A DNA stretch of 64,000 nt from Naegleria gruberi. Taxonomy: Eukaryota. The notes under the pieces were generated by a model, which searched no databases, had not been told where the DNA came from, and was given only the letters and a program-made list of their open reading frames with translations. The position numbers and the translations under genes were made by a program. Shown here piece after piece: positions 1 to 64,000 of the stretch. Every line of letters starts with the position of its first letter. Within the stretch, counting starts at the first letter, position 1. The stretch lies in the NCBI GenBank assembly GCA_000004985.1, contig GG738893.1; one strand, 5' to 3'.

Positions 1-292
1 AATATTTTGATTTTTAAAATCATTATTCACAATTGAAGAGGTAAGTGCTGCTTCACTTCCAACAAAACTACCTCCCGATTTTTGTGCCATCATCATTGTT
101 GTACTCATTGATGATCTCTTCTTTGGTGAATAGGAAGTAGGTTTTGAAAATGATCCTAATAGTCCAACATCATCCGATTCCGATAATTGTTTTTGTTGAA
201 ATGATGTAGAAAGTGCTGAGAGTATTGTTGGTGATTTTCTTGCGAACAATACTTTGAAAAAGTCGTCCGTTATTATTACTCCATCAAGCATT
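1..292 (-). CDS. Hypothetical protein, 5' part only; the gene continues beyond the window start
   Basis: The reverse complement of 1..292 is open from an ATG (complement of cat at about 290-292) and reads MLDGVIITDDFFKVLFARKSPTILSALSTSFQQKQLSESDD... with no stop before the window edge. It is S/T-rich and shows no recognisable domain. Confidence 0.35.
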
Positions 293-436
293 TTTTTTTA
301 AATTTAAAAATTTATTAAATTTAATTTAAATATTACAATTAACTATTTACTGTAATTACCTTTACTTCTTTAAATTTTGTAACATTAATAATTGTTTAAT
401 AACATGCAAATTCAAAATTTAATTTAAAAAAAATAC

Positions 437-1000
437 ATGAAAGAAAAAACAAAGAAACCCAACATGGCCAAAGTTTCCACTGGTTTTTTAATTGAAGATG
501 GTTCGGGATCATCACCTCTCTATCTAATGTGCCACACTACATGTCATAAAAAACCTCCAAAACAACCAATTTTACCATCAGAAACTGATGAAAAGTGGAC
601 AGTTCCGAAGGGAATTATTGATGAGAGTAATTCAAGTCAGGTTGGTGATGATATTGAAATTGAAACAGCAATTAGAGAATTGAAGGAAGAAACTGGTATT
701 GATTTGATTGGAAATGAAGTTTTGAGAAAGGAGTTTTATGATCCATTTCTCAGCAAGACTTTGAAATTTAATCTTCATAAGGAGTACAAGATTAAGGCAA
801 AAGTTATCAGAATTTACTTATTGAAGGATAGTAAAGGATTAATTAAGAGTCAATATGATACTTCTGCTATGAAATGTACATCTCTGATTGATATCGATCA
901 TCCTTTGAAGGGGTTTCCAGAGGTTGATGCCTTTTTGTGGGTCACAAAAGCACAAGCTTCTAGAATTGCATTGAAATCTCAAAAGGTTCTTTTCAAATAA
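437..1000 (+). CDS. Nudix-family hydrolase (187 aa)
   Basis: The ORF track gives 437..1000. It contains a Nudix-box-like signature GDDIEIETAIRELKEETGI (REx2EExGU core). The stretch between the G-x5-E and the RE looks about 4 residues shorter than canonical. The ATG at 437 follows an A-rich leader. Confidence 0.65.
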   Translation: MKEKTKKPNMAKVSTGFLIEDGSGSSPLYLMCHTTCHKKPPKQPILPSETDEKWTVPKGIIDESNSSQVGDDIEIETAIRELKEETGIDLIGNEVLRKEFYDPFLSKTLKFNLHKEYKIKAKVIRIYLLKDSKGLIKSQYDTSAMKCTSLIDIDHPLKGFPEVDAFLWVTKAQASRIALKSQKVLFK

Positions 1001-2065
1001 TTAATGTTTCCAACCATTTGAATGACCTTGTTCTCTGTAAGGTTCTAAAAATCCTCTAAATATCACTTGATTTGAATTGGTGGTATCTTGATCAGATTTG
1101 ATAGAATTATTTCCCCTTTTATACACCCATCTAGATCCATATCCTTCAAAATTTCTCACTTCAACACAAGGAACATTATGAGGAAGAATGTGTGCATTAA
1201 TAAATGTTGCCTCATTTACAATCTTTTCTAAAATTGCAAGAGATTTTCTATTCTTTTCCTTGGCATTTCCAGTTAAGACAGTAGAACCTCCCCAAAATTG
1301 ATCAGTTTCACTTCTGTGACAATGCTTAGCAAGAGCTCTGGCTCCAACTGTGAGACCACTTGTCTTTTCCAAAACTTCATTAAATGAATCAATTAATTCC
1401 TTATAGGTTGGTATCATGTATGAAATACTGCCTGTTGTTTTCCTCATCCTTAGACAGGTTTGAAATCCTCTTAATTTCATTTCCAGAATAATTTGTTGAA
1501 CATGTTCATCCAAGACTGTTTCCTCAGTACTGAAATCCGTAGAGTTCAATTTCAGAATTCTATCTGTAAATTTTGAACTGAGCTCTGTGTAATATTCAAA
1601 ATCATCTTCAATGCTTGGAAATTGTTGGAATTGAATTGGGAATTTTCCTTCTCTACCCCATAATATCCAAATGAAAGCAATCTATCTCAATAATCGAATT
1701 AGAAATAAAATCAAAATATTTACCTCTTGGAAAATATTTGAAACATTCAATGTTGGATAACCAATTAATATTTTCTCTCCATTCTCCAAATTATGATATT
1801 TTACAAGATTTAATAAATTAGCATCATCATTAATATTTTCCTCCTGATCGGAATTTACAAAATTCAATCCAAGGGCTTCCTTCAAGTACTCAGCAGAGAC
1901 TGCAATCGGAGTGGGATCTTTAAATTCCTGTTGCTCATCTGATCCTAAATCATTATTCAACTGAGGGGAATGACAAATCCATTCACTAAATAAATTGCTA
2001 TCATTTAATATGAAGGAAATTGATTTCCGAATACAATTTGATAAATTACAAATATTTGGCAACAT
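1001..2065 (-). CDS. Conserved hypothetical protein, 2 exons (about 340 aa)
   Basis: Model: join(complement(1724..2065), complement(1001..1681)). The ATG is the complement of 2063-2065. On the minus strand the donor is GAG|GTAAAT and a 42-nt intron ends at GATAG. The downstream exon continues in frame as ...NIFQE|IAFIWILWGREGKFPIQF... into ORF 1001..1549, ending ...AKHCHRSETDQFWGG...NAHILPHNVPCVEV. Its stop codon abuts the stop of the 437..1000 gene. The ORF-track M at 1549 is a TTG, not the real start. Confidence 0.5.
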
Positions 2066-2857
2066 GTTTTAATGTTATTGTATTTTTTTTTAATTTAAAA
2101 ATTTCAATTTTAAAAAACGGATCGCCTTTATGGACGACTATTTCAAAAAGTTTCAGAAATTGTAAGTGTTCATAATTGTTTTTATTATTTCCAATAACTT
2201 CAACTTGTTCGAAACATCCCAAACCTTCATGTATTTTCATTACCCAAAAGACAATCTTCAAAAGGAAAGTTGACCCACTAATCAAACCCACAAAAATATC
2301 AATTGAATACCATTCTAAGTGTTCCACATCTTCAAATTTCAATCCTCTCTAGAAGAAACTAAACTATTCAATAATGATTGGTGTGTGAATGGCTCAAATA
2401 ATACAACCAATACCAAGTATCTCATCTGTGATATCAGAAAAAGCCTTCAGTATCACCAACTCACTCCCAACTCTCTGTGAACGAATGTTTGAAAATCAAA
2501 AACTTCCTCTGTCAATTTTATTGTTGTTTGCCACTTTCCAAATCTTCCAACCTCAACAACACACAAAAAAAAGCCTTCAACCGCGCTCGCTGCGACACCC
2601 AACAAATCTCGTCAATCTTTTTTTTGCCGCCACTTTCCAGCAGCGTTTTCAACGTCGATATTCTCTCTTCTTTGAAAAAACAACTTTGCGTCGTCATTGT
2701 CGAGGACTTGATATAAACTCATCAAAGTCATCATACATTAGAATACACTAATAATATACACATCATCTCGTTTTTGTTATCTTCTTCTTCATTAACGAAA
2801 AATATAAAGGGTGAGTGATTTGAAAGATTGTGTTTTATTTAAAATATCAAAAAGAAA

Positions 2858-4169
2858 ATGGCCGAAATTAATTTACAAGAAGCTATTTCAAATGCCAGAT
2901 TAGAGGCACAACAATTGAAGGAAAAAATCAACGCACAGAGAAAAGTTATTAATGATGTGAACAGTAAGTGTTTTTATTGTGTGAGGTTTTTATAATTTAC
3001 TCTTGACATTTGACAAACATCATCAACATGTTGGAAATTTATGATGATATTTTATTATTAAAACTAAATAGTGAAGGATTTGGATGTTGCTGAAATTTCA
3101 CCTCTCAAATTAAAGGAACGAAGAGTGTTTAAAGGACACTCATCTAAAGTTGCTAGTTTAGCTTGGTCAAAGGACTCGAAGACAATTTTGACTGCCGGCC
3201 AAGATAGAATGTTAATTGTAAGTTTAGGAAGTGGTAATAATGATTTGATGACACTTTTTAGTTATGGGATGCTGTGACAACATATAAATTGAGTGCTATT
3301 CCTCTACAAGCTCGTGGTATTATGTGTTGCGATTATAGTACGAGTGGAAATTATGTTTGTGTTGGTGGTTTGGATAACATTTGTTCAGTTTGTAAGTAAT
3401 TATTATCAATAATTATGATGTTAATAAGTTTCGAATAGTTTCCCTTTCTGCTGTTACTCAACAATTACAAAACTCATCCAATGAATACAAGCCATTCAGG
3501 CAACTAGTAGGACATACAGGCTATTTGAGCTCTTGCAAATTTATTAGTGATCGTCACATATTAACTAGTTCTGGAGATCAAAGTTGTATTTTCTGGGATG
3601 TTGAAATGACTCACGCGGTGTCACATTTCCAAGTAAGTATTATTCAATATTAGAAATGTTAACTATTTAATTAGGAACATACTGGTGATTGTATGGCTGT
3701 TTCTGTTTCTCCTATTGAACAAAATGTATTTGTTAGTGGAAGTTGTGATGGTAGTTCAAAGTTGTGGGATGTACGTATGAATAAGTGTGTTGCCACATTC
3801 ACTGGTCATGAAGGTGATATCAATTCAGTTCAATTTTTCCCTAATGGAAATGCCTTTGCCACTGGTTCTGATGATTGTACTTGTAGATTGTTCGACCTTC
3901 GTGCTTCACGTGAGGTTATGACCTATTCAGATGATAATGTCAGAGAAGGTGTCACTAGTATTAGTTTCAGCAAATCTGGACGTGTTTTATTTGCTGCCTA
4001 TGAAGATAAGAAAGTTATTGCTTGGGATTCATTGAAAGGAACCATTTTACAAACTTTGGATGGCCTTCCAAATGGTCACGATAATCGTGTCAGTTGTTTG
4101 GCAGTTTCTCCTGATGGACACGCTCTTGCCACAGGTTCATGGGACATGACCATGAAGATATTTGCTTAA
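2858..4169 (+). CDS. Heterotrimeric G-protein beta subunit (WD40), 5 exons
   Basis: Model: join(2858..2963, 3072..3217, 3262..3391, 3439..3632, 3675..4169), totalling 1071 nt (357 codons). All four introns are GTAAGT...(T/A)AG and 42-108 nt long. The N-terminal coiled coil is [26 protein letters not shown] repeats follow with the Gbeta hallmarks [47 protein letters not shown] and [21 protein letters not shown]. Confidence 0.85.
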
Positions 4170-4289
4170 ATTATTTAAAGCCAACACATATCTTTCAGAA
4201 GTCAGTCATTTTCTCGATCATCATTTTCAATTCCCATCCTTATATTCTCCTCAGTTTTCCCCTTTTCAACTCCATTAATAAAAACCATC

Positions 4290-5576
4290 TTAATTTATTC
4301 TTAAAACTTTTCCAGCTCCAATTATTTGTTTTCCATTCATTAAGATGACTCTTCCTAGAATATCATTCTGTTCGAATGTGTGCAGATAACATGCCTTGTT
4401 TTCTTTTGTTATTAGTGGCTTTAGCCTTACTTCTGCAAAATCACCCTTTTTCAGTTTGTTTGGATAGGTTTCTAATTTCTGGTTCGTTTTTGGATTTACA
4501 GTTGCTAATATATCTTCTATTTTACAAAGGCATTGATTAGTGACACAATTATAAAGTTTGAAAGTGTATCCAACTTTGATTCCATTCTTTGGTTGATTCA
4601 TAATCTTTATCAAAGCTGTGAAAGATTCCACAGCTTTTTTTTCTGACTCCAGGTAAGCTTGGTCATGTATTATAAAATGTGTTTCAACATCTCGTACAGA
4701 AGCTTGTTTGATATTGATTCCACAAAACTCTCCACAAACAACTAGATCACGATGCTCATATCCTATTTCAATAGATTTCACCAGATGTGAACTGTCATCT
4801 CTGAAATAAACTTGTTGGTCCGTTTTAATCTTACCAGTTATTATTTTCCCAGCTACTACTGTGCCAATTCCACCGATTCTGTAAATTTGAAATATAACCA
4901 TCATTAGAGGTTTTTCAATCCATTCCTTTCTTGGTTCAACTTGAATTGCTTTTAATACAGATTCTAATGATTTACCCTTTGAAAATTCACCAGTAGTTGG
5001 TTTGAAAATGTTTTCATCCCTGTCATAACAAATAGGAATGAAAGGAACGTTTTTCCACAATAAAATAGTTTTCAATTTTGATCTAATTTCCTCCAATCTT
5101 GAATTCAATTCAATTACTGGTATTGTATCACATTTTGTTAAACAAACAACCAAATGGGTCAATCCAACAGCTGCAGCTATTTGTAAATGAGTTCTCATAT
5201 TTCCAATAGAATTATTAATATCCTTTTCAAATACTCCTTTTGTGACATCCACAACCAATACACAAATATTTGATAACCAAATAGCCTTCACCATACAATC
5301 GATTTTCTTCTTCTGTGTTGTAGATACATCCAACAAGGTCATTACTTCATTATCCTCCCTATATTGTTTATGAGAGAGTGCAATTTTTATCATCCCTTCC
5401 CGATCAGGATAGTATACATGAGATGCACACATTCTATATGCACCCAATCGATCGGTCTGATAATTATTCATATTTCTTAAAATTGTTCTCTCATCTGGAT
5501 TTATGATCTTTCCGACAAGTGTTGTTTTTCCAGACTTTTCAGCTCCAATGAATGAAATATTTTTTTGTTGCACCAT
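4290..5576 (-). CDS. EF-1alpha/Hbs1-family translational GTPase paralogue with a degenerate G3 motif (428 aa)
   Basis: Single ORF from the track. The G1 motif GAEKSGKTT and a G4-like TKCD are present. Where DxPGH is expected it reads LLDVSTTQKK. EF-Tu-like beta-barrel domains II and III follow (GTVVAGKIITGKI...). Confidence 0.7.
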   Translation of the reverse strand: MVQQKNISFIGAEKSGKTTLVGKIINPDERTILRNMNNYQTDRLGAYRMCASHVYYPDREGMIKIALSHKQYREDNEVMTLLDVSTTQKKKIDCMVKAIWLSNICVLVVDVTKGVFEKDINNSIGNMRTHLQIAAAVGLTHLVVCLTKCDTIPVIELNSRLEEIRSKLKTILLWKNVPFIPICYDRDENIFKPTTGEFSKGKSLESVLKAIQVEPRKEWIEKPLMMVIFQIYRIGGIGTVVAGKIITGKIKTDQQVYFRDDSSHLVKSIEIGYEHRDLVVCGEFCGINIKQASVRDVETHFIIHDQAYLESEKKAVESFTALIKIMNQPKNGIKVGYTFKLYNCVTNQCLCKIEDILATVNPKTNQKLETYPNKLKKGDFAEVRLKPLITKENKACYLHTFEQNDILGRVILMNGKQIIGAGKVLRIN

Positions 5577-5898
5577 TTTCTTTTTTTTGAATTTAATTTT
5601 TTATTTCAAAATTATTAAATTTTACATCTTCTGATCAGCGAGTTCAAACTTGAAAGTTGTAATTAACATATTTTTCTGTAATAGTGTGAAGTTGTAATCA
5701 CCTCTCCCTTATAACTTTCTTATTTTACTCATCCAAGATCAATTCTCCATTAACATTAGAAGTACAGTAGTATCTGACAACAAACGATTTATAAATTTAA
5801 CAACTTAATTTATGAGGAAGTTTAAGCTGCGGGGTGCAACATCACTAAGTAATTCCATTTCATGTAGGAGTTTCTTCAAATTGTATAGAACTAAATAA

Positions 5899-6790
5899 TT
5901 AAGGTTTAAAATCTATATAAATATCTCCACTGAAAACCTGTTTACCAAATACATTTCTTTCAACAGTTTTAAATAACGTAGTAGTTTTACGTAACAGAAT
6001 TGATTCAATATCTATATCCTTTAAAAGTGCTGCTTCTTTACATTTTTCATCCACAATAGCACCTTTATGAAGTAAACATTCTATTATCTCAATATAATAG
6101 CCATTGATTGCAGCATAGAGAGGAGAAACATCACCTTGGTTGACCTTAATTTCTTTTGCTTCCAATAATAATTTGACAATATCTAAATATCCTCTTTTGC
6201 ATGCTGCATAAAGTGGCGTTGTAGAAATACGATAATCACTACTATCGTGTGGTAATTCACTATAGACATATTCATCTTTCATTGGTTCCTAAAAAAAGAA
6301 TAAACTATTAAGGATATTTAATTGGGAAAGTACTTACATCATAATTGTAAATAGTTCTGTTGACTTCAATATGCCTACATTTTAATAGCAATTTAACCAT
6401 TTCATAATCACCTGTTTTACAAGCATAATACAATGGAATGTCATGTTTATCAAAATGTTGAAATATAGTACACATTCTATAACAACCAAAATTTACATTA
6501 ATCCCATCAACTGTTAATAATAACTTTACAATATCTCTAAATCCTCTGGTGTAGGCAGCAAATAGAGGTGAACAACTATCTGTATAACAGTGCACTCCAT
6601 AGTTTACATCAATTCCTTCCACAGCTAACAATAATTCCACAATTTCAATATTTCCTTGTACACAAGCAGCAAATAATGGAGAATAATAAGCATCTCGACC
6701 ATTAATATCAACATCATCACTACCACCACTTGATAATATTAATTTAACACTCTCGACATCACCCGTTGTACAGGCTTCAAACAGAGACAT
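5899..6790 (-). CDS. Ankyrin-repeat protein, 2 exons (about 280 aa)
   Basis: Model: join(complement(6338..6790), complement(5899..6288)). On the minus strand the donor is GAT|GTAAGT and a 49-nt intron ends at TTTTTTTAG, with the frame preserved (..NYD|EPMKDEYVY..). The protein has repeated ANK motifs such as SPLFAACVQGNIEIVELLL and TPLYAACKRGYLDIVKLLL. Confidence 0.7.
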
Positions 6791-7192
6791 TTTTTTTGAA
6801 AATTGTTATTCTCACACGTTTGCAAAGGTGAAAACCGATGATGCAAAGTTCAAAAAAGTTCTCAACTTAATGCTTGGACCAATCACAACACATTCTCATA
6901 GCTCCATACAAATGTATAATTGAAATATTTCCCACCAAGTTTGTCAAAAAAGAGCAGGTCCCGAGATTGTCGTTTCAGTTTGCTTGTTGCTACATCAACA
7001 TCATGATTCCAAAGTCTTCTGTTGAAAATGGCAATGTTCAAATTATGTTTTTATCAATTAATTATAGCTTGCAAATAATTACTGTAGTTGTTAATTAACT
7101 TGATAACAGTATCTTGGTTGTTGAACTGGAAAAACGAATTCTTTTGTTCCCATTCTCAAAGTCACATGTCACAAGAATTGCACTCAAAAAAA

Positions 7193-7627
7193 ATGTTCAA
7201 ACACCTCGCTGGCTCAATTGTGGTCTTGCTCCTTCTCTGCATAGTTGTATGCAACTCTCTACAACTTCCATTACCAACAGCAACTGAGAGTCTTGGTTTT
7301 CCTGCTCCAATTTCTCAACTCGATGCCAAGAATAGAGTTTTGAAAGCAATTAGTGAAAAGTATTCAAATCAATTAAAAACAATGATTGGTACATTGAATA
7401 AGATGATTGAAGATCAAAGTGCTTTGGGAGATGGTTTTATCGTGGCTAGTTTTAAAGGAAATGTTATGCACCAAGTTGACTGTCAAAAGTATGGAAGTGC
7501 TGTATACCAAGTATTGAAAGCACATTACAACAGACATGGCTATCAAACCATGTATAGTTGTAAAGTATCAGGTGATGTTGAAGGTTATTGCATGATAAAC
7601 ATTCGTATTAATTTTGTGGAACAATAA
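7193..7627 (+). CDS. Small secreted protein (about 144 aa) with an N-terminal signal peptide
   Basis: Within ORF 7088..7627 the first ATG followed by a hydrophobic leader is MFKHLAGSIVVLLLLCIVVCNSLQ at 7193. The mature part has 4 Cys and no recognisable domain. Confidence 0.45.
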   Translation: MFKHLAGSIVVLLLLCIVVCNSLQLPLPTATESLGFPAPISQLDAKNRVLKAISEKYSNQLKTMIGTLNKMIEDQSALGDGFIVASFKGNVMHQVDCQKYGSAVYQVLKAHYNRHGYQTMYSCKVSGDVEGYCMINIRINFVEQ

Positions 7628-7810
7628 AGTTCCAAATCTTTTGACTCATCTCACACTTGCATTTAATATCAAGTTATCAACACTGCCATCAACTTTTACC
7701 TTACATTATTAACTGTTTCAAATAAAACCTTGTTTTTATTGTAATACTTGTTATTTGCTATTTGATCTCTATTTTGGAGAAAAATAGATTTTTTCATACT
7801 TATTTAAAAA

Positions 7811-10800
7811 ATGGCAGACAATACACAGGAAGGAGATTTGGGTTTTGAAGTAGTGGATGCTAGTAGTGCTGCTGCTATTGATGATGATCCACAGCAACAA
7901 CAAGAACCGGAGACTATCGAAGAGGGATCCTTGATGGTGGAAGACTCTTCATTGGTGGAAAGTGTTGGTGTATCAGAGGAATTAGTGAGTGGTGAGGCTA
8001 TTGTGGTCGATTCCAACAATAATAATACACAAATATCTTCTTCATCATTATTATTAAATACAGAATCATCAAAATTAGATAATAGTAGCTTAAAATTACA
8101 AAAACCATCAATTCAACCAAGAGTAATTCCTGGACCTCCAATTTATGATCCGAACAAATTTCCCATCATGGATGGTGGTCATGGAGGTGTTTTAGTTACC
8201 GGAATGGCAGCAAGTGTTTCATCTTCTTTGAGTTCTGGTAATGTGATTTCTTCAATTTTAGGTGCATCAAAAGAATTTTCATCAGTGTTACCATTCCAAT
8301 TTCCTTTCGATTCGTCTTCAAATGAAAAATTCACTCTCAGCAATGTTTATCAAGATAATGCTGAAAAGTTCAAGAAATTCAAATATAGATCAGTTTGGGG
8401 TGCTAATAATTTATTGGCCTATTGTTGTCAAACTCATGTAATGATCTTTGATCCAGTTTCTATGCAACAAGTAACTTCATTGTTTGGACATAGACACGTA
8501 ACAACTTGTGTTGAATGGTGTGAAATGTCAAAATCAAGAGGAATTGAAAGAGGTAATACTAATATTGTTGCTAGTGGTGATGAAGGAGGATGTATTATTG
8601 TGTGGGATTATAAAAAAGGAAGAAAACTTTGCAGTTTTGCTGAGGACTATGGTAATACCAAGAAGAGTATTGTACAAATCAAGTGGTTGAATGGTGATAA
8701 TGTTTACTTACTTTCTTTAGCTGCCAATAATGTCTTGTCCTTGTGGAATGTTCAAAGTAATACTAGAATTTGGGATCTTGAATTCCCTGACACAATTACA
8801 GGATTTTCTTTGGATCCATTTACTTTAAAGTCATGTTGCTTACCAAGTGAAAGTGGATGGTCCTATTTTATCAATGATATTAATATTAAGAAGAAACCAA
8901 TCGATATTCAAAGAAGACTTCATGGAAGTATTGACAAAAAGACAGGAGCCACTCAAACCTCATTGAAAGATTTTATTTGTTCTCCACACACTCGTGATCA
9001 ATTTTATGTTGTGACCAAGAAGGAGGTTACAACATTTGATTTAGCCATCAAACAAACAATTCATGGAAAGCAACTCAAGGGAGGAAGAGCAGACTTCCAA
9101 ACATTATATCCTATTGAATCTGAACCATCTGTTTTTTACTCTCTTCATGATGATGGAACTGTTTGTGTTTGGGAATATAATGGTGAAAAGTTTGAACCAA
9201 ATGTTTGTGATGTTGTTAGAGGATCTAAACATGGTGCAGATAGACCTGGATTACTTTACGGACTTTCAATTTCTCCAATCGATCACTCAAAAGTAGCTGC
9301 TGTGAGTGCAGATGGTAAGATTTGGATTTGGAGAGTCAACCTTTCACACAAAATCAAGACACCACCACAAGAAGCTAAGCCAGTTGAAGAACAAGTACCA
9401 AGCTCAAAAATCAAAGTTAACACCAAGTGGATGCTTGAAGGATTGGCTGAATATACAGGATCTGTAATTAGTAGTATCAAAGTTTCTCCATTTGATGATA
9501 AAGTAGCAGTCGGAACAATTAGTGGGTTACTATTGGTATACGATTTACTTACTGGTAACGTGGTAGTTAAACATGATGTATTTAATAATTCTCCTGTATT
9601 GGGTATTAGATGGTTTGGAGCAAGTTCTGTTCTCTGCTTCTCATCTTCAGTCTATGAAAAGAAGAAGGATAGAAAAAGTAATGAATTGAGAATTGTCAAT
9701 CTCGTTTCTGGTAAACATACCACAATTAATGTTAATCGTGAGGATCAACATAAGAAGGAAGAATCCAAAGCTGGAGGAATTAAGGGTATCAGAATTAGTA
9801 ACAGTTACAAATATCTTGTAATCATTTTACAGGACAGACCAATAGAAGTATGGAGATTGGACACTCTCAAGCTCATTAGAATGATTCCATTCTCAAATGT
9901 GACATCTCTTGAATGGGTTCCACTTTCTAAACATCACCCAGAACGTGAATTATTGTACTTTACAACTACTGATGGATCTTTGCATTTCTATAAGGTCGAA
10001 AATTATAAGGTCGAACCAGATGTTAAAAAACCAAAGGTATTTGTAAATACCATTACTGCCCTAGCTTGGAAGAATGATAGACTTGTTTCTGGTGATGTTA
10101 CAGGTACCATTACTGTTTGGGATTTGCAACACAAAAAAACCAAAACAATTCAAACACACAGAGGTTTAGTTAAGAAGATCAGTGTAAGCAAGGAACATAA
10201 TCACATTTTGGTATTGTTCAATGAGGGAGACTTTGGTATTTGGGACTTGGATCAATATGCCAAGGTTGCCAATTCTCCTCCACATATCAAGGCCGTTGCC
10301 TCAGACTGGTCTAGAGGAAATTATCCTGTTGTTGCCACAAATAGTGGTTCCATCCTTGTATTTGATATTCAACTTAGTACTTGTAACACTAATGTATTGT
10401 TCCATACTCGTCTGGATCACCTTAAGAATCCTTGCTCACTTAAATCAGATGAAGCTCAATATTTTAGAGCTCTCATCGAAAATAACAAGCTTCCATTTGA
10501 TGATATGGTTGATGAAAACACAATAATAGATGAACCAAATACATACAGAAATTGTTGTGGAGATGTCATTGATAATAAGAAAGTCAAGGAGCTTTATGAA
10601 AAGGCTCTCGACCACAGATATTTACTTCCTCAAAACATGGTGGTTAAATTGAAGAATCCAAGTACAAATACTGCTGAAAGATGCTTGATTGCTGCTGAAT
10701 ACTTTGGTGATAAGATTGCCTATCAATTCTGGAAACTTGCTATTGAATTTTTGGGCAAATTCAGCAAGCAAAATATCAATCCTGCTGATATTCAAAAAGA

Positions 10801-11944
10801 GGCTCCACCTGCAGAAGAGGACCACTTCTTCACAGAACAAACAGAACTCGAAAGATTTGATTCAAACGTATGCTATAGATCATCTCTTCCTTCCACTTTT
10901 GATTTATTAAGAGATAATGACTCTGTTAGAAATGAAGAAATGAAGATTTTACAACAACATGATCAAACTTTACAACACAAGATTAAATCTGGAGCTCCAA
11001 CAGAACAAATTCAAGATTTATTCTCGCTAGTTGCCAGAAGTGAAAGTGAATTATTGCAAAAGGATCAAGCAGTTAAAACCTTACTTCAAACACCACTCGA
11101 CAGCAAAAACTTGTATGCCAACTTTTTACATGCTACTGTATTAGCAGCATCTAACTCACCATCTCACTTTAAGGAAACTGTACAATTCGTTGCTAGTTCT
11201 TTAATATCTTTAAAGAAGGACAATGATATTGAATTTGGTGTACAATTACTTTGCTCGATAGGTGAGGGATTGAAGGCATGTAGAATTTTACAAGATTTTG
11301 ATATGTGGGAAAAGGCAGCAAGAATTGCAAAGAGTATTCTCCCAGAACATGAGTCCATAATTGTACTCACCAAGTGGGCAGATTATTTACAGAGCAATAA
11401 CCAATTGTTGAAATCTATTGGTGTATGGATGAGTTTGGGACTATTCAAGGAAGTATTGGATCTTCTCCATAAATCAGAACTCGATGATATTGCCTCACTC
11501 TTCACAAAGGCCTATGACGAGTATTTACCTCATCTTCCACTCAATGAACTCCACAGATATTTTGTTTTGAGAGTTTCTTCACCATCCAAACTAAGTGAAC
11601 CATTGTACAGCAGTAGTAAGAGTCATGATGATTTTGAAATGACATGTAGAAAGCTCAAATACTTTGTCTACCAGCAATATGCAGTTTTCCTTGATAAGAT
11701 TGGATGTAATGAATTGGCGGATAATTACAAAGTTTTAATTGATGGAAAAGATATTGGACTAACTCTTCCACCTAATAATTTATCATCTCAATTACCACCA
11801 GAAGAAAGTAACAACTCTTTGGATTTGAACCGTCAAGAAAGTTGGGTAGTTGTTGATTCTGATAACAATCAACCACCACCAGAAGCCTCTCAAATCTCAA
11901 CTGATATACCATCTGAAGACATACCAACCTCTGCAGAAGAATAA
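7811..11944 (+). CDS. Large WD40-repeat protein (1377 aa) with an N-terminal low-complexity region and a C-terminal alpha-helical region
   Basis: Single ORF from the track, ATG at 7811. It has multiple WD-like repeats (ASGDEGGCIIVWDYKKG, HDDGTVCVWEY, SADGKIWIWRV, GDVTGTITVWDL, NEGDFGIWDL). The N-terminal 150 aa and the C-terminus are S/Q/N-rich. Orthology was not established. Confidence 0.65.
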   Translation: MADNTQEGDLGFEVVDASSAAAIDDDPQQQQEPETIEEGSLMVEDSSLVESVGVSEELVSGEAIVVDSNNNNTQISSSSLLLNTESSKLDNSSLKLQKPSIQPRVIPGPPIYDPNKFPIMDGGHGGVLVTGMAASVSSSLSSGNVISSILGASKEFSSVLPFQFPFDSSSNEKFTLSNVYQDNAEKFKKFKYRSVWGANNLLAYCCQTHVMIFDPVSMQQVTSLFGHRHVTTCVEWCEMSKSRGIERGNTNIVASGDEGGCIIVWDYKKGRKLCSFAEDYGNTKKSIVQIKWLNGDNVYLLSLAANNVLSLWNVQSNTRIWDLEFPDTITGFSLDPFTLKSCCLPSESGWSYFINDINIKKKPIDIQRRLHGSIDKKTGATQTSLKDFICSPHTRDQFYVVTKKEVTTFDLAIKQTIHGKQLKGGRADFQTLYPIESEPSVFYSLHDDGTVCVWEYNGEKFEPNVCDVVRGSKHGADRPGLLYGLSISPIDHSKVAAVSADGKIWIWRVNLSHKIKTPPQEAKPVEEQVPSSKIKVNTKWMLEGLAEYTGSVISSIKVSPFDDKVAVGTISGLLLVYDLLTGNVVVKHDVFNNSPVLGIRWFGASSVLCFSSSVYEKKKDRKSNELRIVNLVSGKHTTINVNREDQHKKEESKAGGIKGIRISNSYKYLVIILQDRPIEVWRLDTLKLIRMIPFSNVTSLEWVPLSKHHPERELLYFTTTDGSLHFYKVENYKVEPDVKKPKVFVNTITALAWKNDRLVSGDVTGTITVWDLQHKKTKTIQTHRGLVKKISVSKEHNHILVLFNEGDFGIWDLDQYAKVANSPPHIKAVASDWSRGNYPVVATNSGSILVFDIQLSTCNTNVLFHTRLDHLKNPCSLKSDEAQYFRALIENNKLPFDDMVDENTIIDEPNTYRNCCGDVIDNKKVKELYEKALDHRYLLPQNMVVKLKNPSTNTAERCLIAAEYFGDKIAYQFWKLAIEFLGKFSKQNINPADIQKEAPPAEEDHFFTEQTELERFDSNVCYRSSLPSTFDLLRDNDSVRNEEMKILQQHDQTLQHKIKSGAPTEQIQDLFSLVARSESELLQKDQAVKTLLQTPLDSKNLYANFLHATVLAASNSPSHFKETVQFVASSLISLKKDNDIEFGVQLLCSIGEGLKACRILQDFDMWEKAARIAKSILPEHESIIVLTKWADYLQSNNQLLKSIGVWMSLGLFKEVLDLLHKSELDDIASLFTKAYDEYLPHLPLNELHRYFVLRVSSPSKLSEPLYSSSKSHDDFEMTCRKLKYFVYQQYAVFLDKIGCNELADNYKVLIDGKDIGLTLPPNNLSSQLPPEESNNSLDLNRQESWVVVDSDNNQPPPEASQISTDIPSEDIPTSAEE

Positions 11945-11996
11945 ATATTAAATTTTATTATTATCACTAATTGAGTAACGTAGCTACGAGGTGTCT

Positions 11997-12130
11997 ATAA
12001 GCTTACTCAACTTTAACAGTATTCCTTTCTGAAGAAAAATCTTCTCTAAAATTACTTTGTGCCAAACCAAGTTTTGTAACGGCAATAACAAAACAATCAG
12101 TTGTAATAAATGCTATGGTCAGTCGTGCTG
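11997..12130 (-). pseudogene. Degenerate copy of the 3'-terminal roughly 25 codons of the 13474..14152 membrane-protein gene
   Basis: Bases 12007..12075 align with 13478..13550 (tcaac(t/c)ttaacagt..tgaagaaaaatcttctc(t/c)aaaatt(a/g)ctttgtgccaaaccaagttt). On the minus strand the copy reads ...ERNTVKVE* against ...EDKTVKVE*. An upstream 4-nt indel and an in-frame stop break the copy. Confidence 0.4.
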
Positions 12131-12247
12131 GTAACCACTTTTTTTGTTTTCCACACTAAAGTCACCAATAAAATATCACCTATCACATAGAGAACCAATA
12201 CCAATTTTTAAAAAAAAACTACAACAAACACAACAAACACGATCACG

Positions 12248-13357
12248 ATGGGCATCAAGAAAAAATCCACTACCAAGAAGAAATCCAATCAAACCAATAA
12301 GAGAAAGCGTGATGAAATTTCCAAGAGAGAGGCCAATCCAGCTGATGAAAACAAGATCCATGACATTCCAACTGTAAGATACATCTTTGGGAACAGAATT
12401 TGCAACAATGTAGCATTTGTGGAAGATGTTTATTGCAATTTTAAGCCATATGATGTTGCTTTGATCAGGGCTCTCTTCAAAGCTCAAGAACAAAAACACC
12501 AAACGCAAGATTTTAATGAAAGTTTGATCAATAATGTAGGGAAGGATGATGATCATGATTGTGATATTGCTTTGTTTGAGTATTATGACACCACAGACAA
12601 CAAAACTAAACTTTATCAAAATAGAAGAAAGGCAGTTAGTATTACACTTTCTCAAAAACAAAGCAATGTTTATTTTTTTTCTAAATGTGCTAATTACAGT
12701 GCTTTTACAACAAAGCCAATCAAAGCTTGCTTTGAATTTGATGATTACAGAGTTTACAAATGTAAGGAAAGCAATTCCAAGCAGGCTGGTAAATTCTCCT
12801 ACCGAACTATTTCATCTACCTTGCTTAAACCAACATGTGAATCAACTTGTGGTTGGATTTTAATGAATCCAATCAATAGATTTGAAATTATTGATGTTAT
12901 ATTTGATATTGAAATGTATAATGAATTGAAAGATATTCCAAATATTGATTTACAACAGAGAAAGATTGATGATGGAGAGAATACTGATAAACCAATCACC
13001 CTAACTGAAATTCCTATTATCAATGACAATCGATACGATAAAGACGATCACATTACCGCATGTATTGGTGATTTAACCAATGATCAATCTGTATTTGAAT
13101 CACAAGTCAACCATAACAATCAGGTTATAATGTCTATCCCTGATTCGCCTCCACAAACTACTCAACCATCTGCAAATCCTAGTCCTGCTCAGCCTTGTGA
13201 AGAACACAATAATGAGCAGTACAATTTGCTTCCTGCTTTGAGTTCCAAAAAGCCACTACTTGATGAAGTCTTACTTGATATGAAATGGTGTAGCTATGAA
13301 GAAGAGTTCCGACAAGAAGCCACTAGTTTTAATAATTACTATGATGATAGATTATGA
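12248..13357 (+). CDS. Hypothetical protein (369 aa) with a Lys-rich, probably nuclear-targeting N-terminus
   Basis: ORF from the track. It starts MGIKKKSTTKKKSNQTNKRKRDE. No recognisable domain. Confidence 0.5.
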   Translation: MGIKKKSTTKKKSNQTNKRKRDEISKREANPADENKIHDIPTVRYIFGNRICNNVAFVEDVYCNFKPYDVALIRALFKAQEQKHQTQDFNESLINNVGKDDDHDCDIALFEYYDTTDNKTKLYQNRRKAVSITLSQKQSNVYFFSKCANYSAFTTKPIKACFEFDDYRVYKCKESNSKQAGKFSYRTISSTLLKPTCESTCGWILMNPINRFEIIDVIFDIEMYNELKDIPNIDLQQRKIDDGENTDKPITLTEIPIINDNRYDKDDHITACIGDLTNDQSVFESQVNHNNQVIMSIPDSPPQTTQPSANPSPAQPCEEHNNEQYNLLPALSSKKPLLDEVLLDMKWCSYEEEFRQEATSFNNYYDDRL

Positions 13358-13473
13358 ATCATCTACTAAACCAATTTATTGTCCACCATTATGAAATTGA
13401 GAGTTAAGCATCTAGAGGTTGAATAAGGGGGAAGCACCAAATCAAGCACAATTTACCAACTAGTTCTATAAAT

Positions 13474-14152
13474 TTATTCAACCTTAACAGTCTTGTCTTC
13501 ACTTTGGAAGAAAAATCTTCTCCAAAATTGCTTTGTGCCAAACCAAGTTTCAATAAAACCAGCAGTATTATTTTCATTGCTCAAGAACCATTCAAACCAA
13601 ACATGACACAAAACAACTCTCAAGAAGAGATAGAGAACCAAGCCCAATGGACACAACATTAAAGTCAAAAACACAAGAGCTGCAGTGATAATATGTGGAA
13701 TTCCTCTGGCGAGGGAATCATAATAAATCAATGTGCAAACTATTACAATTATTGAAATTCCAATATAATTAATCTCAATAAGAAAAAGCAAATTACTTAC
13801 CAATTGGATCAGTGACCAAGTAATGCACCCAACCTCCCAAAACCATCACCTTGTTTGTAAATGCCTCAGCAACAGAATCAAATGAAAAGAAATCAATTGG
13901 CTTTGGTGAAGTCATCATTGCAGTAATAATTATAGCAGAATAAACCAACGACAAGACAGCCATTACAACCTTTGATCGGAGCAAGAAATTAGTCAATCGT
14001 GTATTTGGAAGCAAAATCATTGGCAAAACAATAAGTAATGGAAATCGATTAGCAAACTTGAAAATCATACTCAAATTTTCATTACTACTCAAGTAGAGTG
14101 ATGATTGCTCAAGGAGAGCTTTATGATCAACATATTGCAATATTTGTTCCAT
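13474..14152 (-). CDS. Multi-pass membrane protein, 2 exons (about 205 aa)
   Basis: Model: join(complement(13801..14152), complement(13474..13739)). On the minus strand the donor is ATTG|GTAAGT and a 61-nt intron ends at ATAG. There are several hydrophobic helices (LLIVLPMILLP, VMAVLSLVYSAIIITAMM, ITAALVFLTLMLCPLGLVLYLFL) and the protein ends ...TWFGTKQFWRRFFFQSEDKTVKVE. Confidence 0.55.
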
Positions 14153-14503
14153 CTTTGTGGCTTTATCGGATTTTTTTTAAATTGCTAAAATTTCTTTGCT
14201 TAACTTGGCGGGAATTTAATTCTTTCTGCTCAACAACAATAATTGAATGAGATAAATTGATAGGGTGGACAAAAGTTCCATGGACATGAAATGGTTTATG
14301 TTCGGGTACGACAATGTGCACAGATAATGGCCGTTAAAATATGCGAAAAATTAAAATGTTCACCAAATTCAATATTATTGTAAAAATATTAATAATTTAA
14401 TACTATTTCATACAATATAACACAATTATTAAATTCCCACATCACCAAATTAATTCATTTCCAACCAATATCATCAATAATTATTTCAAAAAACATAAAA
14501 AAA

Positions 14504-15925
14504 ATGCAACCCATTCGCAAATCAAAAGTAGGCTCAGCCTATTCTATTGGAGACATGTCTAATTGGAAAGTTGTAACTGCTAATTCGCCTTCAATTATCA
14601 AGGAATCACCCCCAATGGAAGTTGATAAATCAATACTAGTACCTACAACAACAACAATATCGGAACAACATGATCAAAAACAACAACAGGATATTGTCTA
14701 TGACTCGAGTGATAGCTCGGATGAAGGAGTGATGGATAGTGCCGATAGTAGTACAGAGGAAAGATTTCCAAGGCCTACACGATCTCAAACAAAATCAAGA
14801 AAAAGAACAACCATGGATAAGAATACAAAACAAAATGTAAATTATAAACCACCTGCAACTGTAGTGGATGATCCAACTGCAGAGGTTAGAAAAAACAAAT
14901 TGGCCTTAATGAGATTTTCTGATATTTTCCAAAGAGAAGAGGAAGACACAAAGGATGATAAAGCCATTACAGTAGATAATGGAGATATTATTTTGGGATC
15001 TGAGGATAGTAGTGATGATGAACGTTTTACAGCTGCTCTTCAGGCTGGAATTAATCGTTCCAATCCCAATAAGAAGCAAAAACTTACAGTTGAAAAAAGT
15101 CAACAACCTTCATCATCTTCTGAAGTGAGCACTCCTAAAAATTCAGCTTCCTCTTCAACTAATTCAAGCACTTTGAAAAAGAAGGCAGCAAAACAGGACT
15201 GTGTACTGGTACCTAATTCTGCTCTCTTCAGATTTGTTTGTTCTTGCTCAACTGTAAAGGAGATTAGATACGAATTACAAGAGGATTTTGAGGATGAAAA
15301 ACATGTATCCTCCAGAAAAAAGCACAATATGAAATCATCATCAAGGAAAGGAAGATTGAGCACAGAGGAGGTTAATTTTATAAGGAAATATTACAACATG
15401 TCAAAGGATATTCGTATTGCAAAATATCATATCCCTTTAAACAAGTTCAAAAATGTGGAATCATTGGATGATGGAATTATTAGAACGTGGGAGGATTCTA
15501 ACGAAGATGAAGTCAATTTATCAAATATCAAACACTTTGTCTCTATAATTTTAGGAAGGAGTTTTGATCTCATTTCTTCACAATGGAAAAAATTTGAAAA
15601 GAAGGATGATATTTGGCACAGAAATTTTGTGATCTATCTTGAACAAATGAGATATCACTTTGAAGAAGCTCCACAAACTCCAACCCGCCATGCTGATCAT
15701 GACGAAGAAATTATTGAGATTTTCCAAAGTATTCTTTTACAAATGAAGAAATATATTGATCAAGTGAACGCTAAGAGAAGTGGAAAAGACTTTGATAAGG
15801 ATGAAATGAAAAAGATGGAAGACTTGCTGAGTGAGCATTATTACAGATTGGACGAGTACCTCCAATTTTACAATGAAGAGCTTCACGATGCATTATGGCG
15901 ATGCTCTTTAAATTTAATGAAATAG
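14504..15925 (+). CDS. Hypothetical acidic Ser/Asp-rich protein (473 aa)
   Basis: ORF from the track with the ATG at 14504. It has acidic low-complexity stretches and a C-terminal conserved-looking helical region (HYYRLDEYLQFYNEELHDALW). Confidence 0.5.
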   Translation: MQPIRKSKVGSAYSIGDMSNWKVVTANSPSIIKESPPMEVDKSILVPTTTTISEQHDQKQQQDIVYDSSDSSDEGVMDSADSSTEERFPRPTRSQTKSRKRTTMDKNTKQNVNYKPPATVVDDPTAEVRKNKLALMRFSDIFQREEEDTKDDKAITVDNGDIILGSEDSSDDERFTAALQAGINRSNPNKKQKLTVEKSQQPSSSSEVSTPKNSASSSTNSSTLKKKAAKQDCVLVPNSALFRFVCSCSTVKEIRYELQEDFEDEKHVSSRKKHNMKSSSRKGRLSTEEVNFIRKYYNMSKDIRIAKYHIPLNKFKNVESLDDGIIRTWEDSNEDEVNLSNIKHFVSIILGRSFDLISSQWKKFEKKDDIWHRNFVIYLEQMRYHFEEAPQTPTRHADHDEEIIEIFQSILLQMKKYIDQVNAKRSGKDFDKDEMKKMEDLLSEHYYRLDEYLQFYNEELHDALWRCSLNLMK

Positions 15926-15933
15926 AAGAGAAT

Positions 15934-17076
15934 TTATTCTTGTTGCTTTTTCTTCTTCTTTCTATAATGTTTAACAAATGATTTCTTATCCAGCACCTTA
16001 ATTTCATTCCCCTCATGTTTAAACAGGTCATTATCGAGCATATATGATGGTTTTTCTTGCTTAAATTGAGCAAGATATGTAGAAAGGTAATTGGCACGTG
16101 ACTCATAAACAGGATAATCATCAGATTCCACCAAGTGTCTTCTCTTTGAGATGACAGTAACTCTTGCTCCATCATAATCCGTACTAAATGATTTCAAAGA
16201 ATAAAATTGACAAATGGCATGTGTAAGAAAACGTCTATGACCATCAGTTAATACCAAAACCATAAAATTACCCTTCAATCTATCTACTAATTCCGATTGT
16301 TGCTCAGCTGTATTTTCTTCCTTATTTTCATTTTCTTCATCTATAACTTTTCTTTGATTAATGAATGGAATGAGAATATCTTCCATTAAGGTCACAAAAT
16401 CTACATCATACTGTCTATTGAGGGCTTCCTTTGCTTGTTGTTCAACCAATTTATGATATCTTTGATGAGCAGTGAGCGACTTGAGGGAAGGTGCCTTCTT
16501 TTCTTTCATTTGATAACCTTGTTCTTCAAATTCTCTCAAAGCTGGTTCAATTACATTTCTAAATTCACTAGTTGTCCAAATTTCTTCGTGAGGAATAACA
16601 AATAAACTCTTGTAATCCTCCTCAGTGGCATCACCATGAAATATATTTGCATCTTTCAAATCTTTTAAATGTTTTTTAACAACTTGATCTTGTTGTACTT
16701 GAAGATTCTTTTTTCTCAACTTTTTCTTCTTATCAACTGTACTGGAAAATGTCATCAAATTTGAAGAAGGTGGGAATGAATGGGCTTGTTCAATATTTTC
16801 AATTTCAATATGATGAGATGCAACCTCTGATGAAGTAACAACATTTGATGGTTGTTGTGCTGATGAATTACCTCTATTCATCCTTCTTCCACCTCTCAAT
16901 ACAGTTGAGTTACGATCAATAGTAGCATCACCACTCAAATAACTTTCGGAATCAAAGAAAATATCATCCTCCGATGTACCACTCAAGCCTGAACTAGAAT
17001 AGTCAACATTTTGGCTTGGAAGTGTAGTACCCAAGCTATTGTGTTGAATAATAATACGTTTTGGTCTTTGACTCAT
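15934..17076 (-). CDS. R3H-domain-like protein (about 380 aa)
   Basis: Lies within minus ORF 15934..17208. The likely start is MSQRPKRIII, with the ATG at the complement of 17074-17076. The C-terminal region GNFMVLVLTDGHRRFLTHAICQFYSLKSF fits the R-x3-H motif of R3H nucleic-acid-binding domains. Confidence 0.45.
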   Translation of the reverse strand: MSQRPKRIIIQHNSLGTTLPSQNVDYSSSGLSGTSEDDIFFDSESYLSGDATIDRNSTVLRGGRRMNRGNSSAQQPSNVVTSSEVASHHIEIENIEQAHSFPPSSNLMTFSSTVDKKKKLRKKNLQVQQDQVVKKHLKDLKDANIFHGDATEEDYKSLFVIPHEEIWTTSEFRNVIEPALREFEEQGYQMKEKKAPSLKSLTAHQRYHKLVEQQAKEALNRQYDVDFVTLMEDILIPFINQRKVIDEENENKEENTAEQQSELVDRLKGNFMVLVLTDGHRRFLTHAICQFYSLKSFSTDYDGARVTVISKRRHLVESDDYPVYESRANYLSTYLAQFKQEKPSYMLDNDLFKHEGNEIKVLDKKSFVKHYRKKKKKQQE

Positions 17077-17238
17077 TTTTTTTACTTCTTTTTTTAGCTT
17101 CAAATTGTAAAAGAAAATTAATCTTGAAATTGAAGTGGTGGAATACAAGACAATGTCAATGAGAAACAAGTCAAAATGAGGGTTTACACTTGTGGTGCAA
17201 CACTTCATGTGACAGGTTCTGGTTCATTTTACAAAAAA

Positions 17239-17640
17239 ATGTCTACAAGTCATTCAGTAGATCACTTTTCAATGTTGCCCTATGAAATTTTACAAATGAT
17301 TTTGGCATTTGCTGTTGATCGGAAATTGTCGGATTGCAGTGCCATACAGTCACATGTGGAGTTTGTGGCAAATTTTCAATCCTTGAGTAAGAAGATTAAT
17401 GATTTGAAGGAGATGGCGGAATGTTTCAATGAATTTTGGTGGAATTTATTTAAGAGTTTTAGTTTTGCAACTGAAAATTATTCAAACGGGAAGGAATTGG
17501 AGCAATTGAAAAGTAAATTGATAAAAAATCGAGAGCTCAGAAGGAAGATTTTACTTTTCCGATATGTTAAATACAAAACTCTATCGAATAATAATTCTCA
17601 ACAACAAATGTTAATATTACTGGTAAGGGATTTTATATAG
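17239..17640 (+). CDS. Small ORF with an F-box-like N-terminus; it may instead be the N-terminal extension of the downstream GTPase
   Basis: It starts MSTSHSVDHFSMLPYEILQMILAFAV. It ends at a TAG at 17638-17640 that is in frame with the GTPase exon beginning at 17641. Confidence 0.35.
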   Translation: MSTSHSVDHFSMLPYEILQMILAFAVDRKLSDCSAIQSHVEFVANFQSLSKKINDLKEMAECFNEFWWNLFKSFSFATENYSNGKELEQLKSKLIKNRELRRKILLFRYVKYKTLSNNNSQQQMLILLVRDFI

Positions 17641-18318
17641 TTCAACATTTTCTTAAATGATAAAGTTCTTGGAAGTGAAAGAGTAGGAAAATCATCCATT
17701 ACAATATTCTTTGTAACAAATTTTGTAATTGATGATCATGAGTCATCGTTTGAGGATACCTATGTTAAACAATTGAAAATAGACAGACTATCGGTCAAAC
17801 TTGCAATTTTAGACACAAGTAAGTTGTTGAATATGTGAAATTTACACAATGAAATAGTTGAATCGGATTATCATTATTTGAGAGAAACACATATTCTATA
17901 TGCAGATGGTTTTGTCTTGATTTGCTCTGTGGATAACATAAAATCACTTGTGGGAATTCGAGAACAAGTTGCAAAAATTGTAAGAGTGAAAGATCTCGAA
18001 GTCAATAGCACTCCAATTGTGTTTGTAATTAACAAGATTGATTTATTACAAAATGACAATAGGAAACAAACAATCGATGAATTCAAAAAGGAAATTAATA
18101 ATATAATCAAAGAGTATGACTTGGTGAATACAAGTACAATGCTGAGCAGTGTTAAAAGTGAACCAGAGAAAATTACTTTAATATTTGAGGAATTGGTAAA
18201 AAGACAAATTCTGCAAGGTGACAATATAGAAATTCTTAAAAATGTTGTAGAGAAAGATTGGTCATACATTCAGGAATGCAACAATACATTGAATAAGAAG
18301 AAGTGCTCATTAATGTAA
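17641..18318 (+). CDS. Ras-family small GTPase with a C-terminal CAAX box (CSLM); the N-terminal exon is unresolved
   Basis: Exons: 17641..17818, then 17858..18318 (ORF track 17878..18318), joined across a 39-nt intron GTAAGT..AATAG. The G1 motif is LGSERVGKSS, and the downstream strand reads SITIFFVTNFVIDDHESSFEDTYVKQLKIDRLSVKLAILDT. The spliced switch II reads DTIESD instead of DTAGQE. NKID, the CAAX box and a polybasic KKK are present. Two start models are possible: a 15-nt exon ATGTTAATATTACTG at 17608..17622 with an 18-nt intron, or the donor AAAA|GTAAAT at 17513 joined to an acceptor at 17665. Either supplies the N-terminus. Confidence 0.6.
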
Positions 18319-18385
18319 TTGACTTGTGAATTTGTCATTTGGAAATTTAAGGATGATGTGAACAGGAAAATTATTTAAAGTTAAT

Positions 18386-20935
18386 TTAATCATCATTGCC
18401 AGCATACTTATTGTACACAGAACCCAGGAAGCTCTTTGGAATTTCCATTTTGTCCAGCCTTACAGGTTGTGGTTTGTTGTGAGGTCTGGAAAATGAAGAG
18501 CAACAAGCCCAAATAATATAACTAACTTGCACACTAAGCCATCTAGCATGTCCTCTGGAATCAACACATTCTGCCATTAATTCTTTTCTATTTCTATCAG
18601 AGCTGAACATTTTCATGAGAGAAGCTGAATCATTATTATTGGTGGATTTTAGATTTGAAGGAGGAAGATCAATACCTGGAATCTTTAAAGAATAGACATT
18701 GACTTCTGGGAGGTTAGGTAAGTGCTTATTAATTTGAGTTACAGCAAATCTGATAATGAAGAGAAGACCCAGTCTCGGGTATGTTGGGAATTCCACGTCT
18801 GGAATACCTTCCAACTTTTCTAATTCTTGTAAAATCTTTGGGATGTTAAATACTACATTATGTTGACTGCTAATTGTAACATTTTCAACATCTTTCTTTT
18901 TGAAAGAAATAATGCATTGTTTCAAAGAATGAATAAGCTCCTTGAAGGTTAATGGTGGGATAAATCCAACATCCATTGACATTCTCTCGTTTCTATTTGG
19001 CAGCTCAATAAGAGTCTTTTCAATAAGCATTAACAATGAAGGAATTGATATATCTAACGGAATGACCATGTCTAGTTCATCAACATGACTTGAAATATAC
19101 TCAAAGATCTTTAAAATAATGTTAGTCAGTGTCATACTACTAAAGTTAGGACACTCAATGTTTGGTTCATCCAATGTTTCAAACATCTCTGCAATAATTT
19201 CAAAAGCAGATGCAAAATTAGTTTCACCAAATCCTAAATCAATCTTCTTTTCGGTGAAATTCTTCATAAAGAAGCATCTTGATGCAATTCTACACACTGA
19301 GGATGGTTTCTCAAATGCTTTCACACCAGGAAGCCACACTTTTGGATCTTGAACTCTATCAATCTTCTTGATTAAATGTTCAAATACCATAAACTTGGAA
19401 AGTTTGAATAAATTCTTCTTTAAAATCTTTGAGATTGCAATCTCAGTTTCCTTTTCCTTTTTTTGTGTCTTGATATTTGATTTTAAGAAGATACCATGTC
19501 GACCTTCTTCTGTATTGAATTGACCATAATAAATGGTTGAAAACATTGTATAGGGGAATCTTCTTGCTCTCTTGTATGAACTCTCTTTCTTTTTTGAATT
19601 GTATGCGAAAGTGTAGATTGCTTGATCTGTTAAACATAATAATCTTTCTTGGAATTGACCTCTGTGATTAATCTTATTTACTGTCCATCCATACTTGAAT
19701 TCCTCAGCCTTCTTTGCTTGTATTCCTTCACTTTTTTCGTAATCTGCCCAATACTGATTGATACTCTCAATGCAGTTTTGTTTTTCTTCTTCTTTTAATT
19801 GGTAAAAGCTCTCAGAGTTTGAAATGATTTCTAATAAAGGATCCACGGTTTTAAAATTCAATGCAGCATAGTTTGTGAGATCCTTCATCAATTCAATAAG
19901 ATCGTCTTGTTCCTGATTTGTTATCTGTTCTAATTTTACAAATTTCTTTCTCATCATTTCAAATTTACAAGCAATTCCAATAGCTTTTGAAATTTCTTTT
20001 GGAGAAACATGACCAATGTGATATCTATAAACACCATAAATATACAAGGTCTTTTTACAAATATAACAAAAACCAGAATCTGGAGGTTTTGGTTTTCTAT
20101 CATCTTCACTGTTTCTAAACACTATTGTATCAACGGCATCTGCAATTTCATTTGCTTCCAAGCCATGTTCATGAGTTACAAGTCTGAAAGCACTGATTAG
20201 TGAAAGAATGGAATAACTACATTCCAGACTGCAAAAGTTACTTAGACAAAGGTCAACATTTCCTGCCTTTTCAAATGATTCCCAATCCACTTCAATCTTG
20301 AGGTCATAACTTGGAAGCAACATTTCACCCTTAATAGAATTTTGAGAAATTGAAATTGATCTTGTGATAAACTCTTGATAGTATTCTCTATTAACTCCTA
20401 GAAGAGAACCCAACTTTAACATGAAAGAATTACTGCCAACATCTCCCATAAGGGAAGGTCCTTCATCAAATACAACAGCAATTTGTAAATTTCCATCAAT
20501 AAGAGTTAATGTTGTAGAGTTAATATCAGATATTACCGAGTACTCTTCATCACATCGTTGATAATCTAATCCATCAGCAACAAATAATGTCTCGTTCACC
20601 AGCTCTTCTTTCAAGAATGGTTTTGCTGCTACCGTTATCTTTTTAACCTTTTGAGCAAAGGATGTTCTTATATTCTCGTAATCTTCTCTCTGTAATAAAA
20701 ACTCTATAACATCTAACAAGTGTCCGAGAATGAAAAAGCCATCCCAAACTTGAAGATGTTCCAGAGAATTTTCAAAGTTATTACTAAATTGTTTAATACT
20801 TGAAAAATTAACCTCTACATCTATCAGTTCTCCAATAAGGGACATAAGCTTGTCTTTAACAGCTGGTATAATCTCTCCCTTAATTTTATCCTCCATAATT
20901 TGAGCCTGAAGGTTAACTTTTACACTCATCTCCAA
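18386..20935 (-). CDS. Large hypothetical protein (849 aa)
   Basis: Single minus ORF from the track. It looks like a globular protein with no motif I can assign with confidence. Confidence 0.55.
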   Translation of the reverse strand: MEMSVKVNLQAQIMEDKIKGEIIPAVKDKLMSLIGELIDVEVNFSSIKQFSNNFENSLEHLQVWDGFFILGHLLDVIEFLLQREDYENIRTSFAQKVKKITVAAKPFLKEELVNETLFVADGLDYQRCDEEYSVISDINSTTLTLIDGNLQIAVVFDEGPSLMGDVGSNSFMLKLGSLLGVNREYYQEFITRSISISQNSIKGEMLLPSYDLKIEVDWESFEKAGNVDLCLSNFCSLECSYSILSLISAFRLVTHEHGLEANEIADAVDTIVFRNSEDDRKPKPPDSGFCYICKKTLYIYGVYRYHIGHVSPKEISKAIGIACKFEMMRKKFVKLEQITNQEQDDLIELMKDLTNYAALNFKTVDPLLEIISNSESFYQLKEEEKQNCIESINQYWADYEKSEGIQAKKAEEFKYGWTVNKINHRGQFQERLLCLTDQAIYTFAYNSKKKESSYKRARRFPYTMFSTIYYGQFNTEEGRHGIFLKSNIKTQKKEKETEIAISKILKKNLFKLSKFMVFEHLIKKIDRVQDPKVWLPGVKAFEKPSSVCRIASRCFFMKNFTEKKIDLGFGETNFASAFEIIAEMFETLDEPNIECPNFSSMTLTNIILKIFEYISSHVDELDMVIPLDISIPSLLMLIEKTLIELPNRNERMSMDVGFIPPLTFKELIHSLKQCIISFKKKDVENVTISSQHNVVFNIPKILQELEKLEGIPDVEFPTYPRLGLLFIIRFAVTQINKHLPNLPEVNVYSLKIPGIDLPPSNLKSTNNNDSASLMKMFSSDRNRKELMAECVDSRGHARWLSVQVSYIIWACCSSFSRPHNKPQPVRLDKMEIPKSFLGSVYNKYAGNDD

Positions 20936-21388
20936 TTCTTTTTAATTTTTTTGATGATGAAGAGAATGGCCAATGATCACTCAAACTTGTTTTACTGTTC
21001 TTAAAAAGTCGACATGGTATTTGCTGCTCTCTCAAGAAATAGTAATCAACATGCCAAAACTCTAAAACTCTGCTATCATTTTTTCAATTCAAAGACCATT
21101 ATTATTAAATAATAGTGCTTTATCAATAAGCTTTAGAATGGTTTTAAAGCATGTTAGTGAATTTGTCTTGCCTTAAAAAATAATATAAAATAATTCAAAC
21201 CAGAATAAATTCTTCTGCTCTTAAAAAATATCATCGGAAGAGTGGTACCATTAATGATATATAACAACTGATGAAGCAAATTGTGCCGCCTCAGGCGGAA
21301 AGTTAATATGTCGATAAACACTCTCATGACCTTTATTCTGATCTGTTTCTTTGATAATAAGATTATCAAATAGAGTTTCAATATTGAT

Positions 21389-22894
21389 TTGAATTTTGAT
21401 TTTTACATCCATCAAAAAATGAGAAGAAGCTTGTTATTGAGGAGAAAGAATGTTTGCTCTTCCGAATTTAATTTAATGAAGAGTGCTATTACTTGCACTG
21501 CTACTTCTTCTAAAATGTCTTTCGGAACAAGCCAATACAATTTTGCAACAAGGAGAGTTATTGCTAATGGTGATAATACAGAGGATGAGTTGTCGAGAGA
21601 ATTATCACCTCTCTATCCAAAAATTAAAACAACAAGATTATTTACACTTTTATATAGTGGACAAATGTTTTCGGATTTGGCACTATCAGATGCAACCTTG
21701 CAACGAGTTAAAACAATTTTGAATGATTCTCTCTTCCTAGGAGTGGATAAACCAAGTCATAGATTTATTGATGAGGAAATTAAAACCAGAAGACAAAAAG
21801 TTCCAATAGTAACAATTATGGACTTGTTATCGTATGATGAAAAGGAAATTGCAGCTTTGGATAATCAAATGCAAATATATCAACAAACAACTAAAGAGCT
21901 TGCACCTCAGGACAAATGGAATTATTGTGACGTTCTCATTAAGAAAATTAATCACTCACTGGAAAGCAATGAAATAAGACGTGTGGATCCACTTATGAAA
22001 TTATTGACAAACATTTTGAAATCATTAGGAGTTGAATCACCAGAAGAACACCCAACAATTTGCTATTTAATGAACAAAAGACTGCTTCACGATGCAGATA
22101 GAGAATTTTATAAGGCAAACGAAGAACTGTTGCAAACAATGAGGAGTATGCCAAAAGATGTTTTTGATAATGACAAAGATGTAAATAGAAAGAAGGTAGT
22201 CGACTCTGCAAAGGCAGAACAATTAGCAAAATTATTAATTGGAGATTTCAAATTTAAGAGGGCAATTTACATGATGCAATTATCTGCAGAGGTTTACGAT
22301 ATTATATTGGAGAAGCACAGAGAGCACTTTACTCAAAAAGAAATTGAAATTATCAAATCAGATCGCGAAAGAAGATACTACTGTCTCATTCAGCTACATG
22401 CTTTTGTATCTTCTTTGGCAAGTGAATATGCTCATGTCTGTAGAAAAGACTCTAGGGAATATTATGTAGATAATGGAAATGCTTTATATTTGCTAATGAC
22501 TAGAGATTATTCAATTGATGCCAGGAAAGAAGGAAAGCTCAAGTCAGCTTTCAGAAAAGAAGCCAGTATTAATGCATTTGCTGTAACCAAGTATATTCGT
22601 CATTTGAAAAAGAAGTCACCAGAAATTGAGAAACGTTATCCAATGGTTAAAATTGTTGGACTCAATGCTACCAGATCTCTATTACCACACAGATTTAGAA
22701 ATCTTGCACTCGTACTTGTAGCATTGGGATTGATCTATTTATGCTATCTGATAGTTCTCTACATTTTGGATATTAGAAAAGCAGATAGAGAAATTGCAGA
22801 AGCAAAAGCTCAACGAAGACGAGAAATGATTGAAATTCTGAAACCTCAGACTGAAACTGAAAAACAACTTTCAAATGATGACGATGAGTTTTAA
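21389..22894 (+). CDS. Hypothetical protein (501 aa or less) with one C-terminal transmembrane segment (tail-anchored topology)
   Basis: ORF from the track. The C-terminus has the hydrophobic span NLALVLVALGLIYLCYLIVLYIL followed by a charged tail. The true start may be the downstream Met (MKSAITC or MSFGTSQ). Confidence 0.45.
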   Translation: MNFDFYIHQKMRRSLLLRRKNVCSSEFNLMKSAITCTATSSKMSFGTSQYNFATRRVIANGDNTEDELSRELSPLYPKIKTTRLFTLLYSGQMFSDLALSDATLQRVKTILNDSLFLGVDKPSHRFIDEEIKTRRQKVPIVTIMDLLSYDEKEIAALDNQMQIYQQTTKELAPQDKWNYCDVLIKKINHSLESNEIRRVDPLMKLLTNILKSLGVESPEEHPTICYLMNKRLLHDADREFYKANEELLQTMRSMPKDVFDNDKDVNRKKVVDSAKAEQLAKLLIGDFKFKRAIYMMQLSAEVYDIILEKHREHFTQKEIEIIKSDRERRYYCLIQLHAFVSSLASEYAHVCRKDSREYYVDNGNALYLLMTRDYSIDARKEGKLKSAFRKEASINAFAVTKYIRHLKKKSPEIEKRYPMVKIVGLNATRSLLPHRFRNLALVLVALGLIYLCYLIVLYILDIRKADREIAEAKAQRRREMIEILKPQTETEKQLSNDDDEF

Positions 22895-23008
22895 ATAAAT
22901 TTCAATTTCAAATTGTTTTTTATCACTAAACATGTTGCAACATCAATTTCCAACATGAAATAAATATTTGAAGTTGATTAATATAATAAATTCAGAAAAC
23001 ATAAAAAA

Positions 23009-26000
23009 ATGGTCAACATTAGCTCGGAGAAACTTCATCAAACACAACAAGATACTGAACATGTGAGAAATATTTGTATTATTGCTCACGTTGATCACGG
23101 AAAAACAACATTATCAGATTTTTTAATATCCAGTAATGGAATCATCAGTAGTAACTTGGCAGGAAAGATGAGATACATGGATAGTACAGCCTACGAACAA
23201 GAAAAGAGAATTACAATGAAAAGTAGTGCTATTAGTTTATTATATAAAGATAAAAACGATGAAAATTCGGATGAATATATAATTAATTTAATCGATTCAC
23301 CAGGGCACGTGGATTTTAGTAGTGAAGTGAGTACAGCAGCAAGACTTTCCGATGGATGTTTAGTGTTAGTGGATGTTGTTGAAGGTGTTTGTACACAAAC
23401 AAAGACAGTTCTTGAACAAGCCTTCAGAGAAAATATTAAACCATGTCTAGTTTTAAATAAGATTGATCGTTTGATACTTGAAAAACAAATGACACCAATG
23501 GAAGCTTACAAACAAATGTTACACATTTTACAACAAGTCAACGTATTATTGACAACTTTTGTTACAGTTCAATTATTCAAGAAAATTAATGAACAAGATG
23601 AAAAGAAGGAAGATACAAAGGAAGAGGAAACAAAGGATCAATCAAAGCAACAATATGACAATGTTTTTGATGATAATGAAGTTGACAGTAATGACTTTTT
23701 CTCACCATCAAAGGGTAACGTTTTGTTTGCTAGTGCCTATGATGGTTGGGGATTTAGAATTAATGATTTTAGTGAAATTTTCTCAAAGAAGATGGGTATG
23801 AATAAGAATACACTTCAACAAACACTTTGGGGTGATTTTTATTTGAATCCAAAGAAGAAAGCAATCTCAAAAAAGCCAATCAAAGATGATCAACCAAATA
23901 TGTTTGTTCAATTCATTTTGCAAAACATTTATAGTGCATACGATTGTTTACTGATTAATCGTGATGAAGAAAAGATTAAGAAAATGATCCAAGCTTTAGA
24001 TTTGAATTTATCTAAAGCATTCTTGTCAAAGAATGATCACAAGAGTCAGCTTAAAACATTGATGAATCAATGGTTACCAATGTCTGATTCCATCTTATCT
24101 ATGGTTGTTAGCAGGTTACCAAATCCAAAAGAAGCTCAAAAGGAAAGAGTCTTAGACCTTATTCCAGAATTAAAGACAATCAAGGATAAAACCAATGAAA
24201 CTAAGAAATCAAACCAAGTCAATGCTGAAATTAGAACTCAAAGAAGAAAGCTGAAGAAGAATTTAATGCAATGCGACAAGAGTGATAATGCTGAAGTGTT
24301 GATTTTCGTTTCAAAGATGTTCGAAGCTGATGAAATACCAACCCAAGGTGGTTCAGCAACTAAGATAGATCAAATCCAACTTCAAAGAGAAAGATTGAGA
24401 AAACTCAGAGAAGAAAGATTAAAGCAAAAGGAGCTCGGAGAAACTTCCACAACAGAAACTGACTCTGCTCAACCTACTGAAGGTTCTGAATCAACAGAAA
24501 CAAATGAAGAAAATAACCAAGAGAATGATACTGAAGCAAGCAAGCTTGTTGCTTTTTGTAGAATTTTCAGTGGTACAATCAGAGTTGGACAAACTTTGCA
24601 TATTCTTGGCCCAAGATACAATGCTTCCAATCCTAATGAAGATCGTATCGAATTCAAGGTTGATAAGCTCTTCCTTTTGATGGGTAGAGGTCTGGAATGT
24701 GTTGATAGTGTGCCAGCTGGTAATATTTTCGGTTTGGGTGGTGTTGGTAAGCATATTTTGAAAACTGCCACTATTTCATCAAGCACTCATTCACCAATCT
24801 TCTCGGCAATGTATGTCCAATCTATTCCTATTGTTAGATTTGCTATAGAACCACAAAATTTGATGGATATGCCAAAATTGGTTAAGGGTCTCAAACTCTT
24901 GAACCAAGCCGATCCATCTGTTGAAGTACTTGTACAAGAAACAGGTGAACATGTTATTGTCACTGCTGGAGAAGTCCATGCCGAAAGATGTATAAGAGAT
25001 TTGAATGAAAGATTCGCCAAGGTTCCAATAACTGTTTCTCCACCACTTGTCAGTTTCAGAGAAACTATTATTGAACAACAAAAGGAACCAGTAATAGCCT
25101 CTAAGAAAACTGGTAACAAGAGATGGACCATCAAGATTAAGGCTATTCCACTCCCTGAAAATATTGCCCACTACATCGATAAACATAAGGAAGATTTCAG
25201 AGCTTATTTCTCTAACGACTCTAGAAGAACATCCAAGTCTGTCTTTGTTACCTCTGAGGTTATTGATGGATTGAAACAACAATTTATTGATGCAGGAAAG
25301 CAATGGGAAACTGAGTGGGATAATGTGTGGTGTTTAGGTCCAAGAAGAATTGGTCCAAATGTACTCTTGAATCACATTCCAGATTACAAAACACCAAACT
25401 TTGAACCTTTGCACAAACAAGTTGCTGACATGTTGGCAGAAAATGAAGACGAAGAAACAACAGCAACAGAGGAACCAGTTGAAACATCTGAAAGAATAGA
25501 ATCCCTTAAACAATTTGATCACAGTTTTATTTCAGGCTTCCAACTTGCTACAAACTCTGGTCCATTGTGTGACGAACCAATGTATGGCGTTTGTTTCTGT
25601 ATTGAAGATGTAGTTTTCGAAACTGAGGGAATTCATGACGAAGACTTTGGTGGTCCATTTACTGGACAAATCATGAGTTCAATGAAGACTGCTTGTAGAA
25701 AATCCTTTGATAACAGTCAAAGAAGATTGGTAGAAGCCATGTACGATTGTGAAATTCAAGCTACCAATGAAAGTGTTGGTAGTGTTTGTGATGTTTTGAG
25801 AAGAAGAAGAGCCAAGATTTATTCAGATGATATGGAGGAAGGAAGTGGTCTCTTCATTATCAAATGTCACTTGCCAGTTGCTGAAAGTTTTGGATTTTCA
25901 GAAGAATTAAGAACAAGAACAAGTGGTGCTGCTCAACCTCAAATTGCATTCTCACATTGGCAAATTCTCGATGTGGATCCATTCTTTGTTCCAACCACTG

Positions 26001-26158
26001 AAGATGAGCTTGAAGAATGGGGAGAAAAGGGTCTTATCAATATTCCAAATATTGCCAAGCAATATATTGATGCTGTAAGAAAGAGAAAGGGTTTGATGCT
26101 TGACAAGAAGACTGTTGAATCTGCTGAAAAGCAAAGAAACTTATCAAAGAAGAAGTAA
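23009..26158 (+). CDS. Elongation factor-like GTPase 1 (EFL1/Ria1-type, EF-2 superfamily; 1049 aa)
   Basis: ORF from the track. The N-terminus reads NICIIAHVDHGKTTLSDFLISSNGIISSNLAGKMRYMDSTAYEQEKRITMKSSAISL, then NLIDSPGHVDFSSEV and LNKIDRL. A long acidic insertion sits between the G domain and domain II. EF-2-like domains IV and V follow. Confidence 0.7.
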   Translation: MVNISSEKLHQTQQDTEHVRNICIIAHVDHGKTTLSDFLISSNGIISSNLAGKMRYMDSTAYEQEKRITMKSSAISLLYKDKNDENSDEYIINLIDSPGHVDFSSEVSTAARLSDGCLVLVDVVEGVCTQTKTVLEQAFRENIKPCLVLNKIDRLILEKQMTPMEAYKQMLHILQQVNVLLTTFVTVQLFKKINEQDEKKEDTKEEETKDQSKQQYDNVFDDNEVDSNDFFSPSKGNVLFASAYDGWGFRINDFSEIFSKKMGMNKNTLQQTLWGDFYLNPKKKAISKKPIKDDQPNMFVQFILQNIYSAYDCLLINRDEEKIKKMIQALDLNLSKAFLSKNDHKSQLKTLMNQWLPMSDSILSMVVSRLPNPKEAQKERVLDLIPELKTIKDKTNETKKSNQVNAEIRTQRRKLKKNLMQCDKSDNAEVLIFVSKMFEADEIPTQGGSATKIDQIQLQRERLRKLREERLKQKELGETSTTETDSAQPTEGSESTETNEENNQENDTEASKLVAFCRIFSGTIRVGQTLHILGPRYNASNPNEDRIEFKVDKLFLLMGRGLECVDSVPAGNIFGLGGVGKHILKTATISSSTHSPIFSAMYVQSIPIVRFAIEPQNLMDMPKLVKGLKLLNQADPSVEVLVQETGEHVIVTAGEVHAERCIRDLNERFAKVPITVSPPLVSFRETIIEQQKEPVIASKKTGNKRWTIKIKAIPLPENIAHYIDKHKEDFRAYFSNDSRRTSKSVFVTSEVIDGLKQQFIDAGKQWETEWDNVWCLGPRRIGPNVLLNHIPDYKTPNFEPLHKQVADMLAENEDEETTATEEPVETSERIESLKQFDHSFISGFQLATNSGPLCDEPMYGVCFCIEDVVFETEGIHDEDFGGPFTGQIMSSMKTACRKSFDNSQRRLVEAMYDCEIQATNESVGSVCDVLRRRRAKIYSDDMEEGSGLFIIKCHLPVAESFGFSEELRTRTSGAAQPQIAFSHWQILDVDPFFVPTTEDELEEWGEKGLINIPNIAKQYIDAVRKRKGLMLDKKTVESAEKQRNLSKKK

Positions 26159-26317
26159 AATATCTTGCTGATCACCCTTATTTAAACTTTGAGTCAACAG
26201 TCACAAATCACTTGATTAATCCCAAGTTTTACGACGTTCAATTCAAGTTTCCCATTTATTGAACTTGTGAATTACTAAATGAGAGAAACCAAATTAGTAT
26301 ATTGTTTACAATCTTTA

Positions 26318-29144
26318 TTAATTAGTATATTCAAGTAAAGTATTAAAAACCCATCTAATAATTGTGTTTTTAATTATTACACTTTCGACTCCCAATGGTT
26401 GCGAGAGAGCATGTTTAATCTTTGCTTCTTTATCACCATTAAAACTAATTAGTGCGTCAATAATATTTTCAAAATCACTTCCATAAATTTCAACAATCAC
26501 AAGCCTGTTTTCGGATATTCCAATACACTCTTTCAATAAAACATGTATTTCGTCTTCTTTCCAACATTTTGGAGTTAATTTATCGAGAACAACATTACCA
26601 ATTATTATCCTTCCTGAAGCTCTCTGTAATGCTGGAATATTTAAAACACTAGTAGAATATTGTGAAACAGTGTGCATTTGAGAGGATCCAATATTTGCAA
26701 TATTTGATGATATATCTGAAAAAGGAGTATGTGAATATTCTAAAGTTTGTGGGGATGAATTATTTTGAAAGAATCCAGACTGAAAACAAATCATTTCTCT
26801 ATACAAATCTTTCTTTTTCGTACAGTAATTATGAAATAGAGAATACAATTCATTGCTTAATAAATTCTGCAAGCCCTTCTTAGACAGTAATAATACTTGA
26901 AAACCTCCTTTCTTCAATTGTAACCAAGACTCTGTTCCAACCCTTGACTTTGTGTAGCTTAATTTTCCATCGTCCTGTAAATAGCATGTTTCTGTTATTA
27001 GAAGTGATCCAGAATTATCAGCATTATTTTCAATGACTCTCTGCAATTCGTCTGAAAATCCCAGAACTACCATTATTAATAAAAAGTGTAAATTATCTCC
27101 CTGTAATGATGGTTTTTCATCACAGCTATAGGTATTGGGTAGGAAATTTACCGCTTGATCGATTTCCTTTTGTAAAAGATCCTTAGTAAAATTCTTTTCA
27201 AACAATTCCACATCAAACAATAATAATTTTCTTAATAATTGAGATGAAGTTTTGTTCAAAGTTATTAATATATCAAATCCAGTATTTGTTTCTCCACCAG
27301 GAATAGCAGCACAAAATTGATTTCCACTCATAGCGTCATCTAACACTGAAATAAATGATGTATAACTAGTTTTTAGGTACTTTCCAAATCCCATCGTTTG
27401 GTAGTCGAACTTCTCAGTCGTACTTGTTGGTGAAAATCCAGGAATTAACTTATTATGTGTTTCAAAATTGGAAGGTAATTCTAAATTACTAAAAAAGGTA
27501 TCTTTGAATATGCCACCACATAAATCCCCAAATAGAATAACTTCTCTTGTTTTTGTAAATGAGATAACTAACATTTCAGCCAATAGATCAATGACCGATA
27601 ATTCCAATGCCTTGGGAGCTTTGAGAACATTGTTATTGTTTTGCAATAATTGGTAACGAATTCCACTGATAGGTGCTTTAAATTGTGCCAAGTTCTTTAA
27701 AATACTATCTTTCATTAGCTTGGGAATGATAATCTTGATGACATTATCTTCCAAAACTTGAAAATGGAGTTTCAAATAAGGAATTATTTCAATCAAGTTT
27801 CTCCAACTCCTGTTAAAGTATATTTTCTAAAACTATTATTAAATCCATAACTAATATACTCACTGTTTGTAAGGGTATTGCAACATCAAAGGAATGGATA
27901 AAATATAATTGAGCCACTAAATTGGCTTCTTCTCTAGTCTTGATATTGATGGTTATATCACTTTGTTTTTGATCAGAATTTACAACAGCTTTACAAATTT
28001 TCTCTCTTGATGATAAATCATTCAAGTTGTACAATATGCTTTTGAATGCATTTTCCATTATTCTAGGAACAGTACCTGTATAATCCACAAGAATATCTAT
28101 AAATTCCTCAATATCATTTAATCCTAACAACTTGAAAGCATCTAATAGTGAAATTTTGCATTCCCCTTTTTGCACAACACTTTGTTCAAGCAATATTTGA
28201 ATAACTTCTTTTGTCATTGAGGACAAAAAGACAAGACAGTAATCAGAAGGTAAACTTCCTTTGAATATTTGATTATTTTCTTGCAAAGCCAAATGTACTG
28301 GAATATGTCCACTAAATATAACAGTACTCCTAATGGGAGTAATAAGGTGAGTAACATCTGACCATAATTCTTGAAACCGACTCAAATACAGATCATCACA
28401 ACCTATCTTACATGTGTTCCATTTAGAATCTTTCAATTGTCCTTCAAAATCATTCAACAAAATTGCATCTACTTCATCAATAAATACTAAATATCCTTCA
28501 GGTAAGGATTCATCACTATTTAAAGCTTGAAATATTTGGCTTGCTGAATAATGCTCTTGATTTGTAATATTCTTCAATTTTTGGTGAAATCTTCGTCGTT
28601 GTTTTAAAAGTTCTGGTGGTGTGTTTTCTATTGCTTTTTGAATTAATTGGCATTCATAGGACCAAACCACAAAATCAGCAATTTTTTGGCTCATACTTTC
28701 AATAGTTTGCCCTGAATAAAGAACTATGGGAAAATATCTAAAATCCAATTCAAATAACTGTAAGTCTCTAATCCATTTGTACTCCTCTTTCCATACGCCA
28801 TATTTGAATTCATATACCTCTCTGAACCTTCTTACCAAACTCGTTTTACCAATTCCAAAAGTTTGAAATAGGGACACTAATTTACTATTGCTCAGAGACG
28901 AATGCTTATTGGAAGCTAAGGTATTAACGATTCGTTCAGCTTCTTTTTCACGATTTACAAATTTTAAACGTAACGTTGCGGTTGTGAGGTCTTTTGTTGC
29001 TATGCTCGTACCAATTTTGTTTGCACTATTCGTTGGCGAAGTAGGTTTGGAATTGGAAGAATTGTTGGATGTGGTGGCTTCTTGCTTGTTCTTTTTGTTG
29101 AGCATTTCGTGCTCTGCAAGTTTATCCAGTTTTCGTTTATGCAT
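26318..29144 (-). CDS. STAND/NB-ARC-like P-loop NTPase, 2 exons (about 929 aa)
   Basis: Model: join(complement(27864..29144), complement(26318..27826)). On the minus strand the donor is ACA|GTGAGT and a 37-nt intron ends at TTTTAG, with the frame preserved (..AIPLQT|KIYFNRSWRNLIEII..). It has a P-loop FQTFGIGKTSLV about 95 residues in, and a Walker-B-like YLVFIDEVDAIL. A long alpha/beta C-terminal region follows. Confidence 0.55.
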
Positions 29145-29277
29145 TTTTTTTCGCTTAGTTTGCGTGTAATCCTCACAGTAATGGAATGGTAGCTTTCAAT
29201 ATTACTATTAGAATTAAGGTATTGCCTTAAAGTTTAGAAATTCTAGAAGTGTAAATTCATTCTTATCAGGTAGTCCT

Positions 29278-30873
29278 TCAAATCTGTGAAATAGTACTTT
29301 GAGCCACATAAGTCTCTTTAAGAAAATTCTGGATTTTCTTCGATTTTTGTTTCAATCTTGTGAACACCTCTGTCAGAGTCAACAGTGTCTCACAAATCAC
29401 CTGATCAAACAAGTTTTTTGGTGGACAATGATCAATACTACTCTTTTCACTGGCATACAATTTTGCCAAAATATCATTTCTCTTTGTAGGAAGTGAAGGA
29501 ACATTCAACTCATTGAGAGCACCCTCACTGAGATAGTTTCCAACAATTTTCTTTGCTGAATTGGTAATCCTTTCTCTGTGTCTGGTCACAATATTAGTTT
29601 TGAGCAATTCATTCTCCTCTTTGTAATTGTAATAGCTCTGAACTTGTCTTTTGAAAGATTGAACATCCTTGTAGAATAGAACACCTTCTGGACAATAGGA
29701 TCTCCTTGAAAATTCCAATAAGAGTTTACACATCTCATCATTATTCAGGACAAGTTCAATTTCACTCTCGAAAAGATTTTCTCCCTCAACAGAATCGTCT
29801 AAAATTGCCCTAATTACAGGAATTAGAACTGAAACAATTATTTCCACAAATCCTCCAATCATGACTGAATAACTATAAGGAATGATATGAGTCAAGACTT
29901 GAGTTTCAAATACCTGAGAGCAAACAAAATAAACTATTGTGAGTAAACTCCTCAAAATTGCCAACAGAATAGTTTCAACCTTAATAGAAAAAGTATCTCG
30001 ATCAGATCTTAACGAAATCAACACAATCAGCACATCAATAGCAGAATAGAAAAACATTAAACTCGTCAATATGATACTCGGTAAATTAGTGATATAACAT
30101 CCACTCACACTGAAAATACTTCCAGTTTTCATAAAGAAACGATTCGAAGCATAAAAATTGTCCTCCACAATTCCAACCAGAAACCAAACTACAATGTGAA
30201 TCAATAAAACAAGTCCATAAATTCCAATAGAAAACCATAAACTTTCCATTTTCTGATTCCACCAAATTAATCGTTGCAGAATTCGTTCATTCCAACCACT
30301 ACACAGCACTGATTCATCACTTTCAGTTTTTCTCGAATCGATTGACATTCTGCTAACATCACTTCGAATTACAAACTTTTTTCGAAAATTAATTAGATAG
30401 TTCATGTAATGTTTCCATCCTCTCACAATTGAGGGCAAATTAATACAAGGACCCAACATGAAAAACAACAAGGAATATAAGAAACAAGGAAATAAACTCC
30501 TTCCCACAACAAATCTCAAAGCACTCACGACATTGAAATAGAAATTTGTGCCCAACAATAATAAACACAATGTAAATGACCTAGCTCTGATATGAGAGGA
30601 TTTTCTCTTCCATATTAATCCAATGAGAGTAATGCAGAATATGGAAATATAACAGAATAGATAAACTCCAGAAAATATTGGCATGACAATGGTATCAGGG
30701 CATTCCATGTTTAAAGTATTATTCGAATCTGATTGATACCTCAAATTAATGGGAAACCATGAAGGACACTCTGAGTACGATAAGGATGTCCCATTGAGGT
30801 TGCTTTCCGTAATATTTTCATTTATGTTGTCAATAATTGAAAGCACAAGAAACTCTTCAATTGTTTGTTGCAT
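29278..30873 (-). CDS. Seven-transmembrane receptor with a C-terminal RGS domain (7TM-RGS, 531 aa)
   Basis: Single minus ORF from the track. It has about 7 hydrophobic helices in the first 340 aa. The C-terminal region reads EMCKLLLEFSRRSYCPEGVLFYKDVQSFK...IVGNYLSEGALNELNV...LFDQVICETLLTLTEVFTRL. Its hydrophobic pattern suggests an RGS box, assigned by eye. Confidence 0.6.
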   Translation of the reverse strand: MQQTIEEFLVLSIIDNINENITESNLNGTSLSYSECPSWFPINLRYQSDSNNTLNMECPDTIVMPIFSGVYLFCYISIFCITLIGLIWKRKSSHIRARSFTLCLLLLGTNFYFNVVSALRFVVGRSLFPCFLYSLLFFMLGPCINLPSIVRGWKHYMNYLINFRKKFVIRSDVSRMSIDSRKTESDESVLCSGWNERILQRLIWWNQKMESLWFSIGIYGLVLLIHIVVWFLVGIVEDNFYASNRFFMKTGSIFSVSGCYITNLPSIILTSLMFFYSAIDVLIVLISLRSDRDTFSIKVETILLAILRSLLTIVYFVCSQVFETQVLTHIIPYSYSVMIGGFVEIIVSVLIPVIRAILDDSVEGENLFESEIELVLNNDEMCKLLLEFSRRSYCPEGVLFYKDVQSFKRQVQSYYNYKEENELLKTNIVTRHRERITNSAKKIVGNYLSEGALNELNVPSLPTKRNDILAKLYASEKSSIDHCPPKNLFDQVICETLLTLTEVFTRLKQKSKKIQNFLKETYVAQSTISQI

Positions 30874-31587
30874 TCTTTTTGTTTTGAAGAGATAATAATC
30901 AAAGAAAATGATTGAGCATGATTGTTGTTTATTGATCCGAAAGTGACCAAAGAATAAAGTGGATTGGTTCTGATGGATTACGGCAATAATATTCTTATTC
31001 GAGAAAATTACGAACCGCTCAAACAGTTCTCAAAAATCTGTGTTAGATTGCAGTAATGGAAGAATAAGAAAGACCTTTGGTTTGGTGCATGTTCTCTAGG
31101 CAGTGACTCTCTCAATTTATTGAGAGCATTTGAATCAGAACACTTATTAAATTTCTTGTGTTCATCTTCGATATGAACGAAGAACTGGCTTCCTTCTTTT
31201 CTTTTGTCATCTCATCTCGTAACAGACACAGACCACCTTAGAGTGTTTGGAATAGGGAAGTGTTTCAGATTAGTTTGTTAGAAATTTCAAATGCAACATG
31301 GTAAGATAACCTACCCCCTAATTACTACGCTAAAGATGACAGAGGAACTCATTACAAAGTGTTGTTAACCAACACCTATTTATTATCTAGTTTCAAATAT
31401 TTGGTAGTTGGAACACGTAAACAATTTACATCATTATTTGTTAAACCAGAGAGAACAAGCCTTTGCACACGGAAAATGAAAAATAAAATTAGATTTTGAT
31501 CAAGTTCAACCTACAAGCAAAAATCATTGATGGCCTATAAATACACTACGCAGAGACACATCATCTTAAAAAAAATAAATCAAATAA

Positions 31588-34080
<2,493 letters not shown>

Positions 34081-34427
34081 TTCTGTTAAATAAAAAAAGT
34101 AAATATAATTCTTAAATAGGTCATAATTGTAATTTTCACTTCTCATTGTAAAAATTCTGTCTTGGATCATACTAGAAATCACCATTTCAAACAAGAATTT
34201 TTAACAATAACAAGCTCAATTTTTATCTTAATAGAGCGAAGATCTGCACTTCCATACAATTTGTTTAAATTAATGATTGATGTGGAATGCTCAGAGAATT
34301 TTTGTTTCGAAATTTTCCAACATTATAAAAATATTTCAAATTATTGTGTAGTGATACAGCAGATTTTCATTTATTTACAAAATCAACTCTTCTAGAAAAT
34401 CCTTAAATCTGTTCTTGCTAAGAAGAT

Positions 34428-35543
34428 TTACTTCTTATAGGTATCAACTTTCTTTGGTGGTTGATAAACATCAACTTTGGAACAAACTCTTTCCTTCTTT
34501 GCGCAAATACTCTTATCAGCATGCTTTCTACAGACCTTCTTTCCACCAACAAAGTTATACTTGGCACAGACCTTATAACCTTTAGATTTCTTAACACAAA
34601 TCTTCTTATGAGATCTCTTGATACATCTTGCCTTCAAAGTCTTGTATTGAGTACAATATGGCTTGGCAGCATAATCACAACAGAACTTATCTTCTCTGAA
34701 TGCCTTACAAACTCTAACCTTTTCTTTGAGATCACAGAATTTGCTTGGAGTCCACTTGGTACAGAACTTGGCCTTTTCCTTCTTGATACAGAATTTGTTT
34801 CTAACAAATTTAACACACTTCTTTTCGTAACCAATCTTTTTGGCGAATTTGACATTTTCATATCTGGTACAGGTCTTTCTCTTGGCATAGGCAACACAAA
34901 TGGTGTGATATTTCTTTTCCAAAATTTGCTTATAATAATGGTCAATCCAACCCTTATAATGTTTCTTACTAACTGGAACCCATTTTTGAACAGTTCTTGA
35001 GAGTTTCTTATACTTGGCACAATAGGAATGAACAGAATACTTGGCACATCTCTTCTTATGATAATACTTAATCTTTGGAACGTAGGTTTCTTCAACACAT
35101 CTAGCCGAATGTCCATACTTTTTACAAATGAAATGATAAGCATACTCATCACATGCATTATTCTTTCCGTGATGTTTACACAATTCCTTCCATTCATACT
35201 TGGCACACATCTTGTGTTTAGTTACTTTAGTACAGAATTGTTTGTAACCATGACCCAAACAAATCTTTTCATTCTTACTATACTTATCACACTTGTGAAG
35301 TTTCTTATATTCTAAACATTTACCCTTTCCAACAAGTTTCCAATCGCAGCATTCCTTCTTGGTACCAATCCATTCATAATCAACGCATTTACCTTGAATA
35401 GTTTTGTAATGAGTACACTTATTGTAACAATATTGTTGATGATCAGCGTAGGTATCAGTTGGCTTGTTACCCATGACAACAATGGCGGAGAGAGCAAGCA
35501 AAGTCAATCCGAGAAGGATTGGTTTGAGAATAGACTGTTTCAT
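34428..35543 (-). CDS. Secreted Lys/Cys/Tyr-rich tandem-repeat protein (371 aa)
   Basis: Minus ORF from the track. It has an N-terminal signal peptide MKQSILKPILLGLTLLALSAIVVMG. Then come about 25 degenerate repeats with an 11-14 aa period of the form C-x-K-Y-x4-6-C (CAKYEWKELCKHHGKNNACDEY..., CAKYSVHSYCAKYKKL...). It is about 17% Lys and about 13% Cys. Confidence 0.55.
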   Translation of the reverse strand: MKQSILKPILLGLTLLALSAIVVMGNKPTDTYADHQQYCYNKCTHYKTIQGKCVDYEWIGTKKECCDWKLVGKGKCLEYKKLHKCDKYSKNEKICLGHGYKQFCTKVTKHKMCAKYEWKELCKHHGKNNACDEYAYHFICKKYGHSARCVEETYVPKIKYYHKKRCAKYSVHSYCAKYKKLSRTVQKWVPVSKKHYKGWIDHYYKQILEKKYHTICVAYAKRKTCTRYENVKFAKKIGYEKKCVKFVRNKFCIKKEKAKFCTKWTPSKFCDLKEKVRVCKAFREDKFCCDYAAKPYCTQYKTLKARCIKRSHKKICVKKSKGYKVCAKYNFVGGKKVCRKHADKSICAKKERVCSKVDVYQPPKKVDTYKK

Positions 35544-35799
35544 ATTGAGTCAATTAGAATCAATTAGTTTTTTTAATGTTTCGAATAGTTTAGAGACAAG
35601 GTTGAGATTTAAAGATTTTGAAACTGATTTCAGCAGTCAACCTTATTTGGACTAAGAGCCAAACCATTATCAATCTAAACAAGTGATACAGGTCTAATCA
35701 ACTATCTGACCCTGTTTCGTATATTAATCTATTGGGTTCATATTTAAAGTTGGAAATTTATTTGGAAAATGCATTGAATGAAACTTTACATTTTTGAAG

Positions 35800-35966
35800 A
35801 TTTGGTTTCTAATGAGATGTTATTGTAATAAGAAATGTTTCGAGTAATTACATCTCATTAGAAACCAAATACATTATCTAATGAGATGTTATTACTCTTA
35901 TTGTAATAAATACTCGAATGAGATGTTATTACAATAAGAGTAATAAGAAATGTTTCGAATGATTGT
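35800..35966. repeat. Nested inverted/direct repeat block in the divergent promoter between the genes starting at 35543 (-) and 35987 (+)
   Basis: A perfect 21-bp inverted repeat, atttggtttctaatgagatgt (35800..35820) and acatctcattagaaaccaaat (35850..35870), flanks a 29-nt spacer. There are three direct copies of (c/t)(t/g)aatgagatgttatt at about 35808, 35878 and 35916. The segment ttattactcttattgtaataa (about 35889..35909) recurs inverted as ttattacaataagagtaataa (about 35927..35947). gtaataagaaatgtttcga occurs twice (about 35825 and 35942). Confidence 0.6.
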
Positions 35967-35986
35967 AAAGTTGAAACTTTAAAAAA

Positions 35987-37681
35987 ATGGAATCACCACT
36001 AAAGAAGAAGAAATTACATCATCACAATGATGAAGAAAATATTCAAATAATGAATGAACAAGATGATGAAAATGTTAAAATAATATTATCAGATTCTTTA
36101 TACGAAAGTAAACTATTCTCCAATTTACAAAATCAATTCGGAGGAAGAAAATTTAAAGAAATCCAATCCGAACACACATATATTGATCACATTCGCTTCA
36201 CACACGATGTTAAATGTATTCGAACTTGTCCAAAGAAGAAAAATTTACTCCTTCTCCACTATTCTAAAGAACTTTCCATTTATGATTTGGAAAGCAAACA
36301 AGAAATTAGAAACATTCACTTTAAAACAAGTGAAGATTTTGAAATTGATGATCAGGGAGATTTCATCTATTACATTACTAAAGAAGATTATTTAACAAAA
36401 TCTTCCTTATTAGACGAAAGAAGTAAATTAAACACAATTTGGGAAGAGAAGATTAATTATCAAACTTTTATATTTTGTGAATCAAAGAATGAAATTTATG
36501 TAATTGATCATTTTAATACTGAATTTGTAATGATTCATGTATTGGATGTATCAAATGGGGAATTAATTAGGGAAATTGTCTTTCCTATTATGAATTTGAT
36601 TACTGAATGTGATGGTGGACATTTAACTCATGAAATTAATCAATTTTACTATGATGAAAATGGAGGAAGATTCTATCTAGCTTTTGAATCAGTTCTAGTT
36701 GATGATGAAGATTCAGACGATAAAACTATTCATTCTCTTTATGTATTTGAAGAAAAGATTGGTAAAACTAGTAAGATTCATATTAATTATTTAATTTCAA
36801 TGATTGGAATTTTACAAGAGAACTATTTCTTTTGTTTAGATGAATGTAGAAATGTGCATATTTATTCAAAGAATACAAATGAATTGAAAAATTCATTTAC
36901 AATGAATAGTACTGCTCAATGTATTTATTTTGACATGTCAACCAATAGATTATTCCACAAAACAACAAGATGTATTGAAATATTTCAATTAAATATTATA
37001 ACAAAGAATGAGAGTTTTCCAATTAACAGAGAAATGTGTCAAGCTATCAAGAGATTGGGAGGCGAATTTCCACAATATCTTTCACAACATCATCAAGTAC
37101 CAAACACTGTAAATTTCTTGAGGAATATTAATTTCAGAAATACGATTTTGAAATTTGTTGACAATGAAATTAAGGAACATTTCAGTTTAAAAGAATTACT
37201 ATGTAATTCCAATATAGATAATGTGCCATGGGGATATTTAAAACAGCAAAAGTGTTGGTTATTTGTGATTTTTGAGGAGGTTTCGAATATCAATGACTTT
37301 CCAATTTACCTTTGCTCTAGTAAGGATCGACAAATACTGTCAAGAACATACACATTTTCAGAATTTCTCTCTAAATGTACACCAGTTGAACAAGTTTCAG
37401 TTTTAGAACAGGAATATCTCATTGATTTTCATAGTATCTATCAAAATTTATTACAAAAAGGTATCATTCATCCACAAACACGTAAAATCGACCCTAACAT
37501 TCTATTAGCCAAGTATAGAGAAATGGTTTGTAAAAATATTCACATAATCGAGTTGAGAAATCATTTTCAATACTCAACCATTAAATTGGAAAATACTGAA
37601 TATACAAAGATGGATTTAATTGTGGCAGCTGAACGAATTTACTCTGATGCAACAATACCACAATCATTTATTATTGAATAA
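35987..37681 (+). CDS. Hypothetical protein (564 aa)
   Basis: ORF from the track with the ATG at 35987. It has an N-terminal poly-K/H stretch, MESPLKKKKLHHHNDEEN. No assignable domain. Confidence 0.5.
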   Translation: MESPLKKKKLHHHNDEENIQIMNEQDDENVKIILSDSLYESKLFSNLQNQFGGRKFKEIQSEHTYIDHIRFTHDVKCIRTCPKKKNLLLLHYSKELSIYDLESKQEIRNIHFKTSEDFEIDDQGDFIYYITKEDYLTKSSLLDERSKLNTIWEEKINYQTFIFCESKNEIYVIDHFNTEFVMIHVLDVSNGELIREIVFPIMNLITECDGGHLTHEINQFYYDENGGRFYLAFESVLVDDEDSDDKTIHSLYVFEEKIGKTSKIHINYLISMIGILQENYFFCLDECRNVHIYSKNTNELKNSFTMNSTAQCIYFDMSTNRLFHKTTRCIEIFQLNIITKNESFPINREMCQAIKRLGGEFPQYLSQHHQVPNTVNFLRNINFRNTILKFVDNEIKEHFSLKELLCNSNIDNVPWGYLKQQKCWLFVIFEEVSNINDFPIYLCSSKDRQILSRTYTFSEFLSKCTPVEQVSVLEQEYLIDFHSIYQNLLQKGIIHPQTRKIDPNILLAKYREMVCKNIHIIELRNHFQYSTIKLENTEYTKMDLIVAAERIYSDATIPQSFIIE

Positions 37682-37909
37682 ATAATTGATAATTGTAGAC
37701 GAATCCACAATTCGAATTGAAATTAATATCTAGAAATGTTTATTGTAAAAACTCCAGTTGTACATCAATCATAAAACGCAATATCAGCAACTGGAATGAG
37801 AAAGTGTTACATCAAGTAAACTTGTAAATTTAAGTTTAGAATAACTTTTGCATTTAGAGGTGGAGATGAAACGTCTGGGTTGAGTGAACAACACAGAAAA
37901 AAAAATAGA

Positions 37910-39525
37910 ATGCAATCCATTGATGCAGCAGTATCAATCGTGTTGGATAAAACACCATCCAGCCCAAATCTAAAACTAAAGTATGCCCAAGAATTAGAAA
38001 TCAAAAAGAAACAATTCGAATATTTGCAAGATTTATCAGAATGTAAAAAGGAATGTATTCACTATTTTATAGATGAATATCCCATTCCGTATCCTGATGA
38101 TAGAAATTTCATATTAGAAATAGCCAAAAATAATCCTGAATCTATTGGAAAGTTACCTAAAGTTTATTTGAACAATGTTGAATTTGTAAAGTTTTGTCTT
38201 GATAATGATTGTTGGGATTCGTGGACATCAATTCCAGAAGAATGTGAAGAATATATTGAATTGGTGAAAAAAGCTGTATTCAAGTATGCCAATATGTATG
38301 GCTCACTTTCTGAAAATGTCAAAAGTCAAATCGATCCAAAAGAAATGATTGAACATTGGATGCACCTTCCTGATGTTAACCGTCAAACTATCCGATATTG
38401 CCAACAAGAACATTTGCAACATCTCGACAGACAAACACTCAAAGAATTTATTCAAAAAGATTTAACACCAAATATTTCGCATCTCAATTTTCCAATGATA
38501 GAGAAATAGCTCTCTTACTAATCAAACAGAGAAGATACTTTGCCATTGAGATGAAATCTGATTTCAATTGGAAAGAAGATGAAGAAGCATTCGATGCCTT
38601 ACTTTACTCAAAGAATAATTTAGAAATAGTTGGAAGAAAACCAGCTTATTATTCAGTATTGCAATGTGCACCTCAATTCTTTGATGATAGAGAGTTTGTG
38701 ATGAGAATTATCGATCATGATCCGAGTTCGTATTTAAAGTGCTCTGACAGATTGAAAAATGATAAGGAAATTGTACTGAAACTTCTTTCTAAAAATGGAC
38801 AATTGATTGGTAATATTCCGCAATGTTTAAAGGATGACAGAGATATTATTAAGGCAACTCTATCGTCATATTCAGGATACTTTAATTATTTATCAGAAAC
38901 TTTTAAAATGGATAGAGAATTAGTTTTAATTGCTTTGAGAGCACCTAAACCTTTTTTTGGAGCTCAAACAGTTGATAAGAGTTTTTACAATGATCCAGAA
39001 ATAATAGACTTGATTATAAGATCAGGTTATATTGAAAAGATTGATGATTTTTCAGATTTCACAGTAGATCAAATTAAGGATTGTGTTGATTCCAATACTT
39101 ATACGCCAGAGCTAAAAAATTACTTTAGAAATGCATCATTTTCTGATTGTCTGGAAGTTATAAAACACAATCCAAGTAGTTGGACTTATTGGGATGGTTG
39201 TCAGGACTGTCCGTTCATAGATGAATTGGTTTTGACCTATATCCAACATTTGAATCCAGATTGGTATTGTTTGCCTTACAGTTATCAATTCAAAAGCATT
39301 GAACAATTCAAGAATATTATTCGATATGATGTGAATGGTGAATTTTTACTTTGTAATGCACCAAAGGATGCATTGAATGATAGGGAAATTGCAATGCACT
39401 ATGTAAAATGCCGTCCGAAAACTGTTTTTCCGGAATTAAGCCCAGAAATGCAATCTGATCCAATTATTAGAAAGGAGGCAATCAAGAATGGATTATTGAA
39501 TGCAAGCTTTATTCCATTGAAATAA
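37910..39525 (+). CDS. DUF4116-type repeat protein, interrupted by an apparent 1-nt frame disruption near 38455
   Basis: ORFs 37880..38509 (frame 2, with the first ATG at about 37910, MQSIDAAV) and 38398..39525 (frame 1) overlap. Both carry the same roughly 35-aa repeat, for example NDREIALLLIKQ, DDREFVMRIIDHDPSSYLKCSDRLKNDKEIVLKLLSKNGQLIGNIPQCLKDDRDII, DRELVLIALRA and DREIAMHYVKCRP. The frames can be joined across the A5 run at about 38455-38459 (...LKEFIQK/RFNTKYFASQFSNDREIAL). No GT-AG intron is visible there. Confidence 0.5.
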
Positions 39526-39616
39526 TTATCAATTTATTGACCCTAATAATTGTGGTGTTGGTTGAATAAATTTAAACAATACCAGTAGAATGATAATTCC
39601 ATTATGAATACGATAA

Positions 39617-40648
39617 TTATTTAAATTTAGCTATGTATTTGGAGCGAGCAACCAACAATTCACCACATGTTTCATCCAAACATATTCCAGAAACATCCTC
39701 ATCAATTAAGTGCTCCATTACAATTTCCAAGTCACTCTTCCTTAAAACTAAAACTAGATTAGTAAGTGTACTAGTAAGGATGATATACTGTTTCGAAGAG
39801 TCATAAACCATTGCATAAAATCGAAATGGTTTTGGTAACTCTTTTGATTTGATAACTTTGAGTGATGGTACTGATTTGTTTTCATCATCTATTTCATGTA
39901 ATTCCAATTGATATAGAATAACCTCATCACCATATGGAATTATCACCTCATCACCAATCACTAACAATGAAAATGCCCCATATTTAATTTTGGAATTGAC
40001 ACTTTCCTCATTTCCATTTTCACAATTAAATAAAGTTAAATAATCTGTAAAATTATCAACAACTATCAAATATCGTTGTGAGTTTGTTTTGAAAATATCA
40101 ATTCCAAATGCATTCACATTGGTTTCCTTACTCCACACAACACAATCTTCCCAACTACTACATCTCAATAATGGACCCAATCTAAACTTGACAATTTTAG
40201 TCTTTGTTGGCTCTTCACTATGATCCGTATAAATCAAATACAATTCATCATTCACATCATCCATTACTGAAACTAGAGCACCATGAAAAGTTACTTCATG
40301 AATCAATGAATTACAATTTCTATCAAAAATTTCAAATTTCTCATAAGTAATAACTAAAATACAATTGTACCGATATGAAATCTTAATATCCACATAATCT
40401 TCTGAATTGGGCAAGCCAATAGATCCAGAGTTTTTAAAATTATACGAAAATGGAACAATTCGTGGTTTTTTAAACATCTTCCGAAGCCATTCAAATTCTT
40501 TTGATATTAATTCTTGTGAGTGGCAGTGATGATCATCAATTTTCTCATCATGATCATTCGATTTGAAATCAATCAGAGAAACAATTACATTACATTCATC
40601 TTCAAACATTTTTTTTAAAATTAAATTGTAAATTCTGAAAACAACCAC
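39617..40648 (-). CDS. Hypothetical protein (343 aa)
   Basis: Minus ORF from the track, beginning with an ATG. No assignable domain. Confidence 0.5.
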   Translation of the reverse strand: MVVFRIYNLILKKMFEDECNVIVSLIDFKSNDHDEKIDDHHCHSQELISKEFEWLRKMFKKPRIVPFSYNFKNSGSIGLPNSEDYVDIKISYRYNCILVITYEKFEIFDRNCNSLIHEVTFHGALVSVMDDVNDELYLIYTDHSEEPTKTKIVKFRLGPLLRCSSWEDCVVWSKETNVNAFGIDIFKTNSQRYLIVVDNFTDYLTLFNCENGNEESVNSKIKYGAFSLLVIGDEVIIPYGDEVILYQLELHEIDDENKSVPSLKVIKSKELPKPFRFYAMVYDSSKQYIILTSTLTNLVLVLRKSDLEIVMEHLIDEDVSGICLDETCGELLVARSKYIAKFK

Positions 40649-41094
40649 ACAAATTATATCAGCAATGTGTTGTTTCGTTCTTGCATCGAGTTCATTTTAG
40701 TGTATTGTTGCTGCTTTTCTTCTTATTACTTTCTCATATTTTATGAGAATTTTAAAAAAAAAAATTTGATTTGCTAGCTCGGAAGTTCAAAATGCAATTT
40801 TGACAGGTAGGAAACCTCAGGTGTGAAGTGTTGCAATCATCACTGATGATATTGATTGTTTTAATATGAAAATCAAACAGTTGTGATGAAATTACATTGG
40901 AGAAACAGCACTATTATTTTTTTAAATTCACAACAGCAAGGAATTTTGAGGTGGTTGTCATCATTGATGATTTACTTTTTAAATAGAAAAGATGAAGATA
41001 CCATCTTTTCAGAATATAAATTAGGCATTTGTAGGAAGATTATTAGGTATAAAAATAAGGAAAACTCAGTGAGGAAAAATAATTGGAAACAAAA

Positions 41095-41175
41095 TTGCAG
41101 AAGGTGGGATTTGAACCCACGAAGCTTGCGCAGTAGAACTTGAGTCTACCCCCTTTGACCACTCGGGAACCCCTG
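41095..41175 (-). tRNA. tRNA-Leu (anticodon CAA), type II with a long variable arm
   Basis: The reverse complement reads GCAGGGGTTCCCGAGTGGTCAAAGGGGGTAGACTCAAGTTCTACTGCGCAAGCTTCGTGGGTTCAAATCCCACCTTCTGCA. The acceptor stem is GCAGGGG/CCTTCTGC with 2 G-U pairs. The anticodon stem is GTAGA/TCTAC, with loop CTCAAGT. The T arm is GTGGG-TTCAAAT-CCCAC. There is no encoded CCA. Confidence 0.85.
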
Positions 41176-41380
41176 CTTACATTAACACTTTTAAAATCAA
41201 TTTTATGTTGTTAAATCTCGCTGCAACAAAGGCAATTACTTTTAGGTTCGTGTTTGGTGAACGTACCAATGATCTCATTGTTATAAATGGCTAATTTCCT
41301 TCATCTAATTGATAAGTTCATTACAATTTATGCGATTTGTGACATTAGATTAGATCTGTCTTTACTCAACACTTAAAAAA

Positions 41381-42566
41381 ATGTTTAAACGTTATCTCTC
41401 TATCTTCCTTCTCTCACTGTTCATTCTCCACCTGTGCTATGCATGTAATCCACCTAAAATTGGTGGGTGTTATATTTTCCCTCCAAATGATGAATGGAAT
41501 CGTGACATTTCCAATGATCCAATTGACTATATGAGTTCCTGTTATATCGCCAAATATTCAGGTAATTTGAAGGCAGATTTTAGCGGACCATACTTTGATG
41601 GTACACAAACCGTAAGTGCAGGAATTCCTTATAATACTGTAAAGGGAAATTCTGTTAGTAAGGTTACAATTAAATTTTCTGCTGATGGCGCTCCAGATGA
41701 ATCAGATTTCACATCAGCACCAATTCCATTGAATAGTAAGATTGAAGGAGGTTCTGATAAGTAAGTAGTTCTTAATATTGGATTGATAATATCTTATCAA
41801 TATTTAATTTGAAATAGACACGTGTTAGTTTTGGACACAGATAATTGTATTCTTTATGAAATGTTTGGATCTGTTGCAGGAAGTGATTCTTGGACATGTG
41901 GATCAAATGCAAAATTTGATTTAAATCAAAGAAATGCCAGTATGTTTCGTTATCCAAATGAATTATCAGTTACCTCAGCAGATGCTGCTGGTTTACCAAT
42001 TTTCCCTGGTTTGATGAAATATTCAGAAGTTGCTGCTGGTAATATCACTCATGCAGTTCGCTTCACACTTCCAACTGCTCAAAGAGCTTACATTCCTCCA
42101 GCAAAACATTATGGTTCCAAAGGATGCCTCCTATCTTCCGTATGGAGCTAGATTCAGATTGAAAGCTTCATTTGATTTATCTTCATATACTGGTCAATCA
42201 TTGGTTATTTTGAAGGCATTGAAAAAGTATGGAATGATTTTTGCGGATCAAGGTTCAAGTTATTTCATTAGTGGAGAACCAAATGATAAGTGGGATAGTG
42301 ATGATTTGAATCAATTGAAAAAAGTTCCATCAACTGCATTCGAAATGGTGAGAAGAACTGGAAAGATTGTTAGAGATTGGACCACTGCAACAGATTCCTG
42401 TAATGGACAGTCAACTGAATTGATTTATACTCCCAATTACGTTTGTAGTGGAAATTATACTAATGTAAATAATGGAAAATCAGTTTCTGGAGCTAGCCAT
42501 CTTTCAATTACTCATATTATTTCATTATTGATTATTGTTGCTGTTGCTGTTGGTTTAATTATGTAA
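41381..42566 (+). CDS. Secreted, probably GPI-anchored protein: 2 exons plus an apparent 1-nt frame disruption near 42100
   Basis: Exon 1 is 41381..41760 and carries the signal peptide MFKRYLSIFLLSLFILHLCYA. The donor is AA|GTAAGT and a 57-nt intron ends at AATAG. Exon 2 starts at 41818 and runs in the frame of ORF 41822..42151. The reading frame then has to shift by +1 near the A4 run at about 42103 to continue into ORF 42030..42566 (...AYIPPA|NIMVPKDASYLPYGARF...). That ORF ends with a hydrophobic tail ISLLIIVAVAVGLIM, consistent with a GPI signal. Confidence 0.5.
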
Positions 42567-42608
42567 CAATAAATATTTAAATGAATTAAAAAAAACTTGG
42601 TTTAATAT

Positions 42609-44058
42609 TTACATTTTAGAGACTGGTTCAAGTTGTAAAGTGGTATTTTCCAAAACAGTATTATCAGCAATAATAGACTTGCTCTTTGCTATCAGTGTAA
42701 CCTTTCCTTTGAGAACAACGTTCTTTCCAAAAACAACATGACCACGGACATCGAGTTCAGTAAGTTCCTTAATATCTGGTACACCATTGCTAAAGTTTGA
42801 AAGATAGTCTCCAACCTTCTTATAATAACTATCATCAAGATTAATAATTGGAGCTTCTTCAGTGCTAGACTTTTCCAAGCAATAACCCTCAGAGAGATTA
42901 TATAAATTAGATTGGACTAACATGAGATCAGAACATTTCTTAACAGGTAAGAAACGAGATCTAGGGACTTCAATACCGAGTGACTTATTGAAAACTTGAA
43001 TAGCAGCACCAGCAGCTGTTTCCAATTGAATAATCTTGACACCATCCACTTCCTTCTCGTTATTAATAATTTCAACCTTTCTCTTTAATTCTTCCAATTG
43101 AGTTTCAATGGATGGAAGACGAATCCATAAATTGTTGGTATTGAAAATCTTGAACTTTTCGATTGATTCAAAATCTTTAACGTGGTGTTTTGGAACTTGA
43201 GCAAGTTCTAATAATTTAACAGCCTTTCCATCATAATTGATCAAAGTACCTCCTTTAACGTCAGCCATAGTTTTCTTAGTGACCTCCATACAAAAATCGA
43301 CTTGATTTTCAGTGAGATACTTCAAAACTCTAAGATCAACTGTAGCACCTAAATTGTCAATATTAGAAAGGAAAATATATTCTTTTCCTTCTTGTTTGAA
43401 TTGATTATATAATGGTGATTGGAAGAATGAGCTATAAAAGTCACCGTGACCTGGTGGATACCAAGCTTCCTTATTGGAATCACTTGGAATATCAGATGGT
43501 AATGGAAGTAGTGATTCCTTGATAATTCTTGGAAATTGATTTTGTTCGAAACATTCAATTCTAACTTTAACATTGGCATACTTTGGGGCAGTGATAATCT
43601 TCTTTGAATCTTCTGAAGTATTGAATGAATTCATTAAAACCAAAGGAACGTCAACGTTGTATTTGCTGTTCAAAAACTGAAAAGTTTAGAAATAGGCAAA
43701 ATTAAATACTTACTTGAATTTGTTTGATAGTGAGATCGAGGAAAGTATCTTCCTCTCGGACTTGAATGACTGATTTTGGACCAGTGCAACCCATGGTAGT
43801 TCCCAAACCACCATTTAATTTAATAACAATTAATTTAGATAAAAGTGATTGAATTGCTTCATCGGAAGTGTCGTCAGCGAGTGAATCGTATGGTTTGACG
43901 TCTTCCTCAGAAGGTGTTCTAATCTTTTCCCAATCGATTTGTGATTGATCCTTTTCATTGACAAATCTATTGAACAAGATTAAAAAGTCTTGCATTTGTT
44001 GAGCAAAGTGTTCCTTTCCGTTAGACTTTTCAATAAGTTGTTGTACAGCTTGTTCCAT
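42609..44058 (-). CDS. UTP--glucose-1-phosphate uridylyltransferase (UDP-glucose pyrophosphorylase), 2 exons, 470 aa
   Basis: Model: join(complement(43714..44058), complement(42609..43676)). On the minus strand the donor is CAA|GTAAGT and a 37-nt intron ends at TTTTCAG. The ATG is the complement of 44056-44058 (MEQAVQQLIEK). It has the diagnostic LNGGLGTTMGCTGPKS and NSKYNVDVPLVLMNSFNT. Confidence 0.85.
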
Positions 44059-44878
44059 TTTACTATTGGTAAGTTGATGATGATTTGGTGACGATGTATT
44101 TTGCGGATTAGTTAGTAGTGATGATGTGTGGCTTGCCAAATAATACAAGAATATTACTGGTTGTTGTTTTTGTCTGTTTGTTTATCGTTGATTTTTTTGT
44201 GTTGTGTTTTTTAGGCTTTGAAAATTTACTTGCCAACAAAAGCTTGCCAGGGAATTTTCGGTTGGAATTTTGAAGGCCGAAGTAGAAAATCAAGGCGAAT
44301 CTTCAAAACTGACCTAAAAAGTGCCCATGAGTTGTAAACCAAGAATGAGTCATAATCTGAATGGTCAATAGCATTTAAAAAGGTTTGTTTATTAATATTT
44401 ATATTTTAAAGAACCAAGATGGACAATTGAGGTTTTGGAAATTGATGTTATTTGGGAAGATATTTTCTATGAATATTTAGGGAAAATTTACAATATGAAA
44501 AGATGCGGCATCTTTGAATAATATGTATTACAATATTGTTGGGATAGGAGTATGATGAGAACCAATGACAAGATCAATTGTATTTCCTCATTTTTAAAAT
44601 TGTGAACGATTTATTGAAAGAAATAGATCTATCTACTCATTATTCATTTTAACAACTGTGAATCAAAGGCAGTTATGGGATACTGCGCAGAAAAAATAAG
44701 AGAATGAAATGACAAAACAGGCTTAAGGGAAACATGAATAAATTCTCTTGAATTAGGATCTATGAGGGTATTAAGATTAATACAGAACTCCCCTACAACT
44801 ATTCACTATTTACGAAATAAATAATCAAAAAAATTTTACCTTCATTTTTTTAAAATTAAAATTTTTTGAATTAAAAAA

Positions 44879-46208
44879 ATGCATAAACTTATCCACTCTA
44901 ATACTCGCTTGCTGAAGGCTGTTTCCTCTCAACAATGTGCCTTCTCTACATCCGTTTTGCGATTCCAAAAGGCTGTTGAAGGTTCCGTTCCAACCAAGCC
45001 AGTCCAAACACCAAGCACTAGTGAAGAATTAGTCAAGGATATTTTGAATAATAACGCTGTAGGAAAAATTGCTGAAGCTGTTGAATCCTACGAAAAACTC
45101 AAGAAGATGAATAAGAATATTGAATTGAAAACTTTGAACACTATTTTGAGTTCGTTCGCTTCTAAAAATCTTCTTTTCAAATGGTTTAAACCATACAAAG
45201 ATTATGTGGATATGTATGTTGAAGCTGGTAAATTCAGACCAAAGGAAGTACGTATTTAAATATTATTCCGAAATTCTAAAACAACACAACAACAAAATAT
45301 AGAGATTAGAGGAAGCTAAGAGAGTTTTTGATGATATTTACAAGTACCACCAACAACCTGATATTGTCTCTTATAATGCTTTGATGAAGGTACAACTTTC
45401 TACGGATGACGTTTTGAATGTTTTTGATACTTTCAATCAATTACAATCTTCTGGAGTTACTCAATCACCATTATACAGAGAACAATTGTTGACCACATTC
45501 GGTACACTTTTGAGAGCTTGTTCTATGCTTGAACAAACACAATTAGCTGAAGAAATTTACTTCTTTGCTCTCCAAGAACTCATCAAGGATAGATTGGCAA
45601 CATCACACGAAAAGCCATGGAAATTATCTGATAGTGTTTCATATTTAACATTGTGTAATACTATGTTGGATGTTTATGCTGAAGCTCGTGATCCATTTGC
45701 TTTCAACTTTTTCGATCAAATGGTTGCTAATTCTTCAGCAGCTCACTACTCGAATCAAAACATTGAAAAATCTCGTTATAAGAGATCACCAAAGTTGTTG
45801 GGTTCTCTCAATGGAATTACATTCAATACTTATGCTAAGGCTTGTTTATTTTTGGATCAAAGAATTAGACTTGTTGAAATGGCTGAAAGAATGAGAGTTG
45901 AAGGTGTTCTTCAATCTGAATTGAGTCAACCTGTTAGACTTGAAATTAAGCATGCCCTTGAAACTTATACTGAACAATTCCACAAACAACATAGATCTGA
46001 ATTATTACCAGAAGGTCCACACGATTTGATTGCTTCTGATCTTTTCTACGATTTGAGAGATTTCCTCATTATTGATCCAGATGAAGAAGATAATGCTGCT
46101 TGGGGTAGAGAAGTTGATACTCGTGACTTTAAGTTTATGAAATTCTTGAAGCCAACTCAAGATTTGTACAAGATTGATTTAGGTGATTCTTTCAAAGAAC
46201 GTAAATAA
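44879..46208 (+). CDS. PPR-like repeat protein with a mitochondrial-type presequence, 2 exons (424 aa)
   Basis: Model: join(44879..45247, 45303..46208). The donor is GAA|GTACGT and a 55-nt intron ends at TATAG. The N-terminus MHKLIHSNTRLLKAVSSQQCAFSTSVLRF is basic and hydroxylated. There is a PPR-like motif PDIVSYNALMKV. Confidence 0.55.
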
Positions 46209-46640
46209 ATAAGAGATATTAAGTCATTCACCCACATTCATGTGGTATGGGCCTGACATTTCTTTACTGGAACCAAATTGTCACAACCAAAATAATAGAT
46301 TTGATTAGTTGTTGTGTTAATGTGTCAATTTTATTCCTTTCCTCGTCACATAAAAATACGCTGTCTAATCCCTCTCGTCCATCTGTCATCAGTTATTTAT
46401 TATTTCATTAAATAAAAATGAGGTTCTTTAATCGTGGTGGAAAGAAGGACGATAAAAACAAGAACAACGGTTCTACAACCACAACACCAGATAATAGCAG
46501 TGGTACCACTACTACAAATGGAGGTCGTTCTGGTTCTACCACTCAAACACCTCCAATTTCAACTGGAATACAAGATTCAACAGTGAGTGGTAGTCCTACT
46601 TCAATGACTCCAACCTCCACTGGTATGATGAATATGAATA

Positions 46641-49600
46641 ATGGTTCTAGTTGGTTCTGGTTCTTCTTCTTCAAATGGTGGAGAAAATTCACCAGCTACA
46701 GTAGCAGTAGTAGAAGGCTCTGGTGTCAATGTAAAATCACTCATCACCAAGACCTTGACCTCTCTACAGGAAATTTGGGATATTCACGGAGAGTTTTTGA
46801 CTGTAACAGCAGATGAAGAAGATACTAAACAAAAACTTTCAAAATTGACAAAATCAGAAATTAGAAAACACATTGATTTATTAATTGGTAAGAGAGAAGA
46901 GTGGAGTTCTGAGAGTGATGAAGCTTTTGCCTATCGATACAATATTAGAAAGGCTCACGTTATGAGTGAAAACAAATCTATAGAAAGAGGTGATTTACTT
47001 CCACCTGTTTATTTAACCTCTGATACTACTTTTGATCCGAGTATTAAATTCTTTTGTAAAGTAAATTTAGTTGGAGGTAAGTTTAGAATATTTAGATTAG
47101 TTTATATTCATGAATGATTTATATCAATACTATATATTGTATTATAATAACAATACTATTATTTGACTACTGATGGTTGAATGAACTTGTTTGATGCTTG
47201 TCTTGTTGACATTATCTCCCATTCATTGAACATCTCGGCTCACCTCATCAAATCATTAATTGGTTTACATTCGTATATATATATTTAATTGTAACATTTT
47301 ATACATTCTCTCATCGAATTTCTTATTCGACTATTCATAATAATATAATAACAATAACAACAACAACATTAACTGTCTATATAACTTTTATGTAGACAAT
47401 TTCCAAAGAATGGTTGATTGTGAACCATATTCCTCTGCTGACGATTTTGCCGAGTTGTTTATTAACAAGATTAACAAGTCACATCTCTTGAATAGAAGAA
47501 AGGAAGACGTAAGTAAATTATAACTGCAATTCTCTCTGAACATCATCATTACTAATAACAACAACAATATCATCAATAATATTATCATCAAATTTCATAG
47601 TGGATTTTTAAAGCTACTGGTACATCTGAATATATTTATGGTAATCAAAGAATGATTGATTTTGAAGTGATTAGAAGATGTTTGAAACGTGGTATTAATC
47701 GTGTCCAACTAAACCTCATGGACAAGGAAACTGTCTTGAAAGAATTGGATCCATATGATATGAATTTGAGGACAACTGAATATGATTTTGATTTTAAGAG
47801 AACTCCAAGATATTCCATGGATGATCATGAAAGATTCAAAAAGATTCAAAAAGATATTAGAGGAAACAAGAAGCACATCTTTTTGCATTACAATAGATTC
47901 AAAGGAGTGCAAACATATAGTAGTTATACAGAAGATGAATTTTCTAAAAACAGCTCTTCAACAATTTTGGATGACGATGAATGGATTAGTAAGATTGATC
48001 AAACTGATAATAATCACAATTTGACACAAGCAAATCTCACAATGAGAGATTCTTTATTCAGGACTGAAGAATTAATTAGAGATAAGAAGGCATTCACATT
48101 GTGGGATATTCATCGTCCATTCCGTCTTAAAATTGTTGGACTTGATAATATTCCACTCTCAGAAGATAGAGCTATTTACATTACTGCTCAAGTTTTTTTA
48201 GGTGGAATGCCGTTGACAAATTGTCGTATTACAAAGTGTGTAATCCAAAATAGAAATCCACGCTTTAATCAATATATTACCTTCCCTGAATTGTACATTT
48301 CTGAACTCCCTCGAGAAGCTAAAATTTGCATTACAGCTTTTAGCAAACCATACGTCCAAAATGATCCACACTTAATTGTATCAAATAGATCACCAACCAT
48401 TCAAGATATGACAAAACTTGCTAGTAGTACCATCAAGAAGGGTGTTATTACTGGTAATGAAACACTCCAAATTAATACAGCAAATACTCAACTTCAACTA
48501 GGAACATCTCCATCAATGATTTCAAATCCAACTGAAATTATTGATATTGATCAATCTTCAGCTGCTTCTTCCAGTTTCTTGAACGGAGATGAAGAAGATA
48601 TTCTCGAACATGAACAAGAACAAGGAGAAGGTGGTAAAAAATCCAAGAAGGATAAGACAAATGTTCCTGTAGCTGGTATGAATTTCCAATTATTCAACTT
48701 TTGTGGAACTCTCAAACAAGGTGTTTATTGTCTCAAAGTGGAACCAAATAGAGAAGCCAAACCAATCATGACAAGTGGTGAATCTAAGGATAGCAAGATT
48801 TCAATGACTTTCAGTTTGGACGAATATCTGTTACCTATTGTTTATCCTGATGATGAAGATAGTTTCTCTTCTATAGTCACTACAGATCAAACTAATACTT
48901 CTTTCTCTGACACTCTCAACAGTCTTAAACAAACAAAGGACCAATTGACAAGATCACTTTCAACAACTGAAGGTGGAATGTCATTCAATCCTCTTACTCA
49001 ACCAAGAAAAACTCAAATTCAAAACACAGGAGAACAATCAAAACCAGTTGCTCCAAATAGATTCAAGAAGCATTTACCAGAAATATTTATCAAGAGATTT
49101 GAAGAATATGTTGCCAAGAAGAATAGTGAAAGTTTACCTCCAGGTATTGCTGAAAAGAAATTAGAAAAAGTTTTGAATTATGATCCACTCAAGACACTCA
49201 ACTCTGAAGAACGTTGGTTGTGTTTCCTCAATAGAGACAAACTTATTGCCAAACCAAAGGCTCTCTCCAAGTTCTTGCTTTCTGTACCTTGGAAGTTCCC
49301 TGAAGCAAGATTGATTGCCAAGGAATATTTGGCCAAGTGGAATGCTATTGAACCAATAGATGCATTGGAATTGTTGGATCACAACTTTGGAGCCAGTTTT
49401 ATTAGAGAATATTCGATAGGACGACTTAACCAACTCTCAGATCAACAACTTTGTAACTATCTTCTTCAATTGGTTCAAACCTTGAAATATGAAAGTTATC
49501 ATGACTCTTCACTTGCTAGATTCTTACTCCAACGTGGTTTGAGATCACCAAATATTATTGGTCACATTCTCTTTTGGCATTTGAAGGCAGAAATGTATGT

Positions 49601-50756
49601 ACCATCTATTAGAGAAAGACACGGTTTGATTTTGGAAGAATATTTGAGAAATTGTGGCTCTCACCGTATCGCCCTGTTGCAACAAACAGGTGTACTTCAT
49701 CAATTGAATGTAATTGCTGAGGGTGTTAAAATAATAGATAAGGAAGAATGTAAAGAATATGTTAAGACATGTTTAGCAGAACTTAAACATCCACCAAAAT
49801 TCAAATTGCCACTCTCACCTCGTATGGAAGTTAAGGGAATTGAAGTTGATAGATGTCGTGTCATGAGCAGTAAGAAGAAACCTCTTTGGTTGGTATTCCA
49901 AAATGCAGATGCAACTGGTGACCCAATTCAAGTCATGTTCAAGGCAGGTGACGATCTGAGACAGGATTTGCTGACACTTCAAATTCTTTCTATTATGGAT
50001 CAATTGTGGAAGAAGAAAGGTCTGGATCTTCACATGAACCCATATGGTTGTATTTGTACAGGAGATCAACAAGGTTTTATTGAAATTGTCGTTGACAGTG
50101 ACACTGTTGCTAATATTACTGCTGGTGATACAGGAGGTATTTCAGGAGGTATTAAGGCTTTTACAAGTGCACCTCTTGAAATTTGGTTGTTAAAGAATAA
50201 TGGTGGAGTTATTACTTCACCAGATTATGAGAAAGCTGTACAAAACTTTGCATTATCATGTGCTGGATACTGTGCTGCCACATATGTTTTAGGTATTGGT
50301 GATAGACACAATGATAATATTATGTTAACTAGAAAAGGTGATTTATTCCACATTGACTTTGGTCACTTCCTTGGTAACTTTAAATCCTATAAGGGTATTT
50401 ATAAGAGAGAAACTACACCATTCGTTTTTACTCCAATGTATGCCCAAGTTATGAAATCTTTTGATTCTGAAAATAAGGGAAAATGTTATTATTCCACTTT
50501 TGAAGAGAAGGTTATAGCTGCTTATCAAATTTTGAGAGAAAATGGACATCTGATAATGAATCTTTTCCTTCTCATGTTGGCTACTGGTATTCCAGAATTA
50601 ACTTCAGTTTCTGATATCAAATGGCTGCGTGATTGTTTGGTTCTTGATAAGTCACCAGAAGAGGCTGAACAACACTTTAGAGATAAGATTACAAAGGCTC
50701 TTGCAAACACAAAATCCCAATTCAACGACTTTGTCCACATTGTAAAACATAAATAA
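46641..50756 (+). CDS. Class I phosphatidylinositol 3-kinase catalytic subunit, 3 exons (about 1234 aa)
   Basis: Model: join(46641..47076, 47396..47508, 47601..50756). The introns are G|GTAAGT...TGTAG (319 nt, AT-rich) and GAC|GTAAGT...CATAG (92 nt). Features include a C2 domain, the helical PI3Ka domain (LLSVPWKFPEAR..., SDQQLCNYLLQLVQTLKYE) and a catalytic domain with GIGDRHNDNIML and FHIDFGHFLG. The S/T-rich ORF upstream at 46418..46640 is in a different frame and is separated by an in-frame TGA, so it is treated as non-coding or as a possible N-terminal extension only if a 1-nt indel is assumed. Confidence 0.8.
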
Positions 50757-50839
50757 ATATAACCATTTAAATGTTATGTTCTCAGCCACAAAACTCCCAC
50801 CAAGTTGTCTCAAACTATTCGTTAACATATTCAAAAAAA

Positions 50840-53336
50840 ATGTCAAGATACTCAACACAACCTACCATGCAACGTGGTGCTTCATCTAATAAGGTTGAGG
50901 ATTTTGAAGATATGTTAGACATGGATCCTTATGATTTGGACGAGAATGTTAAATCACTTCTCGTTGCCGAAAAACTTGAGGAACAATATCAACGTAAGTT
51001 TTCGAAGGCTTGATAGTATTTATTTTAACTGACAATTTCTTCTTCATCAAATAGATTCATTTCAAAACATTGCTCAAATGAGACAAGCTATTGAGGAGGA
51101 GGATAGGAAACGGGAGAAAGTAGTGCAAAGGCAAAAGGAGCCAGAGCCGGAAAAGTATTATGATAGTGAGGGTGATGACGAATTAGAAATAATGGAGAGT
51201 GATGATCATGTTACAAAGTAAGTTGAATTACATTAATTATTAATTAATGTTACAAGTCAATTGGAGTTTACATTAGATGATATACCATTTCCTGCAAATC
51301 AAGATAATATTCCTATTCATGAAAGATTACTAAATTTCGGATCAAGCCTTTCATTAAAACATCAGTTGATGAAAAAAGCTAAGGATGAGAAGGAAAGTGA
51401 AACACAAACACCACACATTACTGAATTTGCAAAGCAAATGAAAAGAAAAGGAGCTATTGAGAATAGATTGCTTCAATCTAGGGATGAACTGAATGCAAGA
51501 CTTGATGAATTGAGAATGGAAAAAGAGAAAAAAGAACTAGAGGAGCTACGAGGTCCAAAGATCAATAAGAGATCTAAAGAATTGAAAAGAGATGAACCAG
51601 CATACGATAGGTTACTAGGATACAGAGAACAAACTCTTGCTAAAAGAGAAATGATAAAGAATCTACTCGAAGAAAAGAAACAACAGGAAATAACAATGAA
51701 ACCACAAATTAACAAAAAGTCTCAAAAGTTGAGAAGAGATATTGATGCTATTCAACAATGGGAAAAGGAGAAAAATCTGAAAACAGAACAATTGAGAAAT
51801 GAAATCAAGAAACAAGAAATCGAGCAATTGCAACAGCCGAAAATTAATCCAATCAGTGAAAAATTAGCAGCACAAATGGACAGGGGTCAAGATGTAGGAG
51901 ATTATTTGATACAAAGATATGAGAAAAAGAAAATGGAAAGAGAAATTAGGAATAAGATTGAAAAAGAAAAGGAAACAAAAGAAGCTAAACCTCATATTTC
52001 AGTCCATTCTGCAAATTTGGAAAGACAGGGGGTTGTGTTTGATAGATTATATATTGACAGTTTAGAAAAGGAAAATAAGAGAAGAGAAATGTTGGAGCAA
52101 ATAGAAAACAAGATTAATAATAATATTGATCCTCAAACAGGAACACCTCTTTACAATCCTATCATTAATGCTAGATCTGCTTTAATGGCTAGAAGAGAAC
52201 CTGTAGAAGATGTGTTGTTAAAAAAACGAGAAGAAGCAGAAAGAAAGAAGATGGCTTTAGCAGATAGGGAAAAGAAAGAATTAGAAGCTCAAGGAGGGAA
52301 AGTTGGAGCCTACAGCCGTCTTTTAGTTGAAATACTAGAAAAGAGAACCAACACAAATACTATGGATCGTCTTACCAGAGTTCCAAAGAAGCCAGAACCT
52401 ACTGTCATAACTCAAACATATTCTTTTAAACCAGCTATTAATCAAAATTCAAGAGAAATAGACAAATATAGAAATCAAGGTACTCCTCGTCAAGAAGTGT
52501 TATTAAGGAAAGGATATGAATACGAGCAGCACAAGAAAGAAATTGAGCAAAGGATCAAGGAAGTTGAAATGTCTCATTCACCAAAAAAGAAGCCTAAAAC
52601 TCCTAATGGACATTCTCTAGCAGATAGATCATTAGATTGGGCAAAAAGAAAAGATTTAAAGCTCGAATCTGAACGAAAAATGAGAGAAGCAAAAGAATCT
52701 GAAGAATGCACCTTCAAACCCAATGTAAAACGACTTGATGTCAGTAACATTGCACCTTGTGAATCTCATTTCAGGACAAAGGAGGAGGAAAATAGTTATC
52801 TCATTGCAATGAAAAAGCAGGAGAGTGTAAAGAAGCTCAATAATTCCAAGACAGAAGATATAAAACCCAAAGGGGGTTATTCACAGAATAAGAAGGATCC
52901 AGTGCCAAAGTCAATCAGACCAAAGAGCAGAGGGTCAGTGGATTTAAGAACCTCAACCAAATCAGTCAACCCTATTTCAAATCAACACCCTATTAACACT
53001 GATATTGATCGTAGGACACAGAATACAAGATATGATGAAATGGAGGATAGTGAAATTATGGACAATGAAAACATCTATGACGAAGAAGAAGTGGATCCTG
53101 AAATGGAATTTGAACAGTTGAGGAGACTTGTTCAACATGATAAATCCACTACTCAAGGATATTCAAATAATTTCAAAAACTCTCCACCTTTAAATATTTC
53201 AGATTTATTAGATTCTGAAAAAACCATGAATGAGCTGTATAGGTTATCAAATGAGCTTGATTATGATGATATGAATAGGATGACCCCAGAAGCTTATGAT
53301 CTTATCACGAACATGATTAGAAACTCTAGAAAATAA
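50840..53336 (+). CDS. Highly charged (K/E-rich) coiled-coil protein, 3 exons (798 aa)
   Basis: Model: join(50840..50993, 51055..51217, 51257..53336). The introns are CAAC|GTAAGT...AATAG (61 nt) and AA|GTAAGT...ACAAG (39 nt). The frame is continuous: MSRYSTQPTMQRG...EEQYQ|HSFQNIAQMRQ...DHVTK|NQLEFTLDDIP.... Confidence 0.55.
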
Positions 53337-53460
53337 AGTGTATTTTAGCTAGGAATCAATTTGCGCGCCAATTCAAATTACAAAAAAAAATAGGTATATG
53401 TCTACTGAACAAAACGGTATGTACTGGTTTTCATCATCATTCTCAATTTAATAACAAGCC

Positions 53461-53932
53461 ATGTCAAACGGAGACGATTCTAAGAGTATTTTTGTCGGAG
53501 CCAGTTTGCAAACAACAAACAATCAATTAGTAAAATGTAAGTCATCATGATAGCAAAATATTCATCATCTCCGTCATCTGAAATAATATTTATTATCATT
53601 ATTTAGGCATCGAGGAATTAAGATTGAGGAGAGATGAAGTTACCAGACAAATAATAAAGGAAGAGGAAGAGAAAAATAGGATACAAAACGAATTGAGAGT
53701 ACTTTCGGAGAAGCTAAATCGCCTCAATGATGGTCTAAGTAGAAAGCTCCAAGCTAAGCAAGAATACGAACGAACATTACAAGAAACAGAAGCAGCATAT
53801 AATAAGGTATGTTATTTTGTAAATTAATGATTTTAATTGTGATCATTAAAAAAGATTTTGGAAAGTTCTCAGACACTGCTTCATGTATTGAAAAGAGAAA
53901 GTGCAAGTCTTTCGAAGAAAGTTGGACAATAA
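53461..53932 (+). CDS. SSNA1: SSNA1/DIP13-family microtubule-binding coiled-coil protein (centriole/cilium-associated), 3 exons, 111 aa
   Basis: Model: join(53461..53536, 53607..53806, 53873..53932). The introns are T|GTAAGT...TTTAG (70 nt) and AAG|GTATGT...CTCAG (66 nt). The protein is [111 protein letters not shown]. It matches the remembered SSNA1 pattern ...L.KCIEEL...R.EL.RQI.EEE.EK.R.QNE.R.L.EKL..N..LARK...R.E.DRTI.ETEAAY.KIL.SS.TLL.VLKRE. Confidence 0.7.
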
Positions 53933-54049
53933 TACCATTAAATACAATTGTAAATTATATAAAATTTCATTATCCTAGTTATCTAATTTCTAGTAATCAT
54001 AATAATTGATTTTGTAATTTCAATTAGTTGATTCATCTTTTGCTCTTAA

Positions 54050-56452
54050 ATGGGCTCAAGTTGTTTAGGGGAAATAAAAAAGGCGAAAAAAATGAACAAG
54101 TTTAACAAAAGGCTTGGCGGGCTCAAGAGTCTTTTGCACTTGTTGAACAACAAGAAATCTTCATCATCATCACTTGCTCGCCTCTATAGTATTAGTTTTT
54201 CAATAGTAAAAGGATCTCCACTATCCGTATTCAATCAGGAAACTGGCTCTTACCAGGAGACCCCAATTTTCTCTGTACAAAGAAATAATACAGCAAAGCC
54301 TACCGAAGTGGCAACTAAACAAACAATCAACTTGACAAAATATGGTTCACATCATGAACACAACAAAATTAAAGGAATTAAACCTATTCCTATACAAACA
54401 AGGAAGGAAAATATCGAGTCTTCGAATGCTTTTATTGCTTCTTCTGCAAGAATTTTGCTCAACAATAGAAAGTTCGAGGATGTCATCAATTTAATCAAAA
54501 GTTCTTGTCCTAAAGATGAGAATGGTGATTTGGATATAAAAACAATAGCTTCACAGGAAGCTGGTACCGAAGTATTATTAAAATTACATCAAGCGTATGC
54601 AGCAATGAAAAATTTGGAAGAAATGAAAAAAATTATACAACACATAACAAATCCTTTAATGTACAACAAATTTCAAGGTGAAATTATCAAACATCATGCT
54701 GCAACTGATAATCATGTTGAGGCTTTAAAATTATTGGGGAATATGGCTTATATTCCTTATTGGAATTTGATTTTCTTGGGCGTAACCAAATTGGTAGTTT
54801 ACCGAATACCAGAGTCAACCCATGAAATTATTACTTTTTTAAATCAATACATCGAGAACCACAAACATGAAATCAATAACACTATTTCAGAGCCCAGTCA
54901 ACATTTAAAGGATTTACCAGCAAATTATTCTATCAAGGATGTAATTATTAGGATTAGAAAATTCTTTGACGGTACAGGTTATGAATTGGATAGAGTAAGA
55001 TTTGCGCTAATGACAATAGAGGCATTGTCTTTATTGGAGGATTTTGGAACAATGGAAATTTTGTTTAATATATTAATTGATAAGAATGAAAATAATGCTG
55101 ATGTGTTATCTAAACTTAAAGGAATAATGATGCACAGCCTTATTTCTCTGGGAAGATATGAGGATGCTCTGTCTGTATTTTTTGATATCAAAACTCCTCC
55201 AAATATTAGAACCTATGAAAAGCTAATGCACGTATATATTGGCATTGGCCATTACGATTTTGCAATCTACTTGTGTGAAACATATGTAAAAAATCCAACA
55301 ACAGAAATTTATGTTTTATTGATCAAAGCTCATATTTTGAAAGGAAATATTGAAAAAGCAGAGTATATTTTAAGAGATGTTATTGAAAATTCAAAACTTA
55401 CTGATGATTCTCAGATAGTAATGAAAACTTTGCTCATGAGTGCCTATGCTGAGGCTGGTATGATTCAGCAAGTTCAAAAATTATTTGATTCAATTGAAAA
55501 ACCGGATGCAAGATGTTATAACGAGTTGATGAAAGCTTATTGTCATATTGGTGACACTAAGAGAGTTAAAGAGATTTTCCAATCAGTTCCATCTAAAGAT
55601 GCTGTCAGTTTCTTGTATTTATTAGATGGTTTAGCTATTGATGGAGATTCATCTACCGCTTTGAAATTCTATAATTTAATACCAAATCCCAACCATATCC
55701 ATGCAGATGCAGTGGTGAGAGCTTTACTGGCAGATACAAAGAGTGGATTAGATGGAGCTCTAAATTTCTTTAACAAACTAAGAAATCCTTCAATATTGAC
55801 TAGAAAGAGAATATTAGGAGCCATTTCTAAAGCAGGTGATTTGGAAAACGCTTTGAGTTTTTTCAAAACTATACCAAATCCTGATACAGAATGCTTTGGT
55901 CTATTGTTGAGAACATTTTTCTATACCCAAGAGCGTTATTTAAGCCGTGCTGAGGAATTTTTCAGTAGAATACCAAATCCAGATGCACAATGTTATGCCA
56001 GTATGATTAGTATTTATGGAAGATCTGGAAGATTAGATTTGGCTGAAAAAATGTTACATCAATATCCATCTCCTTCAACACTTATTGCATTCTTTTATGC
56101 CTATTTTTCAAATAATCCAAAAGAGTCTTTCTGGGAAAAGTATGAAACACTTGAAAAACTTTATCCACGTTGTTTTGATAAGCCAGTTTATTTAGCATCT
56201 ATTAAGGAAGCTGTTAAATATAAGAAAAAAAAACAAAGTATAGCTTTATTCAGAATTTATTTACAAAAAGTTCAAAACAAACAAACTAGGGATCTTTTAG
56301 GTTTGCTTTTGTTTATTGCAAAAGAAAGTTCATATCGGGAAAATGAGACTTTAACTAAAGAGATTATTGATGCTGTTCCAAATTGCATTGCAACACCAAA
56401 TACTTTGGGACAAATCAAGGAAATTGCTTTTGAAATTGAACAATTAATATAA
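54050..56452 (+). CDS. PPR/TPR-like helical-repeat protein (800 aa) with a basic N-terminal presequence
   Basis: ORF from the track. The N-terminus is MGSSCLGEIKKAKKMNKFNKRLGGLKSLLHLL. It has repeated 35-aa degenerate motifs, for example ARCYNELMKAYCHIGDTKRVKEIFQSVPSKDAVSF, and a recurring IPNPN element. Confidence 0.55.
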   Translation: MGSSCLGEIKKAKKMNKFNKRLGGLKSLLHLLNNKKSSSSSLARLYSISFSIVKGSPLSVFNQETGSYQETPIFSVQRNNTAKPTEVATKQTINLTKYGSHHEHNKIKGIKPIPIQTRKENIESSNAFIASSARILLNNRKFEDVINLIKSSCPKDENGDLDIKTIASQEAGTEVLLKLHQAYAAMKNLEEMKKIIQHITNPLMYNKFQGEIIKHHAATDNHVEALKLLGNMAYIPYWNLIFLGVTKLVVYRIPESTHEIITFLNQYIENHKHEINNTISEPSQHLKDLPANYSIKDVIIRIRKFFDGTGYELDRVRFALMTIEALSLLEDFGTMEILFNILIDKNENNADVLSKLKGIMMHSLISLGRYEDALSVFFDIKTPPNIRTYEKLMHVYIGIGHYDFAIYLCETYVKNPTTEIYVLLIKAHILKGNIEKAEYILRDVIENSKLTDDSQIVMKTLLMSAYAEAGMIQQVQKLFDSIEKPDARCYNELMKAYCHIGDTKRVKEIFQSVPSKDAVSFLYLLDGLAIDGDSSTALKFYNLIPNPNHIHADAVVRALLADTKSGLDGALNFFNKLRNPSILTRKRILGAISKAGDLENALSFFKTIPNPDTECFGLLLRTFFYTQERYLSRAEEFFSRIPNPDAQCYASMISIYGRSGRLDLAEKMLHQYPSPSTLIAFFYAYFSNNPKESFWEKYETLEKLYPRCFDKPVYLASIKEAVKYKKKKQSIALFRIYLQKVQNKQTRDLLGLLLFIAKESSYRENETLTKEIIDAVPNCIATPNTLGQIKEIAFEIEQLI

Positions 56453-56453
56453 T

Positions 56454-57034
56454 TTATTGTTTAAATGCTTCTGGATTCTTTTCCATTAAATCTTTCAAAA
56501 GTTGATTTTTGGCAGATTCTTCAGATGATGGCAATCCAAGTTGCTTTTGTCTTTGGTCAAACATCATCTTTTCAACAGTTGATCTAGTTTCAGGATCTAA
56601 ATCTGAGAGTTTAGATGTTTCTGGTTCAATTTTCTTTGTATCAATTTCTTGTTCACCTTCCAAAATTTTGCTCCACCATTGCATTGTGTTGACCTTTTGT
56701 AAGGTAATAATAACTTCCTTCTTATCTTCAATTTGCCAGAAACAATCATCTGGTACAACTTTTTCAGCAAGTTTTCCCTATTGAACGATTATTGTTGTGA
56801 TGATGAAATTAATTGATCAAATTTAATTCCGATAATCATCAAATTGCTACCACTTACATCCAAAATAGGTTCAGCTCCCTTCAAACCAACTTTCAATTGA
56901 TTAGCTTTAATATCAATATCCATTTGCTTTCCGATGGTTCCTTGTGGAACTGGGATGGTAATTGTTACTTCCGAAAGTGTTTGGATGAAAGAATACTTTT
57001 CGTAATTGCCTCCGTTTCCTCTGTTTGGGTTCAT
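56454..57034 (-). CDS. NudC-domain (CS/p23-like) protein, 2 exons (166 aa)
   Basis: Model: join(complement(56858..57034), complement(56454..56777)). On the minus strand the donor is GAT|GTAAGT and an 80-nt intron ends at CAATAG. The protein is MNPNRGNGGNYEKYSFIQTLSEVTITIPVPQGTIGKQMDIDIKANQLKVGLKGAEPILD|GKLAEKVVPDDCFWQIEDKKEVIITLQKVNTMQWWSKILEGEQEIDTKKIEPETSKLSDLDPETRSTVEKMMFDQRQKQLGLP.... This matches the NudC C-terminal pattern (..WTQTL.E..L.VPF..LRVGLKG.P.IDGEL...VK.EES.W..ED.K.V.VHLEK.N.MEWW..L......INTKKI.PENSKLSDLD.ETR..VEKMM.DQRQK). Confidence 0.7.
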
Positions 57035-57139
57035 TTTTTTTATTAATATTTGTTTGACATTTTCCGTTTAGTTTTGATATTTACAATTTGTTTTTTATTA
57101 CCTTTTGGTTTTTAATAAATAATATGAAATTAAGGTTCA

Positions 57140-57492
57140 TTATTCCTCAAATGGATCTGACTTGTTTGCAGTCTTTGCTTGGACAGCCATTTGTGCAGCT
57201 TCCTTTTCCATTTCTTCAATCTTTTGCAATGTTATCGATTTGAGTGGCATGATTTTAGGTTTACTCAATATCTCACTCAATGTACTCTTTTCCGAATAAA
57301 CAAGACCAGCCTTTGCAATGACTTCCGTTATTCCGACAGTTTCTTGTTCCTATTTTATCAATCCAAACAATAATACATTGAAATCATCAATTATAATACA
57401 ATCACAATGAATCCCGATGAATCATCACACAACAATAATAGTTCATACAACAACACTCAACCATCCAAATCACCTACCTTATTGTTCACCAT
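57140..57492 (-). CDS. BBIP1: BBIP10/BBIP1-like mini-protein (BBSome-interacting; 74 aa), 2 exons
   Basis: Model: join(complement(57478..57492), complement(57140..57349)). On the minus strand it reads ATGGTGAACAATAAG|GTAGGT, and a 128-nt intron ends at AAAATAG. The protein is MVNNK|EQETVGITEVIAKAGLVYSEKSTLSEILSKPKIMPLKSITLQKIEEMEKEAAQMAVQAKTANKSDPFEE. The core resembles human BBIP1 ..[25 protein letters not shown]... The 15-nt first exon and the start are uncertain. Confidence 0.45.
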
Positions 57493-57627
57493 TTTTTTAA
57501 GGAGTTTTTGCGCCAACTGTAAAATTGTAAAAATATTTGGAGGTAAATTTTTTGATTCTTTTAAGACTTATTTTCAATGGACATCAAAAGAAGAATCATG
57601 ATTTACGAAAGTGAAATGTAATATTTG

Positions 57628-59326
57628 TTATTTACATAATCTAAATGAAATAATTTCCTCAATAAAACTCTGTTTGAAATTTGTGTTATCATCAGCAGAT
57701 ACATCAAGATCAATATCTTGATTAGTTTGTGGTTTAGTGTTCGAATAGTTGACTAGATATTCACATCCTTTAAAATATTCATGTTCTAAAGCTTGTTGAG
57801 TTGTGATTCGAGTATCTGGATTCCAAGTTAACATTTTCCTCAATAGATCTGCCTCATCTGGTTTAAATTTCGAACACATTTCCTCAAGGAATGGCTTCTT
57901 TCCATCATAATCTTTGGAATCTATTTTTGAGTGAAAGTATTTTGTTGAATTTTCAGTTCCTTTCACATCCTCATTATTTGGATATCCTAGAATTTCGCAA
58001 AACTTTTGTAAATGATTCAGAACTTATCATGTCAATCAATATATATTTGAAGAATTAATACATACTACCATTCACTCTAAATAATTCCTTGTGCATGAAA
58101 TATCCATGTTCCAAACATAACATTTCAAAGAATATACATCCAATGGAAAATACATCTATGGCTGTTGTCTGTTGATGATATTGTACTAGAATTACTTCAA
58201 ATTATTATACTATTAGAATATCCAATAAATACTTACACACAACCTCAGGAGGTCTATAATATCTGAAACAAACATATGAACTTCCCTTTTCTGTTTGCTG
58301 TTTTTTAGAAAGTCCAAAGTCTGCCAATACTACTCGATCACCATCCACCAGTAAATTTTCTGGCTTTAAATCTCTAATATGAGTACAATAATAGTAAGAC
58401 TGATTAGTGTTCATTAAAGCTTACCTATGAATAATTCCAAAATTATGCATATGATTCAATCCACATAATATTTGACACATTATATTCCTACAAACATCAG
58501 ATGAAATTTGTTCCTGAAGTATCCTAGTGGTTGACATGAAATTTGCCAAAGTTCCATCCTTCATATATTCAATAACAATGTACAAATCCTCAGAATCATT
58601 TGAAAAATCCACAAATAATGAAGCAGATGGTGAATAAAATGATTCATCCTCCGTTGAGAAATTACAAGGAGATGAATCAAACCTAACTTTTTCAATATTT
58701 GGACTTGATTGATTTCCTGTAATGTACATGTCAATTAATTTTACAACCTTTTAAAGCAATATAAATTTAAATTCCAACTCACTCTAAATCACATACATTT
58801 GGATGACCATTCAATAGTTTCATAATTTTGACTTCCCTTAACAGATGTTTTCTGTGTCTCTCCGAAAATACATCAATAATCTTTTTAATAGCTACAGGAC
58901 ATTCCAATTCACTATCAAATGCTTTAAACTATCATTTCCGATACGTTATTTCCAATAATCATTCCAATAATGAATTTTTGAATAATATTAAAAACTCACA
59001 ACAACTGAAAAACTTCCTAATCCTAAAGCTCGGACTAAATCTCCTTGAAATTCTGGTAAATATTTCTCTGGAAGATATAATGTAGATTCATAATTTCCCT
59101 TGTATTTAATAAATCTTGTAAGCCTTCCGCTATTAAATAAATTTTTCCTTTCCTCTGAATAATGATCGGAATGTAATTTGGGTGAATCTATTTGTATTGT
59201 TAAAGATGATCGTTTTCTTTCCAAATTACTAGTCGTTGGACTTTTATTCAATATTGTTGTTGTATCCTCATCATGATGATCGGTTTGTTGTTTGTTAGAG
59301 GTAACCTCATTTAGTACATTCGACAT
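57628..59326 (-). CDS. CMGC-group Ser/Thr protein kinase with a GSK3-like activation segment, 6 exons (464 aa)
   Basis: Model: join(complement(59000..59326), complement(58797..58928), complement(58425..58747), complement(58237..58373), complement(58069..58185), complement(57628..57986)), totalling 1395 nt. The introns are 71, 49, 51, 51 and 82 nt, with donors GTGAGT, GTATGT, GTAAGC, GTAAGT and GTAGTA. Motifs include the Gly loop LGLGSFSVV, VAIKKI, HRDLKPENLL, DFGLS, SSYVCFRYYRPPEVV, AIDVFSIGCIFFEML and a C-terminal DTRITTQQALEHEYF. A roughly 60-aa insert sits between beta4 and the hinge. Confidence 0.7.
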
Positions 59327-59398
59327 TTTTTTTTAGAATTTAGAATGCCCGCCCAAGTCAACTACAAAAAGATCAATTCAATTTAGTACAAGAACACT

Positions 59399-60820
59399 TT
59401 ACATGTTTTCTCCTTCTTCTGCATCACTATTTGTTTCAATTTCAAGATGTGTTAATTGTTTCATTTGACTTAAATAATCAGCTCCCTCTGTACCAATATT
59501 ATTGTAACTAATATCAAGATCTGTCAATTGTTTCAATTCACTAATATACTTTGCTCCCTCATTACCAATATTATTGTATTGAATTTTAAGCATTGTCAAT
59601 TCTTTCAAGTTACTAATATGTTTTGCTCCTTCAGCACCAATACCATTGTAACCAATTTGGAGAATTGTTAACTTGTTCAATTCACTTAAATATTTTGCTC
59701 CTTCATCACCAATCTCAGTGTAGCTCACATAAATACTTGTTAGATTTTTCAATTCACTTAAATGTTTTGCACCTTCATTACCAATACGATTGTCACCAAT
59801 AAAAAGAACTGTTAAATTTTTCAATTCACTTAAATATTTTGCTCCTTCATCACTAATTAATCTATTCCCTTGCATATAAAGCTTTGTCAATTCTTTCATG
59901 GTACTGATATGTTTTGCTCCTTCATCATCAATATCATTGTTCTCAATAAAAAGATTTGTCAATTGCTTCATTTCACTTATATATTTTGCTCCTTCTGAAC
60001 GAATCAAGCTATCACTAATGTAAAGATGTGTTAATTGTTTCATTTCACTGATATATTGAGCTCCTTTATCACCAAGGCTACTATAACTGATATTAAGAAC
60101 TTGTAATTGATTCAATTCACTAATATATTTTGCTCCTTCTGTACCAATATTATTGGACTCAATATCAAGAGTTGTCAATTGTTTCAAGTCACTTATGTAT
60201 TTTGCTCCCTCTGTACCAATATTATTGTAACTAATATCAAGATCTGTCAATTGCTTCAATTCACTAATATACTTTGCTCCTTCTACACCAATATCATTTT
60301 CACTAATATTGAGATATGTCAAGTTTTTCAATTCTCTTAAAAATTTTGCTCCTTCTGTACCAATATTATTGGCATTAACATAAAGATTAGTTAATTGTTT
60401 CATTTCACTAACATGTTTTGCTCCTTCTACACCAATACCATTTTCATTAGTAGTACCCTCAATATTGTCATCAATTTCAAGACTTGTAACATGTTTCATC
60501 AATGCAAAAACTTTAAAATCAAACGCATCAGTCCTTCTCTCAAATTCAAGTGTTGAAATATTTGCTAAAAACTGTCCTTGTGGTGGTTTCATTGTATTTT
60601 CACATCTTAAAAAAACTTTTGACCTTTCGGATATGACAGCAAACCACTGTTTGGAAACAAGTGCACAATTTACCATAAATTGAAAGTCAGAGTTGAAACT
60701 TAAAATTTCAAAGAGTACATCATCATAAAATAGGTTAGGCTTGTGTTTTGGTGATTTGTTGGTATCAACCATGTGATGATTTTCACCAATCACTTCTTCA
60801 GGCATTTTTATTTCATCCAT
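59399..60820 (-). CDS. BspA-like leucine-rich-repeat protein (473 aa)
   Basis: Minus ORF from the track. After an N-terminal roughly 110-aa domain there are about 15 tandem 24-aa repeats L..L.I..N.IG.EGAK.IS.LKQLT. The nucleotide-level repeats are visible as well. Confidence 0.7.
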   Translation of the reverse strand: MDEIKMPEEVIGENHHMVDTNKSPKHKPNLFYDDVLFEILSFNSDFQFMVNCALVSKQWFAVISERSKVFLRCENTMKPPQGQFLANISTLEFERRTDAFDFKVFALMKHVTSLEIDDNIEGTTNENGIGVEGAKHVSEMKQLTNLYVNANNIGTEGAKFLRELKNLTYLNISENDIGVEGAKYISELKQLTDLDISYNNIGTEGAKYISDLKQLTTLDIESNNIGTEGAKYISELNQLQVLNISYSSLGDKGAQYISEMKQLTHLYISDSLIRSEGAKYISEMKQLTNLFIENNDIDDEGAKHISTMKELTKLYMQGNRLISDEGAKYLSELKNLTVLFIGDNRIGNEGAKHLSELKNLTSIYVSYTEIGDEGAKYLSELNKLTILQIGYNGIGAEGAKHISNLKELTMLKIQYNNIGNEGAKYISELKQLTDLDISYNNIGTEGADYLSQMKQLTHLEIETNSDAEEGENM

Positions 60821-61152
60821 TATTCACATGCTAAATATGAAACACTATTTATTTAAGATGTGAGAAGTGTTACTCTCCATCATTTTTGTAAAATATATTT
60901 GGACATGTTGAAAATATCAGGGTATTTGCATGACAATCATTGTAACACATGATGGATAAATTGTGTTTTGATTGTTACATTATTTGGAGGTTTAACATCT
61001 TGGAAAACCGTAGATGATAAGGAAGATCACTCACTTTCATTCAAATGGAGGTTGTGAATAAGATTGGACTGTATTTAATTAATAAAACTTGTAATTAATA
61101 AAGTAAATTGAACAAATAAAAGTGAAAGGTTAGTAAAAATTCAAAAGATGTT

Positions 61153-62025
61153 TTATTCTGCAATATTCTTTTTCAACCAAGTAATAATATTTGTCAAGCA
61201 AGTATCCAAATTCATGGCAGAACTATCGTGTTCATCTTTGATAGTTTCGAACATTGTCTTTTCTTCAAGAGTTAAAGACATTTCTTCGAAACTCTTGTAA
61301 GAAAACTTTTGGATGTGTTTCTTATCTACTTTTGCTTCGAACAAATTTTGAATTGTATAGACCTTTGGAAGTGGGTCTAATTTTTCTTCATTTTCAATAA
61401 TTACATTACAATCATAAAAGTGTCTGATATATCTGTCTAGAGGAATATCAGTAACTTTTCTTCGTTTGACAATTGCATCCATTTTCTCTAATAATGTTTC
61501 CAATGGATGAACACAATCAATTTCAATCTTTGGACACTTATTTAATTGGTGGATTACTGATCTGACATCTCGTGTAACTACACAATTATGTTCATCTAAA
61601 CCAATGTCAATATAAATCTCACCACCTTCCAAATTTCTAACTTGGGATTCAAATTTTACCAGAAATACACAAGTTTCACATTCAGTGTCTAATTCGTTTT
61701 TAATTTTCTCAACGACAACAAAAGGAATTAGTCTCTTTGTGTGTTCAAACACGGCGGCAAAGTACTTTTCTCTTTCTTTCTTGTTTTGTGGCATGTGATA
61801 CTTTAACTCTAAATCCATGAAATTGTTCTTTTTTGGAATTAGTTTTAGATCCATATCCTTGGATTGTCTGTTGGATATGTGAAATACCTTAGAGAGAGTA
61901 GAGCCACCTTTGTAGATTACATCAAACTTTCGAGATAGCCAGTAGAGAATGTGGCTTCTCCAGTAATCAAGTTCTAAATCATACAATTGTTTTGACATAT
62001 CAACAAAATCACTACTTGCTGACAT
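61153..62025 (-). CDS. Nucleotidyltransferase of the AbiEii/DUF1814 type (290 aa)
   Basis: Minus ORF from the track, beginning with an ATG. The N-terminal region ...YWLSRKFDVIYKGGSTLSKVFHISNRQSKDMDLKL fits the family signature KGGTAL.L.Y...R.S.D(I/L)DF of AbiEii-type minimal nucleotidyltransferases. Its composition matches the surrounding genes. Confidence 0.45.
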   Translation of the reverse strand: MSASSDFVDMSKQLYDLELDYWRSHILYWLSRKFDVIYKGGSTLSKVFHISNRQSKDMDLKLIPKKNNFMDLELKYHMPQNKKEREKYFAAVFEHTKRLIPFVVVEKIKNELDTECETCVFLVKFESQVRNLEGGEIYIDIGLDEHNCVVTRDVRSVIHQLNKCPKIEIDCVHPLETLLEKMDAIVKRRKVTDIPLDRYIRHFYDCNVIIENEEKLDPLPKVYTIQNLFEAKVDKKHIQKFSYKSFEEMSLTLEEKTMFETIKDEHDSSAMNLDTCLTNIITWLKKNIAE

Positions 62026-62993
62026 TTTTTTTGTTGATGATTAGTTTTTATTCGAAATGACTTGGTGATGTGGACATTCTATGGGAAGAGACACAAATTA
62101 CTGTTACAAGTGGGGAGGAGGGGTAAAAATCTTACTTTTAATTTAGGGGTGTTGGCTAGGAAATTACGAAATAATTGGGGGGTAAAAACATTATTTATTT
62201 AATTATTTCTTAACTAATTCTTCAAATTGTGATTTCTTTGGTACTCCACGTTTCTAATTCTATAGTGGTTCTTCTTCTTGTTCCAATTCCTTCTCTTGTT
62301 AAACCTATGGAATTATAGTTGCTGGGAAAGTCTTCTTAACTTTTTCTTTGGTTATTTTTGTCCGTATGTGGTGAAGTATAAACCATTGTATTGTGCTGGT
62401 TGTTGTTGATTAATCTTCCTTTCTATTTACAAAAGTGTCTTCTAAGGTAATGAATCATCAGTTTGTACCAATGGTTATCCTTAATTAATTTCTTGATGGT
62501 AATTGCTGTAGGAATTCATGAAGTGAAGGTAAGGCGTGTTATTGTTGTTGTGGAAACATTTGGAAGTGCGTGCTTTGTTTTGGTAGAGGGTTAGTTGTAT
62601 TGAGGTTTTTTTAAAATATTTTTTTACTTTTATTAAGCTAGCTTTTACAATAAAGAAAAATCAAGCAAGCTGAAAGCGAAGCTTGGTTTTTCTTAAAATT
62701 TTAATAAAATTACATTACACACGAGTGGGGTGGAGAAAATATTATTTTACATACGAGTGGGGTCAAAACGAAGGACCGTAATTAATGTCTCTTCCCTATT
62801 GCATCAAACTGGCTTTTAGAACGTTAGTACTTTTCAATAGCTCAAACATTACAATAAATTGTTAAATTTTACTATCCTTTCCTTTCTGGTATTATATATC
62901 GAAATTATGAGAACTGTGATCAATAACATAAATTAATAAATGAAGAGGAATTAACCGTTTGGCGCCTTTTTTAAAAATTCAAATTACGAAAAA

Positions 62994-64000
62994 ATGAAAC
63001 AAAGACCAACACCTCAAATTCACGATTTATTGAATTCACCTCCACTAACAATAAAACCCCTCAGAAAAAGCAATAAATCCCTTGATGAAGATGAGAGGTT
63101 GTATCATAGTTATTCCGATAGAAAATTAAGACAAAGCATCGGAAAGACAATGGTTGAACTCAGCAGCCAGAGCAGGGATGTTTCTTCAAGTACCCAAAAA
63201 AGACCATCATCTGCAATGAGTGCAAGCATTGTATCACTTCAAGGACCTACACTTGCATCAACAGGACAATTCATAATGACTGATTCTGTTCAGTCAACTA
63301 AGGGTTATAAATCCCAAGAGGAAGCCAAAATGGAAGATGAATATATCAAGAACTTACAAAAACAAATAGGTTTACTTTCTACAGAGCTTCAGTTGCAAAG
63401 AAAGATGAATGATGAAACTGAGAAAAAGCTTCATGAAAAAACTGAACCAATTGAGGATCCAATTCTTACTATTAAGAAAAAGTTTGCTGAGAAGGATGAA
63501 AATTATAATCAATTCATTGAAAAATTCAAACAAGAAATTGCTGATAGAGAATCAAAGGTTTGTTTAATAGAAATTGCTTCTTAACACTTTGAAGATTGTG
63601 AAATTGAAAGAAAAATACAAAAAGTGGAAAGATAAGAATTTGAAAGAACGAGAACATTCCAAGTTGGAAATTCGTACCCTACATGAGAAGTACGTACCAG
63701 AGGTCATTAAATTGGAAAAGCAAATTGATATGGTTAATTTGAGAGTTAAACAAGAAACAAAAGAGAATGAAAGAAAGAATGATGACATTAAAAGTTTCTT
63801 GAAAGAAATTGGAGAAATTTCAAAGAAGGTTGAATTTATTCAAATGCAAAAAGACCAAGCAGAAAAACAACTTCAACCATTAATGGATGAACTGAATATA
63901 GTAAAGAAGGAATTACTAAGTTATAATTCTAATAGAGATAAAGATAAAAACGAGATTGAATCTTTGAAGGGAAGACTGTCAAAATATGAAAAGGAATGGG
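62994..64000 (+). CDS. Coiled-coil protein, 2 or more exons, 3'-truncated by the window end
   Basis: Model: join(62994..63557, 63595..>64000). The donor is AAG|GTTTGT and a 37-nt intron ends at TTTGAAG. The frame is open to the window end (..ADRESK|IVKLKEKYKKWKDKNLKEREHSKLEIRTL...). The ATG at 62994 follows an A-rich leader. Confidence 0.55.

Follow-up and report, generated by a model that had tools for sequence, protein, structure and literature searches.

A Naegleria family of eEF1A-type proteins lacking both switch motifs, probably non-switching pseudo-GTPases

Translational GTPases rank among the most conserved proteins. To our knowledge, Ski7 is the only well-studied translational GTPase paralogue without catalysis, and paralogues of this kind have each brought new biology. 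Ski7 is a yeast-specific duplicate of Hbs1 (PMC4342817) whose switch II differs by a His-to-Ser change alone (plus Val to Thr); its switches still grip the γ-phosphate, and the protein has been proposed to bind GTP and to remain in an active-like conformation (PMC4509514). A second comparison comes from organisms that carry both EF-1α and EFL, in which the long-branch eEF1A is believed to have abandoned elongation and to retain auxiliary roles only (Kamikawa et al. 2013, PMC3699394); the part of that paper available to us does not mention loss of G motifs. Divergent EF1-family translational GTPases tied to amoebae are also encoded by giant viruses, where all functional G-domain elements are kept and the proteins are active (PMC6582330). 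For Naegleria gruberi itself, a one-sentence remark by Atkinson 2015 (PMC4342817) records several highly divergent versions of eEF1A, which very probably include the gene analysed here, NAEGRDRAFT_71873, and its paralogue NAEGRDRAFT_71823; motif loss, a replacement motif, orthologues in other Naegleria and selection are not described in what the main text of that paper says of them. Divergent, His-less eEF1A copies in protists are a general phenomenon that is already known. Our literature searches returned nothing on the locus tags, the accessions or the term 'pseudoGTPase' in connection with eEF1A, and the term is absent from the translational GTPase papers that were found.

The window, a 64-kb stretch of N. 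gruberi DNA, carries NAEGRDRAFT_71873 at positions 4290..5576 on the minus strand, as are all features given below. The ORF list and the alignment with eEF1A define a complete single-exon coding sequence of 428 codons plus stop, which begins with ATG and is uninterrupted; at 32% GC, 428 stop-free codons would occur by chance with P of about 2e-15. Residues 6-424 align end to end with yeast and mammalian eEF1A (phmmer against the PDB), without a gap that could accommodate an intron, which excludes the possibility that an unrecognised intron supplies a canonical DxxGH. The protein has the same three-domain architecture and length as canonical eEF1A/aEF1A, which give its best sequence and structure matches, and after switch II it also has the 'G.FE......' insertion of eukaryote type. 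It is, however, only about 29% identical to eEF1A and retains between a third and a half of the near-invariant e/aEF1A residues (28/84 in the G domain, 22/45 in domain II and 17/35 in domain III); the survival of so few of these positions argues against a canonical carrier role.

Pfam detects GTP_EFTU (PF00009) at 43.7 bits, above its cutoff of 26.5. Of the two β-barrels, domain III (residues 313-428; 4293..4640) clears the GTP-eEF1A_C (PF22594) cutoff with 64 bits against 27, and domain II (residues 216-312, including YRIGGIGTVVAGKI; 4641..4931) falls just under that of GTP_EFTU_D2 (PF03144), with 26.5 bits against 30.3, at a pLDDT of about 90. An AlphaFold2 model (pLDDT 84, pTM 0.85) places the G domain and both barrels at high confidence. 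Superposition on GTP-form aEF1A/eEF1A gives TM scores of 0.82–0.85, compared with about 0.45 for the GDP forms, although the modelled GTP-like conformation may mirror the training set only.

The original prediction, an EF1-family paralogue that retains the P-loop and G4 and lacks a catalytic G3, agrees with the motifs that we found. The P-loop GAEKSGKTT (residues 11-19; 5520..5546) conforms to GxxxxGK[ST], and TKCD in G4 (residues 147-150; 5127..5138) retains the guanine-specifying Asp. The G3/switch II segment DVSTTQKKKIDC (residues 83-94; 5295..5330) has neither Pro-Gly nor the catalytic His: it is collinear with the eEF1A sequence D-A-P-G-H-R-D-F-I-K-N-M with a one-residue insertion, so that DVSTTQKKK stands where DAPGHRDF is expected. 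Three further losses had been missed, and the G domain is therefore more degenerate than previously described. The G2-equivalent REGMIKIA (residues 59-66; 5379..5402) has Lys64 in place of the Mg2+/γ-phosphate Thr of RGITID, the P-loop Asp of GHVDSGKS is replaced by Lys14, and the canonical Ser of G5 is Cys183 in the equivalent ICY (residues 182-184; 5025..5033). The switch I equivalent (residues 29-62; 5391..5492) is shortened and unconserved, with a pLDDT below 50 and a three-way family identity of 3%. Binding of Mg2+ and the γ-phosphate falls to the G2 Thr and the Gly of DxxG in essentially every P-loop GTPase.

Related sequences were recovered from N. gruberi (two, the second being NAEGRDRAFT_71823, which lies outside the 64-kb window and whose gene model starts after switch II), N. 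lovaniensis (two, of which C9374_001949 was recovered in a second profile search), N. fowleri (one) and one environmental eukaryote (P0150/P0340) as sister, in a census that the word-indexed profile search leaves incomplete, its matches lacking the N. fowleri member. Wherever members have coverage, G1, G4 and G5 are retained and the G2 Thr, DxPG, His and P-loop Asp are all gone. The P-loops read GSEESGKST in N. fowleri and GSARVGKSS and GSPNSGKST in N. lovaniensis, with K, E, N, R or L at the former Asp position across the family; the G2 Thr is Gln in the N. fowleri member and Ala in the N. lovaniensis members; and G5 has Ser in the other members. In G4, Asn has become Thr in both N. gruberi copies, two other members reading NKCD and one, from N. 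lovaniensis, NMCD. Given this NMCD and a GKGT in the P-loop of the environmental sister, some members of the family may be losing nucleotide binding itself.

In place of the lost switch II, all Naegleria members with sequence over the region share the motif [DNY]VS[ST]x0-1[QKR]K[KR]K[IL][DN]C. Nine of its 13 positions are similar across three deep lineages, compared with 37% overall, which ranks it at the 94th percentile of windows. The degenerate G3 is thus conserved in paralogues as well as in orthologues, and is among the best-conserved segments of the family. It is also unchanged in a second, independent N. gruberi strain (contig L001), where the gene is intact and syntenic. Against this strain dN/dS is 0.20 overall, 0.11 over codons 36-428 and 0.057 over domains II-III, with a synonymous excess for the whole gene (P=5.5e-4) and for codons 36-428 (P=1.5e-5), indicating a gene under selection and not in decay. 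Two N. fowleri assemblies show zero differences in the family gene.

With its catalytic and switch residues lost, its G fold otherwise intact and its sequence kept by selection (dN/dS 0.2), the protein has the features of a pseudo-GTPase. Our preferred reading of the sequence, to which we assign a probability of roughly 0.7, is that NAEGRDRAFT_71873 is an eEF1A-derived, non-switching nucleotide-binding pseudo-GTPase that has ceased to carry aminoacyl-tRNA. It would be a three-domain descendant of an eEF1A-type elongation factor within a small, fast-evolving family that has kept the elements for holding guanine nucleotide (GxxxxGK[ST], [NT]KxD and the G5 Ser). The elements for γ-phosphate sensing, Mg2+/monovalent-cation coordination and water activation (switch I Thr, P-loop Asp, DxPG and His) have all been lost, and the conserved Ser/Thr and poly-Lys motif stands in their stead. 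GTP or GDP would probably be bound as a structural cofactor, with the compact 'GTP-like' three-domain shape retained in the absence of cycling and of aminoacyl-tRNA carriage, and the resulting role would be that of a non-switching binding or adaptor protein. That the protein binds GTP and does not hydrolyse it, as had been suggested, is what we infer from these motifs.

Alternatively, the protein could be a non-canonical active GTPase, in which conserved Lys/Arg residues of the P-loop and of the poly-Lys switch II take over in cis from the monovalent cation and from the catalytic His, with hydrolysis that is ribosome-independent or differently activated. Such a mechanism would suit a replacement motif that is strongly conserved rather than random, the retention of G1, G4 and G5, and the basic residue at the cation-coordinating Asp position in two members (Lys14, and Arg in one N. 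lovaniensis protein); the same option was left open for Ski7 by Kowalinski et al. (PMC4509514). We nevertheless consider it unlikely, as no member has the G2 Thr or the Gly of DxxG, and the residue at the Asp position of the P-loop is unconserved.

The annotation departs from our model at the P-loop. The NCBI/JGI model XP_002673134.1 is 393 residues long, matches NAEGRDRAFT_71873 at 100% across residues 36-428 and starts at Met36 (nt 5469-5471), leaving out the P-loop; the model of NAEGRDRAFT_71823 begins later still. Translation from Met36 would yield a nucleotide-free, purely structural scaffold shaped like eEF1A. Between the strains, codons 1-35 show three non-synonymous and no synonymous differences (Fisher P=0.049; dN/dS of about 2.4, from tiny counts), and the P-loop segment in N. 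gruberi could for this reason be untranslated or relaxed. Against this, the likeliest start codon is Met1 (5574..5576; context AAAAAGAAAATGG), the first ATG past an in-frame stop nine codons upstream, flanked by A at position -3 and by G at position +4. Furthermore, the nine P-loop codons are identical between strains, and a P-loop stands at the same position in the N. fowleri member and in both from N. lovaniensis, although overall identity is about 30%, in one of the ten most conserved windows of the family. We therefore give the Met36 start only a small chance. The indel-rich upstream (promoter/5'UTR) region (5577..5860) has about 6% divergence in the two-strain comparison. Taken together with the other members, our models correct public Naegleria gene models, two being truncated at the N-terminus and one carrying a fused glycosyltransferase.

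The original prediction likened the gene to Hbs1 and, in particular, to Ski7, and an mRNA-surveillance factor of the Hbs1/eRF3/Ski7 lineage, acting with an eRF1/Pelota-like partner, would fit the general likeness to a translational GTPase paralogue that lacks the catalytic His. The model further aligns in structure with Hbs1L and eRF3a (TM 0.82–0.83), and its top structural match is aEF1A in complex with Pelota (global TM 0.85 to aEF1A). The sequence scores, however, favour e/aEF1A by 30–45 bits: phmmer against the PDB gives 116 bits for eEF1A versus 70 for Hbs1 and 68 for eRF3, and subfamily HMMs give 168–169 bits for eEF1A and aEF1A, which score the protein equally, versus 136 for Hbs1 and 129 for eRF3. 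With the NCBIfam EF-1_alpha model (TIGR00483) the score is 156.9 bits against a cutoff of 540.1, so the protein is related to EF-1α but lies far outside the equivalog. In a neighbour-joining tree, which resolves shallow nodes only and in which the placement of long branches is prone to long-branch attraction, the family is monophyletic with 96% bootstrap, Hbs1 and eRF3 form a clade of their own (100%), and the two unite in 0/200 replicates. The affinity of the family is of the eEF1A type and not of the Hbs1/eRF3 type.

As the clade sits with eEF1A-type sequences and never with Hbs1 and eRF3, the analogy with Ski7 fails, and it does so at the level of the motifs as well. The C-terminal domain of S. 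cerevisiae Ski7 (PDB 4ZKD/4ZKE) is likewise an EF1-family domain without the catalytic His. Ski7 nevertheless descends from Hbs1, carries an N-terminal exosome/Ski-binding region and, losing only the His from switch II, has functional switches I and II, whereas the Naegleria family has lost G2 and G3 entirely and the P-loop Asp with them, and in NAEGRDRAFT_71873 no N-terminal extension precedes the G domain, the P-loop beginning at residue 11. Descent from the Hbs1/eRF3/Ski7 lineage is thus very improbable.

That the gene is a decaying pseudogene or an annotation artefact, as its extreme divergence from eEF1A (about 29% identity), lost catalytic motifs and subthreshold Pfam D2 might suggest, is effectively refuted by the intact 428-codon frame at 32% GC, the intact syntenic copy under constraint in the second strain (P<1e-3) and the intact homologues in three species that share the replacement motif.

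The Naegleria family evolves fast and yet is selectively maintained. The gene order, WDR11 followed by the gene and a convergent G-β gene, is the same in N. gruberi and N. lovaniensis; the syntenic orthologues are only 28% identical, whereas the flanking genes reach 74–88%. A more speculative proposal, which we hold to be doubtful, is that the family is a conflict-driven decoy or sensor, shaped like eEF1A and locked in a GTP form, whose poly-Lys switch II might still dock on RNA, either the sarcin-ricin loop or a tRNA-like ligand; alternatively, the family might trap pathogen effectors that target eEF1A. Such a function would jointly explain the purifying selection within species, the extreme divergence between species and the repeated duplication and, if true, would define a functional class of translation-factor mimics that is new, in an amoeba of free-living or pathogenic habit. 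As a non-switching pseudo-GTPase, the family would amount to a natural experiment on the capacities of the eEF1A scaffold without the GTPase cycle. It has been remodelled more radically than Ski7, with both switches gone, a new conserved basic motif, and the nucleotide loops and predicted compact shape kept, and it occurs both in the human pathogen N. fowleri and in the model N. gruberi. It differs also from the dual EF-1α/EFL organisms, in which, from what that report describes, the sole EF-1α copy stands beside EFL, whereas the Naegleria genes are extra paralogues; no EFL gene was seen within the 64-kb window.

Such a paralogue had been regarded as unexpected in a protist of this type. The divergent N. 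gruberi versions already on record (PMC4342817) speak against this, as do 58 other eEF1A-like proteins without DxPGH among the sequences scanned by exhaustive and word-indexed searches. It is common for environmental eukaryote data to contain His-less eEF1A-like proteins; these, together with Anaeramoeba flamelloides KAJ6242876.1 ('translation factor'), resemble the Naegleria proteins in their length of about 430 residues and in lacking the catalytic His. Most of them, however, keep DxPG (for example DTPGRRKY) and are without VS[ST]-KKxK-[IL][DN]C; only P0150/P0340 groups with Naegleria (96.5% bootstrap). Long matches with N-terminal extensions from the exhaustive search were considered as Hbs1-like relatives and rejected, Pfam showing them to be canonical eEF1A that artefacts of gene modelling have joined to domains such as kinases, gag and VWA; P0122 proved to be an artefact of tandem-duplicated eEF1A. 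A viral origin was likewise rejected: a profile scan of IMG/VR gave one viral-contig match to the family, a giant-virus ORF that is GTPBP1-like, has a canonical DLAGH and is 29% identical over domains II-III.

The gene at 4290-5576 (minus strand; 428 codons from an ATG start) lies in AT-rich eukaryotic DNA (~32% GC), where chance would produce so long an open frame with a probability of about 2e-15. Residues 36-428 are identical to XP_002673134.1 (NAEGRDRAFT_71873), an N. gruberi entry publicly annotated only as 'predicted protein', whose model begins at Met36 and leaves out the P-loop that the full ORF encodes. Met1 (5574-5576, minus strand; AAAATGG context) is the first ATG past an in-frame stop nine codons upstream. 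In another N. gruberi strain the frame is open 28 codons farther upstream, giving a 456-aa ORF call (P0121), and the upstream interval (5577-5860) is indel-rich between the strains (53, 18, 8 and 6 bp), with ~6% substitutions.

A phmmer search of the PDB aligned residues 6-424 collinearly with yeast eEF1A 9-436 (116 bits). P-loop GAEKSGKTT, TKCD and both β-barrels are in register, and DVSTTQKKKIDC stands in place of DAPGHRDFIKNM, confirming the original prediction of an EF-1alpha-family paralogue that keeps G1 and TKCD and has lost DxPGH. The alignment has no gap able to hold a hidden intron supplying a canonical DxxGH. The claim that the barrels are intact holds for their register and for domain III (GTP-eEF1A_C, 64 bits), but domain II is below the Pfam threshold (26.5 versus 30.3 bits); GTP_EFTU scores 43.7 bits, and NCBIfam EF-1_alpha 157 bits against a 540-bit cutoff. 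Scoring against 21 canonical e/aEF1A sequences identified further losses: the switch I Thr is Lys64, the G5 Ser is Cys183 and the P-loop Asp (GHVDSGKS) is Lys14. In translational GTPases this Asp position helps to coordinate a monovalent cation; the equivalent Ski7 residue, Asn277, is discussed in PMC4509514. Near-invariant canonical positions are kept at 28/84 in the G domain, 22/45 in domain II and 17/35 in domain III. With so many invariant residues gone (half to two-thirds), delivery of aminoacyl-tRNA is very unlikely.

Word-indexed and exhaustive searches, followed by a second profile search, defined the family across Naegleria. The N. gruberi paralogue NAEGRDRAFT_71823 (74% identical) lies on the same 337-kb scaffold, outside the 64-kb window, and its model begins only after switch II. 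Both N. gruberi models, XP_002673134.1 from Met36 and XP_002673029.1 from after switch II, are thus N-terminally truncated, so that database users do not see the P-loop and the degenerate switch II. The word-indexed and exhaustive searches also found N. lovaniensis C9374_011189 (P0123) and N. fowleri FDP41_000494 (P0326), and beyond the listed members no match above the generic eEF1A level (~29% identity); N. lovaniensis C9374_001949, which has 65% identity with the N. fowleri protein, emerged from the second profile search. P0326 and P0123 share only 29% identity despite coming from sister species, which points to at least two old paralogue lineages. FDP41_000494 is an 898-aa model (6508-9486 of the N. 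fowleri locus) joining an EryCIII-like/GT1 glycosyltransferase to the eEF1A-like part. A real fusion protein is possible; independent ORF calls place the two parts in separate ORFs, so the joined model probably arose in annotation.

Where canonical proteins have DxPGHRDFxKN, all five Naegleria members that span the region share [DNY]-V-S-[ST]-x(0-1)-[QKR]-K-[KR]-K-[IL]-[DN]-C; conservation of the degenerate G3, which had been put forward as a check, is thus borne out. These members all retain GxxxxGK[ST] but not the G2 Thr; at G4 they have NKCD, TKCD or NMCD. Across three deeply diverged members (three-way identity 19%), similar residues occupy 9/13 positions of the switch II window, compared with 37% overall, making it the fourth-best of the non-overlapping windows (94th percentile); the P-loop window is within the top ten, and switch I is essentially unconserved. 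Conservation at this depth marks the motif as a constrained replacement rather than debris.

The proposed affinity with Hbs1 or Ski7 found no support. Hbs1L and eRF3a gave weaker phmmer matches (70 and 68 bits), and subfamily HMM scores (eEF1A 168, aEF1A 169, Hbs1 136, eRF3 129) ran in the same direction, although these are indicative only, the HMMs having been built from unequal numbers of sequences. With outgroups labelled by PDB search (Hbs1: P0231, P0250, P0264 and three relatives; eRF3: P0253, P0195, P0270), a neighbour-joining tree (62 taxa, 424 columns, 200 bootstraps) recovered four Naegleria proteins as monophyletic (96%), an environmental protein, P0150, as their sister (96.5%), and Hbs1 with eRF3 (100%); the family united with the latter pair in 0% of replicates. 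Its deeper position among other long-branch eEF1A-like sequences has no support and is exposed to long-branch attraction. After switch II the family has a eukaryote-type 'G.FE...' segment, which is absent from the archaeal reference. Nor is the pattern that of yeast Ski7, which has a single His-to-Ser change with intact switches (PMC4509514) and is an Hbs1 derivative according to PMC4342817; the Naegleria protein has lost the switch I Thr and the whole DxPGH.

Such a paralogue had been thought unexpected in a protist of this kind; 58 other eEF1A-like proteins without DxPGH occur among the scanned matches, mostly DTPGRxxY types from environmental eukaryotes, with one from Anaeramoeba flamelloides. 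His-less eEF1A paralogues are thus not rare, though among these sequences only P0150 has the Naegleria features. P0150/P0340, on a compact 17-kb eukaryote contig, is more degenerate (GPSLSGKGT, ITQIPFRKC, TKID). The large mixed set of ~430-aa His-less proteins (P0142-P0267), from environmental assemblies and A. flamelloides, includes many with DTPGRRKY and a few without PG altogether; they appear to be uncharacterised. PMC3699394 considers the divergent EF-1alpha genes of organisms that have EFL to keep auxiliary functions only. EF1-family proteins of giant viruses retain all G-domain elements (PMC6582330), and the sole viral-contig match to the family profile is a canonical GTPBP1-like ORF. 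The literature searched made no mention of the family loci; we regard the family as an undescribed variant of a known phenomenon of His-less or divergent eEF1A paralogues.

An AF2 model (63-sequence alignment) gave pLDDT 84.3 and pTM 0.85, with disorder only at residues 29-62 (switch I). Foldseek matched it to GTP-form aEF1A-Pelota (3wxm, 3vmf; TM 0.84-0.85) and ribosome-bound eEF1A (TM 0.82-0.84), and not to GDP-form e/aEF1A (TM ~0.45), which would fit a protein locked into the compact conformation, though it is not proof of one. G1, G4, G5 and three-domain packing are kept while the parts that sense and attack the γ-phosphate are lost, so that a nucleotide-binding, catalytically inactive pseudo-GTPase is a plausible reading. 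Most likely, guanine nucleotide would be bound constitutively as a structural cofactor, the protein would be permanently closed in an eEF1A-GTP-like shape, and the Ser/Thr and poly-Lys segment would provide a new surface for interaction. Because the canonical switch II His contacts the sarcin-ricin loop, this surface may be one for RNA phosphates.

The same gene adjoins the same G-beta gene in an independent environmental assembly (ENA ERZ929261, locus L001). Between the two coding sequences there are 22 nucleotide differences, with 12 codons changed synonymously and 8 amino acids replaced. NG86 dN/dS is 0.20 for the whole gene; by segment it is 0.11 (codons 36-428), 0.26 (G-domain codons 36-215) and 0.057 (domains II-III). 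Synonymous changes are in significant excess, both in the whole gene (p=5.5e-4) and in codons 36-428 (p=1.5e-5), and switch II and P-loop codons are unchanged. A decaying pseudogene is effectively ruled out by this ratio and by the gene's presence in both strains. Codons 1-35 carry three amino-acid changes (V2W, N6I, T31M) and zero synonymous ones (Fisher p=0.049), which, with the Met36 gene model, leaves room for the N-terminal segment of the N. gruberi gene being untranslated or under relaxed constraint.

Gene order and orientation are equal in N. lovaniensis and the window, the eEF1A-like gene lying between WDR11 and a convergent G-beta gene. Identity between the species is 86-88% for G-beta (exons 3071-3277 and 3693-4169, plus strand), 74% for WDR11 (1377-aa ORF, 7811-11944, plus strand; N. 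lovaniensis locus 1405-5622) and ~28% for the eEF1A-like protein. The N. fowleri copy lies elsewhere, with a glycosyltransferase upstream and SCAR downstream, and has a canonical 46-nt GTAAGT...AG intron between YKIG and GVGTV; the G-beta-linked N. lovaniensis gene is interrupted at this site, where N. gruberi is intronless. The combination of purifying selection inside species, extreme divergence from one species to the next and repeated duplication would fit relaxed or shifting constraint as well as a role in an arms race.

Between N. gruberi strains, G-beta differs by one substitution and, beyond the listed ORFs, a 3-bp indel, in contrast to 22 substitutions (dS 0.048) in the adjoining eEF1A-like gene; it is thus unusually invariant, silent sites included. 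Two adjoining ankyrin-repeat-like ORFs, recognized by eye from translations (5899-6282 and 6308-6790, minus strand), separate the eEF1A-like gene from WDR11; N. lovaniensis has a DUF4419 gene and a 181-aa ORF there instead. The long ORFs at 12248-13357, 14504-15925, 15934-17208, 21389-22894 and 26318-29144 had no Pfam match at E≤1e-5. On the minus strand, the ORF at 29278-30873 encodes an RGS domain, and one of 849 aa at 18386-20935 shows hSac2/myosin-TH1-like matches. A second, unrelated translational-GTPase-family gene, of EFL1/Ria1 type (1049-aa ORF, 23009-26158, plus strand), carries GTP_EFTU, EFL1, EFG_III and EFG_C domains.

Follow-up and report, generated by a model that had tools for sequence, protein, structure and literature searches.

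A TAG-interrupted Ras-type GTPase gene with an F-box-like N-terminal extension in Naegleria gruberi, possibly a recently disabled copy of a heterolobosean family

Small GTPases that carry an F-box are already described in Naegleria. In the survey of Herman et al. (2021, BMC Biol 19:142, PMC8296547), the F-box was the most frequent extra domain on the Ras-superfamily GTPases of this genus; some subgroups of these F-box-GTPases bear a CaaX, lineage-specific expansions have taken place, and some members are disrupted. GTPase-linked recruitment of a ubiquitin ligase is the published hypothesis for such fusions (Herman et al., 2021, PMC8296547). The gene considered here, NAEGRDRAFT_71880 (XP_002673059.1; D2VSB5), is listed in Table S8 of PMC8296547 with a manually corrected fused model and stands there in the 'Ras' group without a flag for an extra domain. 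XP_002673059 appears only once in that table, which means that it is not given as the 1:1 orthologue of any N. fowleri gene. Both the F-box-GTPase fusion in Naegleria and the fused model of this gene were therefore already published in 2021, and the architecture is not the unusual one for which the earlier note on this DNA had taken it. The gene and the published fusions have in common an N-terminal F-box or F-box-like element on a Ras-superfamily GTPase; the F-box signal of this gene lies below the Pfam thresholds. Two further groups are useful for comparison. The first is Ras sensu stricto (KRAS, Rap1, MRAS, RRAS2), to which the AF2 model of a paralogue of this gene is similar with TM values of 0.83-0.88 and 37-42% identity. 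The second group comprises the Rnd proteins and RhoH, hydrolysis-deficient atypical GTPases in which the DxxG glycine is retained; they are expressed and have functions in the cell. Proteins of the Rnd/RhoH type would be expected to hold nucleotide constitutively, without switching.

The window, that is the whole stretch of 64,000 nucleotides that was analysed, comes from the nuclear genome of Naegleria gruberi. The features of the locus are collected in Table 1; its neighbours lie at 15934-17077 and 18386-20935, both on the minus strand. Judged by its alignment with relatives, the gene is a divergent copy within a family of Ras-type small GTPases of the Heterolobosea (Naegleria, Willaertia). 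Members of this family are composed of a helical extension of ~125 residues that starts with LPxEIxxxILxF, a basic linker, a Ras domain, a helical tail and a polybasic CaaX. The Ras domain of the family is that of Ras sensu stricto, and its switch II usually reads DTAGPE, with proline replacing the catalytic glutamine; in several members the DxxG glycine is absent. The AF2 model of one paralogue (P0153), with a pLDDT of 81.5, finds its best matches in KRAS, Rap1 and MRAS. XP_002673033.1 and XP_002668509.1 of N. gruberi, XP_044551453.1 and XP_044545843.1 of N. lovaniensis and KAL9658725.1 of Willaertia magna are collinear with the gene over the whole length. The features shared with these relatives (39% identity, E 7e-75) are LPxEI...FQSxxK...FWW, the KRKILL..Y.K.K linker, the Ras domain, the helical tail and KKCxxM. 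This copy differs from them in having a TAG within a segment of its own, and in reading DTIESD for DTAGPE, GSERVGKS for GxGGVGKS and ESSFED for DPTIED.

The paralogues, which are 333-342 aa long, match the locus collinearly in one frame through both in-frame stops; tblastn with three of them (P0153, P0004, P0155) gave a single HSP in frame +1 over 17266-18315 (E 7e-75 to 9e-48). The ORF opened by ATG 17239 runs in frame to the TAG, and the codons from 17641 onward keep that frame. Since one collinear paralogue alignment extends across both stops, the upstream ORF is, by homology, the N-terminal extension of the same GTPase gene and not a separate gene. The earlier note had linked an F-box-like ORF (17239..17640) to the GTPase, in the same frame and with a TAG directly before 17641, and this description is borne out by the alignment and by the letters. 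Of the family-HMM score, about 90 bits come from the N-terminus and about 37 from the linker. The gene identifiers, when searched in the literature, were not mentioned in main texts. A word-index protein search for orthologues matched only the gene's own public model (P0003; JGI/NCBI), a metagenome scan with this protein found no relative, and exact look-up of the ORF products of the window returned no recorded match.

Table 1. Features of the locus, in positions of the window.
Feature	Position	Strand	Description
Whole locus	17239..18318	+	One ancestral frame: N-terminal extension, Ras domain and CaaX; broken by TAG and one intron
Alternative start ATG	17176	+	Chosen in the curated sequence of Herman et al.
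Start codon, most likely	17239..17241	+	Gives 12 residues ahead of LPxEI; relatives have 5-20
F-box-like N-terminal region	17263..17460	+	Residues 9-74: LPYEILQMILAF ... FQSLSKKI ... FWW
Alternative start ATG	17296	+	JGI model; cuts into the conserved LPxEI helix
Conserved helical linker	17488..17583	+	GKELEQLKSKLIKNRELRRKILLFRYVKYKTL; most of it intronic in the JGI model
Intron of JGI/NCBI model P0003, 153 nt	17513..17665	+	Rejected as ancestral structure; homology runs through
Gene-specific 43-nt segment	17623..17665	+	GTAAGG donor, AAAG acceptor; contains TAG
18-nt GT-AG segment	17623..17640	+	GTAAGG...TATAG; frame-keeping; curated intron of Herman et al.; TAG at 17638-17640
G1 / P-loop GSERVGKS	17671..17694	+	GxxxxGKS kept; Glu and Arg at the G12 and G13 equivalents; family GxGGVGKS
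Switch I HESSFEDTY	17737..17763	+	Family YDPTIEDSY; Ras T35 equivalent is Ser
G3 / switch II	17812..17868	+	GAC ACA A / TT GAA TCG GAT = D T I E S D; split by intron
Spliceosomal intron, 39 nt	17819..17857	+	GTAAGT...AAATAG, phase 1; in-frame TGA 17836-17838 inside
G4 NKID, intact	18031..18042	+	N246, K247 and D249 invariant in alignment
G5 SVK	18148..18156	+	Family SAK; Ras A146 equivalent is Val
CaaX CSLM and TAA	18304..18318	+	CSLM 18304-18315, TAA 18316-18318; KKK just before

The F-box-like character of the N-terminus, which had been suggested from the letters of the upstream ORF, is supported for helix 1 only, and Pfam places no F-box in this protein. The motif LPxE[IL]xxxI[LF]xxL is present as LPYEILQMILAF, and residues L13, P14, E16, L22 and W67 are invariant or nearly so across the family alignment. 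When the family profile was compared by hhalign with seven Pfam-validated F-boxes, a probability of 91% was obtained over 17 columns, which cover helix 1 only. The protein itself gave no Pfam hit at E<=10 to an F-box domain (PF00646 / PF12937). Four relatives have sub-threshold Pfam F-box matches at the same N-terminal site: a Willaertia protein (P0035) reaches 22.9 bits vs a cut-off of 24.3 (E 7e-5), and the E-values of the other three are 1e-3 (P0025), 7e-3 (P0013) and 8e-3 (P0022). A profile search of the PDB with the N-terminus was non-significant (E 0.2-0.8), with FBXL5, FBXO3 and AnkB within the top 9 matches. For the N-terminal ORF, AF2 gave an all-helical model of low confidence (pLDDT 59), with which Foldseek found no PDB match; the N-terminus of the full-length paralogue model reaches a pLDDT of 54-89.

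The Ras domain is recognised by Pfam (PF00071) under any splice model, with 61.7-64.0 bits against a cut-off of 21.6 (E 2e-17 to 8e-17), well outside what chance would give, although the score is lower here (62-64 bits) than in eight relatives (82-113 bits). The G1, NKxD and CAAX motifs that had been noted earlier in the GTPase body are all present (Table 1). Beside the profile score, the gene has kept GxxxxGK[ST], NKxD and G5, with SVK for SAK, and it has lost the switch I threonine (T35), DxxG and the catalytic glutamine. At the C-terminus, all family members share C337 and nearly all share K335, and the relatives end in KKCSIM, KKCSLM and KKCLFM. The Pfam Ras domain, the P-loop, NKxD and the polybasic farnesyl-type CaaX are common to this gene and Ras sensu stricto, from which it differs by the addition of the 125-aa N-terminal and helical C-terminal extensions. 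The catalytic glutamine of Ras is replaced by proline in the family and by serine here, and this copy has also lost the DxxG glycine and both P-loop glycines. By analogy, the substitution of the G12 and Q61 equivalents, together with the retention of the P-loop Lys/Ser and NKxD, suggests a functional resemblance to Rnd and RhoH; in contrast to these proteins, the DxxG glycine is lost here as well and expression is doubtful. Because G1, NKxD and SxK are kept, a protein made from this gene would probably still bind nucleotide. The changes equivalent to G12E, G13R, T35S, G60E and Q61S predict that it would neither hydrolyse GTP nor flip its switch II.

The divergent switch II is not a product of the choice of splice sites. 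The 39-nt segment that splits it is, by comparison with relatives, a genuine intron: an environmental relative (L001) has a 55-nt intron (549-603) at the identical site and phase, after the DT of G3, and taking out the 39 nt restores the family length and adds 10.4 bits to the family-HMM score. Moreover, in a full enumeration this was the sole in-frame GT-AG pair that spares switch II, and none of the in-frame GT-AG alternatives among all pairs enumerated yields DTAG or a glutamine. In the environmental relative, the codons GAT ACT G/.../CT GGT CCA GAA give DTAGPE, the usual family sequence, vs DTIESD here, where the Ras G60 equivalent is glutamate and the Q61 equivalent is serine. On the evidence of these comparisons, DT-IESD arises by substitution, and the ILDT-IESD junction without glycine or glutamine had been read correctly.

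The difficulty of the locus lies upstream of the P-loop. The linker GKELEQLKSKLIKNRELRRKILLFRYVKYKTL matches LEKLRLRMIKRDEMKRKILLASYIKFKLY of a paralogue residue for residue. It is followed by a TAG-bearing segment of 42-43 nt that is absent from 12 of 12 aligned relatives; alignment with them places before VLG an insertion of 9 aa plus six excised codons, found in this gene alone. Removal of the segment as a 43-nt GT-AG intron shifts the frame by +1, and the coding frame stays interrupted when introns of ordinary size are taken out. As had been noticed before, the GTPase has no in-frame ATG of its own between the TAG and G1; the nearest one upstream, at 17608, requires the excision of 17623-17640. 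The verified introns measure 37 and 42 nt in the window and 39, 42, 47, 55, 88 and about 100 nt in loci of the family. An origin of the 43-nt segment by tandem duplication of the beta-1/P-loop coding sequence was considered and dropped, as the repeats are at chance level only. Weak-donor introns that keep the frame, among them 17566-17640 (75 nt, GTTAAA), were rejected because conserved residues would be deleted.

The best explanation, to which we give a probability of roughly 0.5 on sequence comparison, is that the locus is a recently disabled or truncated copy. The 43-nt segment would behave like an intron of ordinary size whose removal now shifts the frame, and the assembled locus would then be unable to give a full-length protein by ordinary splicing. 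The gene would be a recently disabled member of a birth-and-death family, from which at best the N-terminal extension alone, of about 135 aa, could be made. A full-length protein, if it were made by excision of 18 nt or by use of the 153-nt segment as a cryptic intron, would be a farnesylated, membrane-bound pseudo-GTPase. Several observations run counter to disablement. The frame stays open for 65 and 153 codons past the TAG in a genome of 33% GC, the CaaX is intact and the splice sites of the 39-nt intron are perfect; therefore, either expression of the gene continues or its inactivation dates from very recent times. Mismatches at 8 of 45 conserved sites fall within the family range of 0-17 obtained by leave-one-out. 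Gross degeneration of the copy was rejected, since it is not an outlier at the family-conserved sites and its changes cluster in the motifs that handle the nucleotide. The curators took an 18-nt intron and set no pseudogene flag (Herman et al., PMC8296547), and a real intron of this length would also be in keeping with the consensus donor, which lies exactly in phase five codons ahead of the TAG.

An intact gene with an 18-nt spliceosomal intron at 17623-17640, as in the model of Herman et al., is the first alternative to be weighed, and it seems unlikely. Its product, in which ...QQQMLILL is joined to FNIFLNDKVLGSERVGKSS, has 340 aa, or 361 aa from ATG 17176. The excised segment has canonical ends, lies exactly in frame and removes the sole stop, the CaaX and the long downstream ORFs are kept, and specialists selected this model. 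Its family-HMM score of 290.3 bits is just 5.7 under that of the best hypothetical product. Among the in-frame GT-AG pairs enumerated, it is the only one that removes the TAG with a consensus donor while keeping the linker, and its GTAAGG is one of just two GT[AG]A[GA] donors in 17480-17640. As far as homology allows a reading, the whole upstream ORF would be kept and just these 18 nt around the TAG removed; otherwise the frame would be broken. The size of the segment speaks against it, being less than half of the shortest verified local intron (37 nt) and outside the verified range in both the window and the family loci (39-100 nt). After the 6-nt donor, only 12 nt are left for the branch point and the acceptor. 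In another heterolobosean genome paper, introns of 9-95 bp were predicted and unverified, and a study of N. fowleri has a 30-bp intron minimum, which was set from its gene models. The in-frame acceptor carries little weight, because any TAG brings its own AG. The product retains before the P-loop nine residues, LFNIFLNDK, that are unknown in relatives and place Asp-Lys at hydrophobic positions of beta-1. To our knowledge, few introns outside of ciliates, nucleomorphs and myxozoans would be shorter than one of 18 nt. We consider it rather unlikely, on sequence grounds, that 17623-17640 is really excised as a functional intron about half the length of any other here; the product would be a farnesylated Ras pseudo-GTPase, F-box-like and unable to hydrolyse GTP, with nine residues inserted ahead of the P-loop.

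An assembly or allele that is one G off at the intron boundary would also account for the broken frame without disablement, and is in our view improbable. A real intron of 42-43 nt would then leave the product ...QQQMLILLVLGSERVGKSS intact. The candidate sites are CTG[G]GTAAG or AAAG[G]TTCTT, at which the window reads CTGGTAAGG and ATAAAGTTCTT, and both are runs of G. With one extra G, the hypothetical product takes on exactly the spacing and length of the family, QQEEVKIIVLGEGGVGKS vs QQQMLILLVLGSERVGKS, and scores highest against both the family HMM (296.0 bits) and Pfam Ras (64.0 bits, from profile position 2 vs 4). The 43-nt segment itself is of typical family size, with a typical donor and about 23% GC. 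These gains in score are small, however, and none of the relatives examined has an intron at this position. In a Sanger assembly of about 8x coverage, moreover, such errors are uncommon.

The public JGI/NCBI model, in which a 153-nt intron leads from ...ELEQLK to ILGSERVGKS past the TAG and the linker, is quite improbable as the real structure. The larger intron from 17513 that the earlier note had proposed does exist as a possible splice (17513-17665, acceptor AG 17664-17665), and its cost is the conserved linker. It is canonical (GTAAAT...AAAG), of normal size and in frame, its beta-1 strand EQLKILG is nearer to the family VKIIVLG than that of the 18-nt model, and it reaches 62.7 bits with the Pfam Ras profile; such a splice might rescue a damaged gene through cryptic sites. 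On the other hand, it takes out 37 residues that paralogues conserve, and the intron encodes 32 residues that align to the linker of paralogues of only ~40% overall identity, which indicates that the stretch was coding for most of its history. The family-HMM score falls to 253.5 bits vs 290.3 with the linker kept, a loss of 37 bits, the start at 17296 truncates the LPxEI helix, and specialists have replaced the model.

It is very improbable that the locus holds two separate genes, one for an F-box-like protein on its own (17239-17640) and one for a GTPase whose 15-nt first exon opens with ATG 17608. The TAG does end the first frame, and ATG 17608 with an 18-nt excision does open the GTPase frame, but all full-length relatives have both parts in one polypeptide and a GTPase-only product forfeits about 90 bits of homology. 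The two genes would moreover overlap, leaving no room for a promoter, and the 18-nt intron would still be needed. The three splice readings that had been left side by side thus do not agree with the homology evidence, as the 15-nt exon loses ~90 bits and the intron from 17513 ~37 bits, and the separation into two genes contradicts the collinear alignment. Read-through or recoding of the TAG is scarcely credible: translation of the unspliced frame scores 287.2 bits against the family HMM, but the window is standard-code with long stop-free ORFs (e.g. a 1049-aa EFL1), the TGA of the gene is intronic and its end is TAA, the 15 extra residues have no counterpart in relatives, and no signal for read-through is known at the TAG. 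A ciliate-type reassignment of stop codons was likewise dropped, as the window is N. gruberi DNA with long standard-code ORFs.

The interpretation of the locus has consequences for the public data and for the family. The public record XP_002673059 / D2VSB5 appears to be mis-spliced. If the 18-nt intron is real, it stretches the known lower limit of intron size in this lineage; if it is not, the gene adds a fresh case to the birth-and-death turnover that has been reported among the GTPases of Naegleria. At the level of the family, a lipid-anchored Ras domain joined to a putative F-box-like, Skp1-docking helix may serve GTPase-linked ubiquitin ligase recruitment. The proline at the glutamine position in most members, together with the loss of the DxxG glycine in several, suggests that family members may act as non-hydrolysing, lipid-anchored adaptors and not as switches. 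The 2021 survey did not mark the LPxEI-extended Ras subfamily as carrying an F-box, and the F-box signal of this subfamily comes near the threshold in Willaertia.

The target frame runs from its ATG to a TAG, resumes directly after it and continues through GSERVGKS, an in-frame TGA, NKID and a KKKCSLM-TAA end, so that the observation of an earlier note holds. The exhaustive HMMER search yielded 2349 relatives of the target protein (NAEGRDRAFT_71880, XP_002673059), the closest being N. gruberi XP_002673033 and XP_002668509 (337 and 333 aa), followed by N. lovaniensis and Willaertia magna proteins and several environmental ORFs. The relatives share an N-terminus (...LPYEIFQHILSF...FQSINKKI...FWW), a linker (MIKRDEMKRKILLASYIKFK), a Ras domain and then a helical tail with a KKCSIM end. 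They align with the window collinearly in frame +1 across both stops (E 7e-75, 39% identity), and searching them back against the 64 kb revealed no second paralogue. Every possible product of the gene was scored with a family HMM built from 12 relatives. The values were 296.0 bits for a hypothetical product with a 43-nt excision and one extra G, 290.3 for the 18-nt excision with the full upstream ORF, 287.2 for TAG read-through, 279.9 for the 18-nt excision with the 39-nt intron retained, 253.5 for the public JGI model with its 153-nt intron, and 199.8 for a GTPase-only product from ATG 17608. Therefore, about 90 bits of family signal reside in the N-terminal ORF, which, with the collinear alignment, bears out the fusion that the earlier note had offered as one reading.

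Positions of the features discussed (window coordinates unless a locus is named)
Feature	Position	Strand	Remark
Intron, G-beta (G-protein beta subunit) gene	3633-3674	+	42 nt; Pfam domain continuous
Neighbouring gene, start	~17077	-	MSQRPKRIII...
Divergent interval	17078-17238		~160 nt between start codons
Start in curated model	17176	+	ATG, within divergent interval
Target frame, start	17239	+	ATG
Alignment of relatives	17266-18315	+	frame +1
Public record	17296-18318	+	276 aa
Public 153-nt intron	17513-17665	+	~37 bits of family signal
Segment specific to target	17623-17664/5	+	42-43 nt
18-nt excision	17623-17640	+	curated model
TAG	17638-17640	+	frame resumes at 17641
Inverted repeat, 18 nt	17691-17708 / 17719-17736		89% complementary; 10-nt loop
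39-nt intron	17819-17857	+	curated model; switch II
TGA	17836-17838	+	in frame
EFL1 ORF	23009-26158	+	1049 aa, intronless
Intron, UDPGP (UDP-glucose pyrophosphorylase) gene	43677-43713	-	37 nt; Pfam domain continuous
L003 family locus	1-1326		introns 88, about 60, about 100 nt
L002 family locus	1915-3036		introns 47, 42 nt

The architecture, which the note had regarded as unusual, is already documented in Naegleria, and the gene has already been re-annotated. Herman et al. (2021) revised the annotation of every Ras-superfamily gene in N. gruberi and N. fowleri, described divergent GTPase subgroups in which an N-terminal extension is conserved, one of them with a CaaX box, took disrupting mutations in some members as birth-and-death evolution, and proposed a function in GTPase-dependent ubiquitination (PMC8296547). 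In their Table S8, XP_002673059.1 stands in the 'Ras' group, its sequence corrected by hand, with no pseudogene flag and no extra domain; the model keeps the whole upstream ORF and reads ...QQQMLILL/FNIFLNDKVLG..., then ...ILDT/IESD... (PMC8296547), which is equivalent to removing 18 and 39 nt. Since the accession is found only once in that table, it has no listed 1:1 orthologue in N. fowleri. The public record (XP_002673059.1 / EFC40315.1 / UniProt D2VSB5) is mis-modelled: its start falls within the conserved LPxEI helix, and the 153 nt that it removes as an intron are conserved coding sequence.

In the alignment with the 12 relatives, a segment ahead of the P-loop was found in the target gene alone, and the curated product too carries a 9-residue insertion, LFNIFLNDK, present in none of them. 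The insertion and the excised 18 nt together make 42-43 nt, beginning with GTAAGG (17480-17640 contains only one other consensus-like donor), ending with ATAAAG and having ~23% GC. By size and signals, this segment resembles the ordinary short introns of the Naegleria lineage. Local introns verified by Pfam domains unbroken over the junction served as the yardstick for minimum size, and introns at family loci measure 39, 42, 47, 55, 88 and about 100 nt; according to published figures, the genome has 1.7 exons per gene, and its introns have a mean length of 203 bp. The segment 17623-17665 is 43 nt long, so its splicing gives a frameshifted ...MLILLFLEVKE followed by a stop. The most likely state of the gene, at a probability of roughly one half, is a recently disabled or truncated copy, in which a frameshifted 43-nt intron or a stop-carrying insertion would have arisen in a family known for turnover. 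Against this, long frames of 65 and 153 codons stay open downstream, both the CaaX box and the 39-nt intron are intact, and the judgement of the curators went the other way, with no pseudogene flag set (PMC8296547).

A real 18-nt intron is unlikely. It is the sole in-frame option with a consensus donor that keeps the linker, but it is only about half as long as the shortest verified intron, leaves 12 nt after the donor for branch point and acceptor, and uses an AG inherent in any TAG. Predicted introns of 9-95 bp are reported for another heterolobosean, Acrasis kona; if the short end of that range is transcript-verified, ultra-short introns in the lineage become less implausible (PMC11589745). 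Somewhat less probable still is a one-base difference, in the assembly or as an allele: one extra G at either boundary of the 43-nt segment gives ...QQQMLILLVLGSERVGKSS, with exact family spacing and the top HMM and Pfam scores. Use of the 153-nt cryptic intron, the larger intron from 17513 of the earlier note, is slightly more doubtful again, since it removes the conserved linker and its family signal. Protein conservation over 17513-17607, despite only ~40% overall identity to the paralogues, indicates that this stretch was coding for most of its history. Two separate genes are highly improbable given the single alignment across both stops and the relatives' common architecture of N-terminus, linker and Ras domain, and TAG read-through is the least credible of all. 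The remaining question, an 18-nt intron or a dying gene, is minor.

The near-identical N. gruberi paralogue models P0004 and P0153 diverge after PEEFS (NQYMRV versus TWRDQYMRV; cf. L003 590-720), which suggests a misplaced intron boundary in one of them. The metagenome assembly ENA ERZ929261 (run ERR1078381, project PRJEB11402) includes Naegleria DNA: L003 is almost identical to XP_002668509 and L002 is an additional family member, and prokaryote-style gene calls break both genes at introns.

The environmental locus L001 reads GAT ACT G/gtaagtt...(55 nt)...gatag/CT GGT CCA GAA (DT-A-GPE), and the target gene reads GAC ACA A/gtaagtt...(39 nt)...aaatag/TT GAA TCG GAT (DT-I-ESD). Site, phase and donor are identical; therefore, Gly-to-Glu, Ala-to-Ile and Pro-to-Ser are substitutions. 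Without the 39 nt, the product returns to family length and gains 10.4 bits on the family HMM, and among the enumerated in-frame GT-AG pairs no other keeps switch II and none yields Gly or Gln. Thus, the intron is genuine and DT-IESD is no splice artefact; the splice and the switch II lacking Gly and Gln were correctly read by the note. DTAGPE, in which Pro takes the place of the catalytic Gln61 of Ras, is the motif of most heterolobosean subfamily members (family alignment; P0004, the relatives P0013 and Willaertia P0035, L001, L002), and at least four members have also lost the DxxG Gly (DTAYS, ETSEH, DCSTD, DTDAA).

Nucleotide motifs of the family and the target gene
Motif	Family	Target	Ras equivalent
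G1	GxGGVGKS	GSERVGKS	G12E, G13R
Switch I	YDPTIEDSY	HESSFEDTY	T35S
G3	DTAGPE	DTIESD	G60E, Q61S
G4	NKxD	NKID	intact
G5	SAK	SVK	A146V

In these motifs, the target copy departs further still from Ras than its already non-canonical family. Its GTPase body scored 62-64 bits against Pfam Ras (cut-off 21.6) versus 82-113 bits in eight relatives; at family-conserved sites it mismatches 8 of 45 (family range 0-17) and is no outlier.

The F-box-like label of the note held in part. A profile of Naegleria N-termini matched seven Pfam-validated F-boxes at 91% probability over 17 columns of helix 1 only, and four relatives gave sub-threshold F-box matches at the same site, the best being the compact 48-residue N-terminus of Willaertia P0035 (22.9 bits; cut-off 24.3). 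The target protein, including the upstream ORF alone, had no Pfam F-box match, a PDB profile search gave no significant match, and the N-terminal AF2 model (pLDDT 59, too uncertain) gave no structural match. The N-terminus is plausibly a derived element of F-box-like type, with insertions in its loops, though this is not established.

In the AF2 model of a full-length paralogue (pLDDT 81.5), a Ras core lies between six N-terminal helices and a helical tail. The modelled core best matched KRAS, Rap1, MRAS and RRAS2 (TM 0.83-0.88), which confirms Ras sensu stricto rather than Rab. The target protein has a CaaX box with a Met end and an adjoining polybasic stretch; under the established rules of prenylation, CaaX boxes ending in Met direct farnesylation. 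Family members would be membrane-anchored proteins of Ras type. Their F-box-like helix may dock Skp1/SCF, as hypothesized by Herman et al. (PMC8296547). With Pro at the catalytic position, family members probably hydrolyse GTP poorly, and hydrolysis may be lacking throughout the heterolobosean subfamily. The target copy, if translated at all, would at best bind nucleotide without switching.

The locus is part of the N. gruberi nuclear genome; the window has ~32% GC and long ORFs in the standard code. The EFL1 ORF is identical to N. gruberi XP_002673061 (ribosome assembly protein 1) on a 337-kb contig. The target gene and its minus-strand neighbour are divergent, and the closeness of their start codons suggests a shared bidirectional promoter. 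The inverted repeat lies in the coding region just past the P-loop and is probably due to chance in AT-rich sequence.

Follow-up and report, generated by a model that had tools for sequence, protein, structure and literature searches.

Results

On the minus strand of the window, the 64,000-nucleotide stretch of Naegleria gruberi contig GG738893.1 analysed here, a program-made ORF list places an ATG-to-stop ORF of 371 aa at positions 34428-35543. It is a complete intron-less CDS of 371 codons plus a stop codon at 34428-34430, and its translation (P0015) is 100% identical to N. gruberi NAEGRDRAFT_71888 (XP_002673141.1; UniProt D2VSC2), whose existing annotation reads "predicted protein" and nothing more. 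The ORF described at this locus in an earlier note is thus real, its coordinates being exact and the RefSeq model identical. Comparison with the closest homologous gene (on L002; 84% identical) yielded a dN/dS of 0.095, and NAEGRDRAFT_71888 is a real gene under constraint. The AAG fraction of its Lys codons is 0.69, compared with 0.76 for the neighbouring CDC48 gene and lower values for most other ORFs of the window, and this codon use suggests good expression.

The protein starts with a predicted signal peptide (residues 1-25, MKQSILKPILLGLTLLALSAIVVMG; 35469..35543, minus strand), in which a basic MKQSILK start is followed by a hydrophobic core at residues 9-23. The best 15-residue Kyte-Doolittle mean is 2.79 in this segment and at most 0.15 elsewhere in the protein; the scan revealed no second hydrophobic segment beyond the signal peptide, and the C terminus is hydrophilic. 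The tripeptide V-M-G occupies positions -3 to -1 of the predicted cleavage site, where cleavage after G25 is a rule-of-thumb prediction. All full-length homologues carry an equivalent segment, and residues 6-23 form the lone helix in the AlphaFold models. These data bear out the signal peptide that had been claimed from the DNA letters, and the claimed secretion of the protein fits this conserved, predicted feature. The mature form would comprise 346 residues (~41 kDa) with free termini.

NAEGRDRAFT_71888 contains 22.4% Lys (83 residues), 8.6% Cys (32), 8.6% Tyr (32), 4.3% His and 2.2% Pro, while the thirteen other long ORFs in the window average 8.2% Lys, 1.6% Cys, 3.3% Tyr and 2.3% His. The bias towards these four residues had been recognised before, but the figures then given (about 17% Lys and about 13% Cys) have to be replaced by the ones above. 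The net charge computed from the sequence is ~+65, and binding of polyanions is therefore plausible.

A Pfam scan at E <= 10 returned only a sub-threshold match to DUF3624, and no Cys-rich Pfam family was found in seven further sequences, consisting of six relatives and one doubtful profile match (P0031). No sequence of the PDB matched the family profile at E <= 1, and the PDB fold search found no relative, its only and weak matches being the long β-hairpin stems of pore-forming toxins. All three kinds of search were thus in agreement with the previous remark that the pattern was not recognisable as any named Cys-rich family. In particular, neither an EGF-family match (a 6-Cys module, C-x-C-x5-G-x2-C and related forms) nor a Granulin (PF00396) match was obtained with Pfam at E <= 10. 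Neither the target nor the seven further sequences matched a Pfam model for wall lectins, including the 6- or 8-Cys chitin-binding domains known as Jacob/peritrophin type (CBM14). There are no CxC motifs, no CxxC motifs and only two CC pairs in NAEGRDRAFT_71888.

Sixteen of the 31 Cys-Cys intervals are exactly 9 residues long, and 22 measure 8-10 residues. When the mature sequence was shuffled 100,000 times, an interval of 9 occurred 1.3 times on average (maximum 8) and intervals of 8-10 occurred 4.0 times (maximum 14), so the periodic Cys spacing reported earlier is far above chance; the string quoted as its example, CAKYEWKELCKHHGKNNACDEYAYHFICKKYGHSARC, was found at residues 113-149. About 25 copies of a C-x-KY-x(4-6)-C repeat had been postulated. 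A degenerate Cys repeat does exist, but this pattern does not describe it, since the strict form C-x-K-Y-x(4-6)-C occurs only 4 times, along with 6 occurrences of C-x-K-Y and 18 of C-x-x-[YFW]. What repeats is in fact a degenerate nonapeptide, C-x-K-[YFHW]-x-K-x-K-[FILV], of which there are ~22-30 copies. Tandem Repeats Finder detected no DNA-level tandem repeat in the gene, indicating that the nonapeptide repeats are old and diverged.

The cysteines of NAEGRDRAFT_71888 are arranged with mirror symmetry. For 30 of the 32, a partner lies at position 392-i within ±1 (i + j ≈ 392), whereas 3000 trials with the intervals put in random order yielded 19-20 such residues on average and never more than 28. 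Read from the tip outward, the intervals in the N-arm (residues 39-175; 35019..35429, minus strand), which holds 16 Cys mostly 9 residues apart, are 9, 17, 9, 9, 9, 9, 9, 9, 10, 9, 10, 1, 12, 10 and 4. Those in the C-arm (residues 216-354; 34482..34898, minus strand), whose 16 Cys mirror the N-arm, are 9, 18, 9, 9, 9, 9, 9, 1, 8, 10, 9, 10, 12, 9 and 7. Between the arms lies the putative hairpin tip (residues 176-215; 34899..35018, minus strand), a 41-residue Cys-free interval. Profile-profile comparison detected similarity between the two arms with a probability of 94%. Tandem duplication was considered as the origin of the symmetry and rejected, because the interval order is mirrored rather than translated. 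The symmetry is the main feature of NAEGRDRAFT_71888 and was missed by the earlier note.

Each of two AlphaFold runs (mean pLDDT, 63 and 70) produced one giant β-hairpin with its tip at residues 195-199, at moderate confidence (pTM 0.26; mean pLDDT of the five models, 35 to 70). The β-strands span residues 38-59, 62-71, 76-88, 92-125 and 133-194 in the N-arm and residues 200-263, 270-303, 307-319, 323-332 and 335-355 in the C-arm. The strand breaks are mirrored as well, falling at 60-61/333-334, 72-75/320-322, 89-91/304-306 and 126-132/264-269.

NAEGRDRAFT_71888 belongs to an uncharacterised Naegleria/Willaertia family, with which it shares full-length homology, a framework of ~30 Cys, the signal peptide and Φ-D-x-Y end motifs. 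Its identity to the members from N. gruberi, N. fowleri and N. lovaniensis ranges from 49 to 89% (E values of 1e-92 to 1e-222). An exhaustive profile search retrieved only 21 proteins; all traceable ones come from Naegleria, Willaertia or environmental samples, and no apicomplexan protein is named among them. The profile matches P0031, P0035 and P0036 were rejected as relatives, being other period-9 Cys arrays or translated minisatellites that match in periodicity only. The earlier note had advised a look for paralogues elsewhere in the genome, and these exist: N. gruberi has at least seven dispersed family genes in four subfamilies, including 71888, 74241, 64508, 48501, 66117, 67458 and 76199, and tblastn with the protein found no second copy in the 64-kb window. 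N. fowleri possesses two clear orthologues, FDP41_003065 and FDP41_004030. The family is small, dispersed and multigene, and it is stable across Naegleria and Willaertia.

In a wider alignment of 15 sequences, 30 of the 32 Cys recur in almost every member. C66 and C289 differ from one subfamily to another, and a few Cys are missing from subfamily D, which is shorter. Changes in the Cys framework tend to come in mirrored sets. The Cys at positions 160 and 234 are present in exactly the same 6 of the 15 sequences, and Cys at 182/184/186 accompany Cys at 208/212, with the environmental sequences P0021 and P0022 matching in part only. In the tip region, mirrored Cys pairs have been gained in subfamilies B and C, whereas subfamily D has lost the tip and, together, C175 and C216. 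Subfamily C carries insertions in both of the mirrored intervals 140-149 and 243-252. Only about four independent events in evolution underlie these co-varying changes. The mirror symmetry itself and the mirrored changes in intervals, insertions and Cys gain or loss across subfamilies are new in this analysis. Furthermore, the repeats are mutually diverged but conserved position by position across species, which argues for one full-length folded unit. A polyprotein of peptides was rejected for the same reason, since the repeats are not homogenised and yet each is conserved between orthologues.

The ends of the two arms are marked by a further motif. The pattern [VITP]-D-x-Y was counted 4 times, where 0.18 would be expected, and its sites are the mature N terminus, the tip and the C-terminal tail. 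The first one (TDTY, residues 29-32) lies in the N-terminal tail (residues 26-38; 35430..35468, minus strand) and is conserved in subfamilies A-D. The tip carries an invariant W-x-D-x-Y (IDHY, residues 200-203), of which D201 and Y203 are invariant in subfamily A1. The C-terminal tail (residues 355-371, SKVDVYQPPKKVDTYKK; 34431..34481, minus strand) consists of two K-V-D-x-Y-(K/Q)-P-P units, as identified by motif scan and paralogue alignment, and the Tyr/Lys/Pro unit KVD[TV]Y[KQ]PP is restricted to this segment. Its copy number varies from 1 to 4 in the paralogues: four VDTY units were counted in NAEGRDRAFT_74241 and four I-D-x-Y units in N. fowleri FDP41_004030 (IDTY followed by three IDSY).

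Discussion

The mirror symmetry of the cysteines suggests an antiparallel disulfide ladder. In the architecture that we propose, the two halves of the protein would pair antiparallel to form a single two-stranded β-ribbon of great length, held together by ~15 cross-strand disulfide rungs at intervals of 9 residues. Near the tip the rungs would be C175-C216, C166-C225, C149-C243, C140-C252, C131-C261, C122-C270 and C113-C279, and the remaining ones would be C104-C288, C95-C297, C85-C307, C76-C316, C65/66-C326, C53-C338, C43-C347 and C39-C354. One or two spare Cys would sit beside a rung, in NAEGRDRAFT_71888 one of C65/C66 and one of C288/C289. If the ribbon were straight, the rod would be ~45 nm long, with the N- and C-terminal tails at its open end and the tip loop at the opposite end. 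We infer these disulfide pairs and the rod shape from the mirror pattern, the co-variation and the AlphaFold hairpin, and we regard the ladder architecture as probable. The symmetry is equally compatible with an antiparallel domain-swapped dimer or polymer as with an intramolecular hairpin.

Cystine-ladder hairpins are known from θ-defensins (RTD-1), tachyplesin and protegrin, which are cationic and secreted and consist of two antiparallel β-strands with parallel cross-strand disulfide rungs. Peptides of the θ-defensin/tachyplesin type are antimicrobial and have 17-21 residues with 2-3 rungs spaced 2-4 residues apart; in θ-defensins, the backbone is cyclised. In NAEGRDRAFT_71888, the Cys mirror symmetry, the co-varying changes and the AlphaFold hairpins support a putative strand and disulfide arrangement of this type. 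By contrast, its arms measure ~140-160 residues with ~15 proposed rungs 9 residues apart, its mature chain of 346 residues has free termini, and there is no sequence relationship. The protein might be a giant β-hairpin antimicrobial peptide, that is, a cationic effector that this bacterivorous amoeba would deliver to phagosomes or release, and that would bind bacteria and permeabilise their anionic envelopes. A signal peptide, a net charge of ~+65, many aromatic residues and the proposed ladder hairpin itself would all suit such an effector, as would the weak structural matches to pore-forming toxin stems, and the numerous KK/KR pairs could be processing sites. However, the toxin matches have TM-scores of <= 0.12 and reflect merely a long hairpin, and the arms present no amphipathic or hydrophobic face (Kyte-Doolittle maximum of 0.15 outside the signal peptide). 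The diverged but position-wise conserved repeats speak for one folded unit instead. Moreover, diversifying evolution is common in immune effectors, whereas the low dN/dS and the fixed Cys spacing across the genus give no sign of it. We consider an antimicrobial function unlikely.

Rungs that follow each other every 9 residues along a regular antiparallel ribbon fall in turn on hydrogen-bonded and non-hydrogen-bonded sites, and only the latter readily accept disulfides; the ladder would therefore need bulges or kinks. By structural reasoning, an odd number of residues from rung to rung does not easily suit a flat ladder of antiparallel strands. The C-x8-C array could alternatively fold into consecutive small disulfide loops, or into a β-solenoid with an 18-residue coil and one internal disulfide per coil, in which the 9-residue period would place two Cys opposite each other. 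Another topology of this sort would also be in line with the moderate AlphaFold confidence and with the non-Cys residues, whose cross-strand charge and hydrophobic complementarity showed no excess at the proposed register over shifted registers. Yet neither form accounts for the mirrored irregular intervals around residue 196 or for the Cys gains, losses and insertions that co-occur at i and ~392-i, and the hairpin appeared in both AlphaFold runs, so that we judge these topologies quite unlikely. In the Tenebrio molitor antifreeze protein, a β-solenoid is built from 12-residue coils (TCTxSxxCxxAx) that repeat by translation, and the disulfides lie within the coils. That protein resembles NAEGRDRAFT_71888 in its very short repeats with periodic Cys and in being a disulfide-rigidified all-β rod, as proposed here for the latter; however, the period is 9 in NAEGRDRAFT_71888 and its Cys pattern is mirrored, which favours a hairpin over a solenoid. 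A disulfide-ladder axis in an all-β molecule, again proposed here, likewise recalls granulin, a small secreted module of stacked β-hairpins with an axial disulfide ladder. The granulin signature has 12 Cys with four CC pairs in ~55 residues, which differs from the two CC pairs and the negative Pfam result for NAEGRDRAFT_71888.

As to function, we propose that NAEGRDRAFT_71888 is secreted and strongly cationic and would be a structural unit of an extracellular matrix, the cyst wall being the likeliest one. The Lys and aromatic faces of the rod would bind anionic or glycan wall material, and the end tyrosines together with the spare Cys would cross-link rods to one another. An extracellular structural role had already been put forward in the earlier note, in the form of a cyst- or cell-wall matrix protein or an adhesive, and it is still the best guess at function; we put it at about an even chance, while the cyst wall as its specific location is our guess by analogy, possible but doubtful. 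The explanation taken as a whole, namely a secreted cationic ladder rod that would act as a cross-linkable wall component, is tentative and falls somewhat short of even. Regular Cys spacing is already known from multigene families of wall proteins. The apicomplexan proteins COWP1-9, TgOWP and EnOWP form a secreted, small multigene family of wall proteins, some of them His-rich, whose conserved and regularly spaced Cys are thought to form disulfides that stabilise the resistant wall, according to one account (PMC4514997). The Naegleria family, also small, multigene, predicted to be secreted and endowed with regularly spaced Cys, resembles them in kind only. COWP repeats are 6-Cys units of type I and type II, whereas NAEGRDRAFT_71888 repeats a 9-mer that contains a single Cys; Pfam, profile and PDB sequence searches revealed no homology, and the part of that account covered here makes no mention of a mirror-ladder arrangement for COWPs. 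Furthermore, the wall location of COWPs has been demonstrated (PMC4514997), while a wall role for NAEGRDRAFT_71888 is argued by analogy.

The literature searched contained no expression, proteomic or localisation data on the family and no match to its gene identifiers, nor did it contain a proteome, transcriptome or protein localisation of the Naegleria cyst wall. Family members had no match in the supplements covered from an N. fowleri cyst RNA-seq study, an N. fowleri co-culture study, an N. gruberi copper proteome and an N. gruberi differentiation RNA-seq study; these negatives are weak evidence, two of the tables having been covered in part.

An extracellular protein rich in Lys, Tyr and His could also be an adhesive or a surface coat of trophozoites or flagellates, a mussel-foot-like Lys/Tyr (possibly DOPA) glue for substrate or prey. 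The C-terminal tandem units with Y-K-P-P and the codon use suggestive of good expression are in keeping with that idea. Plant extensins and proline-rich wall proteins (PPVYK, SPPPP-Y-K) and mussel Mfp-1 (AKPSYPPTYK) employ Tyr for oxidative cross-linking, and the tail shares with them short tandem Tyr/Lys/Pro units, variable copy number and a reminiscent composition. It differs from both in that K-V-D-T-Y-K-P-P has an invariant Asp two residues before Tyr, and from extensins in that such units are confined to short end-pieces of a Pro-poor protein whose body lacks SPPPP/PPVYK repeats. The tail motif makes up merely 17 of the 371 residues, and the body is predicted to be held rigid by its Cys framework, which would set it apart from adhesive proteins that are disordered. 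A trophozoite proteome table of N. gruberi did not list the protein in the part searched; as evidence this is weak. Altogether, an adhesive function appears decidedly improbable. Metal binding had been suggested as well. A metal-binding or storage protein, either metallothionein-like or a Cys/His-rich chelator, is highly improbable: Cys and His are abundant, but metallothioneins are cytosolic and aromatic-poor with dense CxC, CxxC and CC clusters, whereas NAEGRDRAFT_71888 has a signal peptide, 8.6% Tyr, neither CxC nor CxxC and cysteines that behave as co-evolving disulfide partners, and the copper study of N. gruberi did not list it among the copper-responsive proteins in the portion of its table that was searched.

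If the ladder topology holds true, NAEGRDRAFT_71888 would be, to our knowledge, by far the longest cystine-ladder hairpin, and a natural rigid polycationic nano-rod of this sort would be of interest for structural biology and biomaterials. The most far-reaching version of our proposal is that the family represents a class of fold not described before, namely cystine-ladder β-ribbons of 40-45 nm (either hairpins or arm-swapped covalent polymers), and would be the main cyst-wall protein of Naegleria and Willaertia, whose rods would be joined at their ends by the Φ-D-x-Y tyrosines and the spare Cys; we think this fairly unlikely. Should the wall idea prove wrong, NAEGRDRAFT_71888 and its relatives would simply form a secreted orphan family, restricted to one lineage and unusual in architecture. 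Naegleria, to which the brain-eating N. fowleri also belongs, has the cyst as its resistant stage, and the family supplies concrete candidate genes for Naegleria cyst-wall proteins.

Gene, product, and genomic surroundings

The ORF lies where the earlier note had placed it, at 34428–35543 on the minus strand, running from ATG to TAA over 371 codons, and the peptide quoted there was found at residues 113–149. Its translation is identical to Naegleria gruberi NAEGRDRAFT_71888 (XP_002673141.1, EFC40397.1, UniProt D2VSC2), which is annotated only as "predicted protein"; the sequence is public, yet uncharacterised. The product is richer in lysine and poorer in cysteine than the ~17% and ~13% first estimated, with 22.4% Lys (83 residues) and 8.6% Cys (32), along with 8.6% Tyr (32) and 4.3% His, versus averages of 8.2, 1.6, 3.3, and 2.3% for the 13 other long ORFs of the window. 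The N terminus does have the anatomy of the proposed signal peptide: residues 9–23 form the sole hydrophobic segment, which is kept by homologues, and V-M-G precedes the predicted cut. The mature protein (~41 kDa) carries 93 Lys and Arg residues versus 29 Asp and Glu, giving a net charge near +65; its C terminus is hydrophilic, and no N-x-S/T sequon occurs in the target.

The surroundings are as expected for Naegleria: the GC content of the window is about 32%, and the target region is gene dense, with long uninterrupted ORFs. An intron-less CDC48/p97 AAA+ ATPase gene (31612–34080, plus strand; CDC48_N, CDC48_2, and two AAA domains) lies tail-to-tail with the target, about 350 bp separating the stop codons. 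Short direct repeats and inverted repeats are densely nested (35800–35965; arms of 21–31 nt, 81–100% complementary; units such as TCTAATGAGATGTTATT and GTAATAAGAAATGTTTCGA) in the intergenic region upstream of both the target and a divergent plus-strand ORF (35987–37681); they could act as a promoter element or constitute a small foldback element. The divergent ORF encodes 564 aa, otherwise uncharacterised, and its sole Pfam match, the COPA/B second β-propeller, is sub-threshold (23.6 bits versus a cut-off of 57).

A nonapeptide repeat outside the named Cys-rich families

The cysteine periodicity proved sharper than described: of 31 intervals between successive cysteines, 16 measure exactly 9 residues and 22 fall within 8–10; shuffling the mature sequence 100,000 times yielded means of 1.3 (maximum, 8) and 4.0 (maximum, 14), respectively. 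The C-x-K-Y-x(4-6)-C repeat suggested earlier survives as a periodic array and fails as a strict pattern, which occurs only four times. The repeating unit spans nine residues and is degenerate, C-x-K-[YFHW]-x-K-x-K-[FILV], and the lack of any DNA-level tandem repeat in the target gene indicates that the repeats are ancient.

As the earlier note had it, no named Cys-rich family was matched: Pfam at an E value of ≤10 returned only a sub-threshold DUF3624, seven further sequences matched no Cys-rich Pfam family, and a family profile search of the PDB (E ≤ 1) found no relatives. Granulin, EGF, chitin-binding, and metallothionein-type memberships were rejected by the Pfam scan and by Cys-motif counts. 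A giant, unrelated-looking environmental protein (P0031; 2,774 aa, on a 30-kb ENA metagenome contig) is built in part of long arrays in which a different Cys repeat, also of period 9, recurs (CSSFITSST/CFDYATLAA, an 18-residue super-unit). It scored an E value of 1e-11 against the family profile, apparently by periodicity alone, and may be an independent example of the C-x8-C architecture.

A small, dispersed family, with the target under purifying selection

Word-indexed and exhaustive profile searches recovered few relatives, and all named ones are from Naegleria or Willaertia. The N. gruberi members (NAEGRDRAFT_ numbers) fall into subfamilies A (71888 and 74241), B (64508 and 48501), C (66117), and the shorter D (67458 and 76199); the others are FDP41_003065 and FDP41_004030 of N. 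fowleri, C9374_000273, C9374_012983/013759, and C9374_009239 of N. lovaniensis, ABK040_005866 of Willaertia magna, and a handful of environmental sequences. Paralogous arrays had been a point to check; the N. gruberi members lie on contigs of seven different lengths and are therefore dispersed, and no second copy of the target lies within the window. The closest available gene, on a metagenome contig (L002), shares 84% nucleotide identity (dS 0.69, dN 0.065), and its flanks bear no similarity to the window. The resulting dN/dS is 0.095. The target is therefore a genuine gene that evolves under strong purifying selection and has true paralogues.

Mirror-symmetric cysteines and a predicted disulfide ladder

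The 32 cysteines are split 16 and 16 by a 41-residue Cys-free stretch between C175 and C216. Counted outward from this stretch, the intervals are 9,17,9,9,9,9,9,9,10,9,10,1,12,10,4 in the N-terminal arm and 9,18,9,9,9,9,9,1,8,10,9,10,12,9,7 in the C-terminal arm. When one extra Cys per arm (the two CC doublets) is left out, the irregular intervals agree in mirrored order: 17 with 18, then 10,9,10 with 10,9,10, and then 12–13 with 12. A partner at position 392 − i (±1) was found for 30 of the 32 cysteines, versus a mean of 19–20 and a maximum of 28 in 3,000 trials with the interval order shuffled, either across the entire protein or arm by arm. Tandem duplication was rejected as the source, since it would leave translational rather than mirror symmetry. 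The arms are also alike in the ordinary direction (hhalign probability, 94%), and both are made of one common nonapeptide.

Mirrored positions also change together, in what amounts to few, about four, independent events. Cysteines at positions 160 and 234 have an identical distribution (six of 15 aligned sequences); in subfamilies B and C, extra cysteines at 182/184/186 accompany those at 208/212, matched only in part in the environmental P0021 and P0022; C175 and C216 are lost jointly in subfamily D; and the Pro/Tyr-rich insertions of subfamily C occupy mirror-partner intervals (140–149 and 243–252).

Two AlphaFold2 runs (8 and 11 sequences; mean pLDDT, 63 and 70) both gave one giant β-hairpin turning at 195–199, with a pTM of 0.26 and a wide spread among five models. 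Its strand breaks are mirrored: 60–61/333–334, 72–75/320–322, 89–91/304–306, and 126–132/264–269. From the cysteine pattern and these models, we consider it probable that the target is a ladder, that is, an antiparallel two-stranded ribbon with about 15 cross-strand disulfide rungs, one per nine residues. The 136 residues from C39 to C175 would, in extended form, span roughly 45 nm. The mirror symmetry is equally well accounted for by arm swapping into an antiparallel dimer or polymer, and a different disulfide topology seems unlikely. Charge complementarity and hydrophobic pairing between facing residues did not exceed those in shifted registers. In an ideal ribbon, a 9-residue step makes hydrogen-bonded and non-hydrogen-bonded sites alternate, and a ladder would therefore need bulges or kinks. 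With 32 mature cysteines, subfamily A would form 15 rungs and leave two spare (one of C65/C66 and one of C288/C289), while the odd counts of B (35) and C (37) mean that at least one Cys is unpairable within the chain.

The motif [VITP]-D-x-Y is strongly enriched in the target (4 sites versus 0.18 expected) and similarly in every Naegleria member. It occurs as TDTY directly after the signal peptide (residues 29–32), as IDHY at the hairpin tip (200–203; D201 and Y203 invariant), and in two K-V-D-x-Y-(K/Q)-P-P units of the C-terminal tail; NAEGRDRAFT_74241 has four such tail units, FDP41_004030 has four I-D-x-Y units (IDTY and then three IDSY), and the mirrored insertions of subfamily C are likewise filled with the motif. 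If the target is a hairpin as modeled, these sites would mark both rod ends.

In P0021, a distant relative (L001 3001–5142, an ENA metagenome contig; 713 aa), the ladder domain comes after a different N-terminal domain, Cys/Pro-rich and ~350 residues long, is far less basic, with Thr, Ser, Gln, and Glu in place of Lys, and lacks the motif; the Cys framework must therefore predate the lysine richness. In the NAEGRDRAFT_76199 model (P0028), the C-terminal half of a ladder protein is fused with SAM and PB1 domains, which are cytosolic; annotation has probably merged two genes here. In two ENA/NCBI relatives (P0009 and P0010), nonsense directly follows the conserved L-C-L-G-H-G, and NAEGRDRAFT_48501 (P0011) lacks the G-Y-K-Q that comes next, which suggests that subfamily B genes have an intron there, read through or mis-spliced by gene callers. 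The window gene has no intron at this point.

Proposed function

We propose that the target is a secreted structural rod of the extracellular matrix, with the cyst wall as the leading candidate site. Lysines and aromatic residues on its surface would provide binding sites for anionic or glycan material, and rods would be cross-linked through the tyrosines at their ends and the spare cysteines. We put the chance of an extracellular structural role at about even; placement in the cyst wall specifically, by analogy, is tentative. The rod was chosen because the protein is secreted and disulfide rich, the framework is extremely conserved and slow-evolving, with no sign of diversifying selection, the multigene family is small and stable, the Tyr/Lys/Pro end pieces differ in copy number, and the choice of Lys codons is close to that in the neighbouring, highly expressed CDC48 gene. 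Regular Cys spacing is also shared with COWP/OWP, cyst and oocyst wall protein families of other protists, for which a wall location is shown (PMC4514997). Among the rival readings, a giant cationic antimicrobial hairpin appears improbable, an adhesive or surface coat rather more so, and metal binding very improbable. The literature searched yielded no mention of family members by gene identifier and no inventory of Naegleria cyst-wall proteins.

Secreted β-hairpins stapled by disulfides are a known kind, as are wall proteins with periodic cysteines; the target differs from them by scale and regularity, not by kind. A whole-protein hairpin of about 15 rungs at 9-residue spacing would be, to our knowledge, unprecedented, and the structural prediction is both sharp and cheap to test.

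Follow-up and report, generated by a model that had tools for sequence, protein, structure and literature searches.

The region considered here is the 443-bp spacer between two divergent start codons, ATG 35543 on the minus strand and ATG 35987 on the plus strand, in a 64-kb stretch of Naegleria gruberi DNA (contig GG738893.1; hereafter the window, to the first letter of which all positions refer). It is the interval that had been described in the earlier note, made from the letters of the DNA, as a bidirectional promoter of 440 bp. The gene on its right encodes a 564-aa protein with an NCBI entry that is identical over the full length, and ATG 35987 is therefore the annotated start; the detectable homologues of this protein are only two, both of them N. 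gruberi paralogs. The divergent neighbour on the left, NAEGRDRAFT_71888, belongs to a family restricted to Naegleria, with at least four paralogs in N. gruberi and members in N. fowleri that are 55-61% identical. Some ~120 bp of upstream sequence is shared between NAEGRDRAFT_71888 and the paralog closest to it (NAEGRDRAFT_74241 type, locus L012).

The surroundings have a GC content of ~32% and include CDC48, EFL1, RGS, PI3K and PPR genes, in keeping with nuclear DNA of a eukaryote. An environmental metagenome contig of 2964 bp (L011; ENA ERZ929261, run ERR1078381, PRJEB11402) is 99.1% identical to the CDC48 locus (31208-34163 of the window) and encodes an identical CDC48 protein; the ERR1078381 sample therefore contains an N. 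gruberi-like strain. Several other features of the window were also recorded. A 290-aa open reading frame at 61153-62025 (minus strand) matches Pfam AbiEii at E 7.9e-19, with 69 bits where the cutoff is 22.5. AbiEii is a nucleotidyltransferase and serves as the toxin in type IV toxin-antitoxin and abortive-infection systems of bacteria; the nuclear DNA of Naegleria thus carries here a gene of bacterial type, possibly acquired by horizontal transfer. The coding sequence at 59399-60820 (minus strand) specifies an F-box-like and leucine-rich-repeat protein and consists of a tandem array of 72 bp (24 aa) in ~13.8 copies with 73% identity. Two overlapping plus-strand open reading frames in different frames (37880-38509 and 38398-39525) each carry DUF4116 repeats and are probably one gene split by an intron or a frameshift. 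The tRNA-Leu(CAA) gene at 41096-41176 (minus strand) is the sole RNA gene detectable by Rfam or ARAGORN in the window.

Repeat organisation and folding potential

The repeat complex at 35800-35964 (Table 1) is statistically exceptional yet ordinary in kind. A motif of 17-19 nt, TCTAATGAGATGTTATTAC, occurs in it four times with an invariant 10-nt core (ATGAGATGT); as motif A (TCTAATGAGATGTTATT) the copies begin at 35808 (+), occupy 35846-35862 (-) and begin again at 35877 (+) and 35914 (+), giving the orientation + - + +. The three direct copies of AATGAGATGTTATT listed in the earlier note are found, exact, at 35811, 35880 and 35917, and a fourth copy that was absent from that list lies inverted, with one mismatch, at 35846-35859. 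Motif A together with a second element, B (GTAATAAGAAATGTTTCGAnTnATT), makes up unit U, the second copy of which consists of 35877-35893 joined to 35940-35964, its two parts being split by 46 nt that are themselves made of the same words.

Table 1. Features of the divergent spacer and of the two genes that flank it, in window coordinates
Feature	Position	Strand	Remarks
NAEGRDRAFT_71888, secreted Cys/Lys-rich protein, 371 aa, no Pfam domain	34428..35543	-	Divergent neighbour
Left flanking 10-bp direct repeat TGAAACTTTA, or TGAA followed by terminal repeat ACTTTACA	35779..35788	+	
Palindrome 1, left arm ATTTGGTTTCTAATGAGATGTTATT	35800..35824	+	24/25 complementary to 35846-35870
Unit U, copy 1: A motif TCTAATGAGATGTTATT + B GTAATAAGAAATGTTTCGAGTAATT	35808..35849	+	40/42 identical to copy 2
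Palindrome 1, loop and first part of unit B, GTAATAAGAAATGTTTCGAGT	35825..35845	+	Contains a TCGA site
Palindrome 1, right arm	35846..35870	+	Sole minus-orientation A motif copy (35846-35862); alternative partner 35877-35897
Tandem unit V1: A motif, then TTATTA-CTCTTATTG-TAATAA	35877..35909	+	Left arm of palindrome 2 in its final 21 nt
Flipped 9-nt core CTCTTATTG	35895..35903	.	Reverse complement of 35932-35940; flanked by 6-bp inverted repeat TTATTA/TAATAA
Palindrome 2, loop ATACTCGAATGAGATG	35910..35925	+	TCGA site present; third direct A motif starts within it
Tandem unit V2	35914..35946	+	Right arm of palindrome 2 in its final 21 nt (35926-35946)
Unit B, copy 2 GTAATAAGAAATGTTTCGAATGATT	35940..35964	+	115 bp downstream of copy 1; 92% direct repeat
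Right flanking 10-bp direct repeat TGAAACTTTA	35972..35981	+	A-run and ATG 35987 directly after
564-aa Naegleria gruberi 'predicted protein' gene	35987..37681	+	100% identity, full length, to NCBI entry

The tandem units V1 and V2, each of 33 nt and repeated with a period of 37, are identical at 27 of the 33 positions as written and at 32 of them, with a single substitution, once 35895-35903 is reverse-complemented. TTATTA and TAATAA stand on either side of this 9-mer, so that flipping the spacer converts a direct repeat of 21 nt into an inverted repeat of 21 bp without a mismatch. This logic of duplications with strand switches and one flipped spacer had gone unnoticed by the earlier reader, and Tandem Repeats Finder reported nothing in the 443-bp spacer.

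Two palindromes lie within the complex. Palindrome 1 (35800-35870) has 25-bp arms, paired at 24 of 25 positions and perfectly over the first 21, around a 21-nt loop, its right arm being a reverse-complement copy (24/25) of the 25 nt that lie 21 nt upstream. The perfect 21-bp inverted repeat reported earlier (35800-35820 and 35850-35870, with a 29-nt spacer) is present, while 0.02 such pairs are expected by chance. Palindrome 2 (35889-35946) has perfect 21-bp arms (35889-35909 and 35926-35946) with a 16-nt loop; this second perfect inverted repeat, of which 0.01 are expected by chance, is the 21-nt segment that had been noticed in both orientations. No comparable palindrome was found elsewhere in the window.

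Folded as RNA, 35790-35990 gave -66.7 kcal/mol (z = -10.2), and the same segment folded as DNA gave -43.8 kcal/mol (z = -11.1). In a sliding scan of 200 nt over the whole 64 kb, the global fold minimum is at 35776-35975 (-71.4 kcal/mol, against a mean of -32.6 and a standard deviation of 7.7), which corresponds to -6.7 standard deviations after correction for GC content, the stretch having 24% GC. The hairpin potential described earlier is thus upheld, though not in the form of one long hairpin, as the two palindromes fold separately into adjoining hairpins of -29.6 and -26.4 kcal/mol. A rival third pairing, 35842-35897 (-23.9 kcal/mol), joins the single minus-orientation copy of the motif with the next plus copy.

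The three CpGs of this complex of 24% GC (35841, 35915 and 35956) are all in TCGA context, two of them within the hairpin loops and the third in copy 2 of unit B just 3' of hairpin 2; a further one is present at 35582. Enzymes of cytosine methylation and TET enzymes are present in N. gruberi.

Origin of the repeats

A local mutational origin is argued for by the repeats themselves, since they are strand-switching duplications and one flipped spacer. Judged from the sequence, there is about an even chance that 35800-35964 arose at this single locus through several local errors of replication in promoter DNA that is AT-rich and of low complexity, with an effect that would be neutral or mildly cis-acting. 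The duplications would have been produced by a polymerase briefly copying the opposite strand (template-switch mutations) and would have been accompanied by one inversion of a short inverted-repeat spacer. Such errors would have multiplied the 17-19-nt motif to four copies, the two adjacent near-perfect palindromes being a side effect. A minimal history would require ~4-5 events, the order of which is drawn from a single sequence: the left arm would have been copied in inverted orientation, a return to the template upstream would have duplicated U, and a 9-nt duplication of GTAATAAGA, a 37-nt tandem duplication and the spacer flip would have followed.

Template switching is recognised by new sequence that is the reverse complement of a segment within ~100 bp at the same locus, and this pattern is found here for 35846-35870 against 35800-35824 (24/25) and for 35926-35946 against 35889-35909 (21/21). 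In addition, 35895-35903 is the reverse complement of 35932-35940 inside otherwise direct repeats. Perfect hairpin stems can be created by a single template-switching event and existing stems can be repaired by it (PMC5453318, PMC8794818, PMC10710096); the same process homogenises the arms of inverted repeats and inverts their spacers (PMC8604942). As all the copies are 95-97% alike, the events appear to be evolutionarily recent compared with the divergence elsewhere in the spacer. Four or five events in 165 bp are many for neutral mutation, and selection for extra copies of the motif could be responsible instead.

The flanks of the complex would also fit another source. Its bracket (an 8-bp terminal inverted repeat with a 4-bp direct repeat, or else a 10-bp direct repeat) is also the pattern left by an inserted element, and a MITE or foldback-like non-autonomous DNA transposon of 189 bp (35783-35971) may have been inserted just upstream of the 35987 gene, which we consider rather unlikely. 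The same modest weight is given to the associated proposal that the copies of motif A are subterminal transposase-binding repeats and that the palindromes are parts of the element. The complex is tightly bracketed by the perfect 8-bp terminal inverted repeat ACTTTACA...TGTAAAGT and by a TGAA/TGAA duplication, and among 1.6e7 position pairs in the 64 kb only 10 brackets are as good; at this frequency ~6e-4 tight brackets around the complex would be expected, an estimate that is optimistic because the region is self-similar. MITEs are typically AT-rich, strongly folding, small and located near gene starts, and the complex, beside a gene start, likewise is small, AT-rich and strongly folding.

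The outer terminal inverted repeat at 35783/35971 is, however, short (8 bp), and neither palindrome has a target-site duplication of its own beyond trivial AT/TA. The supposed left terminus, ACTTTA, recurs after the right duplication (ACTTTA-AAAAAATG); with this identity of the two sites a 10-nt direct repeat becomes the simpler reading. Towards the left that direct repeat continues imperfectly (AATG(C)ATTG...), which is what local duplication would produce. No second copy of the proposed element, even partial, was detected in the window, the JGI metagenomes or the related loci. Within the window there was neither another match to the complex at up to 3 mismatches nor a copy at the level of 11-12-mers (compare AATGTTTCGAAT at 35575-35586), a result which, with the window amounting to ~0.16% of a 41-Mb genome, excludes only families of roughly 2000 copies or more. 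In the JGI metagenomes the 21-mer gave 0 matches and the palindrome pattern 3, all of them unrelated hairpins, while the seven 17-mer matches in viral contigs all have unrelated flanks and are attributed to chance. The four related loci with Cys-rich genes from ENA metagenomes (L012-L015) contain none of the sub-motifs; the part that can be aligned comprises coding sequence only, plus 120 bp upstream in L012, a locus that ends ~80 bp before the complex. For the MITE-like footprint suggested earlier there is a weak bracket at 35783-35971, but no second copy in the window, JGI metagenomes or related loci. Palindromic footprints of transposon excision were also considered and rejected, the arms of 21-25 bp being far longer than those of typical footprints. 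Literature searches yielded nothing specific on MITEs, small RNAs, promoters or UTR lengths in Naegleria.

Possible regulatory and transcript-level roles

A selected cis-regulatory array would account for the repeats in a different manner. According to this explanation, which is unlikely in our assessment, the four copies of TCTAATGAGATGTTATTAC and two of GAAATGTTTCGA would be binding sites of a Naegleria transcription factor for one or both of the divergent genes; its corollary, that the hairpin potential is incidental to paired sites, is regarded as no less doubtful. The invariant core shared by the four motif copies, the situation of the array in a divergent promoter of 443 bp and the maintenance of the repeats at 95-97% identity are consistent with such a function, as is the presence of the 12-mer AATGTTTCGAAT, which overlaps GAAATGTTTCGA, also at 35575-35586, ~32 nt upstream of the ATG of the minus-strand gene. 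A recent origin, however, explains the high identity equally well; the motif is absent upstream of all the other genes of the window and of the related Cys-rich-gene loci, and GAAATGTTTCGA is not enriched in the window beyond the spacer, its count being reached in 5 of 100 shuffles. Promoter elements of Naegleria are uncharacterised (PMC13315211), and none is known with which the motif could be compared. The transcription-factor array is compatible with an origin by template switching. A longer word, AATGTTTCGAATAGTT, at 35575-35590 (~32 nt upstream of the minus-strand ATG), repeats the AATGTTTCGA of both copies of unit B (35834 and 35949); this repetition could be a shared promoter word or chance. 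A heat-shock element, considered for GAAATGTTTC, was rejected on the spacing, which is 4 and not 2.

The position of the complex relative to the transcript bears on whether it can act as DNA or as RNA. In the 200 nt before ATG 35987 there are nine upstream ATGs with open reading frames of 2-18 codons, the last of them 25 nt upstream, and the ATG itself is directly preceded by an A-run (AAAAAA-ATG), a context shared by about half of the 20 further gene starts that were listed for the window. By Kozak's rules, upstream ATGs and stable hairpins severely hinder scanning-dependent translation, and a location of the complex in the 5'UTR is therefore argued against by the nine upstream ATGs in combination with the two hairpins (-26 to -30 kcal/mol). 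The earlier proposal that the 35987 gene would have a very stable stem-loop in its 5'UTR accordingly holds for the stability but is unlikely for the location in the mRNA. The TATA-like word ATAAATAC is found at -82, inside hairpin 2, and the CDC48 gene has the same word at about -80; its use would place the start of transcription within the right arm or beyond it. We infer from these features of the sequence that transcription of the 35987 gene starts downstream of, or inside, the last repeat, so that the cluster, lying upstream of the start, would act, if at all, as DNA and not as an mRNA hairpin. At the DNA level it may serve as cruciform-prone spacer DNA or as a multiplied protein-binding site in the divergent promoter, and its effect on fitness is most likely neutral or slight.

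For the region to act as RNA it would have to be transcribed, either as a translational brake or switch in the 5'UTR or as a pair of Dicer-substrate hairpins giving small RNAs of ~21 nt. Such a role is improbable, and the brake or switch, which would operate through the mutually exclusive pairings 35800-35870 and 35842-35897, is equally so. The stems of 21-25 bp, the loops of 16-21 nt and the stabilities of -26 to -30 kcal/mol on either strand would be appropriate to it, and the sub-threshold Rfam matches are all to miRNA-precursor models, reflecting a generic hairpin shape. Naegleria encodes Dicer-like, Drosha-like and Argonaute homologues (PMC13315211), and new miRNA hairpins have been documented to arise by template switching (PMC10710096). 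Nevertheless, scanning-dependent translation would be almost impossible past nine upstream ATGs and two stable hairpins, no Rfam family reached its threshold (the best match, to unrelated miRNA models, scored 29.5 bits against 56.7), no potential target was present in the window at up to 3 mismatches, and covariation evidence is impossible with a single sequence. No miRNAs or small RNAs have been defined in Naegleria (PMC13315211). It is very improbable, yet conceivable, that both hairpins arose through template switching next to a divergent promoter that is active, and that they are transcribed and diced into small RNAs, in which case they would constitute the first hairpin-derived small-RNA locus (miRNA-like or endo-siRNA) described in a heterolobosean, and a very young one. 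Among other RNA classes, no tRNA was detected at the complex. An H/ACA snoRNA, prompted by the ACATTA linker between the hairpins, was rejected for want of an ACA box 3' of hairpin 2, and also on account of the perfect stems without pseudouridylation pockets and the lack of an Rfam match.

The repeat complex is real but ordinary, and probably neutral or mildly cis-regulatory, and as it stands it matters little. It does offer a clean, dissectable case in which stacked template-switch and spacer-flip events would have made two perfect hairpins out of AT-rich promoter DNA in the nuclear genome of a protist. Its importance would be greater if the 189-bp unit were a new MITE family or if the hairpins were diced into small RNAs. 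It would also matter more if the motif were a transcription-factor site, Naegleria being a genus without defined promoter elements (PMC13315211).

Comparison with known systems

MITEs and foldback elements resemble the complex in being ~190 bp in size, AT-rich, self-folding and placed beside a gene start, with short inverted termini and a direct repeat. The complex differs from them in its single copy in the sequence searched (the 64-kb window, the JGI metagenomes and the related loci), in its termini of only 8 bp and in a 'duplication' that is continuous with a longer, imperfect direct repeat of the kind typically left by local duplication. Young miRNA and endo-siRNA loci that arise from inverted duplications have in common with it the perfect stems of 21-25 bp and the precursor-like lengths of 58-71 nt, whereas functional miRNA genes do not typically have perfect stems or lie in a promoter, and the present hairpins are known from their sequence and predicted fold.

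The products of template switching and of quasipalindrome correction (Loytynoja & Goldman 2017, PMC5453318; Monttinen & Loytynoja 2022, PMC8794818; PMC8604942) share with the complex the adjacent reverse-complement copies that give perfect stems. They share further the occurrence, in both orientations, of a short spacer between 6-bp inverted repeats in otherwise identical tandem units, and the clustering of several linked changes in ~170 bp. The complex is unlike them in that the events are read from paralogous units within one sequence and not from ancestral reconstruction, and in that stacked events and four copies of the motif are present where single events are usually described.

Minute inversions associated with hairpins were reportedly described in plastid non-coding DNA by Kelchner and Wendel in 1996. 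Small inversions at hairpin loops are now routine in plastome papers (e.g. PMC12371153). In these, as in the present case (TTATTA / 9 nt / TAATAA), the loop of a short stem-loop is flipped in place; the flip observed here, in contrast, is nuclear and lies between tandem paralogous copies, where it turns a direct repeat into a perfect inverted repeat of 21 bp.
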